This document shows, in pieces, positions 1 through 64,000 of a stretch of DNA of 64,000 bases (position 1 is its first letter; the number at the start of each line of letters is the position of its first letter). Where the stretch lies: positions 14,083,675 to 14,147,674 of the forward strand of contig OZ037768.1 in NCBI GenBank assembly GCA_964035545.1. Direction: 5' to 3'. The notes under the pieces are model-generated. The model made no database searches. It was given only the letters and a program-made list of their open reading frames with translations, and was not told where the DNA came from. Source of the DNA: Bugula neritina (taxonomy: Eukaryota; Animalia; Bryozoa). The translations under genes were made by a program, and so were the position numbers.

Positions 1-3000
1 CAAATCACCACCTGCGGCAATTTCTTGTACCTGTAATTAATATACATCAATTGATTAACCAACAGTTTATTTTCCTACAACTATTTTACACTGTTAACTA
101 AATTGATTATCTCAACAGCGCAACACAATGAAAACAACGAAAAATAAAAATCTTAGTAAAAAGTTGTACTAGAGATGTTTTAGTTACTACCAACATTTCA
201 GTAAAATTGTGTTTTGCAGAACTTATAGGAAGAAGAAAATTTGCTTCAGCAATAATTTGCTATAATTCTACCACATAGCAAAATCTTATAATGATAATAT
301 GTATATATAGGGAGAAAGTATATGAGAAAACTGATACTTAAATTATTATAACACTATGGAGATTTATATGCATGTAGTTTGCTAACCTCGTTATTATCCA
401 ACCATTTAGCACCCGCTTTCAAGTTGTTTAACACTCCTTTGGGACTCCAGCTAAACCTATATCTACAACAGCAAAGCATATCAGCTGAAAAAATCCTCAA
501 ATATACTAAATTTTGTCAGTTGATCAATTTAACTATAAGTTTACTTTGTCAGTTTAGAACTCCCAACTTTAGTCATATAAATCACTTACATAAAGCCCTG
601 CCTTTTTCTAGCTGTTAATAACAGGACGGTTCACAAAATGAGCTTCAATACTATGCCAGATTGCCAGCTATAAAACAACTAATACTTCTTGAGGAATTTA
701 AAGTTAGCCAAATTTTCTGAACAACAAATGCAAATTACAAACCTTAGAGGGTTTGCGGAAAAGTCTGCTGCAGGCAATCCCCCACACCAGGAGACAAATG
801 ACTCTATCTTACCACCTCTCTGGTCAGCTTCTCTGAAGCAGTCCATAGCCAGCAGGTGATCAATTCCTGGATCAACACCAACCTCATTCACAATAGTGAC
901 ACCAGCATCCATTGCTCTACAAGTTCAAATATCAAAGCTAACCAAGTTAACATATCATTTAGATAAAATATATTCTCTCCATTTAGAGAGGAAATTTAAC
1001 TTACAACAAGGCATGGCATACTCATATTTCGAACCGCAAACACTCAGAATTTACAATTAAACTTTTAGCACCACATATAAATTTGTGATCCAACAAGTTG
1101 CAATGAATTAACCTCGTTTGGGACCTCCTGATTTTAACATAGATTATATTCAATAGACACTATGTAGATGGGCAAACTAAATTGTATCACGTAAAATTGT
1201 TACTGATATGAATTAAAAGATACTGACGCCCTGTGGAGTTCAGACATCTGTGGGCTGAGATAGCTGGCTGTTACCATGTCTCGCTTATGTTTGATGCACA
1301 TCTCAGCAATTTGGGGGTGAAAGGCGTAGGGAAGCAGACTTATGGTGAGATCATGATCTGCTATCATCTTCTCAATTGGCTCCATGTCTTTCTTCATATC
1401 CATGAGCACAGGAGTTGTGTTTTGGAACCTGCTGGCTAGAGCATCTACTTCGTGCTGGAGGGCTGAGGCTACATCAACACAGACATTATTTATAAATGGC
1501 TGCATTGTTCCCTGAGGGAAACTGCTAGAATGTAAAGCGTTTTTACCTGAAATACGATTGCAAACTATATGGCAATCGGTAAGTGGAGAATGGTCTTTTC
1601 TGTAAAAAATCTTTGACAATAGGTTTGAATTAATTATTCCATTTGTATTTTGAATTTAAAAAAACATGCAGATAATTTTAATGCCTGAAGGACTTTTGAT
1701 GCTATAAATCATTCACATCGGTTGTTTTACTAAGTGCTTGATGGAAATTTACTCATCACAAAGCTGTACATTTAGCAGTATAGATAAACTATCAAGAATT
1801 ATGTATGATGAGTTAAAATGATTTACTGATGACATATTAAATGCAATTATTCAGTTTACACACACCTACTGTGACAGCCACTCCCTCATCTGTGAGGTAC
1901 TGTACGCAGGGTGCAGACACATAACCTGCTCCTAGAACCAGTACTTTCTTCATTGAGCTCTCCAATCTCTTGCTATGTTTAGCTCTACATTATAGAAAGT
2001 GCAATGTGATAGTGTCAGTCTACTACCACAAGCAGCTTATGCGAAATCCACAAAACCTTCCATACTGCACAACCCAGCACTAAAAACAACATTCTTCATA
2101 CTATGCAGCTAGAGGGACTCTGGTCTTTCAAAAACATGAATCTCAAGTGAGCTGGCTATAAATCACATTTTAAAACTAAATACATTTGGTTTGACTTAAA
2201 TTAATTGAATATGAATACTAACAAACTCCATCCCCTCAATGTATACACTTTCCATTTTGCACATTCAAGTGTATGAGTAATAGTGCTACTGTGTATGAGT
2301 AATACTGCTACTGTGTATGAGTAATACTGCTACTGTGTATAAGTAATACTGCTACTGTGTATAAGTAATACTGCTACTGTGTATGAGTAATACTGCTACT
2401 GTGTATGAGTAATACTGCTACTGTGTATGAGTAATACTGCTACTGTGTATGAGTAATACTGCTACTGTGTATGAGTAATACTGCTACTGTGTATGAGTAA
2501 TACTGCTACTGTGTATGAGTAATACTGCTACTGTGTATGAGTAATACTGCTACTGTGTATGAGTAATACTGCTATTGTATACGAGTAATACTGCTATTGT
2601 GTATGAGTAATAAGCAACTTTATGAGTTGTAAGCTGGTCAGAATTCCTGCCAAGTCAGTAGCAGAACAAAACATGATATTATGGAATTAGCATATACTAA
2701 CCTGTTTTCAGCACGCAAATCGGCAATGTATGCAAAGTTTGGAGTCAACTTTCCATGTGATGCAATGACAGCCTGTTTAAAATTAAGATGGAGAAATAAA
2801 TGGAATGAGAAGTTAACACAATACCAAATCCCAGCTAGAGGTGTTTTGTTGCAACTCTGTACAATAAACATTCCCTAACCACCAGCAATGTGCAAACATA
2901 TTAATATCAGGATAAAAACCCTAGAGTCTAAAAAATACCCAAATATGTTAAAATCAAAACAACTCTCCTAACTCCACTAGAATACTACAGTAGTGTACAT

Positions 3001-6000
3001 TACATTTGAATAGTTACTTACATTTTTTGTATCTTGAGAGCACAGAGTTTGTTCCAAAGGCTTCATTTCTGCTAGAGCCAGCTATTAAATGAAACAAAAT
3101 TTAAACATACCAACATCTTAATTATTAAAAAAAACTTGAATACCAATAATTTTCACAACTAAAATGTATCATATTTACAAATAATTTCATCAGAAACAGA
3201 TATTAGATCGAAATCAAGTTCAGTTTATTTAAGGACCTAACAAAAAGTTGTTGTCAATAAATTATGATGTTGCCAGGCATTTATAATTGAAAGTTTAATC
3301 TGTAATGAGGTAAGATATTAAACTAAATTCAGCACAGTATTAAGGAAATGGTGAAACTACTGTATAAACACAGTGCTGCCTTTCTTCTCAAAAGAAAATG
3401 AAACACCAATAATCATATAAAATACCATGTCATCAACATATGGTCTGAGTAAAGAACCAAAATAGTTGGTAGATTCTTGTGGTAGTTGAGCTGGCATGTT
3501 ATCAATAGAGCAGATCAAAACACCTGGCCCTGAGAAGCTACAACATATACATATGCATAACTATTTTGCAACAGGCATCAGAAATATAATGTATGCAGCC
3601 TAATTTAAACTTCAGATGTAATGTTCTAGCATACAAAGAGCGACAATCCAGACTGCAAAGCATTGGAGAGTCAGATGGTGTTGGTAAAGTGCTGTTAATC
3701 ATGCATTGAAACTGTGCAATAGGTAGGTTATGTGAGTTTAGTTTTGCAATATAAATTTATTGCTAGTGAAGTTTAATTATTTCAATTAATTTTAGTAATA
3801 TTTTTCTCCATATACTGCATTGCAAATTTCCACAAGGCTTTTTACTGCGCTGATACTAGAGTCATGTGGCATTAGAGACAGCAAAGAATGATTATTAAAA
3901 TGAGACAGGTTAGAAGTTGTCTGCTCATCAATGCATATTTTATTACTAAAAGGAGATATTGTGAGAGGCTGAGCTATTGAACTGAGGCTGAGCTATTGAA
4001 CTGAGGCTGAGTTGACACCAACATGTGTTCAACTACAAGAAGATAAAACTGCAAATATCACATGACTACACACGCTAAATAATTCACATGGTTGGTTTTG
4101 ATGACTCTATGCTCAAACAACAATTATTTAATATTTAGCTACCTATAAAAATTATAATAGTTAACAATACAGCAAAGTTCTAGCTTTGTACATTAAAGAT
4201 TGCCTTCAATAGGGTAGAATATTGGCACTGTCTTTGAACACCCTTGAAAAATAATTTGTTGAAAAAGCTTGTCATCAGCCTAGCTTATGATTTGATAGCA
4301 CTAGTGGTGTTGTGTAGTAGAGTGATATGCTATTCACTACATAATCTATGAGGTTGAGTGGGTGAAGTAAATAAATTACCCCTCCCCCCAGTTGCTAAAT
4401 GATCAGGTGTTAAAAAGGCTCAAATTTTAGAGAAGGTAAGCCATACTTTATGCATGTCACTAGCAATATTGATGGCATACGCTTTTAGTTCTTGTACTTA
4501 CTGTAGACAACACTGAAATCACAGAGAGTACAATTATATAGACAACTAGTAATGTGTTATAAAACCAAGCAATTTAAGTATATCAAATTATTGTAACATA
4601 CTTCATCAAATACTTAAACGCATTGCAAGTACGATAGAGCAGCAGAAATTCATTGCCCCTCATTTCATCGAGATCGCGGTGTCAAATGTAAACATCACTT
4701 AAGACTACTAGAAGCAAGATAATTTTAAGTAATTGATTAAATTTTATGCATCCCAAAAATATACATTAACCAAACCTGTTTGCCAAAACTTGCAATAATG
4801 CGGTGAGCATCACAAACAATACCTTTCTTTACTGGTGTTACTCTCCGCATCATAAAGTATAAATGGATGATCGATGGTGGTACAGGACTGCATAAATTCC
4901 ATGGAGCCACCGGGATCGGCTGATATGTCACACAGAGCTAGTAACCTGAAGAGAAGAGAATATTTCACAGTTTGGTCAGAAAAACTATCCACCTTCTTAT
5001 TGAGTACAACGATGGAGTTGACTTGGATGCCGTTTAAATCAGGTCTAGGAGACGGAACAGGAAACAACTCCCTTCTAATAATTAATGTATAAACAAAATA
5101 AAAAAATATTCATTTTATAAAATGCATATATTATTTGCATAAACAGACAAACGACATAAAAATAGTGTGAAATTACAGAAGTACAAAATGCAAATAAACT
5201 AGAACCCATATGATAAAAACTAAATTTAATTAAGCTTAAACATTTATAGCATTAGCCATCAGTATACATGATGTAAAGGTGTCAACAGGCTGAAAATAGT
5301 AGTGTCAAGACTCAAGAGTAGCATTTTCACTGCAAAAGGCAAAGCAGCATTGACTACTTGAGTTATTTTAACTAATGTGTGAAAAAAGCTATTTTAAAGT
5401 TGAGCATTAAACCGATAAACTATTAGTGGCTTGAACCATATTATATTACACGAGACCAATAATAGAATGCAGAGAGAACAACTCCAGATAGGTACCAAAA
5501 TAAAGAAAAAGGTAAATCTAAAACTCTGAAAGTCTACAAATAAATCATTAGAAATTTAGACTGTTAGATTCTTGAATCCAATTAAACCTGAAAATTTCAG
5601 CTCTGAATAAGATATTTTTCTACAATGTATTTTAAACTTTTTAAAAGTGAAAATTTTCAGATAGTCATGTATTTCAAAACTCAGTTTTTATATGCTAGAG
5701 TTGCTATAATTTCAAAATTAGTCCTACTTTATTGCTACTTAAATCTAATAACATATTTAACAATCCAAAATATTTTCCTTTCAGAAATTTAAAAGAAATA
5801 CATCTAAATATAAAATTAATTATTATTATTTATTATTAATTGGCCCGTTTGACTCATTGTTTACTTTCAAAAAATAATTTCAGATTTAGATTTTCCAACT
5901 AAAAGTATTTTTCCAAATACAAGAATAAAATAATTACACGCTAAAAGTGTTTACAATAAGAAAATTAAAGACAATAATTGATCAACCAAGTTACAATTCA

Positions 6001-9000
6001 GAGAACTTGTTAATTCATGTTTTATTACCAGTCGAAAACGTACAACCGACAATAGTCCTGATGAGACTGTGAGTCAAACAAATAACTCATTGAATTTTTC
6101 TATTTTATTATTTATGAATAAATGTGTATATTGTAAATCATAAGCACTGCAAAACAAACTAAAGCAGTAGCAAGTCTGATAATTATGCTGCATAATGTAG
6201 TTATTTACTAAAACCAGCTGTGTATAAATACACCGTTGCAGGTTGTAGTATTACTCGTGTGTATTGTGTATGTGTTGTGTGCTGTTTGTATGAGTTAGGT
6301 TAAATACTGACCTGTGTGGGAGTCTTGGACAACCTGGACTGGAAGGTAACCAAGGCATGTTGCTGGGCTGTAGCAGTTCTTTACAGTTTGGTATAGAGAT
6401 GAGACGTGGATCATTTGGTGCGTAGTATATTCCATTGAGTATCACGGATGCATAAGGTGCAATCTGGAAAATATTGCAGGATTTGAATTCATAAAAAATA
6501 CGTTAAAATAAATCTAAAATTGTCTAGTATTGGTATTGCACTAGTTAATTTGAAACATTGGTGTACGAACAACAAAGTTTTAATGCCGAAAAACATTGTG
6601 TGCGTTTTAAAAATGAAAATTTAGACATAATGAAACTTTAAATTCGGAGAAATACTTACCAAACGAGAGAAATTAGATGCATATCTCTCAGGGTGAGCTT
6701 GAAATTCCTGAAAGTTGAAAGGTCCTCCATTTTTTCTCACTAGGTGATCTTCCATATCAACCACACAACCATACACCTTGTTGGTTGCTAAACAAATCAC
6801 ATAATTTTTACTTCATAAAAGCACTACAAAGCAAAATTTAAAACTACCTCAAAAATTAGCAACAAATGAAATACAATCCAATTATAACTCATTCTGACTT
6901 TCTGCCTCAACAGTTGCTTAAATCTAAGAACTTACTGAAATAATTAGGGAGTTGCTTCTTTGCTTTATGATTGAGAAAATATAATTATAAAGCAATTGCA
7001 ACTTAAATATATACAACTTAAATGCAAGTGCTACCATACTCAAAAGTATTAAAACCAGGAATTAGGTAGGATTTGCTGCAGTTGATGTGGAATGTGATAC
7101 AAATATTCAATAGCTACCTCCTCTTTCAGCAACCTTAGAAAGATGTTGAGGATCAACGAATTCCACAGGCAACTCCCGGAAGACCTCTTGAGCTCCCTGA
7201 AACAACATAGCTACAGTTGGAACATATTGCCAGTATTAAAGAGAAAGTATAAAAAATACAAAATACAGAAGCCAACAGATCAAAAGAAATTTGTTCACCT
7301 GGGACACATTTCCAGCTCCAGCAAATACGAATGTTAGCGGACCAATAGATTGTGGAAGCATACCAAGGGAGATCTGATAACCAGCTTCTCTGATAGCTTG
7401 CCGGGCTAGCTCACTGGTTCGGTAGTTGTGAGTAGGTCCCACGTACTGCATAAAGAAGTAGAATATCAATTCATAATGGGCAAGTCTTTACAAGCCATAA
7501 AGATAAGAGACCTTTTAAGAATAATCCAGCGAAAATACAATATTCATTCCCATCTATGTTTATGCAATATTATAAGTAAGCAATCAACTGCACATGCATT
7601 TATTTAGACTATTTCCATGTTCTCATGATGTTTACTAAGTCATGTATTAGTAGCTGGACCTATAAAGCAGATATCTTTACATAGCTGTACAGATTCATAT
7701 CATGTCTTAATTATATCCTTTGTCTGTTTTTACCAAAATGCTGACCAACCAAAGAGTACATACATGTAGATGTCTGACAATCATACCATTATGTAACAAG
7801 TACACTAAATGTTGACCAAACTTCTACCAACAAAAGTTAAAGAACTTTTCAGTTGTGTTAATCAATATTAAATGAATCTTTAGAGTTTAGAAGTAAATTA
7901 CATATACACATAATAGAAGTGTACTGTAAATCAACTAACCATAAAGGGTGTGTGATGGCCCAAAGCTAGAAGCCGTAGTCCTAGGCCATGTAGGATGTTA
8001 ATCATACCTGCTACACCAGCATACTTGCCAAACGCAACAGTCCGTAGACCTTTCTCATCACATATTTTTTCATAATCAATCAGCCGTACATTCTGTAAAG
8101 AAGCAAATCTTAGATCTGTAGAGTTGACAGTGTTGCAAAGTTCTGCAATCTCACACAAAAAAGCTAGCTTGTGAACTTGCCTTTTCCAGTATAGCATCTA
8201 GTAGACTCATGTTAGCCTCCTGTGCCTTTATAGTGTGGGAGAAAAAGGCATAAGTTTTATCAGGCATAAGCAGGTCTATTGGCACCTGTTTGACACCCAA
8301 TACAAGTGATGCTGCAGAGAGATCCTCATCTATCTTGGCCCCAGCCTGACGATACTCCTGCATATACCCAGAAGAATTACATATGATACATACAAATATG
8401 TTTAAAAGATGCTATATCTATAAACACAACCATATGTATCTAATCAAAGGTGAATTGCAATCTATAACTGGGTAGTAGATGGAAATTCCTTGAGAAAATA
8501 TAGGGTTATGTTATTATTCAGTGTAATTTGCTTCAACTTTACCGCTATAACTCCATATGTGCATCAATTGAATGAATTTCATATTAATTTTATGTGACAT
8601 TATAATTAAATATATTGTTTAGCATCCAATTCAATTAGTAATTATCTACTTTCCTGCTAATTGATAGTGTGATTTGATGCCTAACTGGAAAATCACTACC
8701 ACAGTCTATGATGTTGGCATACAAAACATATTAGCACCATTTCATAAAATGCCATATTCTAAAAACAAAGCTTTCAGGAGTTTTGGTTTTTATTTGCTTC
8801 TTACATTTTTCAATGCTATTTCACATTAGTTTTGATAGTGTACTGTGACTAAAATCATCAGCAAAGAGTAACTAAAAATGCATGTAATAGTAATAGCCCA
8901 CCTCCATTGAGTAGGATCTTCGATTACTAGGCTGTAAAATGACATCAATGTTTTGCTTCACCAGATGCCGCACATCTCCAGGTGACAGGGGAGCTCTTCT

Positions 9001-9135
9001 CTCCCAAACAGAATTGTCTTCTCTTCGTATGGCTAGTGTAGGCTTTTTTGAGGACCCGTATTGGCTCATGCTTACAAGGCGCTTTGTAGAGAAGACAGGT
9101 GAGCTATATCGCCTCAGAAGAGATGACAGAGTCAT
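1..9135 (-). CDS. AASS: Alpha-aminoadipic semialdehyde synthase (lysine-ketoglutarate reductase / saccharopine dehydrogenase), mitochondrial; 3' part runs off the window
   Basis: Exons read on the minus strand with splice signals: 9135-8902, 8357-8181, 8092-7940, 7445-7299, 7196-7118, 6787-6660, 6463-6312, 4945-4823, 3537-3426, 3081-3022, 2772-2702, 1984-1866, 1468-1228, 916-743, 462-387, then 30-<1. Motifs: [93 protein letters not shown]. The R/S-rich N-terminus resembles a mitochondrial presequence. Confidence 0.96.
2269..2611. repeat. 22-bp minisatellite (GTGTATGAGTAATACTGCTACT) x ~15, in an AASS intron
   Basis: Head-to-tail near-identical units with no spacers. Confidence 0.95.
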
Positions 9136-9741
9136 TTTACAGTACACTCTCAGCTGTTGGTAGATTGATGATAAATGAACTAGAAAAAATAGAGATGCGT
9201 TCATGATAGCAAGATCTGCTACCGTGCTGGTTTTTAAATTTAATTGCTAATATGGCTAAAACATGTTTAGAAAAAAGGGGTGGCAAAAAAATCGTAATGG
9301 TAAAAATAGTGTGAATAAAACAAGCTTTCAATGATGTTAGCTACGTACTGAAAAGATGGCAGAAGTATAAATAGTAAAGTGAAGTTAAAACAAGAGTAGG
9401 AAAATAAGAGCAATGCTACACAAAGGTGATCAACTGACTTGGATATAAAAACCAAACTCATCAAAGTGAGAGAAAAGTCAGAGGAGTGATCAAAACTATG
9501 AAAAACAGGTAAAACTGCAGCAGACTATCTAAACTAGAAGCAGAAATGAAGAAGAGAAGAATAGAAAGTGGATTAAAAATGAGAAATTACAATAAAAAAT
9601 TAATTTCATGCTGACTACAATATTAACCATAGTTTAGTTATTCACTAAACCTAGTTTAGTGGTTAGTAAATTTGGTGACTATTATTATTATTTTGGTGAC
9701 TCACAATTATGATATTCAAGTACATAATTTATTATAACTAT

Positions 9742-10048
9742 TGTTATAGTTTTTAGAATTAGGGTCGATGTGCAATCAAGAGAGTCTATTTATTGCTAGA
9801 GAACTTCACCAGGATAAGTTGAGTTAACACAGTTATATTTTAAGTACAAGAATACATAATAAAAACGATACAGAAACATTCAGTAATTCACACGTCTATT
9901 TAATCTACTGCACTATCCACAACTGAACTAGTAGCGCGAAACTAACTACTGCTACTAACTATCAGCATTGCTAATTGGCTGACCATTGTTCCGGGTCAAT
10001 AGCGTGACCCTGTGTATTTCGCTGCTGGTAGCCCCACGAGCCACCACA
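9742..10048 (-). mobile_element. Solo LTR related to the E1 LTR family
   Basis: Its reverse complement aligns end to end with 16121-16425 (TGTGGTGGCTCGTGG...TAACA). Flanks are CTAT / CCAT. Confidence 0.9.
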
Positions 10049-10649
10049 CCATTCATATTAATACGCCAACAGCAAAAATATCATCTATGACTTACTATGA
10101 CTTACTATGAATAAGCAGCCAAGAGCAAGCAAAGCAACTCACCATATAATTGATTATGAACCTAATTTAACTTCGTATAACATTACCTATAGTGGCAACC
10201 ATAGGAGTTAGAACTAATTTCAATGAGTACTCAGGAAATAATGTAATTATTGTGATTATCGCGTGACTATAACTAGAAGTTAGAAGCACAAGTGTAAGCT
10301 AACAACTTCAAGTATAAATATTGAAAATCAGTATCCATGAATGTGACTGCAAGTATCAGCATTAGTAAAATACTAATAGTAATACTTATACTAATAGTAA
10401 TGGTACTACTATAACTATTATTATTACTAATAATCACTTAGTGTGTGTATAAGTACTCAAGTAGCAAAAATATTACCATAATTGCATTATTAAATTACCA
10501 TTTTTTAACTTATTTCCCTACCATCTCTAACCGTAACAGTTTTAGTCTTTACAGGTAACTAGATGTTACATAGCCAACGCAATTAGTAACTTCCATCTAA
10601 CTCTGTTGCTTGTCCCTTTACTATTCAATTTCTACATTTTCACATTAAA

Positions 10650-11950
10650 TTTTATGGCATAGTACGCTCTGGTCTTTTTCTCTTTCTATTACCGTCAACA
10701 CTGATTACCTTTAGGTCTTCCCTCTTGACCTTTCTGCATACATATCCATACCATTTCAGCCTTCTCTTCTTTATCAACACGGCAACTGTTTTTACTCCAG
10801 CTATATCTCTGATCTCTTCATTCCTTCTGAGATACTTCAGGTTGACGCCATGGATGCAGCACAACATCCTCATCTCTGCAGAAGCAATTAAATCCGCTAG
10901 GTGCAACTTCAGCGACCATATCTAATTGCCATGCAGCAATGCGAGTCGAAAGCACACTCTATATATCAGCATCTCAATCTTGTTGGAACTTCATTGTTAT
11001 ACAACACACTAGCTAGCTCTTTTTCCTTGTCCAATGCCCTTTCACTATATTCTCCACCTTTGTTTACCATCCTCGATTTTGTTGAATTGTTTTCCCATGG
11101 TATTTAAATGATGTCTATGGAAGGTTAGCATATTTCTCACTATCATATATTTTTATTTTTAACTTAGCTGTGTTACCAGTTGACACATGGAGTTCAGTTT
11201 TTTTTCCACTCAGTTCAAGACCCCCTTCCTCCTAACGACTTCTCCACATCTCCAGTCTCTTCTCCATGGTGTCCCCACTGCGTTCACACACAATCAGACC
11301 ATTTGCACCCTGCATTGCCAATGGGGCCTCCTCTCACAATTCTTCTGCAAGGATGTTAAGGATAACAACAAACTCAGAGGGGCCCTAAGCTGAGCCATGG
11401 TGTGAACACACTTTCATACCAATATCTTACCTACCTCCTACCAATGTGGACACCCATCTTGCACCCCTTCTACATATTCTGAAAATACTGACACAAGCCT
11501 CTAGGACGATTCTTTTCCTTAAGTTCTTGCAGTCAAGAGAAACTCCTTTCTGTTTACACAGTGGTATTACGCAATTTTTTTCAAACTGATTGGCATTTCT
11601 TCTCTTTTATACTTCTACCATAATCGACAGCTTCCATTCTATCTCTGCACATTTCAATGATATCATAACCTCAAATGAGACTTTTTCTGGACTGGTAGAC
11701 TTGTTGTTAGCTATAATTTCTAGTTGTTGCTCAATCTCCTGCAATGTAACCTTTGGTATTGGTCCTTCCATTATTTCAACTTTACTCAACTTATCCCGAT
11801 GCTTCTGGCATTTAATAATGCCCAAAAAATCTTTGTCACCACCTTCACCTTGTCTTGATTTCTTCATCCTCAGCCAGCACCCTTTCCTACTAGTCTTTCG
11901 CAAATGCCAAACGATCAATATCTTGAGCTCTTCCTTACTTATTCAATGCT
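10650..11950 (-). mobile_element. Degenerate RTE-clade non-LTR retrotransposon (LINE) fragment
   Basis: Minus-strand remnants AEMRMLCCIHGV...RRNEEIRDIAGV...IKKRRLKWYGYVCR (typical RTE post-RT region) and IPKVTLQEIEQQL...NKSTSPEKV (pre-RT region). Many stops and frameshifts. Ends approximate. Confidence 0.75.
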
Positions 11951-12877
11951 AGTCTGTAGACCACTTTCGGCCCACTATTTTTCAACTCAACTGTTAATAT
12001 AATTGTACAATCTTATATCACTATCACATATTTAATTTTATATTATATATGTGATTGATATTATTATTGTAGTTTATTAATAATTATTATTATATTAATA
12101 TTTAATTTTACATTAAAAATAAATAATTAATAAGTATTATAGTATCTTAAAACTAAAAGTAAATACTAAATATTAATATGTTTAACCGTAATCATCACGA
12201 TGATAAATATTATTATTATTAGATAATCATAATGATATTTCAATTTATACTCTTATTGATATTCATAATCATATTCATATTTATATCATTATTCAAAGTT
12301 ATTCATATTCATATTGATATTGAGACTCTAACTTTTACTTCTAGTAAATCACTAAAAGTAAAAGTAAATCTAATAACTATAACTATAAGTGTAAGTAATA
12401 AGCTACACATTTCAAGTTTAGAAAAAACTGAATGAAAGGTTGCAAAACTAAGTTGAAATATAGTTAGTTCACAAATTTAAATTATTCTACTCTAAGTTTA
12501 TGAGTGAGAATGAGTGGGAAAAAGAATTAAATATCATGCCGGGCCTGCAATCTTTTAGTACTATTCACAGCAATCAGTGAATGGTGCGGCATGCCTCCGA
12601 AGCTGCCCAATGAAATATACGGTAGGAATAATTACAACTTATGGTCCGAGTTGGGAGTTGTTGTCCATTTCGAAGTTGTTCTAAACATAAGCTTCTGAAG
12701 AGTGCTATAACAGGCTTCTGCCAGATACGTTACAAACTTTGATGCAGATGTCATGTATTGAAGCTAGCATTCAGTGAAATAGAATAGAAATAAATTCGAA
12801 TTTAATGCTGGTGATAATAACTAATAAGCAGTAGCGCCAGCCTTTTATTAGGGTCACTACAAGTATTGTAATATAGT

Positions 12878-14133
12878 CAGGGATGTAGTGGTACCAATAC
12901 GATCCCATACGCCGTATGGTCTAGGCTCTAGACTCTAGAAGAAAATAGACTGTTCTAGGCCATACGCCCGTATGGGCATATTTTTGAAAGATGATTAGTG
13001 CACAGAATAGTTAGGGCATCTTCACTGAGAATATCATAAATTTCGCTCACAATCTAGTTTAAGTTCTTGTTATGTTAATGCTATGTGGGTGGCATGCGTG
13101 TTGCCTACTTGTGATTGTTTAGCCTGAGATTACACTATAAATAATAAGCAGCTATCAACATTCCATCTTCTCATCTCTACGTGTTCACTGAAGCGCGAAG
13201 TGCTGTGCATTGGTGATTACTAAGGAAAAAATATTTCATTTTCAGTGTATAAATCACTAATTTGTAGAAAATCTATGAAGGCTATTGAAAAGATCAAAAA
13301 TGTGCTATGCATAAATTTCTCAGGTTTCCGACAGTGTTTGTTCTATTCGAATACCATAGTTTCCTGCTGAGATATTTGGCAGGGATTGAAAAATAAACTT
13401 TTCAGGTAAAATTGGCCGAAAATGGGTAGATTTTTGGCTATAACTTTGCAAAAAAAATATTGAAAACTCGAAAAAGCAGGTGCTCTGAGGAACAGGAAGA
13501 TCTACAACATGGTTTTTAAATTTTAATTCTAGCACAATTAGGCAGTGACAGCTAGAAGGTTGCCCATATCTATCTTTTGTGGACTTGTATTTTGTCAATA
13601 AGCAATGGAATTTGGAAAAAACCAACATGAAATCCAGAAATAAAATCAAAGTGTCTTAAGGAAACAGTACCAGTTGTGTAGGAGATATTAATGAAAATTT
13701 ATCACTGAGGTCTACAGGTACTATGTCCATATTTTGGTCAAAAACCTAGCGTTATTGCATGTCAATTATCAATGCAATGAGGTTTTGCAAACTGTACACC
13801 ACCATAAGTAATTGTTTATGTTTGATTGTACTAACTAACGTCTGGCTTTACATTTAATCATCTTTTAGGTTAACACATATTAAACCTGTCAAATTTGTTC
13901 TTTTGGGGTATATTTCCTATATTGACGTGGCTAGTGGAAGCTTATTTTAAAACCAAGTTATATAACATGGTGACACGACATTTCGAAAATGACAATTGGA
14001 AAACACCTATTTGGAAAATGGACAATTAGAAAATGGACAATTGGAAAATGGACAATTGGAAAATAGCCATATTCTCAGGCTGGACCCCCAGCCTGAGAAT
14101 ATGGCCTAGAATATTTCTGCCACTACATCCCTG
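12878..14133. mobile_element. Non-autonomous hAT DNA transposon, copy 1
   Basis: 14-bp TIR CAGGGATGTAGTGG / CCACTACATCCCTG, perfect 8-bp TSD AATATAGT, subterminal CCATACG/CGTATGG repeats. The first ~1 kb is shared with 31855-33653. Confidence 0.92.
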
Positions 14134-14699
14134 AATATAGTATGGTGTATACTATAATATAAATTAAATATGAACATCAAAATAGTGACTGTAATAATAT
14201 TTTTAGCACCTTAACTCTTCTTGATCCCCACAAAATTTGATGATTTATTCTCCCTACTGTCTTACTAAGTGTGGAGATTAATATTAACAGCAATTTGTGT
14301 AATGAAATTTATAGCTATCAGTTATAAATTAACATATTCTGGTAAATAATCCTAAAATTTATTATTATGCTTCACTGTAATTACTTCCATCCTCTAAAAT
14401 TAAAAATATACTTATTTTCTTTTTTGCCCCGTTCCACATTTGATACTTTATGATCTTATATAAAAAAAAACAATATTTATTACAACAGCAAGTTACAATT
14501 ATTATCATGCAAGTTGTCAATTGATGATTACTTCAAAGTCCCGAAAATCATTGTGCACTGCAAACACTGCATAAATAGTATGCATTTGTAATATTTTGTG
14601 ATTTTGTGTGCATGCGTGCGTGTGTGTGCGTGTGTGTGTGTGTACGTATTAATGTATGTATGTATGTCCGTATGTATGTGTGTATGTATGTACACAGGA

Positions 14700-15170
14700 T
14701 AGTTAAAGGCAACCTTTTAGCTGCAACTGCCTTGCTGAGGTTTGCATTGTAATCATATAAGAATTCAGTACCAGTAAAATAAAATCTCACCTAATTGTGC
14801 TAGAGTCAAAATTTAAAAACTATGCTGTAGATCTTCTTTTTCTCCAGGGTAGATTTTTTGAAAATTTCAATTTTAATTTTTTTTGCAAAGTTATAGACAA
14901 AAAACTGCCCAATTTTGGCCAATTTTGCCTGAAAAGCTGACTTTTCAGTACCAGTAAAATATCTCAGCAGCAAAGCATGATATCTGAATAAAAATTGCAC
15001 TGCTGGAATCCTGAGATATTTCTCCAGGGTAAATTTTCTTCTTTTTCCAATAACTCTTCTAAATTGCCCACAAATTGGTGATTTATACACTGAAAATGCC
15101 ATATTTTTTCATGGGTAATTAGCAGCGCGCAGCACTTCACGCTTCAATGAGCACGTAGAGATGAGAAGAT
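14700..15170 (-). repeat. Diverged inverted copy of the internal segment (~13160-13580) of the hAT element
   Basis: Reverse complement matches GAAGCGCGAAGTGCTG...TTTTCAGTGTATAAATCAC...CTAGCACAATTAGG. Ends approximate. Confidence 0.7.
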
Positions 15171-15179
15171 ATTGGCGCG

Positions 15180-15578
15180 TACATCCAGCGAGCTGCAGTA
15201 GTAGACTGAACTACACTGCAACTCGCTGGCTTTTATATACACGTCGGACAAAGACATTCCTTTGTTGCCGAGATCGGAGATCCGAAACGCCGAAATTCGG
15301 CATTTCGGCACTTCGGAAGACCGAAGTGCCGACCTCGGACAACAACAGGAGCACACAAAAGAAAGCAACATTAGTAAAAGAAATATTACATAACTTCAGA
15401 ATGCATATTTCAGTAAAATTACATTATGCTGAAAGCTTTAACAGTAATTACCATACTTAGGCATTAGCAAGCTAGCTTACTTAACTATAATTACAGCATT
15501 AAGAACAATACGCAACAGTATTTATAATACTGATGCACGCTGTTATTTCAGGACAGTAAAGGATGAGAATCCATTACA
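15180..15578 (-). mobile_element. Truncated solo LTR related to the E3 LTR family
   Basis: Shares the CCAGCGAG hairpin, TATA and CCGA/TCGG array with 38546-38936. It ends in CCATTACA like other LTRs here; the U5 end is missing. Confidence 0.75.
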
Positions 15579-16426
15579 GTATGTATGTATGTTGGGGTCA
15601 ACTACATATGAATGTAATTAATTACAATTACAATAGACGATGTAAATTTGGTACAATTACTACCTTGTATCAACTCTAGAATACTCGCCACTATAACTTA
15701 TATAAACTTCTGCAAGTTTAAATGCAAAATGCATACCTTTAGAAAATAGTTGTGCAACTTTTATTACATGAATTATTTTATTTCATATCTTAAATTTATG
15801 AATCATGATTTCATTTTTCAAAATGTTTAAATTAAGTGCTCAAAAAATACAATTAAAAAATGTATTCCTGCATAAATACCCTGGTGCAGTTTGACCACAA
15901 CCCCAGCTGTTTTGGCAAAACACATAAAATTGTTTTTTTATTGACATAGTGGTGAATGAGCTGGTTGTTTTTGGCAGTTGGGTAGACTTAAAGTTAAACA
16001 GCTTTACACAATTCTGATTGGCAGGATTTTACACGATCAGTTGATGTTTGTACCAGATTGGCCTAATAATGCATTTACATTTGAAAATGTAGAGTTTTAT
16101 ATAAGCTAGAATAGTGATGGTGTGGTGGCTCGTGGAGCTACCAACAGCACAATATGCAAGGTTGCGTATTGACCCGGAACTGTGTACTCAGCCAATTAGC
16201 GAAGCTGCTAGTGAGTAGCAGTAGTTAGCTTCGCGCTACTAGCCAGTTGTGAATAGTGTAATAGATTAAATAGACGTGTAGTTTTCTGAATGTTTGTACC
16301 GTTTTTATTATGTATCTTAGACTCAAAATATACTCTTATTAACTCGACTTATCCGGTGAAGTTTCTCTAGCAAGTAAATAGACTCTCTGGATTACACATC
16401 AACCCTAATTCTAAAAAACATAACAG

Positions 16427-16444
16427 TGGTGGCAGCGGTGGGAT
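16427..16444 (+). promoter_or_regulatory. Primer-binding site complementary to the tRNA-Leu 3' end
   Basis: TGGTGGCAGCGGTGGGAT, 1 nt after the LTR. It complements the ...ATCCCACCGCTGCCA-CCA end of eukaryotic tRNA-Leu. Equivalent sites at 37535-37552 (E2) and 46110-46129 (E3). Confidence 0.85.
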
Positions 16445-16458
16445 AGTGTACATCAAAG

Positions 16459-17229
16459 ATGGAGACTGAAAATGCTAGAAATCAACCACCCCCAGTAGAA
16501 GGTGAGCGTAGAAATGATGTCAATCCTATGAATCATGTGGGAGAAGAAGCTTATCGATATTGCTTGAAAGCCCCCACCTTTACTGGGTCAGAAGATGTCG
16601 AACAGTTTATACAGGAGTTTAGAGAAGTAATGGATATTGCCCAATGGCCGCATAGAGTGGCCCTTATCCAATTGCGGAGAGCGTTGACGGAGCAAGCCAA
16701 GCCGTACGGAGTAGGAACGAACGTAGACGGGATATTGGCTGCGTTGCGGGCCCGTTTTGGCATCTCCGCAATAGACGCCAGGACCAAGTTACAGAGATTG
16801 TGCCGCGCCCCGCGGACCTCGCTGCAGGAACATGCCGCGACAGTGAAGAAGCTGGCACAAATCGCATATGGCGATCTACCAGCACAACATCAAGAGCGTT
16901 ACACCTATGACGCTTTTGTCCAGTCACTAAACGACCTGGGCCTACACCATCAACTACGAGCTAAAGGGATAACCAGGATAGAGGATGCCCTGAAGGCTGG
17001 AGAAGCTTGCCTGTTGGCTACCCAAATGCATCGAGCGCAAAGGAACCCACCAGCAGTTGGAGTCAATGCTGCCAGAGCTACTGCGGGCCCCGAAGCCCCC
17101 CCTCTGGAAGCCGAAGTAGACCGTATGGTAGAGATGTTGGGACAGCTGGTAACAATTCTGGCCAGCGCTGGCTGGCCCCGGTCAGGCCCTGCAGTTGCCC
17201 CCAGCACCTGTGAGGCCGGGCTGGAGTAG
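16459..17229 (+). CDS. gag: E1 Gag (capsid-like)
   Basis: LKAPTFTGSEDVEQFIQEF...ALRARFG, homologous to E3 Gag. No CCHC knuckle visible; the 3' end is probably frameshifted. Confidence 0.85.
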   Translation: METENARNQPPPVEGERRNDVNPMNHVGEEAYRYCLKAPTFTGSEDVEQFIQEFREVMDIAQWPHRVALIQLRRALTEQAKPYGVGTNVDGILAALRARFGISAIDARTKLQRLCRAPRTSLQEHAATVKKLAQIAYGDLPAQHQERYTYDAFVQSLNDLGLHHQLRAKGITRIEDALKAGEACLLATQMHRAQRNPPAVGVNAARATAGPEAPPLEAEVDRMVEMLGQLVTILASAGWPRSGPAVAPSTCEAGLE

Positions 17230-17617
17230 TGCTGGTCAAGACCATGGACAGCAAGGACGACCCCAACACCAGGGGGCGTTAAACTGTCACGGCCCGCGGA
17301 CGCCATTCCTCCCCGCGGACCGAAACTGAAGGAGCATGGTGGGACACGCCGCCGCCTGTCCGTACGGACACGACGGGACACTCCCCCCAAGTGGCAGGTA
17401 CCACGCAGGACTAGCAGGCCCGCACAGCGGCCGAGTACCTTCTCCCTGCCACTCACTAACCGGTTCCACCGGTTACCTCGGGAAGAGGAGCCCGCCACTG
17501 AATTAGAGCCAGAAGGCCCAGTGGAGAGCTCCGAACCCCGCCGGCACCAACCACGCCGCCGGAAACCCCGTAAATCACGGGTAAAACCCCCGCCGTCCTA
17601 CCCATCCAGGACAACAC

Positions 17618-20600
17618 ATGCGGGAGGGGGTGAAAGTACAACCACACGGAGAGAGCTATTTCCTACCCGGAAAGGTGGCGGGTAACGCCGTCACCTTCCT
17701 GCTAGACTCCGGTTGTACTACCAACCTCTTCAGTCGTAGAGTCTTTGAGGCACTGCCTCGCCGGGACAGGGATAGAGTACGATCGTATACGGGAGAACAT
17801 GGCACCTTAGCAGACGGGTCGTGTATTCCCTTCCACGGTATTATCGAGCTCCCTGGGCGTGTCCGAGACCAGGCTGTACAAGAGACCTTTGTCATAAGTC
17901 AACTGGAAGAAGATGCTATCCTCGGAATGCCTTTCTTGAAGCAGCACCAATGCCGCATAGACTTTAGCAAGTCGGCAGTGCTGATGGGCGGGCGAGAACT
18001 CGCCTGTGTGGATAAGTTTGGGCGTCCCCTGGTGGGCGGTGTTCAGGTAGTTCGAAACTGCACCGTACCCGGGTGCTCTCGAGCCACTATCCTCTGCCGA
18101 GTGAACAGCAACCGGATAGCAAGACTCGGGGTCGTTGAAGGCGCGCACGAAAGGATCCAACTCGCCGGTAGTTTAAACCAACTAACTGAACAAGGGGAGA
18201 TCTTAGTGCAGTGTGTCAACCCCTTTACCGAGCCCGTCAAGCTTCCAGCTGGGTCAATGCTGGGCCGGTTCCACTCCGTCCAGGAAGAGGACGTGGGCCC
18301 GTCGCTGGGTGATGCGACGGAGACACCCCCTCGGCACCCTACTCAAAAGAGAGGGGTGGTCCCAACACATATCCGGGAGTTATATGAGACAGCCTGTGGT
18401 GGCTGCGCGAGCAACAAGGAACGCCAAGCTATGGCGAAGTTGCTACGCGACTACGGTGATGTGTTCAGCAGCGGAGATCATGACGTGGGGCTGACTGGAG
18501 TTGTCAGACACGAAATACCGCTGACTGCGGGGACGACCCCTGTCCGGCAACCCACACGAAGGCTGGGGCCGGAGAAAGAGAAGGAGGTTAGCCGACAAGT
18601 ACGGGATCTTCTGGACCGGGGACTGATAGAGCCCGCCCATAGTGCGTGGAGCTCGCCGGTCGTACTGGTCCAGAAGAAAGACGGCAGTTGGCGGTTCTGT
18701 GTGGATTACCGCAAACTCAATAGCGTAACCATACAGGACGCCTACCCTCTACCTCGTATTGACGAGTCATTGGATGCCCTAGCCGGCAGCAAGTACTTCA
18801 GTACGTTAGACTTGCTGAGTGGCTACTGGCAAGTTCCTCTGAGTCCCGACGCCCAGGAGAAAGCGGCGTTTATCACACGGGACGGTTTGTGGAAGTGGAA
18901 GGTGTTGCCTTTCGGGTTAACCTCCGCCCCAGCCACCTTCCAGAGGCTGATGGAGCAAGTCCTTAGCGGGCTCCATTGGAAGACACTGCTGATCTACCTC
19001 GATGATGTCATCGTGATCTCTCCAGACTTCGAGACGCATGTCAGTCGTCTGCGGGAGGTCTTCGAGAGACTCCGAGGTGCCGGTCTTAAACTCAAACCTT
19101 CCAAGTGCACTCTATTGCAGCCGGAGGTCAAGTACCTGGGGCACGTTGTCGGTCGAAACGGCGTGGCAACGGATCCCGAAAAGGTACGGGCGATAGAAGA
19201 CTGGGTCACCCCCCAAGACTTGACCAGACTACGGGCTTTCTTGGGGCTGGTAGGGTATTACAGGCAATACATACCAGACTTCGCGGGCATAGCACAGCCG
19301 TTAAACCGGCTCACCGCAAAGGGAGTGACGTGGCAGTGTACCCCAGTCGAACAAGGAGCGTTCGACCGCCTCAAGGGTTGCCTACTAACGGCACCCATCT
19401 TGGCCTACCCAGACCCCACTCTGGAGTACATCCTCGACACTGACGCCAGTGACCAAAATTTTGGCGCTGTGCTGTCTCATGTGCAGGAAGGCCGAGAAGT
19501 AGTAGTAGCCTACTACAGCAAGTCTCTCTCACCCACTGAACGAAATTACTGCACAACCCGCAAGGAGCTGTTGGCAGTAATCAAGTCCGTGAAGCACTTC
19601 AGACCATACTTATACAGCAGGAAGTTCCGGCTGCGTACGGCTCATGCCTCACTGATCTGGTTGTGTAAGAGAGCAGAGCCCTCCAGTCAGGTCGCCCGGT
19701 GGCTCGAAATCCTAGCTGAGTTCTCATACCGGATCGAACATTGACCGGGCAAGAGACACAGCAATGCGCATGGGCTGAGCCGCCGACCTGATGGGGGTTG
19801 CAAACAGTGTCTCAACATCGAGAGGAGGGACGGAGGTCCCCCGCGATGTGAATTAGAGACACTGGCTCACCACAGAGCACAGTTTGACTGAGACCAGGGT
19901 CAACTCAGGCAGAAAGTTGACGAGTCCCCGGAGGTTGTACAAAACCTCCGCGCCAACCCTGTACTGGCCGATAATGTCCGGGAGCTGAAGAAGCTCCAAG
20001 GAGAGCTGCCTGGAGTAGTAGCGGACATATATCGGGCCAAAAAGGAAGGGCGACGACCCAGCGAGGAACGCATACGGCAGGGATGCGCCGAGTTCCGGCT
20101 ATACTGCCAGCGTTGGGACTCGCTGCGGATCGGGCAGGATGGTCTACTGACCATTTCTCTAGCTGCCAGCGGCAGACATCCGGAGAGGAAGAGGGTGGTC
20201 TGTCCCACTGCCATCCGCCGTGAGTTGATTTGGGACACTCACAAACAGGCTCACGCAGGAGTCAAGAGAGTGATCTCCAAACTACGACTCCGGTGGTATT
20301 GGCCACAGATGGAGCGGGACGTCCGACTCAGAGTCAAGCAGTGCGAAATCTGCCAGGCCAGTAAGCATGGCCGTCTCCCTGGTGAAGCGGGACGGCGGAG
20401 GCTATATGCTGGCAGGCCCTGGCAAGTGGTAGCCGTTGACCTGGTCGGACCCATGCCCCTGACCCCCAGAGGAAATAGTTGGATCTTAGTATTGACCGAC
20501 CACTTTACTAGGTGGGCAGACGCTCTGGCTATCCCAGATGCGTCAGCCCCAACAGTGGCCAGGGCGCTAGACCAACATGTATTCTGTTACTTCGGGCTTC

Positions 20601-21904
20601 CCGAACAGATACACTCTGATCAAGGCGTGCAGTTTCAGTCCCAACTGATGAGCGACCTTTGCCGCCTCTGGGGAGTAAATCAGAGCAGGACGACCCCCTA
20701 TCACCCCCAAGGTAACGGGGTGGTGGAGCGCAATAACCGGATGCTAGGTGATGCGCTCCGGAGTCTCCTCCTTGGACGCGGTCAAGAGGAATGGGACACG
20801 GTGTTGCCGCAAGTCATGCGTGCATACCGTAGCACCCCACACACCAGTACTGGTAAGACCCCAAACCTCTTGATGCTCGGGAGAGAGACTCGTGTCCCTG
20901 ACCATTTTACCTACCACGTTCCAGAGCTAGACAACTCGATCAACGAGTATGCCAGTGAACTAGTGGAACGGATGAAGGTCGCACACGATATACTGCGCGA
21001 ACAGCAGTGGAAGGTGCGACACGAAGATTCCGAGGAACCACCCCTATACCAGACGGGAGATAAGGTGTGGATGGTCAATTACCGTAGGCGTCGCGGACAA
21101 GCAGCTAAGCTACAGCCTAAGTTCGTGGGACCCTACGTGATCGTCGAGGCGATGCCCAACCATACGTACAAGATTGAGCGCTCAGGACAGGTGTCTATTC
21201 AGAATGAGTCTCGCTTGAAACCGTATTGGGCTAGCCCTGATGCAGTGGGAGAAGCCCCCCGTTGTTGGAGCCTAGAAGGCAGACAACAACGTGTGGGCGA
21301 CGGCGGCAGGGACCTGAATATGAAGTGGTCATACCGCGGGAAGAAGACTTGGTGAGAGATGAGCGACCGCTTTTGACAACAGAAGCGCGTCCGCCACCGC
21401 CAAATCTAATTCCATCACTTCCAGAAACCGAGCCGGTTCCGGAAGTGCAAAACCCCGCGGAGGGAGGGGCTCCATCCGGAGAACAAGAAGAAGTGACCAC
21501 CAACGGTGAAGTAGAGACGCCACCAGAGGCCCCTGCTAATAAACCGGCGAGCGTGTCACCCCCCCCTAGAACGGGGACAGCGTACGAGGAAACCCCCACC
21601 ATATTTAAAAGACTTCGTATGTGACTGCATTAGAAGCGGCACGCATGAAAGTCTAGGGGAAAGCCGTACGGAGAAATGTTGGAGTTGTGATCCCCACGAA
21701 AATATCAACTTTTGCGAGGGCGGAATAGTGGGAGGAATTAATGAGCATAAAGCAAATAGTTCCGACCTCGTGCCACAGAAACGATGCCCAGCCTTTTCTT
21801 ACGCTGACATCGCCAAGGGCAGATGTACTTCACAATTAGCTCCAACCTTACCAAGAACGTTGAGTATGGACACTAATACCGAGTTCACAGGTAAGCCAGT
21901 ATAA
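17618..21904 (+). pseudogene. pol: E1 pol (protease LLDSGC, RT YLDD, RNase H DTDAS, integrase HHCC + DDE + GPY), disrupted
   Basis: ORFs 17618-19744 and 20195-21355 are joined across in-frame stops at 19742 and 19888. Frameshifts near 21259 and 21565 lead to ...ERGQRTRKPPPYLKDF. Confidence 0.92.
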
Positions 21905-21921
21905 GTCTTGTATTCCTATTC

Positions 21922-23004
21922 ATGGAAACAGGCTCGATGCCAGTAAATTCTGAGCTAATTCATCAGATTGAATCAGAATTACTGGGGACCACGTTTCACG
22001 TGAATGACGACGAGGACACGGTAATGGCCGACGGTCTGTTAGACCTGGAGCTAGACACTGTTCTTGGTCAGTCCACACATGATTCACTGGTCTCTCGAGT
22101 GCATTCTAAAAGTTGTGACTCTCAGACTAGTAACAGTCGACAGTCACTAGAATTATGTTGTAAAGATCCACCGCGATCTGACAATAATTCTACTCTTGTA
22201 GACACACTCGCGCCCGTCTCTCCGGGCATGCCTTCCCTAGAGATGGCGTGGGACCCAGAGCCGGCCCCACTAACTTCCACAACTAGACAACTGCCACCCC
22301 AGCTAGAAGCGACCTCTAACTGGACTACCCCTGCCACAGAGACGGAAATTAAGAAATATAGAGGGGATGACAATAACTGCGAGTGCCAGCTATGTCAACA
22401 GCGGTTTACAACCCTTCGTAGATTAAGAGTCCACTTGCCGCAGCATTTTATCACAACGTTCTGCCCCTGCGGGGAATATAGTTATAACCGAGACTATCTG
22501 CTGCGTCATCAACGCACCATGCATTGCTTTCAGGGACACGTATACGACGTGGATAAATCTTCTTACTCAGCATTCCTCGAAGTTATCAGACCTCTCATCA
22601 CCGACCCAGCTCGGCTATCTCGCCTGGAGCAAGGCTTTCCCTCCCCTCGACCCTCACCTCTGAACCCAATGACAAACCTTCGAAATCATCTAGCTCCCCA
22701 CCTCTCCATTCCGTACGTCGACCACAGACGCTTCCCCGTGTCGTACTACAGAGGGTAGACACGGAGACGTACACACTTCCTCCCCCGCTCCCATCTTCAG
22801 AACGGAAAAGACACCGACAGCAGCAGACCTTCTCCCGCTCATCTCCTCTGGCCCGCAACTTACGAGAAGTAGAGACTAGGGCAAACGAACTGGAACAAGA
22901 GGTATATAGACTAGCCCCCCCCCCTCCGCATTCATGCCGCATCCAGTGAGCTCCGGTCACTACAGGAGTCCATCAAACGGATGAAACGAGCAGCCCAGGA
23001 TTAA
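21922..23004 (+). CDS. E1 post-integrase accessory region: acidic segment, two C2H2-type zinc fingers, PxVxL, coiled coil (frameshifted near the 3' end)
   Basis: CQLCQQRFTTLRRLRVHLPQH and CPCGEYSYNRDYLLRHQRTMH, then LPRVVLQRV and LREVETRANELEQEVYRL...LRSLQESIKRMK in shifted frames. Confidence 0.8.
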
Positions 23005-23638
23005 TATGATTTCCCGCTCCAGCCTCCCATCTCACTTCTCTACTACCTCTCTGTGGCATTCCCTAGCGTTACTGTGGCATGTACCCTACATGTAGATAAG
23101 ACTCACCAATTACTTAGTGTCATTTCATTGTGCATATTTTATATATATATATATATATCTCACCAGATTGGTTCCTGTATATACATTTTATATCTTTTCT
23201 CTCGTTAGTCCACTGATGTACCTGGTTACTTGTGAATTATATTTTTTTTTATATCAGAAAGAGGGCTTTCTGCTGGTGGGGGCGGTGTGGTGGCTCGTGG
23301 AGCTACCAACAGCACAATACGCAAGGTCGCGTATTGACCCGGAACAATGTACTCAGCCAATTAGCGAAGCTGCTAGTGAGTAGCAGTAGTTAGCTTCGCG
23401 CTACTAGCCAGTTGTGAATAGTGTAATAGATTAAATAGACATGTAGCGTTCTGAATGTTTTGTATCGTTTTTATTATGTATCTTGGACTCAAAATATACT
23501 CTTATTAACTCGACTTATCTCGGTGAAGTTTCTCTAGCAGGTAAATAGACTCTCTGGATTACACATCAACCCTAATTCTGGAAAACATAACACTTGGAGG
23601 TAGTGAAATTTAACAAATCACAAACTAATACTCTCTAT

Positions 23639-23985
23639 TGTAGTGGGTCACGCAACGTAGTAATATAAGAATCGTCCTCTCTCCGTTATGGGAATACTAA
23701 GGCCGCAATGTAGTAACCAATCAGAAGAACCGGAAGATATGCTTCTGACTCATGTGACAGTTCCCGGGCAATTAGCAATCATCACGTTGTTGTAAGCGGA
23801 GGCTTGAAGTAGAAACATGTGTTAGTAGTGACTGATGTTATAGTGTAATTTGATGTAATGTTTGTTTTGTATTGTATTGTGGATAATAAACATTACTCGA
23901 CAGCTACCCTAGTAATTGCTAGTAGAATAGCCAACTAAATACACAAGTAGAAAACTCATGCACAGTAATTGTACGAATTACTACA
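23639..23985 (+). mobile_element. Solo LTR of an unrelated family
   Basis: TGTAGT...ACTACA termini, perfect 4-bp TSD CTAT, AATAAA near 23885. Confidence 0.8.
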
Positions 23986-24717
23986 CTATTCCCAAAATAT
24001 AAAGAATATTAGGCATCAACACAAAGTGCAATAAATAGCTTTATTAATCAGATTACTATTGAAATTGCAGCTAAACTTGATTATCAACAACAAATATACA
24101 AATTGAAAGTGATACAGAAAACAAAATAGAATGTTAAAAGCATGACTAGATTACTGTAAAAGTTGGATAAAAACAAAAACTACAATATAAAACAAATATC
24201 AAAATCCGTTCATATTTAAATCAAATATAAAAAAATGCTTGGAAATAATAGACAACTGTAAAAACCACCTTCATTTATCATTATTTTAGAATTTCAAATT
24301 GAATTTTGTTACAGTTGCAAATTTATAGCCCAAAGTTTTAGAATACAGCAGTTAATTTTTTTCAAACCAACTTTCATAGACAAATGAAAATACATTAACA
24401 TAATGAGTTATAATTTAGTGCTGCACATATGCAGATTTAATTCCAAAACAAAAAACACAAACTATGATTAAAGCTTATACAGTGCTTGGCGTTAAAAAGC
24501 AGAATGATTAAACTTAAATAAATTATGCTTTAATCAATAATTGATTGACTATGAGTTATGTTCACCCTCACCTCACATGCCGAAAATAAGATTATTTTAG
24601 GAGTTATGTTTAATCAAAAAAGTTTATATATTATATACAAGCTAGAAAGTTTTCCAAAAACATCAGCATAGGGCATTGTAACATTCATTATAGTGAAGGA
24701 GCAGCTCCACTCAGCTT

Positions 24718-27983
<3,266 letters not shown>

Positions 27984-30900
27984 AATGACAAATTTTGAAA
28001 GGCTCTATAGCGATCTTTGACCTGGGTAACACACCAAAATAAAATAATATTGTTTCTTATCAATGGCAGTATAGCACTCAAAATACAAACAAAACTTTAC
28101 AACTAAAATCTTTATTAGAGCACAAAAAGATTAGAGCACTCTGACCTGTGGTAGAGCAGCCTATAGTATAGGCAATAAATCCTAAATTTAATACATATTT
28201 GATATTTTGAGAGAATGGCACACATAAATTCAAATTAAGATAAACCACTAATAATAACTTGAACTTTAGTCCAGAATGAGCTGAATACCATCTCACCAAA
28301 AGCTTGATGATTAATATATAACAATAAAATAAATGTCAAAGCTTGAAAATACAAAATTCGTTTTACTGATTGTAACTAGGCAGCGGCCTACTTTCATATA
28401 ATACTAGATACACCACATAAAATTCTACATACTACAAAATATTTTGATGTTTGCATATATATAAGTATATATTTCAATTGCTACAATAATAATTATAACA
28501 ACTGCATCAACTATCAGGTGTTGAATAGTATAGTATGCTGTAAGCTGAAATACAATACTAAGCTTAAAAAAGGCAACAATTACAACCATGTAGATTTTGT
28601 TTAGTTGAAACTATGCCGAACGAAGATGTGATGTAAATAGTTTAGCGGTTAACTTTTAAAGTTGATATTAATCAATGAGTCAAGTGCAAAGTCATTATGT
28701 GGATGAGAATCATCCAAGAAAATTGTGATCAGGATTATGCAGTTTTAATTGGTTGCCAATCAAGCTCCACAGTGCATGAGGCGACAGCACACATATGTAG
28801 TCTCTGCAGCAAAAAATTTCACTACCATATGGGCCTGACAGCCACTTGAGGAAATGTAACAACCTATCATGACTTTACCTGGTGCAGCCAACGTCTCTTG
28901 AGACGAAGAAAGCCGACGACAAATACGACGAATGATCACTACATGTCATTATGTTAATCAGTCATTGAGTATGAGCATCAGCATAATTATGGCTATAACC
29001 AATGTCATTTTCAATGTGAATGCAGTAATACCATACTACTATAAGTATAAGTAGGATAACATCAACTGTAAACCATACGATAAGACCAGCTTTAACAGTA
29101 TATCATAGTGATAATAATTGCAATAACTAAAGTTAATACGAATATCGATATTATTTAATATATATGCCAATAATAAAATTTAATATAAAACACACAATCA
29201 CAATGAAAAGCTGAATCACAATATTGTCAATATTTTAATGAGAAAATTACATTGAAATTCAATATAGATACTGACAGTCAATAATTAAATTTAATATTAA
29301 TTAATCATCAATAAAATCATTTATAATTATGATATTGATTACTATACCGATTGCGATAATTAGAATAATAATCATAATCAATTAATCAATATAAAGTAAA
29401 AATAAATGTGAATATCATAACCATTGACATTATGATTATCATTATGAATAACTAATATCAATATAAATATCATCATCATTTATTAATAATAATATGAAGG
29501 ACTAACACCTCACTATTTCATAACAGCTTCCTACCCAGAACAATACGTGATATGAAAATAACATCAAATGCTGCTCACAGACAGGCCTCATAAAGCCCTG
29601 TACTGACACCAAAGGCAAAGTCCTAAGACAGAACTGCACGTATGTGATAAAAGTATTAACTACATTTAGTGATTTAATCATTCTGTTCACCAAACGAGGC
29701 ACGTCGCTTACACTAATTTAGTGGTCTAACGTGATTGCATCTTCAAGTAAATCAAGTAAAGATTGAAATCTCAATATGAATAGTAATATTAATATAAATA
29801 TGAATATGAAATAAAATTAATTAAAATATGTAGTGCCAGCGGTACTTCAACTTGTAGTTGCAGTAATAATTACTCAGATTACACTAACTCTGTCTCTAAG
29901 ACTAATAGTAATATCAATACTAATAATAAATAATAATAGTTATAATTATTATATTTAATTTTTTTATTATAAAACATAAATTAAAATAAAAATATAAAAT
30001 TTAAATTAAATATAAAATATATCAGTTATTGTTGATGTTTTGATTATCTAGTTTAGTTTTTAAATCATCATAATTACAACGTCAAGAAACAAACACTTAA
30101 ATAGAATCCCTGTGACACTGTCAGTGTCTTTGAATAAAAAACGACATCAGAAATCACCTTTTCATTTAGTTTTGTAAACCAGCTTTTTGACTTTTAAATC
30201 AATATTGGAATCCTTGACACGAATTTTTTTTAGTCTATAATCCTAATAAACAACATTGACATGGCCCTTTTTCCTCAGCATCCTGCGTATAATATGTATC
30301 GGAGTGATGTACTTATATACCATATAACGTGCCCTTTGGTTGTGACTGGTATTATAATAGTAGAATTACCGCCCCCCCCCCCGCCCCCAAAAAAGATCGA
30401 GCGCAAGCAACGGTTTTGCGTGTGTTTGTGTGTGAGGGAGAGGGAGGGAGGGAGAGAGAAAGAGAGGGAGAGAGAGAGAGTGAGAGAGCACAAGCTTGTG
30501 TGGATGCCTACGGGCTAGTATCTTCACTAAAAATAAATTTAAACCAACAAGATTTTTAGTTTGCTACTTTATTCATCTAAATGAATGTAGTGCAAACTTA
30601 TATTTTGGATACCATTGTATTCATCTTCAGAGTTGATTGAATGCTATTTAAAAGCCAGACTGTATGCGTGAAAGTGGTAAAAAGGTGGAGGGTAGGCCCT
30701 GCTGTAATTATACATATATTATATATAGGTATCTGTAATAATTATATTAATTATCATACAATATGTATGTGTCACAGATATAATAACTACAGGTTATAGT
30801 AGGCTACAGTAATTTGAATATGTATGCATTTATAGCCTCAGCCCTTCCCAAATTTTAGGTGAAGTTCCATTTATTTCTTATAACTGCATGTGTTTAGTAA

Positions 30901-31213
30901 AATATTATTATTAAAAACCTACTATTTGGAATATTTGTTTTATATAATTTGTGTAGCATTTGGTATAGCAGCGTTATAATTGCTGAAGGTTTCCCAGCTG
31001 TAAAAGAAAACATTTCCATTAAGTTAATGGCATGATAAAGTAACTTTTATTTGCTAGTGCTTTGAATATCTTAAACAAGTAGCCTAATCACAGCTCATCG
31101 AAAACACAACTGGTAAGTAACATACCAACCATTTATATATAAATAAATATAGCTCTGCATTTTCACAATGTATGCAAGAAGCAAATGTATGTATTTCCTC
31201 CTCATAAGCAGCA

Positions 31214-31854
<641 letters not shown>

Positions 31855-33650
31855 CAGGGATGTAGTGGTACCCATACGGTCCCATACGCCGTATGGCCTA
31901 GAAGAAAATAGACTGTTCTAGGCCATACGCCCGTATAGGCATAATTATTTTTGAAAGATGATTAGTGCACAGGATAGTTTTGGCATCCTCACTGAGAATA
32001 TCATAAATTTCGCTCACAATCTAATTTAAGTTCTTGTTATGTTAATGCTATGTGGGTGGCATGCGTGTTGCCTACTTGTGATTGTTTAGCCTGAGATTAC
32101 ACTATGAATAATATGCAGCTATCAACATTTCATCTTCTTATCTCTACTTGTTCACTGAAGCGCGAAGTGCTGCGCATTGGTGATTGCTAAGGAAAAATCT
32201 TTCATTTTCGGTGTATAAATCACTAACTTGTAGAAAATCTATGAAGGCTATTGAAAAGATCAAAAAATTTGCTATGCATAAATTTCTCAGGTTTCCGACA
32301 GTGTTTGTTCTATTCGAATACCATGCTTTCCTGCTGAGATATTTGGCAGGGATTGAAAAATAAACTTTTCAGGTAAAATTGGCTAAAAATGGGTAGATTT
32401 TTGTCTATAACTTTGCAAAAAATTATTGAAAACTCAAAAAACAGGTGCTCTGAGGAACAAGAAGATCCATGTAAAACATGGTTTTTAAATTTTAATTCTA
32501 GCACAATTAAGTGAAGTTTTATTTGGCGGGACTGAATTTTTATAATATACCAATAATGTGGCCTCAGCAAGGCAGTGACAGCTAAAAGGTTGCCCTTATC
32601 TATCTTGTGTGGACTTGCATTTTGTGAATAAGCAATGGAATTTGGAAAAAACCAACATGAAATCCAGAAATAAAATCAAAATGTCTTTAAGAAACAGTAC
32701 CAGGTGTGTAGGAGAGGGTAATGAAAATTTATCACTGAGGTCTACAGCTACTATATCCACATTTTGGTCAAGAACCTAGCGCTATTGCATGTTAATTATC
32801 AATGCAATAAGGTTTTGCAAACTGTACACCACCATAAGTAACCTTTTATATTTGATTGTACCAACGTCTGGCTTTACATTTAATCATCTTCTAGGTTAAC
32901 ACATATTAAACCTGTCAAATTTGTTCTTTTGGGGTATATTTCCTTGATGTATCCAGTGGAAGCTCAGGGGTTTTATTTCAAAACCAAGTTAACATACTCT
33001 TCTTGGGTGTGCTTTATTGTGTGTAAGGAGGTGTGGCGGTATCACCTTATGGGTTAGACTAGTACTCTAATAAACTCCAAATAGGTTTTCAACCAATTTC
33101 TGCTTGCCAGTGAGTTATCAATTCAAATTGCTCTTTATAAATAACCAACACACATTTTCTAATTAGCAATCTTCCTCTGTTCTGATCTATTATTTTTTTC
33201 TGTGCATGGCAGTGTATTAGTTATTTAAAGTAATCAGGTTGCATTTGGAGAGCACTTGTTACCTGCCTCTATCCTTCCATCTTTTTGAGATATTCAGCAA
33301 TTTTTCTGCACAGGTTGGACTTAGTGTCAGAACAAACCTAACTGCAGCTGAGTAAGACTACATTACATTACATTACAGTCAACAGGTATGAGACAAGACT
33401 GAATATTTATATAGTTTGCAGCAATGCCCAGTCGTCATGTAGCTGGTATGGTATGAAAATAATAGTGAGGTGCACATTTCAACACATATTTTTTTCAGAA
33501 GAATTATAATTCACAATGGCTTTAAATTGCATAAATTTGCATCAGAAGCGCTCTGAGGGCTTCGGCGGCCGGGGCACTGCCCCGGGCCCCGCCGGGGGCC
33601 TGGGCGGCTCCCTGGACCCCCGGCCTGAGAGTATGTTCGCCACTACATCC

Positions 33651-33653
<3 letters not shown>
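31855..33653. mobile_element. Non-autonomous hAT DNA transposon, copy 2, inserted in (TA)n
   Basis: Same 14-bp TIR as 12878-14133. Flanks TATATATA on both sides. Longer 3' half with a GC-rich subterminal block. Confidence 0.9.
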
Positions 33654-33736
<83 letters not shown>

Positions 33737-33786
33737 ATAATATGTATAATATGTATATGTACATGTACATGTATATTTGTATGTGT

Positions 33787-33994
<208 letters not shown>

Positions 33995-34801
33995 GCATAT
34001 ATATGCATATAATATTGTAGTAGTTTTGTGCACTACTAAATTGGGTGTTATTGTGTGCTGGTAATTACTGCATATCCACTGTGAGGTTATATGAAGAACC
34101 AAACTACGAGTAGTTGATCATTTAACAAGAGAATTGTATTGTTAATCAATTACGCGCGATCAAAAATCAGTATAAGTATAAAAGAGAAAAGAGTACATAG
34201 CTGAAACAGTTACATAAAGTTAACCTAGTTATCTACCACTACTGTCCAAGACTGCTGTGAGCGCCGGAAGGTATTGCTTATATATACAGAGTGGATCCTG
34301 ATTGGATGACACAAAATTCCAGCGGTGTTGTCCGTAGTTACTAATAGGGCACCGCCTAAACATGCGGCAAAGGTTTGCAGAGTTGTCGCCCTTGACGTTA
34401 GTTTCACCATAGTCTATAGAGTCATGTTTAGCAGGGGACACTGGGGGGTATACTTCCCCTAACCATTACACCACCCCTCTAGCAGGAAGCCCACTTTCTG
34501 ATATAATCCCAAAAAAAGGTGGAGAAGTATCAGCAACCAGGAAAACCATAAAAAACAGTATTATAAAAATAGTATAAGAACATAATCATAAAAATATATT
34601 TAAAAAAATGTACTGAAAAAATTTGATTGAGATAATTGTGGCACAGCTGCAACCCACATTGTAGTCAACAACGTAGAGTCTGAGACGAGCACTAAGCAAC
34701 TGCTACCGAAAAGTCAGAAAAAAACAAGATGAAATGTTTATATACATATATAATACTAGAAGAGATGTAGCATACCCAGGTGCCAGGTGGGCGACAGGGC
34801 C

Positions 34802-35974
34802 TTACGAGGGCTTGGTTTTGTTCTTCAATCTATGTAAGGACTCCTTCAGGAGGTGCAGCTCATTGGTGGCTGCCAAAACCTGGGGAGTTAGATGATGTAG
34901 CTGGTCCTCCAAGGTGGATAATCTGTTTTCCACCTCGCGGATGGAAGTAGCAGAGGCAAGGGTGGACGTCGAAACAAGGGACGGGAAGTCTCTGCTCTTT
35001 CTCTTCTGGGATGTAGACGACATGGAATCTTGAGAATGGGACCGCTGGGCACGGTCCTGGTGTCTAGCCGGGGTAGCATTGGTGTCAAGCCGCTGCAGCA
35101 TCACTTTTGGAGACTGACGAGGGGGAGGAATCTGGCTGACTTCTTCTTCTTTCTTCTTGTATCGAGGGGGCCTGGGCACCAGTCCTTCTGTGATAGAACG
35201 AGGGGGGGGGGTTGGAAACTTGCGAGATAATCGATTTAGCTTGCTGGGATCTTGCACTAGGGGCCAGATGACGTCAAAGAATGGGGCAAACGTCTGTTTA
35301 TCCACGTCGAAGACATGGCCCTGGACAGATCTCATCGTCCACTGGTGCCGCAGTATGTAGTCATGGTGATAAGTAAACTCACCGCAGCGGCAAATAGTGG
35401 TCACAAAGTGCTGGGGCATGTGCACCTTCAACCTCCGTGGAGTTGTGAATATCTGCTGACACAAGTGACATGTTTAATTATCCAGGTCCCCTCTCACATC
35501 TAGAATCTTCTGCTCGGTAACTGCGGCTGCCCAGCATAGCCGTCGCTGAAGGATGGCTGGCAGCTTCTTTGGAGAAGAGGTGGAGTTGGTAACAGGGGCA
35601 GGAGAGGGTTGCCGCTCTGGTACTGGATCATCATCCCAGACGATGTCTGGCGACGACAGGACACCTGACGAAGCAGGTCGAGTGATATCTAGAAGAGCAG
35701 AATTAGTGTTAGATCGACATGGATCTTTACAATGTAATTCATGTGAAACTTGACTTTAAGTAGCTCGAGAGTCACAAACTCCTCTATACGACACTCGCGA
35801 GACAGATGGCAGCGATGTAGACTGACTGAAAGTCATGGATTCTAGCTCAAGATCTAACAGATCGTCGGCCATTACTATGCTTTCGTCGCCATTCACCGTT
35901 GTCAAAGTTGCCAGCAAGTCTAACTCAAATAAATTAATTGAGTCAGAGTCAGCTGACAATAAACTCATTTCCAT
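34802..35974 (-). CDS. E2 post-integrase accessory region (acidic segment, zinc fingers, PKVML, coiled coil), partly disrupted
   Basis: ORF 35756-35974 (MADDLLDLELE) and ORF 34802-35464 (CQQIFTTPRRLKVHMPQH, CRCGEFTYHHDYILRHQ, SPKVMLQRL, IREVENRLSTLEDQLHHL). Confidence 0.78.
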
Positions 35975-38900
35975 TTTAATAAGAATACTAGATCTAGGTG
36001 GCTTACCTCTAAACTCAGTATTTGGAAGTATACTTGAACGTTATATTCAGCCCGCTGCTCCGCCCTCTCAAAAGTCCCTTTCGCTTTTGGATGCACAACT
36101 CCCACGCTGTTCGCGGCAACTCTCGGTAGAGCCCAGAGCTTGACTTGTTGATCTACCGTTTTGCAGGCAGTCGCAGACGAAATCTTGCAAGTAAGGCGGA
36201 GGTTGCCGCGACCGCTGACTTCTCTCCAGAAACAGCGGGGACTCCTCGGGTAGACTCGCAGGATCCACGGGGGAGCTGCCTGAACAGGGGAGCCATCACT
36301 AGCTTCTGCCTCGCCGTTTAGGGTAGGACCGTTCTCTGAAAGAGGGTCCTGACTTCCTGGCCCGGATTAGGCGCAGAGAGTAGCAAGACTAGAGTGGCTA
36401 CTGGAGGCGACGGTCTTTCCTCCGGAGAAGGAGGTGGTCGCTCGTCTGTCACCACATCCCTGTCCCGCGGCATGACCACTTTATACCCCGGTTTGTGCCG
36501 TATCTGCTCTCGCATCACTGTCTGCCTCCTGGGCTCAAGCAGCAAGAGTGCTGCATCTACCGCATCGAGGTGAGGCAAAATACGGTTTCAAGCGAACCTC
36601 ATTCTGGATAGACACCTGCCCTGAGCTTTGAATCTTGTACGTATGATTGGGCAGAGCCTCAACTACCAGGTTGGGCTCCACGAACTTGGGCTGTAACTTA
36701 GCCGCTTGTCCACGGCACCTGCGATAGTTGGCCATCCAGACCCAGTCCCCCCTGCTAGACGAGAGGCTCATCAGATTCCTCGGTCTGTATCTGCCATTGA
36801 CTCTCTTGAAACATTTTGTGTGTGGCTCTCATGCGCTCTATCAACTCCTCCACATACTCATGTACAGAGTTATCATGGTCAGGAACGCGGCTTCTGTGTA
36901 ACTGAGTAGCCAACAGATAAGCCTCACCCTCCCGCAGTGCGTCTTTGACCATCGCCACTCCCCTCGCCAGAAAGTGCTGATGGAGCCCTAGGTCATTCAC
37001 CAACTGCACAAAAGCGTTGAAGGTGTACCGCTCACGATTAACGGGTGACAGGTCACTATGCGCAATTTGCGCAAACCGTTTAACTGTGGCGGCATGTTTT
37101 TGTAGGAAGATGTGCGGGTCGCGCCGCAACCCTTGTAAGCGGACTCGGGCATCTACAGCCGAGATGCCAAATTGAGCCGTCAGGTCCTAACCCATTGGGT
37201 TTGGCCTTATCTGTCAACGCTAGCTGCAGTTGCAACAGGGCCACACGGGGTAGCCACTGGGTGACGGCTACCACGTCACTAAACTCCTGGATGAATTGTT
37301 CCACATCCTCATTGCCAGTAAAGATGAGAGCTTTCAGACAGTACCTGTAGTCAGGTAGTTCTCTGTGAGCCTCCTTGCCCGGCGGCACTGGGTTTTTAAT
37401 TTGGTTTGCGAACTCACCTTCATCTTGTCACGGAGGTTGCGCAGGTTCTTCTGCCATGGTGGGTACTCCATCGTCGTGCTCTGCCATTATAATCCTTATT
37501 TATTGTCCAGATAGCAGTTGCATTGCACACAATTCTCTCACTGCTGCCACCACTGTTGTAGTTTTGTGCATTACTAAGTTGGGTGTTATTGTGTGCTGAT
37601 AATTACTGCATATCCACTGTGAGGTTATGTGAAGAACCGAACTAGTTGATCAGTTAACAAGAGAACTGCGTTGTTAATCAATTACGCACTATCAAAAATC
37701 AGGTATAAGTATAAGAGAGAAAAGAGTACAATAGCTAAAACAGTTACATAAAGTTAACCTAGTTATCTACTACTACTGTCCATGACTGCTGTGGGCGCTG
37801 AACGGCATTGCTTATATATACAGAGTGGATCCTGATTGGATGACACAAGATTCCGGCGGTGTCATCCATAGTTACTGAGAGGGCACCGCATAGACATGTG
37901 GCAAGAGCTTGCGGAATTGTCGCCCTTGACGTTAGTTTCATTATAATCTATAGAGTCATGTTTAGCAGAGGACACGGGGGTATACTGTTGTAGTTTTATG
38001 AATTACAACTACTTGCGGGTATTATTGCGTGATTGACTACTGCATCATTAGCGAGGTTATAACAGAACCGAGCGTGTGGATTGGAACGATATAATTATAT
38101 TAGTTACAAAAGATACAGAACAAAGAAGTTACATCAGTCAATAAAAGACAAGAGCACAATAATACAAAGGTTACCTATCTAGTTATTAGCGTGGTTCTTA
38201 ACTGCTGTGGGCGACGGCTGGCGCTGTTTATAAGTGTCAGGTCACGTGTTAGATGTCAATACTAAGCCTAGGGCCACACGGTGCGTATTTTCGCATGCGA
38301 AAATTGAAATCACAAGTAGCAAAGGTGTCTACTGTACGCGTTGAGAAAACATTTGCACTTGTCGCTCAGCATTCTCCACGCAAGTGCGAATCGTCTCTGT
38401 TGTCGTCACCTAATTGGCTTGTAGTTATTCAGCGAGCCCAATTTCTTTAGTTTAGTGCTACATTCCAGTAAATTGCGTTTTATTGAAAGCGAGTGCAATT
38501 TAAAAATGAAAGTTTTATTTATCACGCATCACTGACGCTACAGTGTGTGATAGTTTTGTGGGTTGTGAATGAAACTAGTGCTTTACATGCTTGTTATGAG
38601 AAACAAGGCGAGAAATAAGGTAGAAGGTAGATAGCTTTATTGTAGTATAGTCCGAGTGAATCAATGGTCTTTGTCCAGCGAGCTCCAGTAGTAGACTGAA
38701 CTATACTGGAACTCGCTGGCTTTTATATACATGCAGGACAAAGACATTCCTTTGTTTGCCGAGATCGGAGGCCCGAAATACCGAATATCGGCACTTCGGG
38801 AATCCGAAATGCCGAATCCGGCATTTCGGTACTTCGGTATTCCGATATGCCGAGAATCGGCATATCGGTGTTTCGGAGGACCGAAGTACCGATCTCGGCA

Positions 38901-39272
38901 ACAAAGGACACACACACACAACATAAATTTACCACACACACCCCCCATCGGAAAGCATGCTTTCCGATAAAGAGGCGTACGCAACACAAACACACAACAG
39001 GGAATGACACGACAATAAAACACACAGTTGATAAGTAACACACACAAAAAAAACAATACGGTAACATGCAGCGACATTAATAATACAATGATAACAACAA
39101 AAAAAAACAGGGAAAATTGTGCACACACAAAAAAAACAGAGCATGAATAGGTACATACATTTCACGAAGAACTTACACACATATATAAAAAAAACAAAGA
39201 AATAAGATAGGAAAGAAAATACTATACAAATAGTCTCAGCGGCGGTCTCCAGATCGGCCCCGCTTCAGGCGC

Positions 39273-41261
39273 CTAACACGTCTCCAGCTCCTCCTCATAC
39301 CTGCGGAGCTGCCGGCGGAGATGTTGTACCTCCTCTGCTAACTGGGCCGACGTCTGGTGTCTGGAGCGGTCGGTGGCACCATGGGTAGGACGTCGCTGGC
39401 GGTGCGTCTGCTTCTCGCCCGCCGCCGAGGGTCGGGGGCCCAGGTCCGATGAATCGGTCCTGGCGCCTGGTCCGACCCGTGCCAGCATGACCCGAAGTGG
39501 CTGGGTGGCTGCCGGTTGGGGTGTCGCGGCGGGCTCCCCTTCTTCTTCCCGAACAGGCCTACACGCGGGGAATCCCAGGGCGAGAGCAGCCCGTTTATGG
39601 GGATCCGCCACGTGTGGCAGCACCAGGTCCCGAAACTCGGGAAAGGAGGCCTGGTTTACAGCAAACGTGTAGCCTGTGTGGCAGTGAGCTATGCGTTGAT
39701 GTCTCAACACATAGTCTCTCTGGTAGGAGAACTCCCCACACGGGCAAAACACGTTGATGTAGTGCTGTGGGGCGCGTACACGCAACCGCCGTGCAGAGGA
39801 GAACTTCCTCTTACACTCATGGCAGATGCGGTTGCCCGGCTCACCGCAAGCTTCACCAATCTTAAGATTGGTGGGTCCAGTCACCCAATACTGGCGGGCG
39901 ACCAGGGCCCGAGGCAGGGCCAGTATTGGGGAGTTGTCTTCTTCTGCTGGCAGATGGTCGCCGTGTAGGATGCCCTGCTCCTCCCCGGCCGTGAGCTGGA
40001 GCTCGACCGGTTTGGGGTCAGGGCCACTAACGATGGCGGAACACACCTCTGTGGAGGAGGTTGCGGCCTGCTGGCTGGTAGAAGCCGAAGCAAGGGCTGG
40101 TGGGAGAGGGGAGTCGGACCGACTGGCCTCCTCAACGTCCATACGCTCCTCTAGAATAGATAGTAGAGGCTGTGAAAAGCCGGTCTCACTATCGCCGAAA
40201 TTCGGCACAGGTGTGTATGGAGTTAAATTAAAAACCGAGGGCCGAGGTGTATCGCAGAAATTGACTGAGCCTACGTCGTGATTTAACAAAGTATCAATGG
40301 CAGAGTCATCTCCAAGATCCATCTCGGCCTCCGGTTCTAAGAAATCAGAACCAAGTAAGTCTAGTAAAGACCAGTCTACTTTAGTTTGACTAGACTCCGT
40401 AACTGGAGGATCTAATCTAGAAGAAATACCTGATTGCGTGTCTGGTAAAGTAATTCCCATAGCTGCTGATAGCGTTTGGAGAACAGTGTTAAAATCAAAA
40501 TGAGTATTAGAATCAGAATTTAGCTTGAGCTGTAACTGCCGTGCGAGCTGTGTGAAATCAGAATGAGAAATGGCCGAACCTCGTGCTTCAGAAGTTTTAC
40601 CTGCTGAAGCCCGAGTCGCGTGGCTCGTGGGAATTTCCCCCGGATTTCGAAAAGACAACTCGCGTGATCGAGTGTCTTCCGAAATTCGGTCGGCCATTTC
40701 TTCTTTTTGGTGGAATTCTCCGGGGTGATGGAGGGAATTTCCAACCAAGATGGGGTGATAGTCAGTGTGGGGGGGGTCGTCCTCAGGAGGGGGCCACTCC
40801 AGGTGCCCTACAGCATAGTCTGCCAGGTACCTGGGAGGTCTTCTTGGCCGCTGGCTCCTCTCGAGTGGAACAGGCACTGGTGGTGTTGGTGGCTCCTGGG
40901 CTGCCCTAGTAGGGGGGTCCCCGTCTTCACCCCGTACGGGGGTGGGGGTGTCCTCCCCCGAAAAGGGTTGTGATCCAAGGGCTTGCCGCTGTTCCTGTTC
41001 CCGCTCCGCTCTCTGCTGCCGCTCCAGCTGCTCTATCAAGTCGGCCTGCTCCTGGTCCGTCTCCCTGGGGACCATAATCTCCACCTCTCGGGGCTGGGTG
41101 GCCCGTCCTCGACGGTTGGGCTGACGGTGGGGCTCCAGGAGGGGTGGAGCCTGACCCACCGCGTCTGGGCTGGCATGGTAAGGTTTGAGGCGCTGCTCGC
41201 TCTGGACAGAGATCTGTCCAGAGCGCTCCACACGGTACGTGTGGTTGGGCAGCACCTCCAC
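39273..41261 (-). CDS. E3 integrase C-terminus fused in frame to a ~500-aa zinc-finger / coiled-coil accessory extension
   Basis: 662 open codons. They run from the GPY/F module (VEVLPNHTYRVERSG) through ERSQRPRRPPRYLADY, LLDLLGSDFLEPEAEMDLGDD, CHECKRKFSSARRLRVRAPQH, CPCGEFSYQRDYVLRHQRIAH and PLRVMLARV to LAEEVQHLRRQLRRYEEEL. Confidence 0.88.
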   Translation of the reverse strand: MEVLPNHTYRVERSGQISVQSEQRLKPYHASPDAVGQAPPLLEPHRQPNRRGRATQPREVEIMVPRETDQEQADLIEQLERQQRAEREQEQRQALGSQPFSGEDTPTPVRGEDGDPPTRAAQEPPTPPVPVPLERSQRPRRPPRYLADYAVGHLEWPPPEDDPPHTDYHPILVGNSLHHPGEFHQKEEMADRISEDTRSRELSFRNPGEIPTSHATRASAGKTSEARGSAISHSDFTQLARQLQLKLNSDSNTHFDFNTVLQTLSAAMGITLPDTQSGISSRLDPPVTESSQTKVDWSLLDLLGSDFLEPEAEMDLGDDSAIDTLLNHDVGSVNFCDTPRPSVFNLTPYTPVPNFGDSETGFSQPLLSILEERMDVEEASRSDSPLPPALASASTSQQAATSSTEVCSAIVSGPDPKPVELQLTAGEEQGILHGDHLPAEEDNSPILALPRALVARQYWVTGPTNLKIGEACGEPGNRICHECKRKFSSARRLRVRAPQHYINVFCPCGEFSYQRDYVLRHQRIAHCHTGYTFAVNQASFPEFRDLVLPHVADPHKRAALALGFPACRPVREEEGEPAATPQPAATQPLRVMLARVGPGARTDSSDLGPRPSAAGEKQTHRQRRPTHGATDRSRHQTSAQLAEEVQHLRRQLRRYEEELETC

Positions 41262-41326
41262 TACACAGTAGGGGCCGACGAACTTGGGCTGAAGCTTAGC
41301 CGACGTCGCCTACGGTAGCTCACCAT

Positions 41327-44300
41327 CTAGACCCAGTCTCCCACTTGGTACAACGGGGGCTCCTCCGAGTCCTCTGTGCGGGTCTGCCACTGCTGGGTAC
41401 GCAGCGCATCATGAGCTTTGCCCATGATGTCCATCAGACCCTCCACATACTCGTGTACCGGTGACTCGGGGGCAGGAACATGGTACGCCAGGTGTTCCGC
41501 GACCCGCGTCTCTCGGCCTAGCATCAGGAAGTTTGGGGGCTCCTGCGTGGCGGAGTGTGGTGTGCTGCGGTAAGCCCGCATGATCTGCGGCAGCACCACG
41601 TCCCATTCTTCCTGACCTCGACCAAGTAGCAGGCTCCGGAGCGCGTCACCCAACATCCTGTTGTTCCGCTTGACGACTCCGTTCCCTTGCGGGTGATATG
41701 GGGTGGTCCGACTCTGGTTCACCCCCCATATCCGGCAGAGGTCTCCCATGAGCTGGGACTGGAACTGGGCACCCTGGTCCGTATGTATCTGCTCGGGCAA
41801 ACCGAGGTAACAGAACACATGTTGGTCCAGGGTCCGGGCCACCGTGGGGGCGGTTGCGTCTGGAATAGCCAGAGCATCCGCCCACCGGGTAAAGTGGTCC
41901 GTGAGCACCAGTATCCAGGTGTTCTCTCTGGCGGATAACGGCATAGGCCCGACGAGGTCTACCGCCACTACTTGCCACGGTCGACCAGCGTACAGCCGGC
42001 TTCGACCAGTGGTTTCCGTGGGGCGGCCATGCTTGCTAGCTTGGCAGACCTCGCATTGCCGTACCCGCAGTCGTACGTCCCGAGTCATTCCGGGCCAATA
42101 CCAACGCAGCCGCAGACACCTGATGACCCGACTGACTCCAGCATGAGCCTGCTTATGGGTGTCCCAGATCAGTTCCCGCCGGAAGGCGCGTGGACAGACG
42201 ACGCGGTCCCTCTTCTGCTGGCGGTTGTCTGCTGCTAACGTTATCATCAGGAGGCCATCAGGACTGACCTTGAGGGCATCCCAGCGACGACAGAGGAGTT
42301 GGAACTCAACGTCTCCCTGCCGCTGCTGTTCCTCGCTAGGCCGTCGGCCCTCCTTCTTGGCCCGGAAGATGTCCGCTACCGCGCCGGGTAGCGTCTCCTG
42401 GAGTCGGCACAGCTCCTTGACGTTCTGGTGCAGAGTAGGGTTGGCGTGGAGCGCCTGGACACCGTCCTGGTGGGTTTCGGTCCGAAGATGGCCGTGCTCC
42501 CACTGGTAGGCAGTGCCCTCCACTAGTTCTGCTTCCACGTCAAGGCGAGCGGGTCCCCCGTCCCGCTGTTCAATGTGCAGGCATTGCTTACAGTCCTCTA
42601 CCGGCCGGCGGCTTATGCCGTCGGCGTTCCCATGCTTCTGGCCTGCACGGTGCTCTATCCAGTAAGAGAACTCGGCAAGAATCTCTAGCCAACGAGCCAC
42701 CTGGCTCGAGGGCTCTGCACGTTTACACAGCCATATCAGTGATGCATGGTCTGTTCGCAGACGGAACGATTTCCCATACAGATATGGCCGAAAGTGCTTG
42801 ACCGCCTTGACTACTGCTAGAAGTTCCTTCCTAGTGGTGCAGTAGTTCTTCTCGGCGGCCGCGAGAGTCTTGCTGTAGTAAGCCACGACCACCTCACTTC
42901 CACCCTGGACTTGAGACAAGACGGCTCCCACGCTGTGGTCGCTGGCGTCGGTGTCCAGGATGTACTCCTTGGCTGGATCAGGATACGCCAGGATTGGCGC
43001 TTCCATTAGCCGTTGCTTGAGGTGGTCGAATGCCTGCTGCTCCTCCTGTGTCCACTGCCACCGGACTCCCTTTGCGGTCAGCCGATTTAATGGCTGAGCC
43101 ACTCCTGCGAACCCAGGTATGTACTGCTGGTAGTGCCCTACTAGGCCCAGGAAAGCACGCAACTCAGGGAGGTCACGGGGGACAGTCCACTCCTTCACAG
43201 CTTGTACCTTCTCTGGATCAGTAGCGACTCCATCACGGCCAACCACATGGCCCAGGTACGTGACTTCTGGCTGCAGGAGTGCACACTTGGAGGGCTTCAG
43301 CTTCAGTCCAGCAGCCCGGAGGCGGTCAAAGACCTCCCGTAGACGACTGACATGAGTCGAGAAGTCCGGGGAGATGACAATGACATCGTCCAGATAGATG
43401 AGGAGAGTCTTACAGTGTAGCCCACTGAGGACTTGCTCCATGAGTCGTTGGAATGTTGCCGGAGCGGACGTTAGTCCGAATGGCAGTACTTTCCATTTCC
43501 AGAGCCCGTCGCGAGTAGTGAATGCTGCTTTGTCCTGGGCATCAGGACTGAGGGGCACTTGCCAGTACCCGCTAAGCAGATCCAAAGTACTGAAGTACTT
43601 GCTACCCGCGAGGGCATCTAGAGACTTATCTATCCGTGGGAGAGGGTAGGCGTCCTGGATGGTAACGCTGTTGAGTCTGCGGTAGTCCACACAGAATCTC
43701 CAGCTACCATCCTTCTTCTTGACCAGGACCACTGGGGAGCTCCACGCACCGTGGGCAGGCTCAATCAGATCCCGGTCCAGAAGATCCTGTACCTGTCGGC
43801 TCACCTCCTTCTCCTTCTCCGGGCCTAGACGTCGGGTAGGCTGCCTGATGGGAGTGGTGCCGGCTGCCAAGGGTATCTCGTGGGAGATGACCTTTGTCAG
43901 CCCCATGTCTCCATCGCCACGACTGAAGACATCACTGTACTCCGCGAGTAGTTGAGCCAGTACTTGGCGTTCAGTACTACTCGTACAGTTTCCGCATGCT
44001 CCGCCATACAGGTCAGCCAAGTGCTCCGGGACTGCTCCTCGTCTGGTGTGAGGGGGGTTCCCCTGGGTGTCGGTCACTGTCTCCAGTGCCGGACCCACAT
44101 CCGCTTCCTGGATGGAGTGGTACTTCCCCACCAGCGCTCCGGCCGATAATCGGACAGGTTCCGTGAAGGGGTTGATGCACTGCACGAGGAGCTCTTGCCG
44201 ACAATCTAGCCGATTCAGGCTGTTTGCTAGTCGGATGGCTCTGTGCGTTCCTTCAACCATCCCCAGGCCGGCGATCCCCTTGCAGTTGACTCTGCATCGG

Positions 44301-45183
44301 AGAGTCGCCTGGGACCTCCCCGGAACTGTGCAGTCCCGCACTACCTGGACTCCGCCTACCAAGGGTCTGCCAAACTTGTCAACACAGACAAGTTCCTTCC
44401 CAGCCATCACCACCACTGACTTCTGGAAATCCATGTGACACTGGTGTTTCTCCAGGAAGGGCATTCCCAAGATGGCGTCCTCCTTCAGCTGGCTGACTAT
44501 GAACGTCTCGTGAATTGCTTGATCACGGACGCGTTCAGGCAGTGAGATGACGCCGTAGAAAGGAATGCATGATGCGTCCGCCAACGTACCATGCGCACCT
44601 TCATACGGCTCGAGGCTCGCCTGTCTCGAGCCCCAAGAGTGTCAAAGAGACGCCGACTCAGCAGGTTGGTAGTGCACCCAGTATCCAGTAGGAATGTGGC
44701 AGCTTTACCCGAAATCTTCCCGGGCAGGAAGTAGCTGCTTCCGTACGGCTGGGTGCTCCTGGAGCGGTCAGTCTCTGGGGGAGACACAACTTGGGTCCGC
44801 ACAGCGGGCCTCCTCTTCGTCTTAGAGACAACGGGGGTTTTCTGAGGTCGGGAGGGTAGCTTGGGGTACTCTTGCGAGTAAGCTGAATCTTCCTCCACAA
44901 CCTCCTCGGGCAACCCCGCGAACCGGTTACGGAGTGGCCAGGCTGGAGGATCGGGTAGACCTTGCGGTCTCCGAGATCTCCGCGGTGCCTGCCATCCGGT
45001 TTCTTCTAGCTGCATCCGGGTATCGAGTGGCAGGGCAGGAGGATCGGGTAGGCCTTTCGGTCTCCGAGATCTCCGGTTTGCGTGCCACTCGATGTAGGTC
45101 GACTCTGGAGAGGTCTCTTCTGTTGTCTTCCGAGTCCTATCCCAGACCAGATTGGCGTGGGGCCCACGGGTGGCGGAATTCAC
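41327..45183 (-). CDS. pol: E3 pol (PR LLDTGC, RT YLDD, RNase H, integrase); one frameshift near 44600 and a TGG>TAG stop at 41327
   Basis: ORFs 44497-45183 and 41327-44584, closely similar to E1 pol. Confidence 0.93.
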
Positions 45184-45204
45184 CGTGAGCCTCGGGTGTT
45201 TAAA
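45161..45204 (-). promoter_or_regulatory. -1 programmed ribosomal frameshift signal (T TTA AAC plus stem-loop)
   Basis: The heptamer is in gag phase, followed by a 6-nt spacer and the 9-bp stem GGCTCACGG/CCGTGGGCC. The -1 frame continues into pol (HPRLTVNSATRG). Confidence 0.85.
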
Positions 45205-46079
45205 GGCTTCTGTCCCTTAGGGCAGTGCCTTCTCACATGTCCTGGCATCCCGCACTCCCAACAAGTGGGCGGAGGGGGGCGGACAGGGTCGTCCCGCGAG
45301 CGGGGAGCCCGCCTGTCTGTCTGGTTGCGCTGCAACTCCGCCACCGTAGCCTGCAGGCCTTTCATCATGCTCATCAGCATGTTGAGCTGCGTCTGCTCGG
45401 GCGACGGAGTAGCTGCTGCTGCCACTTGTGGGGTTGGGGGTACCTCTTCTGTATCTCCGGCCACCTGGCGAGCTGCGTAGTTCGCCCTCCGTGGTTCTTC
45501 TACTTGGAAGTAGGCCTTCCCCATCTCTAGTGCCTCGTCCAGGCTCTTGACCTTCGCGGCCAGCCAGTACCGCTGGAGGTCCGGGTGGTTCACGCTCCGG
45601 AAGAATGCGTTAAAAACGAGGCGCTTCCGATCTTCGCCAGTGGCGTGACCGAAAGCAGCCTGAGCCAGGCGCTCTACCTCGTTAGCGTGATCTTCCAGAG
45701 GTGTCCTTCGGTCTCTCCTCATCACTTGTAGCTGGTCTGACGCCTCTTCCGTGGTTAGGCCGAACCGGGCCCTGAGAGCCCGCAGGATGTGGGCTTCGTC
45801 GGGTCCCAGTGCGAAGTTCCTGGCCCGGCCTGTTAGACAGGCCCGGAGTTGGAGGACGCGCACCCGTACTGGCCATTCAGCGGTGGTGGCCACGTCCTCG
45901 AACTCCTTGATGAACTGTTCCACGTCTCCATCTCCTCCGAAAGTCGGGGGCTGGAGGCGATACCTGTCACCAGGTGATGCCTGTCCTTGCCCCCGCAATC
46001 CTTGGAGGGCTGTTACCAGCGCCTCGACAGTGAGGGCTGGTGTTGCTGCTGCCTCAGGGGCTGACTCCCCTGGGGCCAT
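45180..46079 (-). CDS. gag: E3 Gag with CCHC zinc knuckle
   Basis: LQPPTFGGDGDVEQFIKEF...ALRARFG...CWECGMPGHVRRHC. Confidence 0.92.
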   Translation of the reverse strand: MAPGESAPEAAATPALTVEALVTALQGLRGQGQASPGDRYRLQPPTFGGDGDVEQFIKEFEDVATTAEWPVRVRVLQLRACLTGRARNFALGPDEAHILRALRARFGLTTEEASDQLQVMRRDRRTPLEDHANEVERLAQAAFGHATGEDRKRLVFNAFFRSVNHPDLQRYWLAAKVKSLDEALEMGKAYFQVEEPRRANYAARQVAGDTEEVPPTPQVAAAATPSPEQTQLNMLMSMMKGLQATVAELQRNQTDRRAPRSRDDPVRPPPPTCWECGMPGHVRRHCPKGQKPLNTRGSR

Positions 46080-46784
46080 CCTATTCCTCTCAGCAACTAG
46101 CTATTCGTAGAATCCCACTGCTGCCACCAATGTGATAGTTTTGTGGGTTGTGAATGAAACTAGTGCTTTACATGCTTGTTATGAGAAACAAGGCGAGAAA
46201 TAAGGTAGAAGGTAGATAGCTTTATTGTAGTATAGTCCGAGTGAATCAATGGTCTTTGTCCAGCGAGCTCCAGTAGTAGACTGAACTATACTGGAACTCG
46301 CTGGCTTTTATATACATGCAGGACAAAGATATTCCTTTGTTTGCCGAGATCGGAGGCCCGAAATACCGAATATCGGCACTTCGGGAATCCGAAATGCCGA
46401 ATCCGGCATTTCGGTACTTCGGTATTCCGATATGCCGAGAATCGGCATATCGGTGTTTCGGAGGACCGAAGTACCGATCTCGGCAACAAAGGACACACAC
46501 ACACAACATAAATTTACCACAAGTGGACACCTTTGCTACTTGTGATTTCAATTTTCGCATGCGAAAATACGCACAGTGTGGCCCTAGGCTAATTGGCGGG
46601 TAGCTTCTAGTATTATGCATCCACGCACGTTGTCCGTCCCATATGAAGTGGGAAGACTAGGGTTGAAACGCTAGGGCTAACTAGTCTACAACTATAAACT
46701 ATATAATACATGTCAAGTAGAGAGGGCAGAAGAGTTCCCCCTTTCATGAGCCATTACAATACTTCCCCTAACAATTACACCATA

Positions 46785-47190
46785 CATGCTAATTATTTAC
46801 CAAAAATTTTAAAAATAGCATAAATTAAGTAGTATTACTATGCTTATTTGCATCCAATTTACTAGTCTTACATTTATGGCAATTGTAATGTATTTTGTGT
46901 AAAATGGTTAATTCAAGCATTTTCTATTCATATCCACATTGTAATCAAAGCGAAACTTAAACTTTATCGCTTTGTATTTACGTGCATGAATGAGTTTTAA
47001 AATTGTTTTTAATTTTATATGCATAAAAATGTGTTTAAAAACTTTAGCAATAAAAAAAAATGTACACATAAAATAAAAAATAAATAAAATAAGTGGCAAA
47101 ACTTTCCCTTTATAACTTTTATAAACTCGCGGCACAGACGTGGCATAATGATATTCCAAATTTTTTAAAGCCGCCACTCTAGATATCTAT
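46785..47190. repeat. Orphan arm of the foldback-element family
   Basis: Diverged copy of 48339-48776, inverted relative to 47206-47642. Confidence 0.75.
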
Positions 47191-47205
47191 TATCTCTGGG
47201 TCACG

Positions 47206-47639
47206 CAGAGTGGTATATATTAGGAGTGTTGACATTAGATAATCTTATGAAATCATATGGGCGCCATTATGCCGAGATTGGTACCGCGAGTTTACATAAG
47301 TTATAAAGGAAAAATTTTGTCACTTTTGTTATTTTTTTTCTATTTTATGTGTACATTTCTTTTAGTTTTGTTTATTGGCAAAGTTTTTAAACACATTTTT
47401 TATGCACATCAAATTTTTAAAAAAATTAAAACTCAATCATGCACGTAAATACAAAGCTATAAAGTTGAAGCTTCGCTGTGATTACAATGTGAATATGAAT
47501 TGAATAATGCTTGCAATAACCATTCTACACAAAATTCGTTACAGTTGCCATAAATGTGAGACTAGTAAATTGGATACAAATAGGCACGGTAATACTACTT
47601 AAGTTATGCTATTTTTGAAATTTGTAGTAAATATTTGGC

Positions 47640-47721
<82 letters not shown>

Positions 47722-47738
47722 TATATTATATATATATA

Positions 47739-47792
<54 letters not shown>

Positions 47793-48230
47793 TATATTAT
47801 ATATAATATTATTATATATATAATGTATATAATTTAATATATAATATAATAATATACTATATATGATATTATTATTATATATATAGTATATATATATATA
47901 TTATATAATATATTATATAATAACATATTATATATGATATTATTATATATATATAATATAATATATAATATAATATTATAATATATATATATTATATATG
48001 ATATTATTATTATATATATAATATAGTAATGTATAATATATTATTATAATATATATATATATATTATATATAATATAATATATAATATAATAATATATTA
48101 TGTATGATATTATTATATATGTATATAATATATATATATATATATAATATAATATAATATATAGTATAATAATATATAATATATTATTATAATATATATA
48201 TATATATATATTATATAATATTATTATACT

Positions 48231-48278
<48 letters not shown>

Positions 48279-48776
48279 ACAATATATAATATATAATAAT
48301 ATATAATATATTATTATAATATATATATATATATAATACATGTCAAATATTTACTACAAATTTCAAAAATAGCATAAATTAAGTAGTATTAGTCACTAGT
48401 ATTACCGTGCCTATTTGCATCCAATTTACTAGTCTTACATTTATAGCAACTGTAACGTATTTTATGTAAAATGGTTATTGCAAGTATTATTCAATTCATA
48501 TTCACGTTGTAATCACAGCGAAGCTTAAACTTTATAGCTTTGTATTTAGGTGCATGATTGAGTTTTAATTTTTTTTTAAATTTTATATGCATTGAAAATA
48601 TGTTTAAAAACTTTACCAATAAACAAAATTAAAAGAAATGGACACATAAAATAAAAAAAATAGAATCACAAAAGTGGCAAAGTTTTTCCTTTATAACTTA
48701 TATAAACTCGCGGTACCAATAGCGGCATTATGATTTTTCATGGTTCAAAGTCAACACTCCTAAATATACCACACTG
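47206..48776. mobile_element. Foldback-type DNA element: ~440-bp inverted arms around a TA-rich core, 8-bp TSD (hAT-like)
   Basis: Termini CAGAGTGGTATA / TATACCACACTG. Flanks GGGTCACG / GGGTCAAG. Arms 47206-47642 and 48339-48776. Confidence 0.82.
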
Positions 48777-50721
48777 GGGTCAAGGTGGTATGGTAGTCCA
48801 ATAAATTGTGTAGCTTGGTTCTATTTGTTGGTGACAAACTCACATGGCCAAAACGTTTTTATCAACATAACCATTTGAAACCATGTGAATGGAAACCAAT
48901 GACATGAGTTGCATGCGTGTGCGATCGAAACAATCCCAATGTGAATATAATATATTTGTGATATCAGATTTTCATTTTATTAAGTGACTTACGACTATCA
49001 GTATCAGTCCATCACATGTGAGTGTCAGCGTCATCATTATTATTATAAAATAATTATTTATTTTCATTTGGTGTATCAGTATGACTGTAATAATTAATAT
49101 TATGATATTAATGCAACACTTACTCTTACTCTTAGTCTTAGTCTTACAGTTACACTTACTCATACAGTGATGCTGTGAGTTACTGTTGCTGTTTTAGCTT
49201 TACCCTTTGAGTTTCAGTGTAGCATTAAAACTAAATCTAACAGATTGAGATAGAATCAATACTAAAAATAAAATTAAAACTAAAATTTCATCCAAATGAG
49301 TCATTGAATGAATATAATACTAATACTAATAGTAATACTAATAGTAATACTAATAGTAATATTTATTATTTATATTTATTAGTTATTACTAATAGTAATA
49401 GTAATTGTAATAGTATTACTTTTAGTATTACTATTAAGTTTTAATACTAATGCCATGGTAATACTAATACTAATATAGTTGATGTTATACTTATAATTAT
49501 TGTTATGTTTTAATTATAAGCATATACTTATACTTATAGCTATAGGTTATAGTTATACTTATGGTAATACTAACTATAACTATTACATTTACTATTATTA
49601 TTACTATAACTATGAGTATGTCTATTAGTATTATGATATAATGTGTATTAATGCTAGCTCATAAATTTAAAGCTCATAAACAATACATGCATTGCATAAG
49701 AAGTAAAGAACAAAAGTGCTATTGAATACACGAAACATATCAGCTTTTCTCACAAGCACGTTAGTGGCTAATTAGCCTAATATGGGAGAAGCAAATTTGT
49801 ACCAATTTGATACAGTGATGTGATGAGTCTGAGTTAGTCAACTCTAAATCCTTTCTCTTTGAACGTTTTTTAATGGCAATACTACTACGTTTTGCTTCAA
49901 ATGCGGACATAGCACGGAGAAAGCTGTCCGACAAGCAACATAGTCAGAAGCAAGCTGCACACCCAGGTGTTTAGAGACAGTCTGGGTTGGTCTTTGCATC
50001 TCCTCTTAAGCAAACCTAAGTTTCGCTTACCGTCACACAGTTTACCAAACAAAACTGTTCTAGGCAAACGCTTACTTTCGATCTCATATACGTGACCAAC
50101 TCAACCATGTTGATACTTTAGCAACAGCTGTTCAATGCTACAAATATACAATCTTATGTGGGAGCTGAAAAATGATACGGCAAATATCATAATGTTGCAT
50201 CTGTTGATTTACGATGAATGAAAAATATTAAATATACTGTAATACAATGAAAACATCATTCAGTTGCTGTTGAATCTTCCAACAAATTTTATTTTAGAGT
50301 TTTTCCTAATTCATTTTGAATAATTTCATCCAAATATTTTCAAGTCACTAAAAACCCGATTATCTTTAGAATTGTTTGTGGCAGAGTCACTCAAATTTGT
50401 CACCTGAATCAAGTTGTTAAAAACCACTTCAAGATCAACTAACCAGAGGTATTGCTTGTACTGCAATTATACAGTTAAAAATACTTATGCACATTGTGTG
50501 CCTAAATTGCTCTGTCGGATTGCAAAAATACTTGTTTAGTTCTCTAGTTGATGGTATCCAGTTTACTACACAGCTCTGAATGCCAGCAATATTTATTGGG
50601 AATTCTATCTTTTTCATTTTTGTAGAACATAATTAGAATAGATAATTGAGTAATATTGTTAGGTTACATTATAACTCCTTGGAATATTCAATGTCTGCCA
50701 CTGCTTGTCCAACCATGCTAT

Positions 50722-51301
50722 TGTTATGATTTTGCGGGTTTAATGAAATAGACAAGTAGTCTGCATGCCAATACTTGTAATTGTTGAATAAAAGTCTTTG
50801 TAAAATGTTGATTCTAATAGTCTTTATTGATGTATATAGTAGTTTCCTCTGCGAGCTCCAGTGTTAGACTGATTTGATACAAAAAATGCTCGCCCTTATA
50901 TACTGCCAGAAAAGTGCCTGCCACGTGGAGGTCCGAAATCGGAAGGGTTCCGTCCGAAAATCGGACAGACCCCATCCGAAATCGTACCTTGGTTCCGAAT
51001 TCGGCCGAATTCGGTTCACATACTTATTTATTTAACATACAAAGAAAAAGTGGCGGGGAAACATAACTCCAAAAACTATTACAGTAACTTAAAAACAAAC
51101 AATAAAAATAGGAAGGCAATTCACAATTATTACGCTACTCACTACGCTAAGAGCTTAGCTGTCATTACAATATTTGAGGCATTAGAAAGCTACGCAAGGA
51201 GCTTAGCTATAATTACAACATTTAACAGTATTTACAAAGTTACGCCAAGTCCATTATAATAGTGACGCGACATAATTACTAGAACGTTAAAATCCATTAC
51301 A
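50722..51301 (-). mobile_element. Solo LTR distantly related to the E3 LTR family
   Basis: TGTTATGATTTTGCGGG...CCATTACA termini, perfect TSD CTAT. Same order of poly(A) signal, AGACTGA, TATA and CCGA/TCGG array. Confidence 0.85.
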
Positions 51302-52169
51302 CTATTTACTAGTACTAATGGTTTTACATAGCTAATGGAAATAGTCGGCTCATACTGTTGGTTGGTCAATTGTGTCAAACGAAGCAGCAATTTTATTAGG
51401 TATCACAATATAATTACAACAGACAAGTTTTGCAAACAACTGAGTGTATGTTATATTACTAGGTGTAGACATGATATTAGACCTAGCAGTTTATTAATTT
51501 GAGTTTTGTTTCCTCATAATAGTAGGCTAAAGACTAAAAACCAACTATGGCAATGTAATTTGGATTGATACTTCAATTTTATTTTATCCGGCATAGTATT
51601 AGTTGATTATTTATTTGTTATTTTGATACATCAATACCCTAGTAATCTACTTTAGAGTTCAGATCGCTTTCTTGTCAGAATTAAACTAGTAAAATGTGAA
51701 AAATTTCCCTGGTTAGCTGCATGATTAGTGTCGCTAGTATAGTAAAACTGATTGTACCTATTGAGCGACAACTTTATAAAATGTGGAAAATTGTATACAT
51801 GGTGTGAATGGTTTATTTTTTACCATCCAGAGCTTGGTAATATTTTTTCAAGGGTTTAAAGTAAATTATTGAAATAAAATTTTACTATGAAATAAGAAAT
51901 TATTGTAAACTTTGGTGCACAATGTATTAAATATTATCTTTTAAATTAGTTGCAACTGCAAAGAAATTGTAACTACTTTCATGACATGTAGCATCAATAT
52001 CTGCTTGTATTTAACTTAATAACATGGCAACAAAACTGGATAATTCAATCTTATGATGATATACAAAACATATTTGCATGCTAACTTGTTTTATTGACTT
52101 TAAGGAAAGAATTTTCAACTAAAGACATGAGCAGTAGCTGCTGATAAGTGCCAATAATCTGAATAACTC

Positions 52170-55100
52170 ATGGCCAGCACCAGCAGATTTCTGCTAGTTT
52201 ATGGATCTCAAACTGGACAATCTAAAGCTATTGCAGAAGAACTTATGGAAAGATGCTATAAAGTGGGAATAGATGCTGATATTCATTGCCTCAGTAAAAT
52301 TGAAAAAGAGGTTAATCATTTGAATATCTTTGCTCTTTGTTGCTTTAACCTTAGCTGTGATGGTGTTGGTCATGTTTCATGATGCTTTCCCTTACTTAAT
52401 ATCTGCTCAAGAATGGCTTTTTTATTTTAAATGTTTTGCTAGTTTTCCATTTTAATGTTGACATTATTTTGCTGTGCAAGAGGCTTATTTGCTTCATATG
52501 TCACATTTCTATCACATGTTTGTTGGTATATATTTTCGTTGGATCAAATACTTTTAAGGAACATTTCAAGAACAAGCATTTCCTATTTTAAAGCAGATTG
52601 CATATTGCAAATAGGAACACATTTTATTTGATATGAACAAACTGAAAGAAAGAATTTTAAATCTACAGGATTATATAACTATAGTAAAGTCTAAAAGTTG
52701 CCTGTATTGAAAATTAGTTTGACATAACTGAAGTAACCTGTACTGCCTAAACTAACAATTGTAATAAGTTGTATGCTGCACCTATTCCAACTTCTTCGTT
52801 TAATTGTTGCTAATTATTACTGCAACAGCAATGCCAATTATTACAATTTTATTCATCACCAAGCACTCACCCCTTTCCACTTGATAATATGTAATTGGTG
52901 CATGTCTGGCTCAATTCAGTAATGGCCATGTTCAAACAAAAAGTCATTTTGACAATTATCAAATTAGCAATCTTATGAGTTGAAACATGTCAAAATCTAT
53001 GGTGCCAAGTATCTCTTATACAGTTTGTGCTGGAACAAGAGTCATTAGTTGTGATAGTTGTATCTACAACTGGTGATGGGGAACCTCCAGATACCGCCCT
53101 CAAGTTTTGGAGAAGAATCAAGAGGAAAACGTTGGCGAAAGATTATTTTTCTAATGTTAAATACTCATTGTTAGGTAAACTCCACCTTTTAACTATTATA
53201 CACTTATTCAATGATTTGGTGATGTAAATGTTTTATTCTGCACCATTAGAATAACTCCTTCATTGTGGAAATAGTCTTATGTGGGATCACACAACACTAA
53301 AGTAGCCAGCTGTTTGTTGTTAGTTAATGGAGTGCTTCAGCATACTCGGGTTAGTAAATGCACCACCCTCTCTTATTATATATATTTCATGTTTCTTACC
53401 AGGTTTGGGAGACTCAAATTATAACAACCACTGTGCATTTCCCCACATGGTGAACGATCGCCTGTTACAGCTAGGTGCTACTCAATTCCTCCCAGCAAGC
53501 TTTGCAGATGATGCAGTTGGGCAAGTATTTGTTACTTCATATTGGATTTTGTGTTTCTTTCCGGTTGATATCTGGCAGTTGATAATATCTATTTTATTCC
53601 TACATCATTGTATATAATTATTTGGCCCTGCAGTCTATTGAATGTATCCCTACTTCTGCAATGCATGATTTTATTTAAACAACTCGTTAACAGAATCTCG
53701 CCACCTTTTCAATGTCACATAAATACTGACATCTGCATTTTGGCAAAGAGGCTTGGTGTTTCTATTTAACTAGTAATAGTTAAGTTTCTCAAAATAAAAG
53801 AAAATTTCAAGTTATAATTCATCAACTGGTCAACAATTTCCTAAGTAGCTTGTAGCATTTCTGCTTCAGGTAAAGGCTCTAGCAGTGATCAAAGGTACAC
53901 ATTTTTAGCTTGATTCACTCGTTCCTTGCAGCAAATTGTTGGAAGTGTGGCTTAAAATGTGATTGTTGTTCATTATTTTGTCATTAATTTTATGTTACTG
54001 CTTGTGCCAATAGATTGGATATCGTGGCTGAACCATGGATAGACTCTCTCCTTAATGCTCTTTGCGAGATATTTAAGTTGAGTCCTCCATCGGATGATAA
54101 CAAAGCTGTGAATGCTGCTCTGGGCATTATAAAAGATTTGGAGTCTAAACTAGTCATTGATCCCTCTAAAAGTTCTACTTTTACATTAACCAATGGTGAA
54201 CTGTCAGGACCAGGTGGCACCAATGAAAACTCATCATCCACCAACATCTCAAGTAAAGTGTTGAGTTTAGTGTAGTGTAGTGTATTGTATTGTAGTGTAG
54301 TGTAGTGTATTGTATTGTAGTGTAGTGCAGTGTAGTGTAGTGTATTGTATTGTAGTGTAGTGCAGTGCAATGTAGTGTACTGCAGTGTATTTTAGTATAG
54401 TGATGTGTATTATAATGTAATGCAATGTAGTGGGGTGTGGTACAGTCAGTGTATTGTATTGTAGTGTAGTATAGAGCAGTGTAGTGTAGTATAGTGCAGT
54501 GTAGTATAGTGTATTGTAGTTTAGTATGGAGCAGTGTAGTGTAGCTAGCTGCAGGTTTATTAAGCAATCATATCACTTGTATCTTGGATGCACAATACAC
54601 CTATTGTATAACATGTAGGTTGGACAGATAAAATATCATTGGATAAAGTAAAGAATTTGACTCTACCCAGTGCTCCTCTATCTTATATATCGGTTGAATA
54701 TCTAGCCACAGAAAATAAGGTAGGCTATTTTATGCACAGTTAACTTGCATCTCTACCTAGGCAGTGACAATATAAGAAGGTTTAGGCAACTGTCCTCTAA
54801 TCCAGGGGTGTCCAACCTTTTTGGATCGAGTGCGACTGAAATTGAATATTTCATGACGAGGGCCACATTGTAAAATGGTATAATTTAGCTTGAGCTGGGG
54901 CCCATAGCATTAGTAATTTTCAAATAACTTTATTCCTAATTACCATGAATCATTACACCATAAAGTCTCGATAATTACTGCAGGCTGCATGTTTTAGCAT
55001 GTATATAAGTAAGACACTTGAAAGATGGTTTTCCACTCTAATTCACATATGTGTGAAAAATAATTTTGTTATGCCTTTGAGGGCCACTTAAATGTAAGCT

Positions 55101-58100
55101 GGGGGCCACATCTGGCCCTGGGGCCGCCTGTTGGACAGCCCTGCTCTAATCTATCATAAAAATGCTTCAAAGTAAAGCAGATGTAGTTGTTTTGTGGAAA
55201 GGAAGAATATGAACAATGATGACTTGCTTTTATCTCTAATTGCTAAATCATAAGTTTTTATGAGTAGTTTCTGACCAATTTCAAGTCACAGTTTTGGATA
55301 ATAATATACAGAAAGTGCTAATAAACTGATTCAAATTACCTATAACAGAAACAGAGGTATTTCTGAAAAAAGTATGTCTAGGATTTTAATATGGCAGCTT
55401 CAAACTAGTACTCCACTACAGTGATTACTGGCGAAACAGAAACCCTTGTACTGGTAGTACCCTTGTACTGGTAGTACCCTTGTGCTGGTAGTACCCTTGT
55501 ACTGGTAGTACCCTTGTACTGGTAGTACCCTTGTGCTGGTAGTACCCTTGTGCTGGTAGTACCCTTGTGCTGGTAGTACCCTTGTGCTGGTAGTACCCTT
55601 GTGCTGGTAGTACCCTTGTGCTGGTAGTACCCTTGTGCTGGTAGTACCCTTGTGCTGGTAGTACCCTTGTGCTGGTAGTACCCTTGTGCTGGTAGTACCC
55701 TTGTGCTGGTAGTACCCTTGTGCTGGTAGTACCCTTGTGCTGGTAGTACCCTTGTGCTGGTAGTACCCTTGTGCTGGTAGTACCCTTGTGCTGGTAGTAC
55801 CCTTGTGCTGGTAGTACCCTTGTGCTGGTAGTACCCTTGTGCTGGTAGTACCCTTGTGCTGGTAGTACCCTTGTGCTGGTAGTACCCTTGTACTGGTAGT
55901 ACCCTTGTGCTGGTAGTACCCTTGTGCTGGTAGTACACTTGTGCTGGTAGTACCCTTGTGCTGGTAGTACCCTTGTACTGGTAGTACCCTTGTACTGGTA
56001 GTACCCTTGTACTGGTAGTACCCTTGTACTGGTAGTACCCTTGTACTGGTAGTACCCTTGTACTGGTAGTACCCTTGTGCTGGTAAGCTCTCCCCATTGC
56101 CTAAGCAAATTCTTGTTACGCTGAAAACTTGCAGACTATTGCCTAATGGTATATCTTTAAAGTGTTGGGCTTATTACAAAAGATATTTTTCAATTTTGTT
56201 TGGTTTCCTTTATGCATCTTTTACTGAGCAAGTAGCAAATAGAGTGAATGCAACTAACATTGGCTGTCTGCTTTTGCTAGTTTCACCAAATCTGACTGAC
56301 CTGAAGCTGTGAGTGGAGTTTATTCACCAGGGTATATATCATTTTGAATAAATTTGCTATGGAGAGCAACAGTGTATGCTAATTTTGCAATAATAAAATT
56401 AAAACACATAAAATGAAGTGCTATGAAATAGTTGTGATGTTATTCATAATATTCTTATACTGGAAATATTGTTTAACCTTGCTCTCGCTTATACAAGTGT
56501 TGATTGTGGCATAGAGAAAAACTAGATAGTTAATATCATGAAAATGTTAGTACTTGATTGTTAAAATCATCTATAAGTTGACCTGTAGCTTTACTCACAA
56601 TTATCATCATATGCTATGAAAATAACTACTTAGACTATTGTTTTTTTATAAATAAAATTCGATTGTAATTGCTAGTTTGTATATTATGGAAGTGGTGTAA
56701 TAATTTAATTTTTATATATTGCCTAGTTTTTATTTTCCGTGTTGATTTTTATTTTGCAGTTTCTTTTATTGCGTTTTGTTACTTCTAATGTGGCATTGAA
56801 TCTGACATGATAACAGTGATTTACAACTATACAATTACAGCTATTGGCGTGATGATTCATTTATGTATATTATATATCATTTTCTAGAGCATGGTGAAGT
56901 TTCTAATCAACCTTCAAATGTTTCCATTTTATATACAGGCATGTGACCGGTTGCCCGTGCAGAACAACTGTAAGCTACCATTTGCAAACTCAAGAGTGTA
57001 TTCTACTCCAGTAACTAATATTCATCAGCTCTCGGCCAATGAACCTTCTGTAAAGAAGACCTTGCTGGTTGCGCTGGACTGCAGTGTACGAGAATTTATA
57101 CTAATTATATTAACTATGGTCTATTCTATTGTAGTTTATAGCTGTTGTATAATAATTTGGTATGTTATTTGTATAATCTTTGGAGTTAATGGATACAATA
57201 CCTGCGTTTAACCTTGTACCATTTTCTGGTTTTATGTAGGAGTTTGCTGAGGAGTATAAATCAGGTGACAGTTTCAGCATTATTTCCCAAAATGATGATA
57301 GAGAAGTTCATTGGTTACTAAAGCGGTAGGTTTGGTCTCTCCTTGATACATTTGTCAAGTTATAATTTTTCACAAGACATGATTTTATAAAAATTTGTTG
57401 ACACTGAAATTAATTCCAACTTTTTTATGACAGTGAATAATATTCTTTTTTTTTGTCACTTTTATTTGCAATGAATAAATAAGGAAACTTATATAATTTA
57501 ATTATGTCTATGGTTGTGTCACTACTGTCATAGGCAACACAATATTCTCGTATTTTGAAATATATTTTTAATTTAGTTCATCTTTTACACTGTTGCTTTT
57601 AGCTGATGATAAATTAAAAGGCACACTTTTAAATTTGGTTTCATTTCCTTTTGCTTAGGTTGGATGTAAAGAACGCACATGAACTTGTGAAGTTATCAGT
57701 GAGCGCTGATACTTTGAAGAAGAGGGCTGTGTTACCAGAATACATTAATAACCCTAGTAGTCTGTATGAAATATTCAGTTACAGCTTGGATTTCAGAAGT
57801 ATTCCTAAAAAGGTTTGAATAATGTATAAGCTTATCAACATGTTTCTTAGTGTCAACGATTACTATTGCCTATTCAATTCAACTAATTAGACTTAATGCA
57901 GTCATTTCCAACACCTCAGAATGTTGAAATTGATTAAGGAGTGGCTTTTGGCTACATCTTTATGAAAGCAATGCTGCTATTATGTGTTCTTACATTTGAG
58001 TTAGAGTATTTGAACCAATTGTTCTGGTTTTGGATAGGCCATGATGCGACTGTTGGCCAGGTGGTGTAAAGACCCGGTAGAACAAAACAAATTAGAGATT

Positions 58101-60193
58101 CTAAGTTCCAGGCAAGGTGCGGATGTTTACAGAGAAACAGTGGTGGAAGCCAGAAGATCTATCTTGGATATACTCCATGCTTTTCCTTCATGTTGCCCTC
58201 CAGTAGAGTGTCTTATAGGTTTGTTGGTTTACAAGAACCTTAGTTGCTGAATTCGTGTTTTGAAGTTCACTTTACTCTTGTGTTCAATTCAACTAGCATA
58301 GTTTGTAACATTTTTCAAATTATATTTTCATACTTTCAACAACATTGTGTAACTTCTACTTATCTGGCATTTAGTGTGTGAGGCTGCACCTTCTTGGAGC
58401 CGTATTTCAAATGTATATTATAATCTGCCTTATAGACTAGACCACCCCCATTTTTATTTTGCAGAAAACTTGCCACGACTGTTACCTCGAGCCTATTCTA
58501 TAGCGAGTGCAAGTGGATGCAAACTGTTGAAGTTGGCTTTCAGTGTCATAGATCTACCTGATATCGGAGAACTAACGGCCAGGCAGGGTCTAGTTACTGG
58601 TCAATTCAATCGCATGTATCACGAGCACAGCACTCAATTACCCAATGTAATTATTAGTACAAACATTATCTAACAATTTTTCAAAATACTTCAATATAAA
58701 ATACAAGATATGAGTTTTTGCAACTCTCTAAGTTTTTTAATATGTTTGTGGAGAGTTTCCCTGTTTGGTATGTATAATATAAATCTAATGCACTGCCATT
58801 TTAATTATGCTGTAATCACAGATTTAGTGCAACTTTGTAATAATGCAATTTGCTGCAAGGTTGATGTGTATCTTCGAACCCAGCAACACTTTAGACTCCC
58901 TTTAGACAGCAACAAGCCGTTAATTCTCATTGGACCCGGCACTGGAGTGGCTCCATTCATCGGCTTTCTAGAGGACAGGTGTGTGTATATGTATATTGGT
59001 ATGACAGTGAGTATGTGATTGTCATAGTCCGCTATGTCTTATAACTGTGCTTGTAGAGAGAAGCTTCTGGAAGCAGGAGTGGTGCTGGGTGAATGCCTAT
59101 TGTTCTTTGGTAACAGAGTGGAAGCTAGTGATTATCTATTCCGGTAATGTACATACTATATTGTAATATCACTATATGAAAGGCTCATTACAGTTTCTCT
59201 TCTCAACTTTTCCACATTGTATCTGTTTTGCTTTGGCTGCACGTCTGCTATGATTGCCTGTTTAGAGATGACCTGAATCGACATCTTGCCTTGGGAAGCC
59301 TAACACAGCTACACACATGCTTCTCCAGGGATGACCACCACATCAACAAGACTGGTGCTAAATATGTGACCGACTTGATCAGACAACAAGCACACCTCGT
59401 CTCTCACCTCATTACCAATCAGTCTGCATTCATCTATGTTTGTGGAGATGCTAAAAATATGGCCAAAGATGTAAACCAGGCAATCTCGCATGTTCTGCGA
59501 ACTGAAAACGGTAAATAATATGTAATTGGTATTTTATTGCGAGTTATAGATTAAAATTTAAGTTATTAAGCTAGTTTAAATAACAAGCTAAAAGCACTTT
59601 ATGTTGAAGCTTATCGTCTTTTGTTCAATCAGAAGTTACCAAAGGAGTGAGCATACCGCACTAGCAAATTCATGCAAACCTAGCAAACATGTATCTTGAT
59701 GGCTGCTTTCAATTGCTAATTTATAACTTTCTATTGCCTGCTAGCCACTGGGTTAGTGAAATGTTTTTGTGCACAACTTTGGCAGAATACTTTATACTGC
59801 AGAACATGTTGATATTCGTTACCATCTTTCTTGCTTCTGTAGACTACATTATTTTAGTGATGTTTTTACCATATTAGGCGTTTGAATTGGCAGTAATTGC
59901 TGAGCTACATAGAAAGTCTTTTGGGGAAAGCAATTGCTAGATTCCCAAGTGATGCAATTTGCATGAAGCAGTTCGTGTTTAATTTATTGTCTCTTTTATT
60001 TAATTAGTCAAATAGTTGCCATTTGAGCTAAAATTAATTGTATATTAAGTAAATATTCCACAAATCAAGCGAATGTCTCATTGGCAAGTAAAAGATATTG
60101 AATATTTCTGTAGGTTATACAGATGAAGAAGTGGTGACGGTGGTACGTGAACTGAGAGAAGAAAAGAGATATAAAGAAGATGTGTGGATATAA
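52170..60193 (+). CDS. MTRR: Methionine synthase reductase (diflavin reductase, ~676 aa)
   Basis: Exons 52170-52310, 53024-53174, 53403-53520, 54014-54252, 54619-54719, 56939-57085, 57240-57325, 57659-57812, 58038-58218, 58465-58646, 58860-58978, 59057-59143, 59266-59510, 60114-60193 total 2031 nt (the exon 4 donor is the least certain). Motifs RFLLVYGSQTGQSKAIAEE, STTGDGEPPDTA, GLGDSNY, PRAYSIAS, GPGTGVAPFIGF, YVCGDAKNMAKDV, RYKEDVW. Long hinge and no N-terminal membrane anchor. Confidence 0.94.
54268..54545. repeat. Degenerate (TGTAG)n pentamer microsatellite
   Basis: Direct reading; MTRR intron 4. Confidence 0.9.
54803..55143. mobile_element. hAT MITE in MTRR intron 5
   Basis: TIR CAGGGGTGTCCAAC / GTTGGACAGCCCTG and perfect 8-bp TSD CTCTAATC. 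Confidence 0.92.
55442..56085. repeat. 17-bp minisatellite (ACCCTTGTRCTGGTAGT) x ~38
   Basis: Head-to-tail units; A variant at both edges, G variant in the core. Confidence 0.96.
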
Positions 60194-62100
60194 GTGTTCA
60201 TTTGTACTATATGTTCATATGCTGTAAATATGTTCCCTGTTGATGAACAGTGAAGGAGGCCTAATATATTTGAGAACCAAACTTGGTTTACGTAAGAGAA
60301 TATATTTCTAATATTTATATATTTTTTAATGTCTTCATCCATCAATTTTCAGAAACCAATATTTTCTACTTTACTATGTGATTAACACCATATTTAGTGT
60401 TGAAAGTCTGGTGCTGAATTGTATATTCATGCAATAGTGTAGCTGTAAGTCATTGATTGTAGTGAATTCTAACAGAATGAAAATAATTTTAAATAAAATA
60501 AATAAGTTTTTCATTTTGAAAAAATTGTTATCAAGAACAATTACAAGTATTAATTCCGGCAAATAACAATAAATAAATGAAAGTGGATATAAACAATTTT
60601 GCATATGCCAAGTTTTTAGTTTTAACTTATTTAGATCTATTATGGCAAAATAAACTTATTACTCCCTAGTCCATCACCTTAGTAACTCATTAGTTAGGGC
60701 AAAAGCTAAATATCTTCATAAGCATGGCACTTCACATCACGTAAGTCTGAAAATAATGCAGTACCATTTCTTGGAATATTCTCCAACAGCTTACAGATAG
60801 TTGGATCTAGCACTGATTTTCTATAAATTGCAGAAATTTGAGCTTTGGTTGGAATTTGATTATGACAACAGTTGTTGAGTCTAGATTAGGGAGTCTAACA
60901 CATGAATTCTAAACAATTGTGTTTGGGTGCAGTAGTGGAAAAATTCCAATAGCCCAAATTTTTTGTCTTAAATTATTTGATTTGGTTTGAAATTGTCTCG
61001 AGAACATAGCTTTTTTGATAAATTTCTAATCTACAGCAAAGACTTTTTTCTCCATTTCTGCACCTACCTCACAACTGGTAAAACATGTTGCTGCTTGGAG
61101 AAGTAGTTTGTTGCTCCTCTCTCAATATTTTGGTTATACAACATAAACACTGGTATTGCGATATTTGCTTCTGCAAAAAGTATTTCAATGTTGCTTGAGC
61201 TGTACCATTGACTAGTAATTAATGGTGAGGTTTTTAAGAAGCTTTAATATTAATTTTTTCTTATAGCTTGAAGTTATAACAATAATATAAAGAGAGATGT
61301 GCAAGTATTGTAAAGGTGAAGACAATGGTCATGGTTATCATAAATATTATCACCAAGTAATGTTATAAGTGTAGTCCTATGATGTCGAATTCCATACTTT
61401 GGTTAACTTTCAACACAAAATTCCCAGCAAGATTCACCAGACTTATATAAGCCTAATCTTGATATTCAGACTTACAATTTTGTCAGCCATTTATTGTAGC
61501 CAGGTGGTAGGCAATAGTGAAATATCAGTTTTCTATATCTTCTATGTTAGGGATGAAGTTTTATTATTATTTTCAATTATACTGCATTAAATAGTTAAGC
61601 TAATATGTATTTTTGATACATAGTAGCCTTTGATGACAAATTTGTTACTAAAAATGTATTCAATAACCAAATAAGTTGCCATCTTCCTACTTATGTTCTA
61701 TTTATACAAGGTAAATAAAAAGATATAAAACTTGCAGTTGTCAAATTTTCCGTTAAAATAAGTTTTGTATGTCTTGACTTTTGATTAAACTTGTAAGTAA
61801 GTTGAAATCAATGTAGCAACAAAATAATTTATTTCATGAAATGATAAAATTTCTAACATGAAATTATATATAAAACTAAAAAATATGGTTGCAGAAGGTG
61901 TATTACCCAAAGTGCATGCATAAATATACATACTAACATTCTTTTACTATATAGCCATAAAACTTATCTACAAGAAAATCTAGAAATAGGTGCCTGTGCA
62001 ATGATTGTGGGCATAAAGAGGATTTGTAGCAGAGTTTGCTATGTTTACAGACTAATTATAAGTGTGTATCAGCAATGCTGATCCTCTGAACTACGTTATA

Positions 62101-62114
62101 CGCCCCCTGGTGGC
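62101..62114 (-). promoter_or_regulatory. Candidate CTCF-binding site
   Basis: Reverse complement GCCACCAGGGGGCG matches the CTCF core consensus. It is an isolated GC-rich word in AT-rich DNA. Confidence 0.5.
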
Positions 62115-62521
62115 TATTAGTTTCATCAGACTCATTATCTATGGAGGCTGACACAGGAATAGAGAGGCTGGAATGAGGTGCAAGACTTGATCGAGTTTCT
62201 AAAACATAAGAATTGTTGCATTTCATGAATTATAGACATTTTCTGCAATATGTTTACTGAAGATGAGCATGCAGATGTCACTGGCCAGAGAAATCTCAAG
62301 TGAACATGAAGATTAGTACTTCCACTCACAATGAATGGCAGTTTTTTACTGCCCATTGCTACTTAGATTAGAGATCTTAAGACTTATACCCAGCGCCTGG
62401 GCAATTAACTACATGACACAACTATGTAGGAGCAATCTTGCAAGGTTAATCAACAGCTTAAACATACTATTTCAAAAGGTTTTTGTTTTTCTGCACCTTG
62501 ATGGTTAGAATTGGTAAGTTC

Positions 62522-64000
62522 TCAGCTTTGCAAGACCATCTCTAAGAAAATAACTAGCAATGTGCAGTATAATTACCTTTCAAGGCCATAATGAGTTCAC
62601 CAAGATCCCTCGCATCATCTTCTGGTAAAAGCTCAGATCTTTTCGATAAGCTAGAAATATCAAACCCTGTTGACAGCGAGTGATGAGCCACAGGACTGTT
62701 GGAAGATCCATCCACCTTGGCGTCATCCCATTTCTAAACAGAGCACAATAATTCAACAGGAAATTTATAGTCTAGCTACAAAACAACATCAGCTCAAAAT
62801 GCACTAATACTCAGCATCACATATGATATTATCAATGCTCAAAATATAATATATAGAAATAAAACGCTATATAATATATAACTTGCATTATTTTCTGAAA
62901 TTTAGAATAAATGCAATATTATTCTGACAATAAACCCCAGCAATCATGAGAGTTAGTCCACATTAAATGTAAATTGAATTCAATCATGCCCACTGTTTAT
63001 AAAAAAAGTCTTATAGCAGCAATATCTAAGTCTCTAATTGACTAAAACTGTTTATTAAAATTTGTCAAATACCGGACTTTGTAGAGAAGCTGTGGTTAAC
63101 AGATTAGCAGTGTTTGATGGTTGAATCTGTGTAGAAATGTGAGGAATGGGAGAGGGATAATCAATTTGCCGATGCTGAAGCATAGCCTCTGAGCCTGTAG
63201 TGTCCACTAACAGGGTGGAGTTATACTTCTCCGGTGATGCTGAGTGGTTCTTCTTTATCCTATTACATGGACCCCGTAGCATCACCAAGTAGCCCAATAC
63301 AAACGCAGCCTAAATCATATTCAACAACACAAATTACACGTGATTCTAAAACAAGACCCTTCCCTACGTTGCTTACGAATACAGCAAATAAAGTTGAAGA
63401 AAGTCTGTCCTACAAAATATTAATCAAAATAAGAAAAGTATAGGTGATAAATGCTTATAATTATTACATTTTTATATTCGCCAGAGCGATGAATTTATAG
63501 CAAAAGTTTTTAGTTTTAACCTAATCCTTAGAAAGTCTATCATGCTTGTCTTGAAAATGTCACATAAACTTGAACATATGTATCAGCTATGTGACACAAA
63601 GTGAATGCAGTGAGTGCAGTACGCCTGATGTTAGGTGCAATCTGCAGAATTACCAAACGTTGTGTAATTCATTAAGTTTAGCAGAAAACTAACCAAGACG
63701 CTAAGAGAGACACAAAATGCAACCATCATCCAGGTATAGTTGTAAGCCATGTGCAAACCACCAGTCATGTTCACTAGTATTATCATCAGCCACAGAAAAA
63801 TTACCGGGCCAATTTCTGAAATTGAATATAGCAATAGAATATAACACTTTTATTAATAAAAACAATAAAACAAGTAAAATACATTTATGAAGTACTAGAT
63901 TGTGTAGAGATCAATAACATTGCAGAGCTGAATGACACTACAGTGGTTTGCGCCACATTTGTAACAGAAACAGCGTGTAGTAATAGGAAAAACTAGCAGG
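62522..64000 (-). CDS. 3' exons of an unidentified multi-pass membrane protein gene
   Basis: Phase-compatible GT-AG exons 63815-63694 (IGPVIFLWLMIILVNMTGG...WMMVAFCVSLSVL), 63409-63377, 63309-63073 (AAFVLGYLVMLRGPC...), 62733-62577 and a possible last exon 62541-62522. Hydrophobic segments are followed by a polar tail. Family not recognised. Confidence 0.5.

Follow-up and report, generated by a model that had tools for sequence, protein, structure and literature searches.

A conserved HP1-box-like motif behind the integrase of Gypsy elements in Bugula neritina, a candidate tether to heterochromatin

Only a few integration tethers are known, namely Ty5-Sir4, Ty1-AC40, MLV-BET and HIV-LEDGF. 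Ty5 is a yeast Copia element that works through another partner and has neither a zinc domain nor a coiled coil, and chromoviruses carry an integrase chromodomain, a folded domain that reads a histone mark. It is a long-standing question whether the accumulation of animal LTR elements in heterochromatin reflects targeting or an escape from selection. Here, three Gypsy elements (E1, E2 and E3) were analyzed, which carry a two-zinc-finger module with a short PxVxL-type motif in the linker behind it. Like the Ty5 targeting domain that binds Sir4, the motif is a short peptide of the integrase C-terminal region and a proposed tether to silent chromatin (PMC4176367). It also resembles the BET-binding tail of MLV in lying in a disordered (here predicted) integrase tail, and the E3 type matches P-L-basic-hydrophobic-.-hydrophobic-x-R; however, the second basic residue and the upstream Trp are missing, and BET targets active chromatin (PMC4176367). 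In Tal1, target choice is likewise set by the integrase C-terminal region (PMC12859917). In contrast to the chromoviruses, no chromodomain family was present among the Pfam matches.

KAP1/TRIM28 has the HP1 box P486-R-V-S-L-E-R492, whose residues at -2, -1, 0, +2 and +4 (the valine being 0) are identical to those of the E1 motif (PMC12126490). KAP1 differs in being a host co-repressor with extra upstream basic residues (R483 and K484) and in holding three basic residues between -4 and +4 (K484, R487 and R492), one above the motifs studied here, which are element-encoded and hydrophobic at +1 (PMC12126490). For fly HP1a, ligands lie in disorder, with an almost invariant basic residue at +4 and about 80% nonpolar residues at +5; the signature has 3-6 basic residues within -4 to +4, and the access code bars Ser or Thr at -4 and Glu at +1 (PMC12526061). 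The motifs studied here share a hydrophobic -2, Val or Ile at 0, an aliphatic +2, a basic +4, a nonpolar +5 and an island in predicted disorder; they differ in having at most two basic residues and, in the E1 type, mostly Thr at -4, in a comparison with a code that was built on flies (PMC12526061). By these analogies, the motif is integrase-tether-like by position and HP1-box-like by sequence. No element-encoded PxVxL motif or module of this type was found in the literature, of which coverage was partial, and a Repbase annotation is possible; the accessible parts of PMC13534243 and PMC7465937 hold nothing on element-encoded HP1 ligands.

The window, the whole 64,000-nucleotide stretch that was analyzed, is repeat-rich animal DNA, and the three elements cover 30% of it (Table 1). 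LTRs, target duplication, gag and PR-RT-RNase H-IN, the features of Ty3/Gypsy elements, were found in E1 and E3, with PR, RT, RNase H and integrase in Gypsy order and the target duplication clear for E3 only. E2 is a deleted copy with a junction of gag and integrase tail near 36889-36895, without PR, RT, RNase H or the integrase core. A contig bridging this junction was absent from the matches listed, and a non-autonomous family thus lacks support. The E2 module is in the frame of the PPxYL motif of the integrase end, but it has in-frame stops. In E3, a frame break separates the pol ORF from the integrase tail, and the 678-residue ORF runs in order through the SH3-like (GPY/F) domain, a long disordered low-complexity stretch, the zinc-finger domain, the motif, a basic patch and the coiled coil.

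Table 1. Positions of the Gypsy elements, their modules and their motifs in the window
Feature	Positions	Strand	Remarks
E1 Gypsy element	16119..23592	+	LTRs 95.5% identical; several frame breaks
E1 module	21922..23001	+	Spread across more than one frame
E1 pentamer PRVVL	22734..22748	+	
E1 motif PRVVLQRV	22734..22757	+	Frame break between motif and E1 zinc-finger ORF
E2 Gypsy copy, internally deleted	34016..37986	-	LTRs 88.7% identical
E2 module	34811..35974	-	Homologous to the 365-aa relative P0005
E2 pentamer PKVML	35096..35110	-	
E2 motif PKVMLQRL, positions -2 to +5	35087..35110	-	
E3 Gypsy element	38546..46521	-	391-bp LTRs 99.7% identical; 4-bp target duplication AGTG
E3 pol ORF	41327..44641	-	RT, RNase H, integrase zinc and core domains
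E3 ORF, 678 aa, no stop	39273..41309	-	From integrase SH3-like (GPY/F) domain onward
E3 two-zinc-finger domain and flanking helices	39561..39890	-	pLDDT 96-98
E3 pentamer LRVML	39483..39497	-	
E3 motif LRVMLARV	39474..39497	-	
E3 C-terminal helix, coiled-coil-like	39279..39350	-	

Several other features of the elements were observed. All three have the primer site TGGTGGCAGC.GTG.GA (16426-16443 in E1, about 37536-37553 in E2 and 46113-46130 in E3), which we take to be a tRNA-Leu match; no tRNA gene lies in the window. Both E3 LTRs (46131-46521 and 38546-38936) hold an array in which short TTCGG/CCGAA palindromes recur with a 38-bp period, a candidate binding array, and a piece related to it lies at 15184-15325. 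E3 lies about 560 bp from E2 and is nested in a small element (38266-46589) with terminal inverted repeats of about 69 bp and TAA duplications on both sides, presumably of the PIF/Harbinger (Tourist) MITE-like type. This nested landing is a single case in a repeat-rich window and no evidence for targeting.

The three motif sites and their flanks were read at the positions given in a preliminary description of this DNA. It had placed all three motifs in an accessory module. For E1, this did not hold in its simple form, as motif and zinc-finger ORF are in different frames, with a frame break between them. The bare pentamer is uninformative by itself, being too frequent in the window, where all six frames together hold 19 PxVxL and 113 LxVxL matches; in fly work it matches about half of a proteome (PMC12526061). 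The longer expression [PL][RK]VxLxR[LVI] has exactly three matches in the window, and these are the E1, E2 and E3 sites. The conserved unit exceeds the pentamer and is hydrophobic-x-V-x-L-x-R-hydrophobic. The codons of the V, L and R differ silently among E1, E2 and E3, which points to selection on the protein, as far as three copies can tell.

To describe the conservation of the motif, relatives of the module were collected. A module search returned 55 relatives within a size range of 50-391 residues, and a profile search gave 300 matches at E <= 0.001, of which the best 150 were used. From these, 43 sequences were picked by zinc-domain score and tail length with the motif ignored, and they were thinned to 31 non-redundant sequences with less than 75% identity, decayed copies included. 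An alignment anchored on the motif would be circular, and two of its rows were mis-anchored; conservation was therefore judged on the 31 sequences selected by zinc domain. Their column score was 0.35 in the motif, compared to 0.10 before it, 0.04 after it and 0.51 in the zinc domain, and elsewhere in the tail no 8-residue window clear of the motif scored above 0.21. The preliminary description, which had called the island conserved in an otherwise divergent linker, held that its HP1 reading would fall if the motif were conserved no better than its flanks in a larger alignment, and this test did not overturn it. Furthermore, [PL]x[VI]xLx[KR][ILV] was present in 29 of the 43 post-zinc-finger tails of at least 40 residues, compared to a mean of 0.25 and a maximum of 3 in 1000 shuffles. 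The motif is thus real and, on these alignments, under selection.

Each class position was well kept among the 31 sequences: hydrophobic at -2 in 28, V or I at 0 in 25, aliphatic at +2 in 29, K or R at +4 in 20 (and in all three window copies) and aliphatic at +5 in 28, with all five together in 15. Position +1 was hydrophobic in 27, which exceeds what an 'x' needs, and R or K stood at -1 in 18. The two subfamilies have linkers that differ in length by about 15 residues. In the E3 subfamily, T-Q-P at -5 to -3 is near-invariant (15, 14 and 15 of 15), and the HP1 reading gives no account of it. Many diverged copies cover the E3 motif in the aligned contigs, and their depth cannot rank the parts of the element.

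Most relatives come from metagenome assemblies; of the module's homologues, a single one is named, a gene model from the bryozoan Watersipora subatra (P0058 and P0193; XP_067940964.1 and XP_067940963.1). In this model, the zinc domain occurs twice, and a hydrophobic strand-like island comes after each copy (LSVKL and VRVAL); it has no Pol domain in Pfam and is possibly a domesticated copy. P0080 also has two zinc-domain copies. DNA loci of the relatives were sought in metagenome contigs (two among 157 stretches, both judged chance matches), in genomes (none among 85 stretches) and in viral contigs (none among 65 stretches).

The module itself was modeled with AF2. Residues 1-120 form a compact domain with block pLDDT values of 91-98, and residues 121-192 have no helix or strand and are followed by a C-terminal helix. 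The block with the motif had a pLDDT of 69 and the following blocks 51-58. Thus, the motif linker between the two-zinc-finger domain and the coiled coil is predicted to be disordered. The first finger is C2H2-like, as in classical C2H2 proteins such as SALL, Kaiso and PRDM9; unlike theirs, the second finger starts with CxC and is embedded in the compact domain of about 110 residues. In a Foldseek search, nothing matched the module at E <= 0.001 and only weak C2H2 fingers turned up, and the best Pfam family matched 8 of 94 members, weakly. The Atlas query with E2 returned generic C2H2 clusters (best 0.91), and that with the motif region gave no usable match. The zinc module seems to be undescribed, with no good Pfam or PDB match.

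Two copies of the relative P0003 folded together scored 0.35, compared to 0.06 for the best of three controls. With the score mark used for homodimers, 21 of 30 solved pairs passed, compared to none of 23 single chains; for eukaryotes, it was reached by 17 of 29 pairs, by 7 of 16 animal pairs and by none of 30 single chains. At least 20% of the contacts agreed between runs, with a pLDDT of at least 54, and the named contacts lay mostly within the zinc domain. The motif of P0003 (residues 220-227) was absent from them, which is no evidence against touching. These models support, without showing it, a zinc-domain dimer in P0003. Since the zinc domain is predicted to dimerize, two motif tags would be offered together.

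The best explanation of these features, with a rough probability of one in three, is that the linker tag binds the HP1 chromoshadow dimer and tethers the integration complex to heterochromatin. The preliminary description had proposed that the motif may guide the elements through HP1. Its link to a pile-up in repeat islands, with three insertions to go by, and its other suggestion, that silencing is counteracted, gained no support. The main proposal stays tentative and has gained two points: the conserved basic +4 and hydrophobic +5 match marks of HP1 ligands, a fit beyond what was seen at first, and the module stands behind the integrase, like the Ty5 and MLV tethers. The odds that the motif peptide binds the chromoshadow dimer are about even. 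If HP1 is bound, a tether role would be the probable one; taken outright, the role of integration tether falls short of an even chance.

The fit with the fly code is partial. None of the 31 sequences reaches three basic residues in the span from -4 to +4: 15 have two, 10 have one and 6 have none. Because the signature of three to six is absent, the motif is not filed in the fly HAC class. The printed HAC expression (-7 to +6), from a code built on flies, was passed by E2, E3 and 11 of 15 E3-type rows and was failed by E1 and by 26 of 27 Pro-anchored rows, two of the 27 being mis-anchored. E1 fails it through the Thr at -4, which is found in 78% of the Pro-anchored rows. A chromoshadow gene was sought with two pattern scans, of which the first gave 14 unrelated loci and the second none.

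According to the proposed mechanism, the Pol polyprotein would end in a dimeric zinc module, with an HP1-box peptide displayed on its flexible linker. The peptide would enter the chromoshadow groove as the middle strand, like that of KAP1, where P or L at -2, V at 0 and L at +2 would fill the groove. R at +4 would form a salt bridge as in fly ligands, and the hydrophobic +5 would contribute an extra contact. If the module is retained on the integrase after protease processing, HP1 binding would bias insertion to H3K9me chromatin, where the cost to the host would be small. If it is cut off or separately made, the HP1 contact may instead serve self-repression or act as a decoy.

Another partner for the tag comes first among the alternatives and is unlikely: the island may be a different host-factor linear motif, such as an APC/C destruction box that sets when the protein decays, or a peptide read by some unspecified beta-augmenting domain. 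Short amphipathic strands are recognized by many domains, and the D-box expression is R-x-x-L-x-x-aliphatic. R or K stands at -1 in the 18 sequences mentioned above, and 12 of the 31 fit the D-box expression, E2 having K for R. However, a D-box leaves the conserved V at 0 and R at +4 without account, and in the distant families described below R is at -1 in only 4 of 14 instances.

Somewhat less probable is that the tag binds HP1 and the module is a released or separate regulator, a zinc-finger dimer for self-limiting repression or an HP1 decoy against silencing. The build of C2H2-like fingers, basic patch and coiled coil is that of a small transcription factor, and about 10 E1-type relatives, within the search range of 50-391 residues, were called as separate proteins that begin at one shared Met. 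The deleted E2 retains the module without the integrase core, and the bryozoan gene model has two domain copies and no Pol domain. Against this stand the stops in the E2 module and the LTRs, as no 8-mer is common to all three and neither E1 nor E2 has one in common with E3. Against it stands also the link to Pol itself.

The module is in frame with the integrase end in E3 and broken in E1 and E2. The zinc domain follows the integrase in the same ORF in 28 of 120 Pol relatives (the best 120 of 139), and five members of one cluster are 2373-residue proteins with both RT and module. A separate protein search at 918-2620 residues gave no matches, a miss since Pol fusions with the zinc domain exist. 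In an integrase tree of 121 rows (FastTree, midpoint root), the 28 proteins are scattered, which suggests that the module behind the integrase is an old feature that was often lost or broken. P0194, the closest Pol relative among the matches listed, has no zinc domain in its ORF, which, like the E1-type proteins called from one Met, speaks against the fusion being general. The module of the preliminary description is present, and in the majority of the informative cases it is a Pol extension and not a free accessory ORF. Among the Pol relatives, P0287, P0288 and P0309 carry additional domains, namely PF00692 together with PF22769, presumably of dUTPase type, in two of them and PF08719 in one.

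A further alternative, omitted from the preliminary description and rather improbable, is an MLV-type tail: the tag would be a ligand of the BET extraterminal domain, and insertion would go to active, acetylated chromatin, the opposite of what had been proposed. The gammaretroviral consensus ends in PL-basic-hydrophobic-basic-hydrophobic-x-R within a disordered integrase tail, with basic residues at -1 and +1 (PMC4176367). The motif also sits in an integrase C-terminal tail predicted to be disordered, and 6 of the 31 sequences match the consensus when the second basic place is left free. The full pattern and a basic +1 were each found in 0 of 31, and the upstream Trp was absent in the motif-anchored rows inspected. 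Because the BET pattern is absent, the motif is not filed in that class.

Distant families bear on both the BET and the HP1 readings. They comprised 79 proteins in 54 clusters, 42 of which had at least 100 residues of flank. The pattern hydrophobic-x-V/I-x-aliphatic-x-K/R-aliphatic was present in 8 of the 42, compared to 1.56 ± 1.20 expected from shuffles, although the p value of 0.001 overstates independence because the pattern was fixed after the tails had been inspected and some matches are kin. Altered patterns (shifted, reversed, or with an acidic +4) gave 1, 1 and 0, and a match of P0285, in its coiled coil, was excluded by trimming the last 55 residues. The other 34 clusters had no such motif. 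The residue at -2 was C, L, V, M or A. K or R was at +1 in 6 of 14 distant instances, as BET binding would have it, but basic residues at both -1 and +1 occurred in 1 of 14, and Glu was at +1 in 4 of 14, which agrees with neither the BET consensus nor the fly HP1 code. In Pol tails without the zinc domain, the pattern was present in 2 of 52, compared to 1.26 expected. One of the two, in the integrase tail of the Pol relative P0222, reads PVVVLERL, a canonical form of the HP1 box.

The motif lies upstream of the zinc domain in five of the eight distant clusters and downstream in three; this change of position argues for a portable ligand rather than a fold element. It also weighs against a structural role, in which the island would be a strand packing on the zinc domain or on another protein copy with no host partner. 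The three consecutive hydrophobic residues at 0, +1 and +2 agree with such a strand, as does the higher pLDDT of the motif block relative to the blocks that follow. However, the AF2 model has no strand, the two subfamilies differ in linker length as described, and we consider a structural role improbable. Finally, chance or a DNA-level constraint is very unlikely: the pentamer is frequent in the window, but the excess over shuffles in the 43 tails, the score above the flanks and the silent differences in the V, L and R codons all speak against it.

Returning to the HP1 tether, a broader version can be drawn by analogy, and we regard it as doubtful: a wide invertebrate Gypsy clade may carry a dimeric zinc module on its integrase together with a repeatedly evolved HP1-box mimic as an insertion address, an animal counterpart of Ty5-Sir4. 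If the tether reading is true, HP1, the reader of transposon silencing, would double as an insertion address, and with an HP1 box borne on the integrase, a single peptide and a single point mutation would suffice to test targeting. Motif-bearing and motif-less sister families provide a natural control.

Other repeats lie in the window. At 9742-10052, the opposite strand carries a lone LTR that belongs to the E1 family and is 84% alike. A large imperfect palindrome (about 80-83%) with an AT-rich core is at 46782-48776 and begins about 200 bp from the MITE. A dispersed repeat without a long ORF is present three times (12871-13960, 14692-15170 and 31848-32991). There are also two homogeneous minisatellites, one at 2269-2612 with 15.6 copies of a 22-bp unit (97%) and one at 55442-56085 with 38 copies of a 17-bp unit (98%).

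Follow-up and report, generated by a model that had tools for sequence, protein, structure and literature searches.

What is encoded when the pol frame of a Ty3/Gypsy element stays open for some 500 codons past the tail of its integrase? The question is raised by a 64,000-nucleotide stretch of Bugula neritina DNA (the window), which is AT-rich animal-type DNA holding three related LTR elements, E1, E2 and E3. An earlier note on this DNA had described the extension in E3 as a transcription-factor-like module, with an acidic segment, two zinc fingers and a coiled coil, into which the integrase continues. Self-encoded transcription regulators, such as Tat and Tax, mark complex retroviruses; in the open literature we found none for an animal Gypsy element. 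In this Ty3/Gypsy family the pol frame goes on beyond the tail of the integrase into an unnamed module that is under selection, and the frame, the order of its parts, purifying selection on its core, its wide spread and its presence in bryozoan genes that have no pol are all observed. We tentatively explain the module as a DNA-binding regulator of transcription that is encoded by the element and made as a tail of Pol and probably also from a start of its own, a reading to which we give somewhat less than an even chance.

The elements and their parts

E3 carries the hallmarks of Ty3/Gypsy: LTRs that begin with TG and end with CA, a primer site, a purine tract and a flanking target duplication of 4 bp, together with gag followed by the order PR-RT-RNase H-IN, a Gypsy-type RT and a GPY/F piece. 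The best solved relative of its RT-RNase H-integrase frame is Ty3 Gag-Pol (E 1e-117), and its primer-binding site is presumably of the tRNA-Leu type. The parts of E3 and the matching regions of E1 and E2 are as follows.

46131..46521, minus strand: E3 5' LTR, TG...CA, 391 bp, with 19 CCGA/TCGG words
46112..46129, minus: primer-binding site, nearly identical across E1, E2 and E3
45183..46100, minus: gag frame, in which a CCHC knuckle scores below the zf-CCHC cut-off (E 0.017)
44500..45216, minus: frame of the N-terminal part of the aspartic protease, disconnected from the next frame in the E3 copy
41330..44641, minus: RT, RNase H and integrase core (H2C2, rve), with a stop at its end (~41326) in E3
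39273..41309, minus: 678-codon frame, integrase C-terminus plus extension (stop-free 41309-39276)
41139..41309, minus: integrase GPY/F-SH3 C-terminal piece (below the Pfam cut-off for SH3_Tf2-1, E 0.004)
40815..40850, minus: tail motif R..R.PP.YL.DY, residues 154-165 of the 678-codon frame
40461..40814, minus: linker of 118 codons, poorly conserved, stop-free
40275..40460, minus: acidic-hydrophobic segment (14 D/E and 2 K/R in 62 residues), opening with the conserved internal Met (40460)
40151..40600, minus: candidate phase-1 intron (GT 40600, AG 40151) spanning the Met and the acidic segment
39555..39914, minus: core domain of ~110 residues (W-containing piece, fingers 1 and 2, V-D strand, two helices, GFP)
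39762-39824, minus: finger 1 of the core
39681-39746, minus: finger 2 of the core
39360..39413, minus: basic patch, putatively nuclear-signal-like
39276..39350, minus: C-terminal coiled-coil helix, shortened in E3
38546..38936, minus: E3 3' LTR, with a G-rich purine tract just before it
21581..23004, plus: E1 tail-to-module region, broken by frame changes (tail motif 21581; 90 open codons; GT 21891; ATG 21922; AG 22204/22240)
22291-22650, plus: E1 core, with the coiled coil in further frames
34802..36214, minus: E2 tail-to-module region, one frame with several stops (tail motif; GT 36006; ATG 35974; AG 35689; core; coiled coil)

All three elements are broken copies. The two LTRs of E3 differ at 1 of 391 positions, against 12 of 307 in E1 (whole element 16121-23592) and 40 of 431 in E2, from which most of pol is deleted; E1 and E2 are older than E3. 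The little LTR similarity first reported among the three was borne out by blastn, which found no cross-match. A CCGA/TCGG array is present in the E3 LTRs (19 words) and a related LTR fragment (11 words) and absent from the LTRs of E1 and E2; its sites, at 46341-46485, 38756-38900 and 15184-15340, may be a factor-binding array or a hairpin.

The surroundings of E3 are themselves layered. At 37554-46782 it lies inside a short, high-copy inverted-repeat element (38263-38545 plus 46522-46590; its contig depths sum to 1900-4200), itself inserted in an LTR-like piece (37987-38262 plus 46591-~46710) that in turn lies within the 5' LTR of E2. Elsewhere the window holds an exon from a saccharopine dehydrogenase gene of the host (1200-1655, minus strand; Pfam PF03435, E 6e-11) and, at 46782-48665, 12979-15170, 31946-32865 and 55289-56170, inverted-repeat elements whose centres are TA-rich, MITE-like pieces that are repeated, and a 17-bp tandem array.

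Continuity with pol

The E3 frame from 41309 to 39276 (minus strand) is open for 678 codons, 513 of them beyond the tail motif, in agreement with the ~500 first claimed; over 2000 shuffles of the stretch, the longest open run averaged 110 codons and reached at most 312. Because the integrase core of E3 lies in a different frame that ends in a stop, the integrase is seen to continue into the module only through its C-terminus, whose GPY/F-SH3 piece is 73% identical to that of E1 over 55 codons. In contigs of other copies the length differs from E3 near this stop and frame change, so the break is probably specific to the E3 copy. E1 and E2 have frame changes or stops that separate the tail from the module, and no protein joining integrase core and module was found in the databases, the longest of the best 150 having 596 residues.

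Evidence that tail and module belong together comes from relatives. The strict tail-motif pattern matches two of 211 proteins, E3 and P0071, which, aligned from the tail motif to the end, are 41% identical in 551 columns; looser motifs in frame with the core are discernible by eye in P0200 and P0118, the latter joining tail motif to core without an acidic part. The 118-codon linker of E3 was open in 29 of 5000 shuffles, and the 90 codons that follow the tail motif of E1 in 36 of 5000. P0142 overlaps this open stretch of E1 (E 3e-5) and reads on through the conserved Met, as do P0075, P0125, P0192 and E2, all of the E1/E2 type. Given the open linkers and the overlapping copies, continuity between pol and module is likely a family trait under selection; the Pol extension proposed earlier is continuous by the overlap of several copies, but not in any single intact one.

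Layout of the module

The order of parts seen in E3 recurs, as had been claimed, in E1 (from the ATG at 21922) and E2 (from the ATG at 35974). The Met with which the acidic part opens, not included in the earlier note, is kept in eight of the nine sequences that read through from upstream (E2, E3, P0071, P0075, P0117, P0125, P0142 and P0192; lost in P0179), always before a G-initial codon. A strong translation start requires such a codon in the next position (the Kozak rule). Of the 40 proteins that begin at this Met, 38 do so by the choice of a gene caller and are thus not evidence of a start. In four relatives the first 55 residues contain 10-13 D/E and 1-4 K/R, and the acidic segment has a pN/pS of 0.51 (0.34-0.82); by this measure it is itself under selection.

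We scored the flanks of 37 distant proteins with 23-39% core identity, leaving short flanks unscored and using thresholds that we set ourselves, once. An acidic-hydrophobic window preceded the core in 15 of the 26 proteins that could be scored and followed it in 4 of 22; a heptad helix followed the core in 11 of 18 and preceded it in 2 of 20. The order of acidic part, domain and coiled coil is therefore kept in distant relatives, which supports the layout that had been called transcription-factor-like. For full-length P0005, AlphaFold predicts disorder over the first ~110 residues except for one short helix (8-21), a core with pLDDT ~95-98, and a single long C-terminal helix at residues 316-364. 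The heptad coiled coil is present in E3 as described, but it is ~15 residues shorter there than in P0069, P0070 and P0071. The reported lack of a signal peptide or transmembrane helix holds: the E3 frame contains no hydrophobic stretch, its highest hydropathy over 19 residues being 0.83. An env-bearing Gypsy element (errantivirus) was rejected on similar values (0.67-0.88 in the best window of five element-type proteins) and on the zinc-finger model of the core.

The core domain

The alignment of the core consists of 107 rows chosen for covering it. Finger 1 is a C2H2 finger, C-x2-C-x12-H-x3-H, with its ligands in 103-105 of the rows; its first His is Arg in E3 only, as noted before, and His in 103 of 107. 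For finger 2 the earlier pattern, C-x-C-x12-H-x4-H, has to be replaced, the proposed last His being present in 3 of 22 rows, whereas a Cys five residues past the preceding His (C200) is present in 88 of 107, giving C-x-C-x12-H-x5-C. A 5-residue hydrophobic linker separates the two. C153, C156, H169, H173, C179, C181 and H194 each occur in 100-107 of the 107 rows, and the same seven ligands in 45-47 of 47 distant rows; W132, G182, V208 and D209 are found in 94-100 of 107. The helix of finger 1 is conserved as a basic one, with R/K at 164 in 90 of 107 rows and R at 165 in 80 of 107.

Protein-level constraint, as had been suggested, is evident in this region. The cores of E1 and E2 share 56% identity, and over 108 codons their pN/pS is 0.31 (0.23-0.41) at a pS of 0.86; for E1 against E3 it is 0.40, and across comparisons it ranges over 0.31-0.44 with synonymous sites saturated. 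For comparison, values were 0.12 for RT/RNase H, 0.18 for the integrase core and 0.74 for a mis-framed pair. Judged by these ratios, the core domain is under purifying selection.

AlphaFold models the 120-residue core with pLDDT 94.6 and pTM 0.85, and the W-containing piece, both fingers and the downstream helices are confidently predicted to form one compact domain and not a finger array, a correction to the earlier description of the two zinc fingers. No Pfam family fits the core (weak zf-C2H2 scores in 10 of 107 members), sequence matches in the PDB cover finger 1, BFVD yielded no match, and Foldseek with the core model returned nothing at E 0.001 (best PDB entry E 0.16, TM below 0.4); the module is, as had been proposed, without a match to a described family in these searches. 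The nearest structures, none significant, are nearly all DNA-bound C2H2 proteins; the best RNA-binding one has E 0.82. A classical tandem Kruppel-type array was considered and rejected, since finger 1 fits and a second classical finger and a TGEKP-type linker are absent. A chromovirus with a chromodomain was likewise rejected, as Pfam scans of the E3 frame and 107 relatives contained no chromodomain family.

Relatives and bryozoan genes without pol

A search with the E1 open reading frame gave 68 relatives among 754 candidates (65 JGI, 1 ENA, 2 Logan), and a profile search gave 308 representatives at E 0.001 and 132 at 1e-10 (50% clustering). When 30 proteins were looked up, four clusters named an organism, in every case a bryozoan. 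Watersipora subatra XP_067940963 and XP_067940964 carry two core copies (E 1e-78 for the latter), and the other bryozoan members are XP_067944745 of the same species and KAF6040922 and KAF6040923 of B. neritina, the two Bugula genes having consecutive locus tags. These genes, absent from the earlier note, contain one or two core copies and no pol domains, and two of the uncharacterised proteins have a C-terminal heptad helix. In a midpoint-rooted tree of the core, XP_067940964 adjoins the E1-E3 clade (support 0.87) and the other bryozoan genes are distant. P0178, P0213 and P0225 (Watersipora, Bugula) appear by eye to share an unnamed N-terminal piece beside the core.

Splice-like sites

In E1, E2 and E3 alike, a donor-like GT lies shortly ahead of the Met and an acceptor-like AG beyond the acidic part, and every one of these sites is in phase 1. 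Strong donor-like GT sites also lie near the gag start, at 16502 in E1 (phase 1) and 37417 in E2, as in env-type splicing, and no splice joint was seen for either. The ~125-nt block (42 codons) that ends at the AG has a pS of 0.26 and a pN of 0.31 between E1 and E2 with no codon-position bias; it is conserved as DNA and not as protein, and is a likely cis-element. P0030 lacks ~48 residues of it. Relatives carry L, S, V or I at the AG in 65 of 65 cases, followed in 64 of 65 by a G-initial residue, and these residues are compatible with a kept YAG, third bases being unseen in protein data.

The suggestion that the module is spliced thus finds sites in three copies but no joint: in contigs of an E2-like relative from X3 and X6 (~89% alike, depth 13-16), which we guess to be RNA, none of 14 joints matched the candidate sites and neither a short nor a spliced RNA of the module was seen. 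These contigs read through the acceptor unspliced, and one from X3 also reads through the donor.

Discussion

If the module is the transcription regulator that we tentatively favour, it would most likely activate the element itself. Because the linker is kept open, the module would be made as the tail of Pol, and a shorter RNA would in addition give a protein of ~360-400 residues that starts at the conserved internal Met. The coiled coil would then serve dimerisation, the basic patch nuclear entry, the finger helices DNA binding and the acidic segment the recruitment of co-activators; in the weakest step, splicing or a second start would remove the acidic segment and yield a non-activating form. 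In the fullest version the two-zinc domain would activate the element both when attached to Pol and when made from a start of its own, an intron that covers the acidic segment would supply a repressor, and the domain family would have moved between elements and bryozoan host genes; as a whole this is rather improbable.

The regulator draws its support from an acidic-core-heptad layout that is kept in relatives distant from the three copies, from the retained Met and the selected acidic segment, from the basic finger-1 helix with its mostly DNA-bound, non-significant structural neighbours, and from a core that works outside the integrase in pol-free Watersipora and Bugula genes. Against it, the canonical finger linker is absent and no fold match is significant, so DNA binding is argued by analogy; the LTRs have no detectable common sequence although the cores of E1 and E2 are similar, and hence offer no visible shared target, and the CCGA/TCGG array is confined to the LTRs of E3 and not those of E1 or E2; and the contigs guessed to be RNA contain no short or spliced form. 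A free regulator, moreover, would not need the open linker, whereas a domain that stays on the integrase and anchors the integration complex at a DNA motif or on a chromatin protein would. Such a targeting domain, which we regard as somewhat unlikely, would fit a module that is in frame with the integrase tail in E3 and P0071, loosely so in P0200 and P0118 and by overlap, not in a single intact copy, in the E1/E2 type; its position matches that of known targeting domains as described in PMC3059260, and E3 is nested in other elements inside the E2 LTR. But this nesting is one window, the core lies ~400 residues past the GPY/F piece behind disordered sequence, no protein with both integrase core and module was found, and the internal Met, the acidic segment in distant relatives and the pol-free bryozoan genes would be left unexplained.

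Other functions fit parts of the evidence. If the element is spliced, a Rev-like regulator that binds, and exports or protects, its unspliced RNA would be needed, and the phase-1 GT and AG sites of all three copies, the phase-1 GT near the E1 gag start and the block conserved as DNA (against a core pS of 0.86) agree with this. We take the Arg-rich patch, oligomer helix and Leu-rich acidic motif to resemble Rev-type parts; the Leu-rich export patterns are loose, however, RNA-binding structures score poorly, and the spliced form was not seen in the putative RNA contigs, which leaves the proposal quite improbable. A factor that is directed at the host, countering silencing or mimicking a host zinc-finger factor and binding host proteins instead of the element promoter, would account for rapid divergence outside the core and for the same domain in host-type genes, three of whose products appear to have an extra N-terminal piece in common, yet no known silencing suppressor in Pfam or BFVD matched, and we consider it improbable. 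The existence of host-type genes with the domain and the broken state of E1, E2 and E3 could also suggest a captured host fragment carried as a neutral passenger, but the near-invariant zinc ligands, the low pN/pS of the core and its retention in two or more subfamilies whose LTRs are unrelated largely refute this, and it is very improbable.

Known systems offer partial parallels. According to PMC3059260 and PMC9289625, chromodomains and the CR motif are targeting domains at the integrase C-terminus of Ty3/Gypsy chromoviruses; like them, the module is an extra conserved in-frame domain after GPY/F, but it has no chromodomain match and is a multi-part sequence of ~500 residues with its own conserved Met, a two-zinc domain and a coiled coil. 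CopiaMBD of centipedes and spiders, for which a targeting role has been proposed (PMC6673714), is likewise a lineage-restricted LTR element whose in-frame chromatin- or DNA-binding domain is common to host genes; it is a Copia element with a known MBD family and demonstrated binding, whereas ours is a Gypsy element with an unnamed domain known from sequence. Acidic trans-activators and internal promoters have retroelement precedents in foamy virus Tas and Oikopleura Tor env (PMC517496 and PMC4402516). Tas/Bel1 is the functional model for the regulator reading: it too is nuclear, with an acidic activation part and a position near the 3' LTR, but it is a separate ORF with a C-terminal activation part (PMC517496), whereas the module is in frame with pol, shows no sequence match and would be a regulator by analogy.

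Bdelloid LTR ORF3s and plant aORFs, as presented in PMC5408684 and PMC7264820, are also family-specific extra coding sequences between pol and the 3' LTR, of env-like, GDSL, DEDDy, coiled-coil/TM or antisense kinds, with regulatory roles proposed for the plant aORFs. The words zinc and zinc finger are absent from the main texts of these two papers, and zinc finger occurs 0 times in that of PMC13524379, on env elements in Bryozoa. The uncharacterised pol-free proteins XP_067940963/4, XP_067944745 and KAF6040922/3 carry the same core. In the open literature we found neither such a module nor bryozoan Gypsy elements with zinc fingers; supplements, subscription journals or Repbase could hold the family.

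The module is a real accessory part of a Gypsy family, is under selection and is apparently undescribed, and its core, being small and well predicted, is directly testable. On either reading, an unnamed zinc domain of ~110 residues that is common to uncharacterised bryozoan genes is defined. If it tethers the integrase, it would be a new and possibly sequence-reading targeting domain; if it is a regulator, a self-regulatory circuit of this kind would have arisen separately in Gypsy elements.
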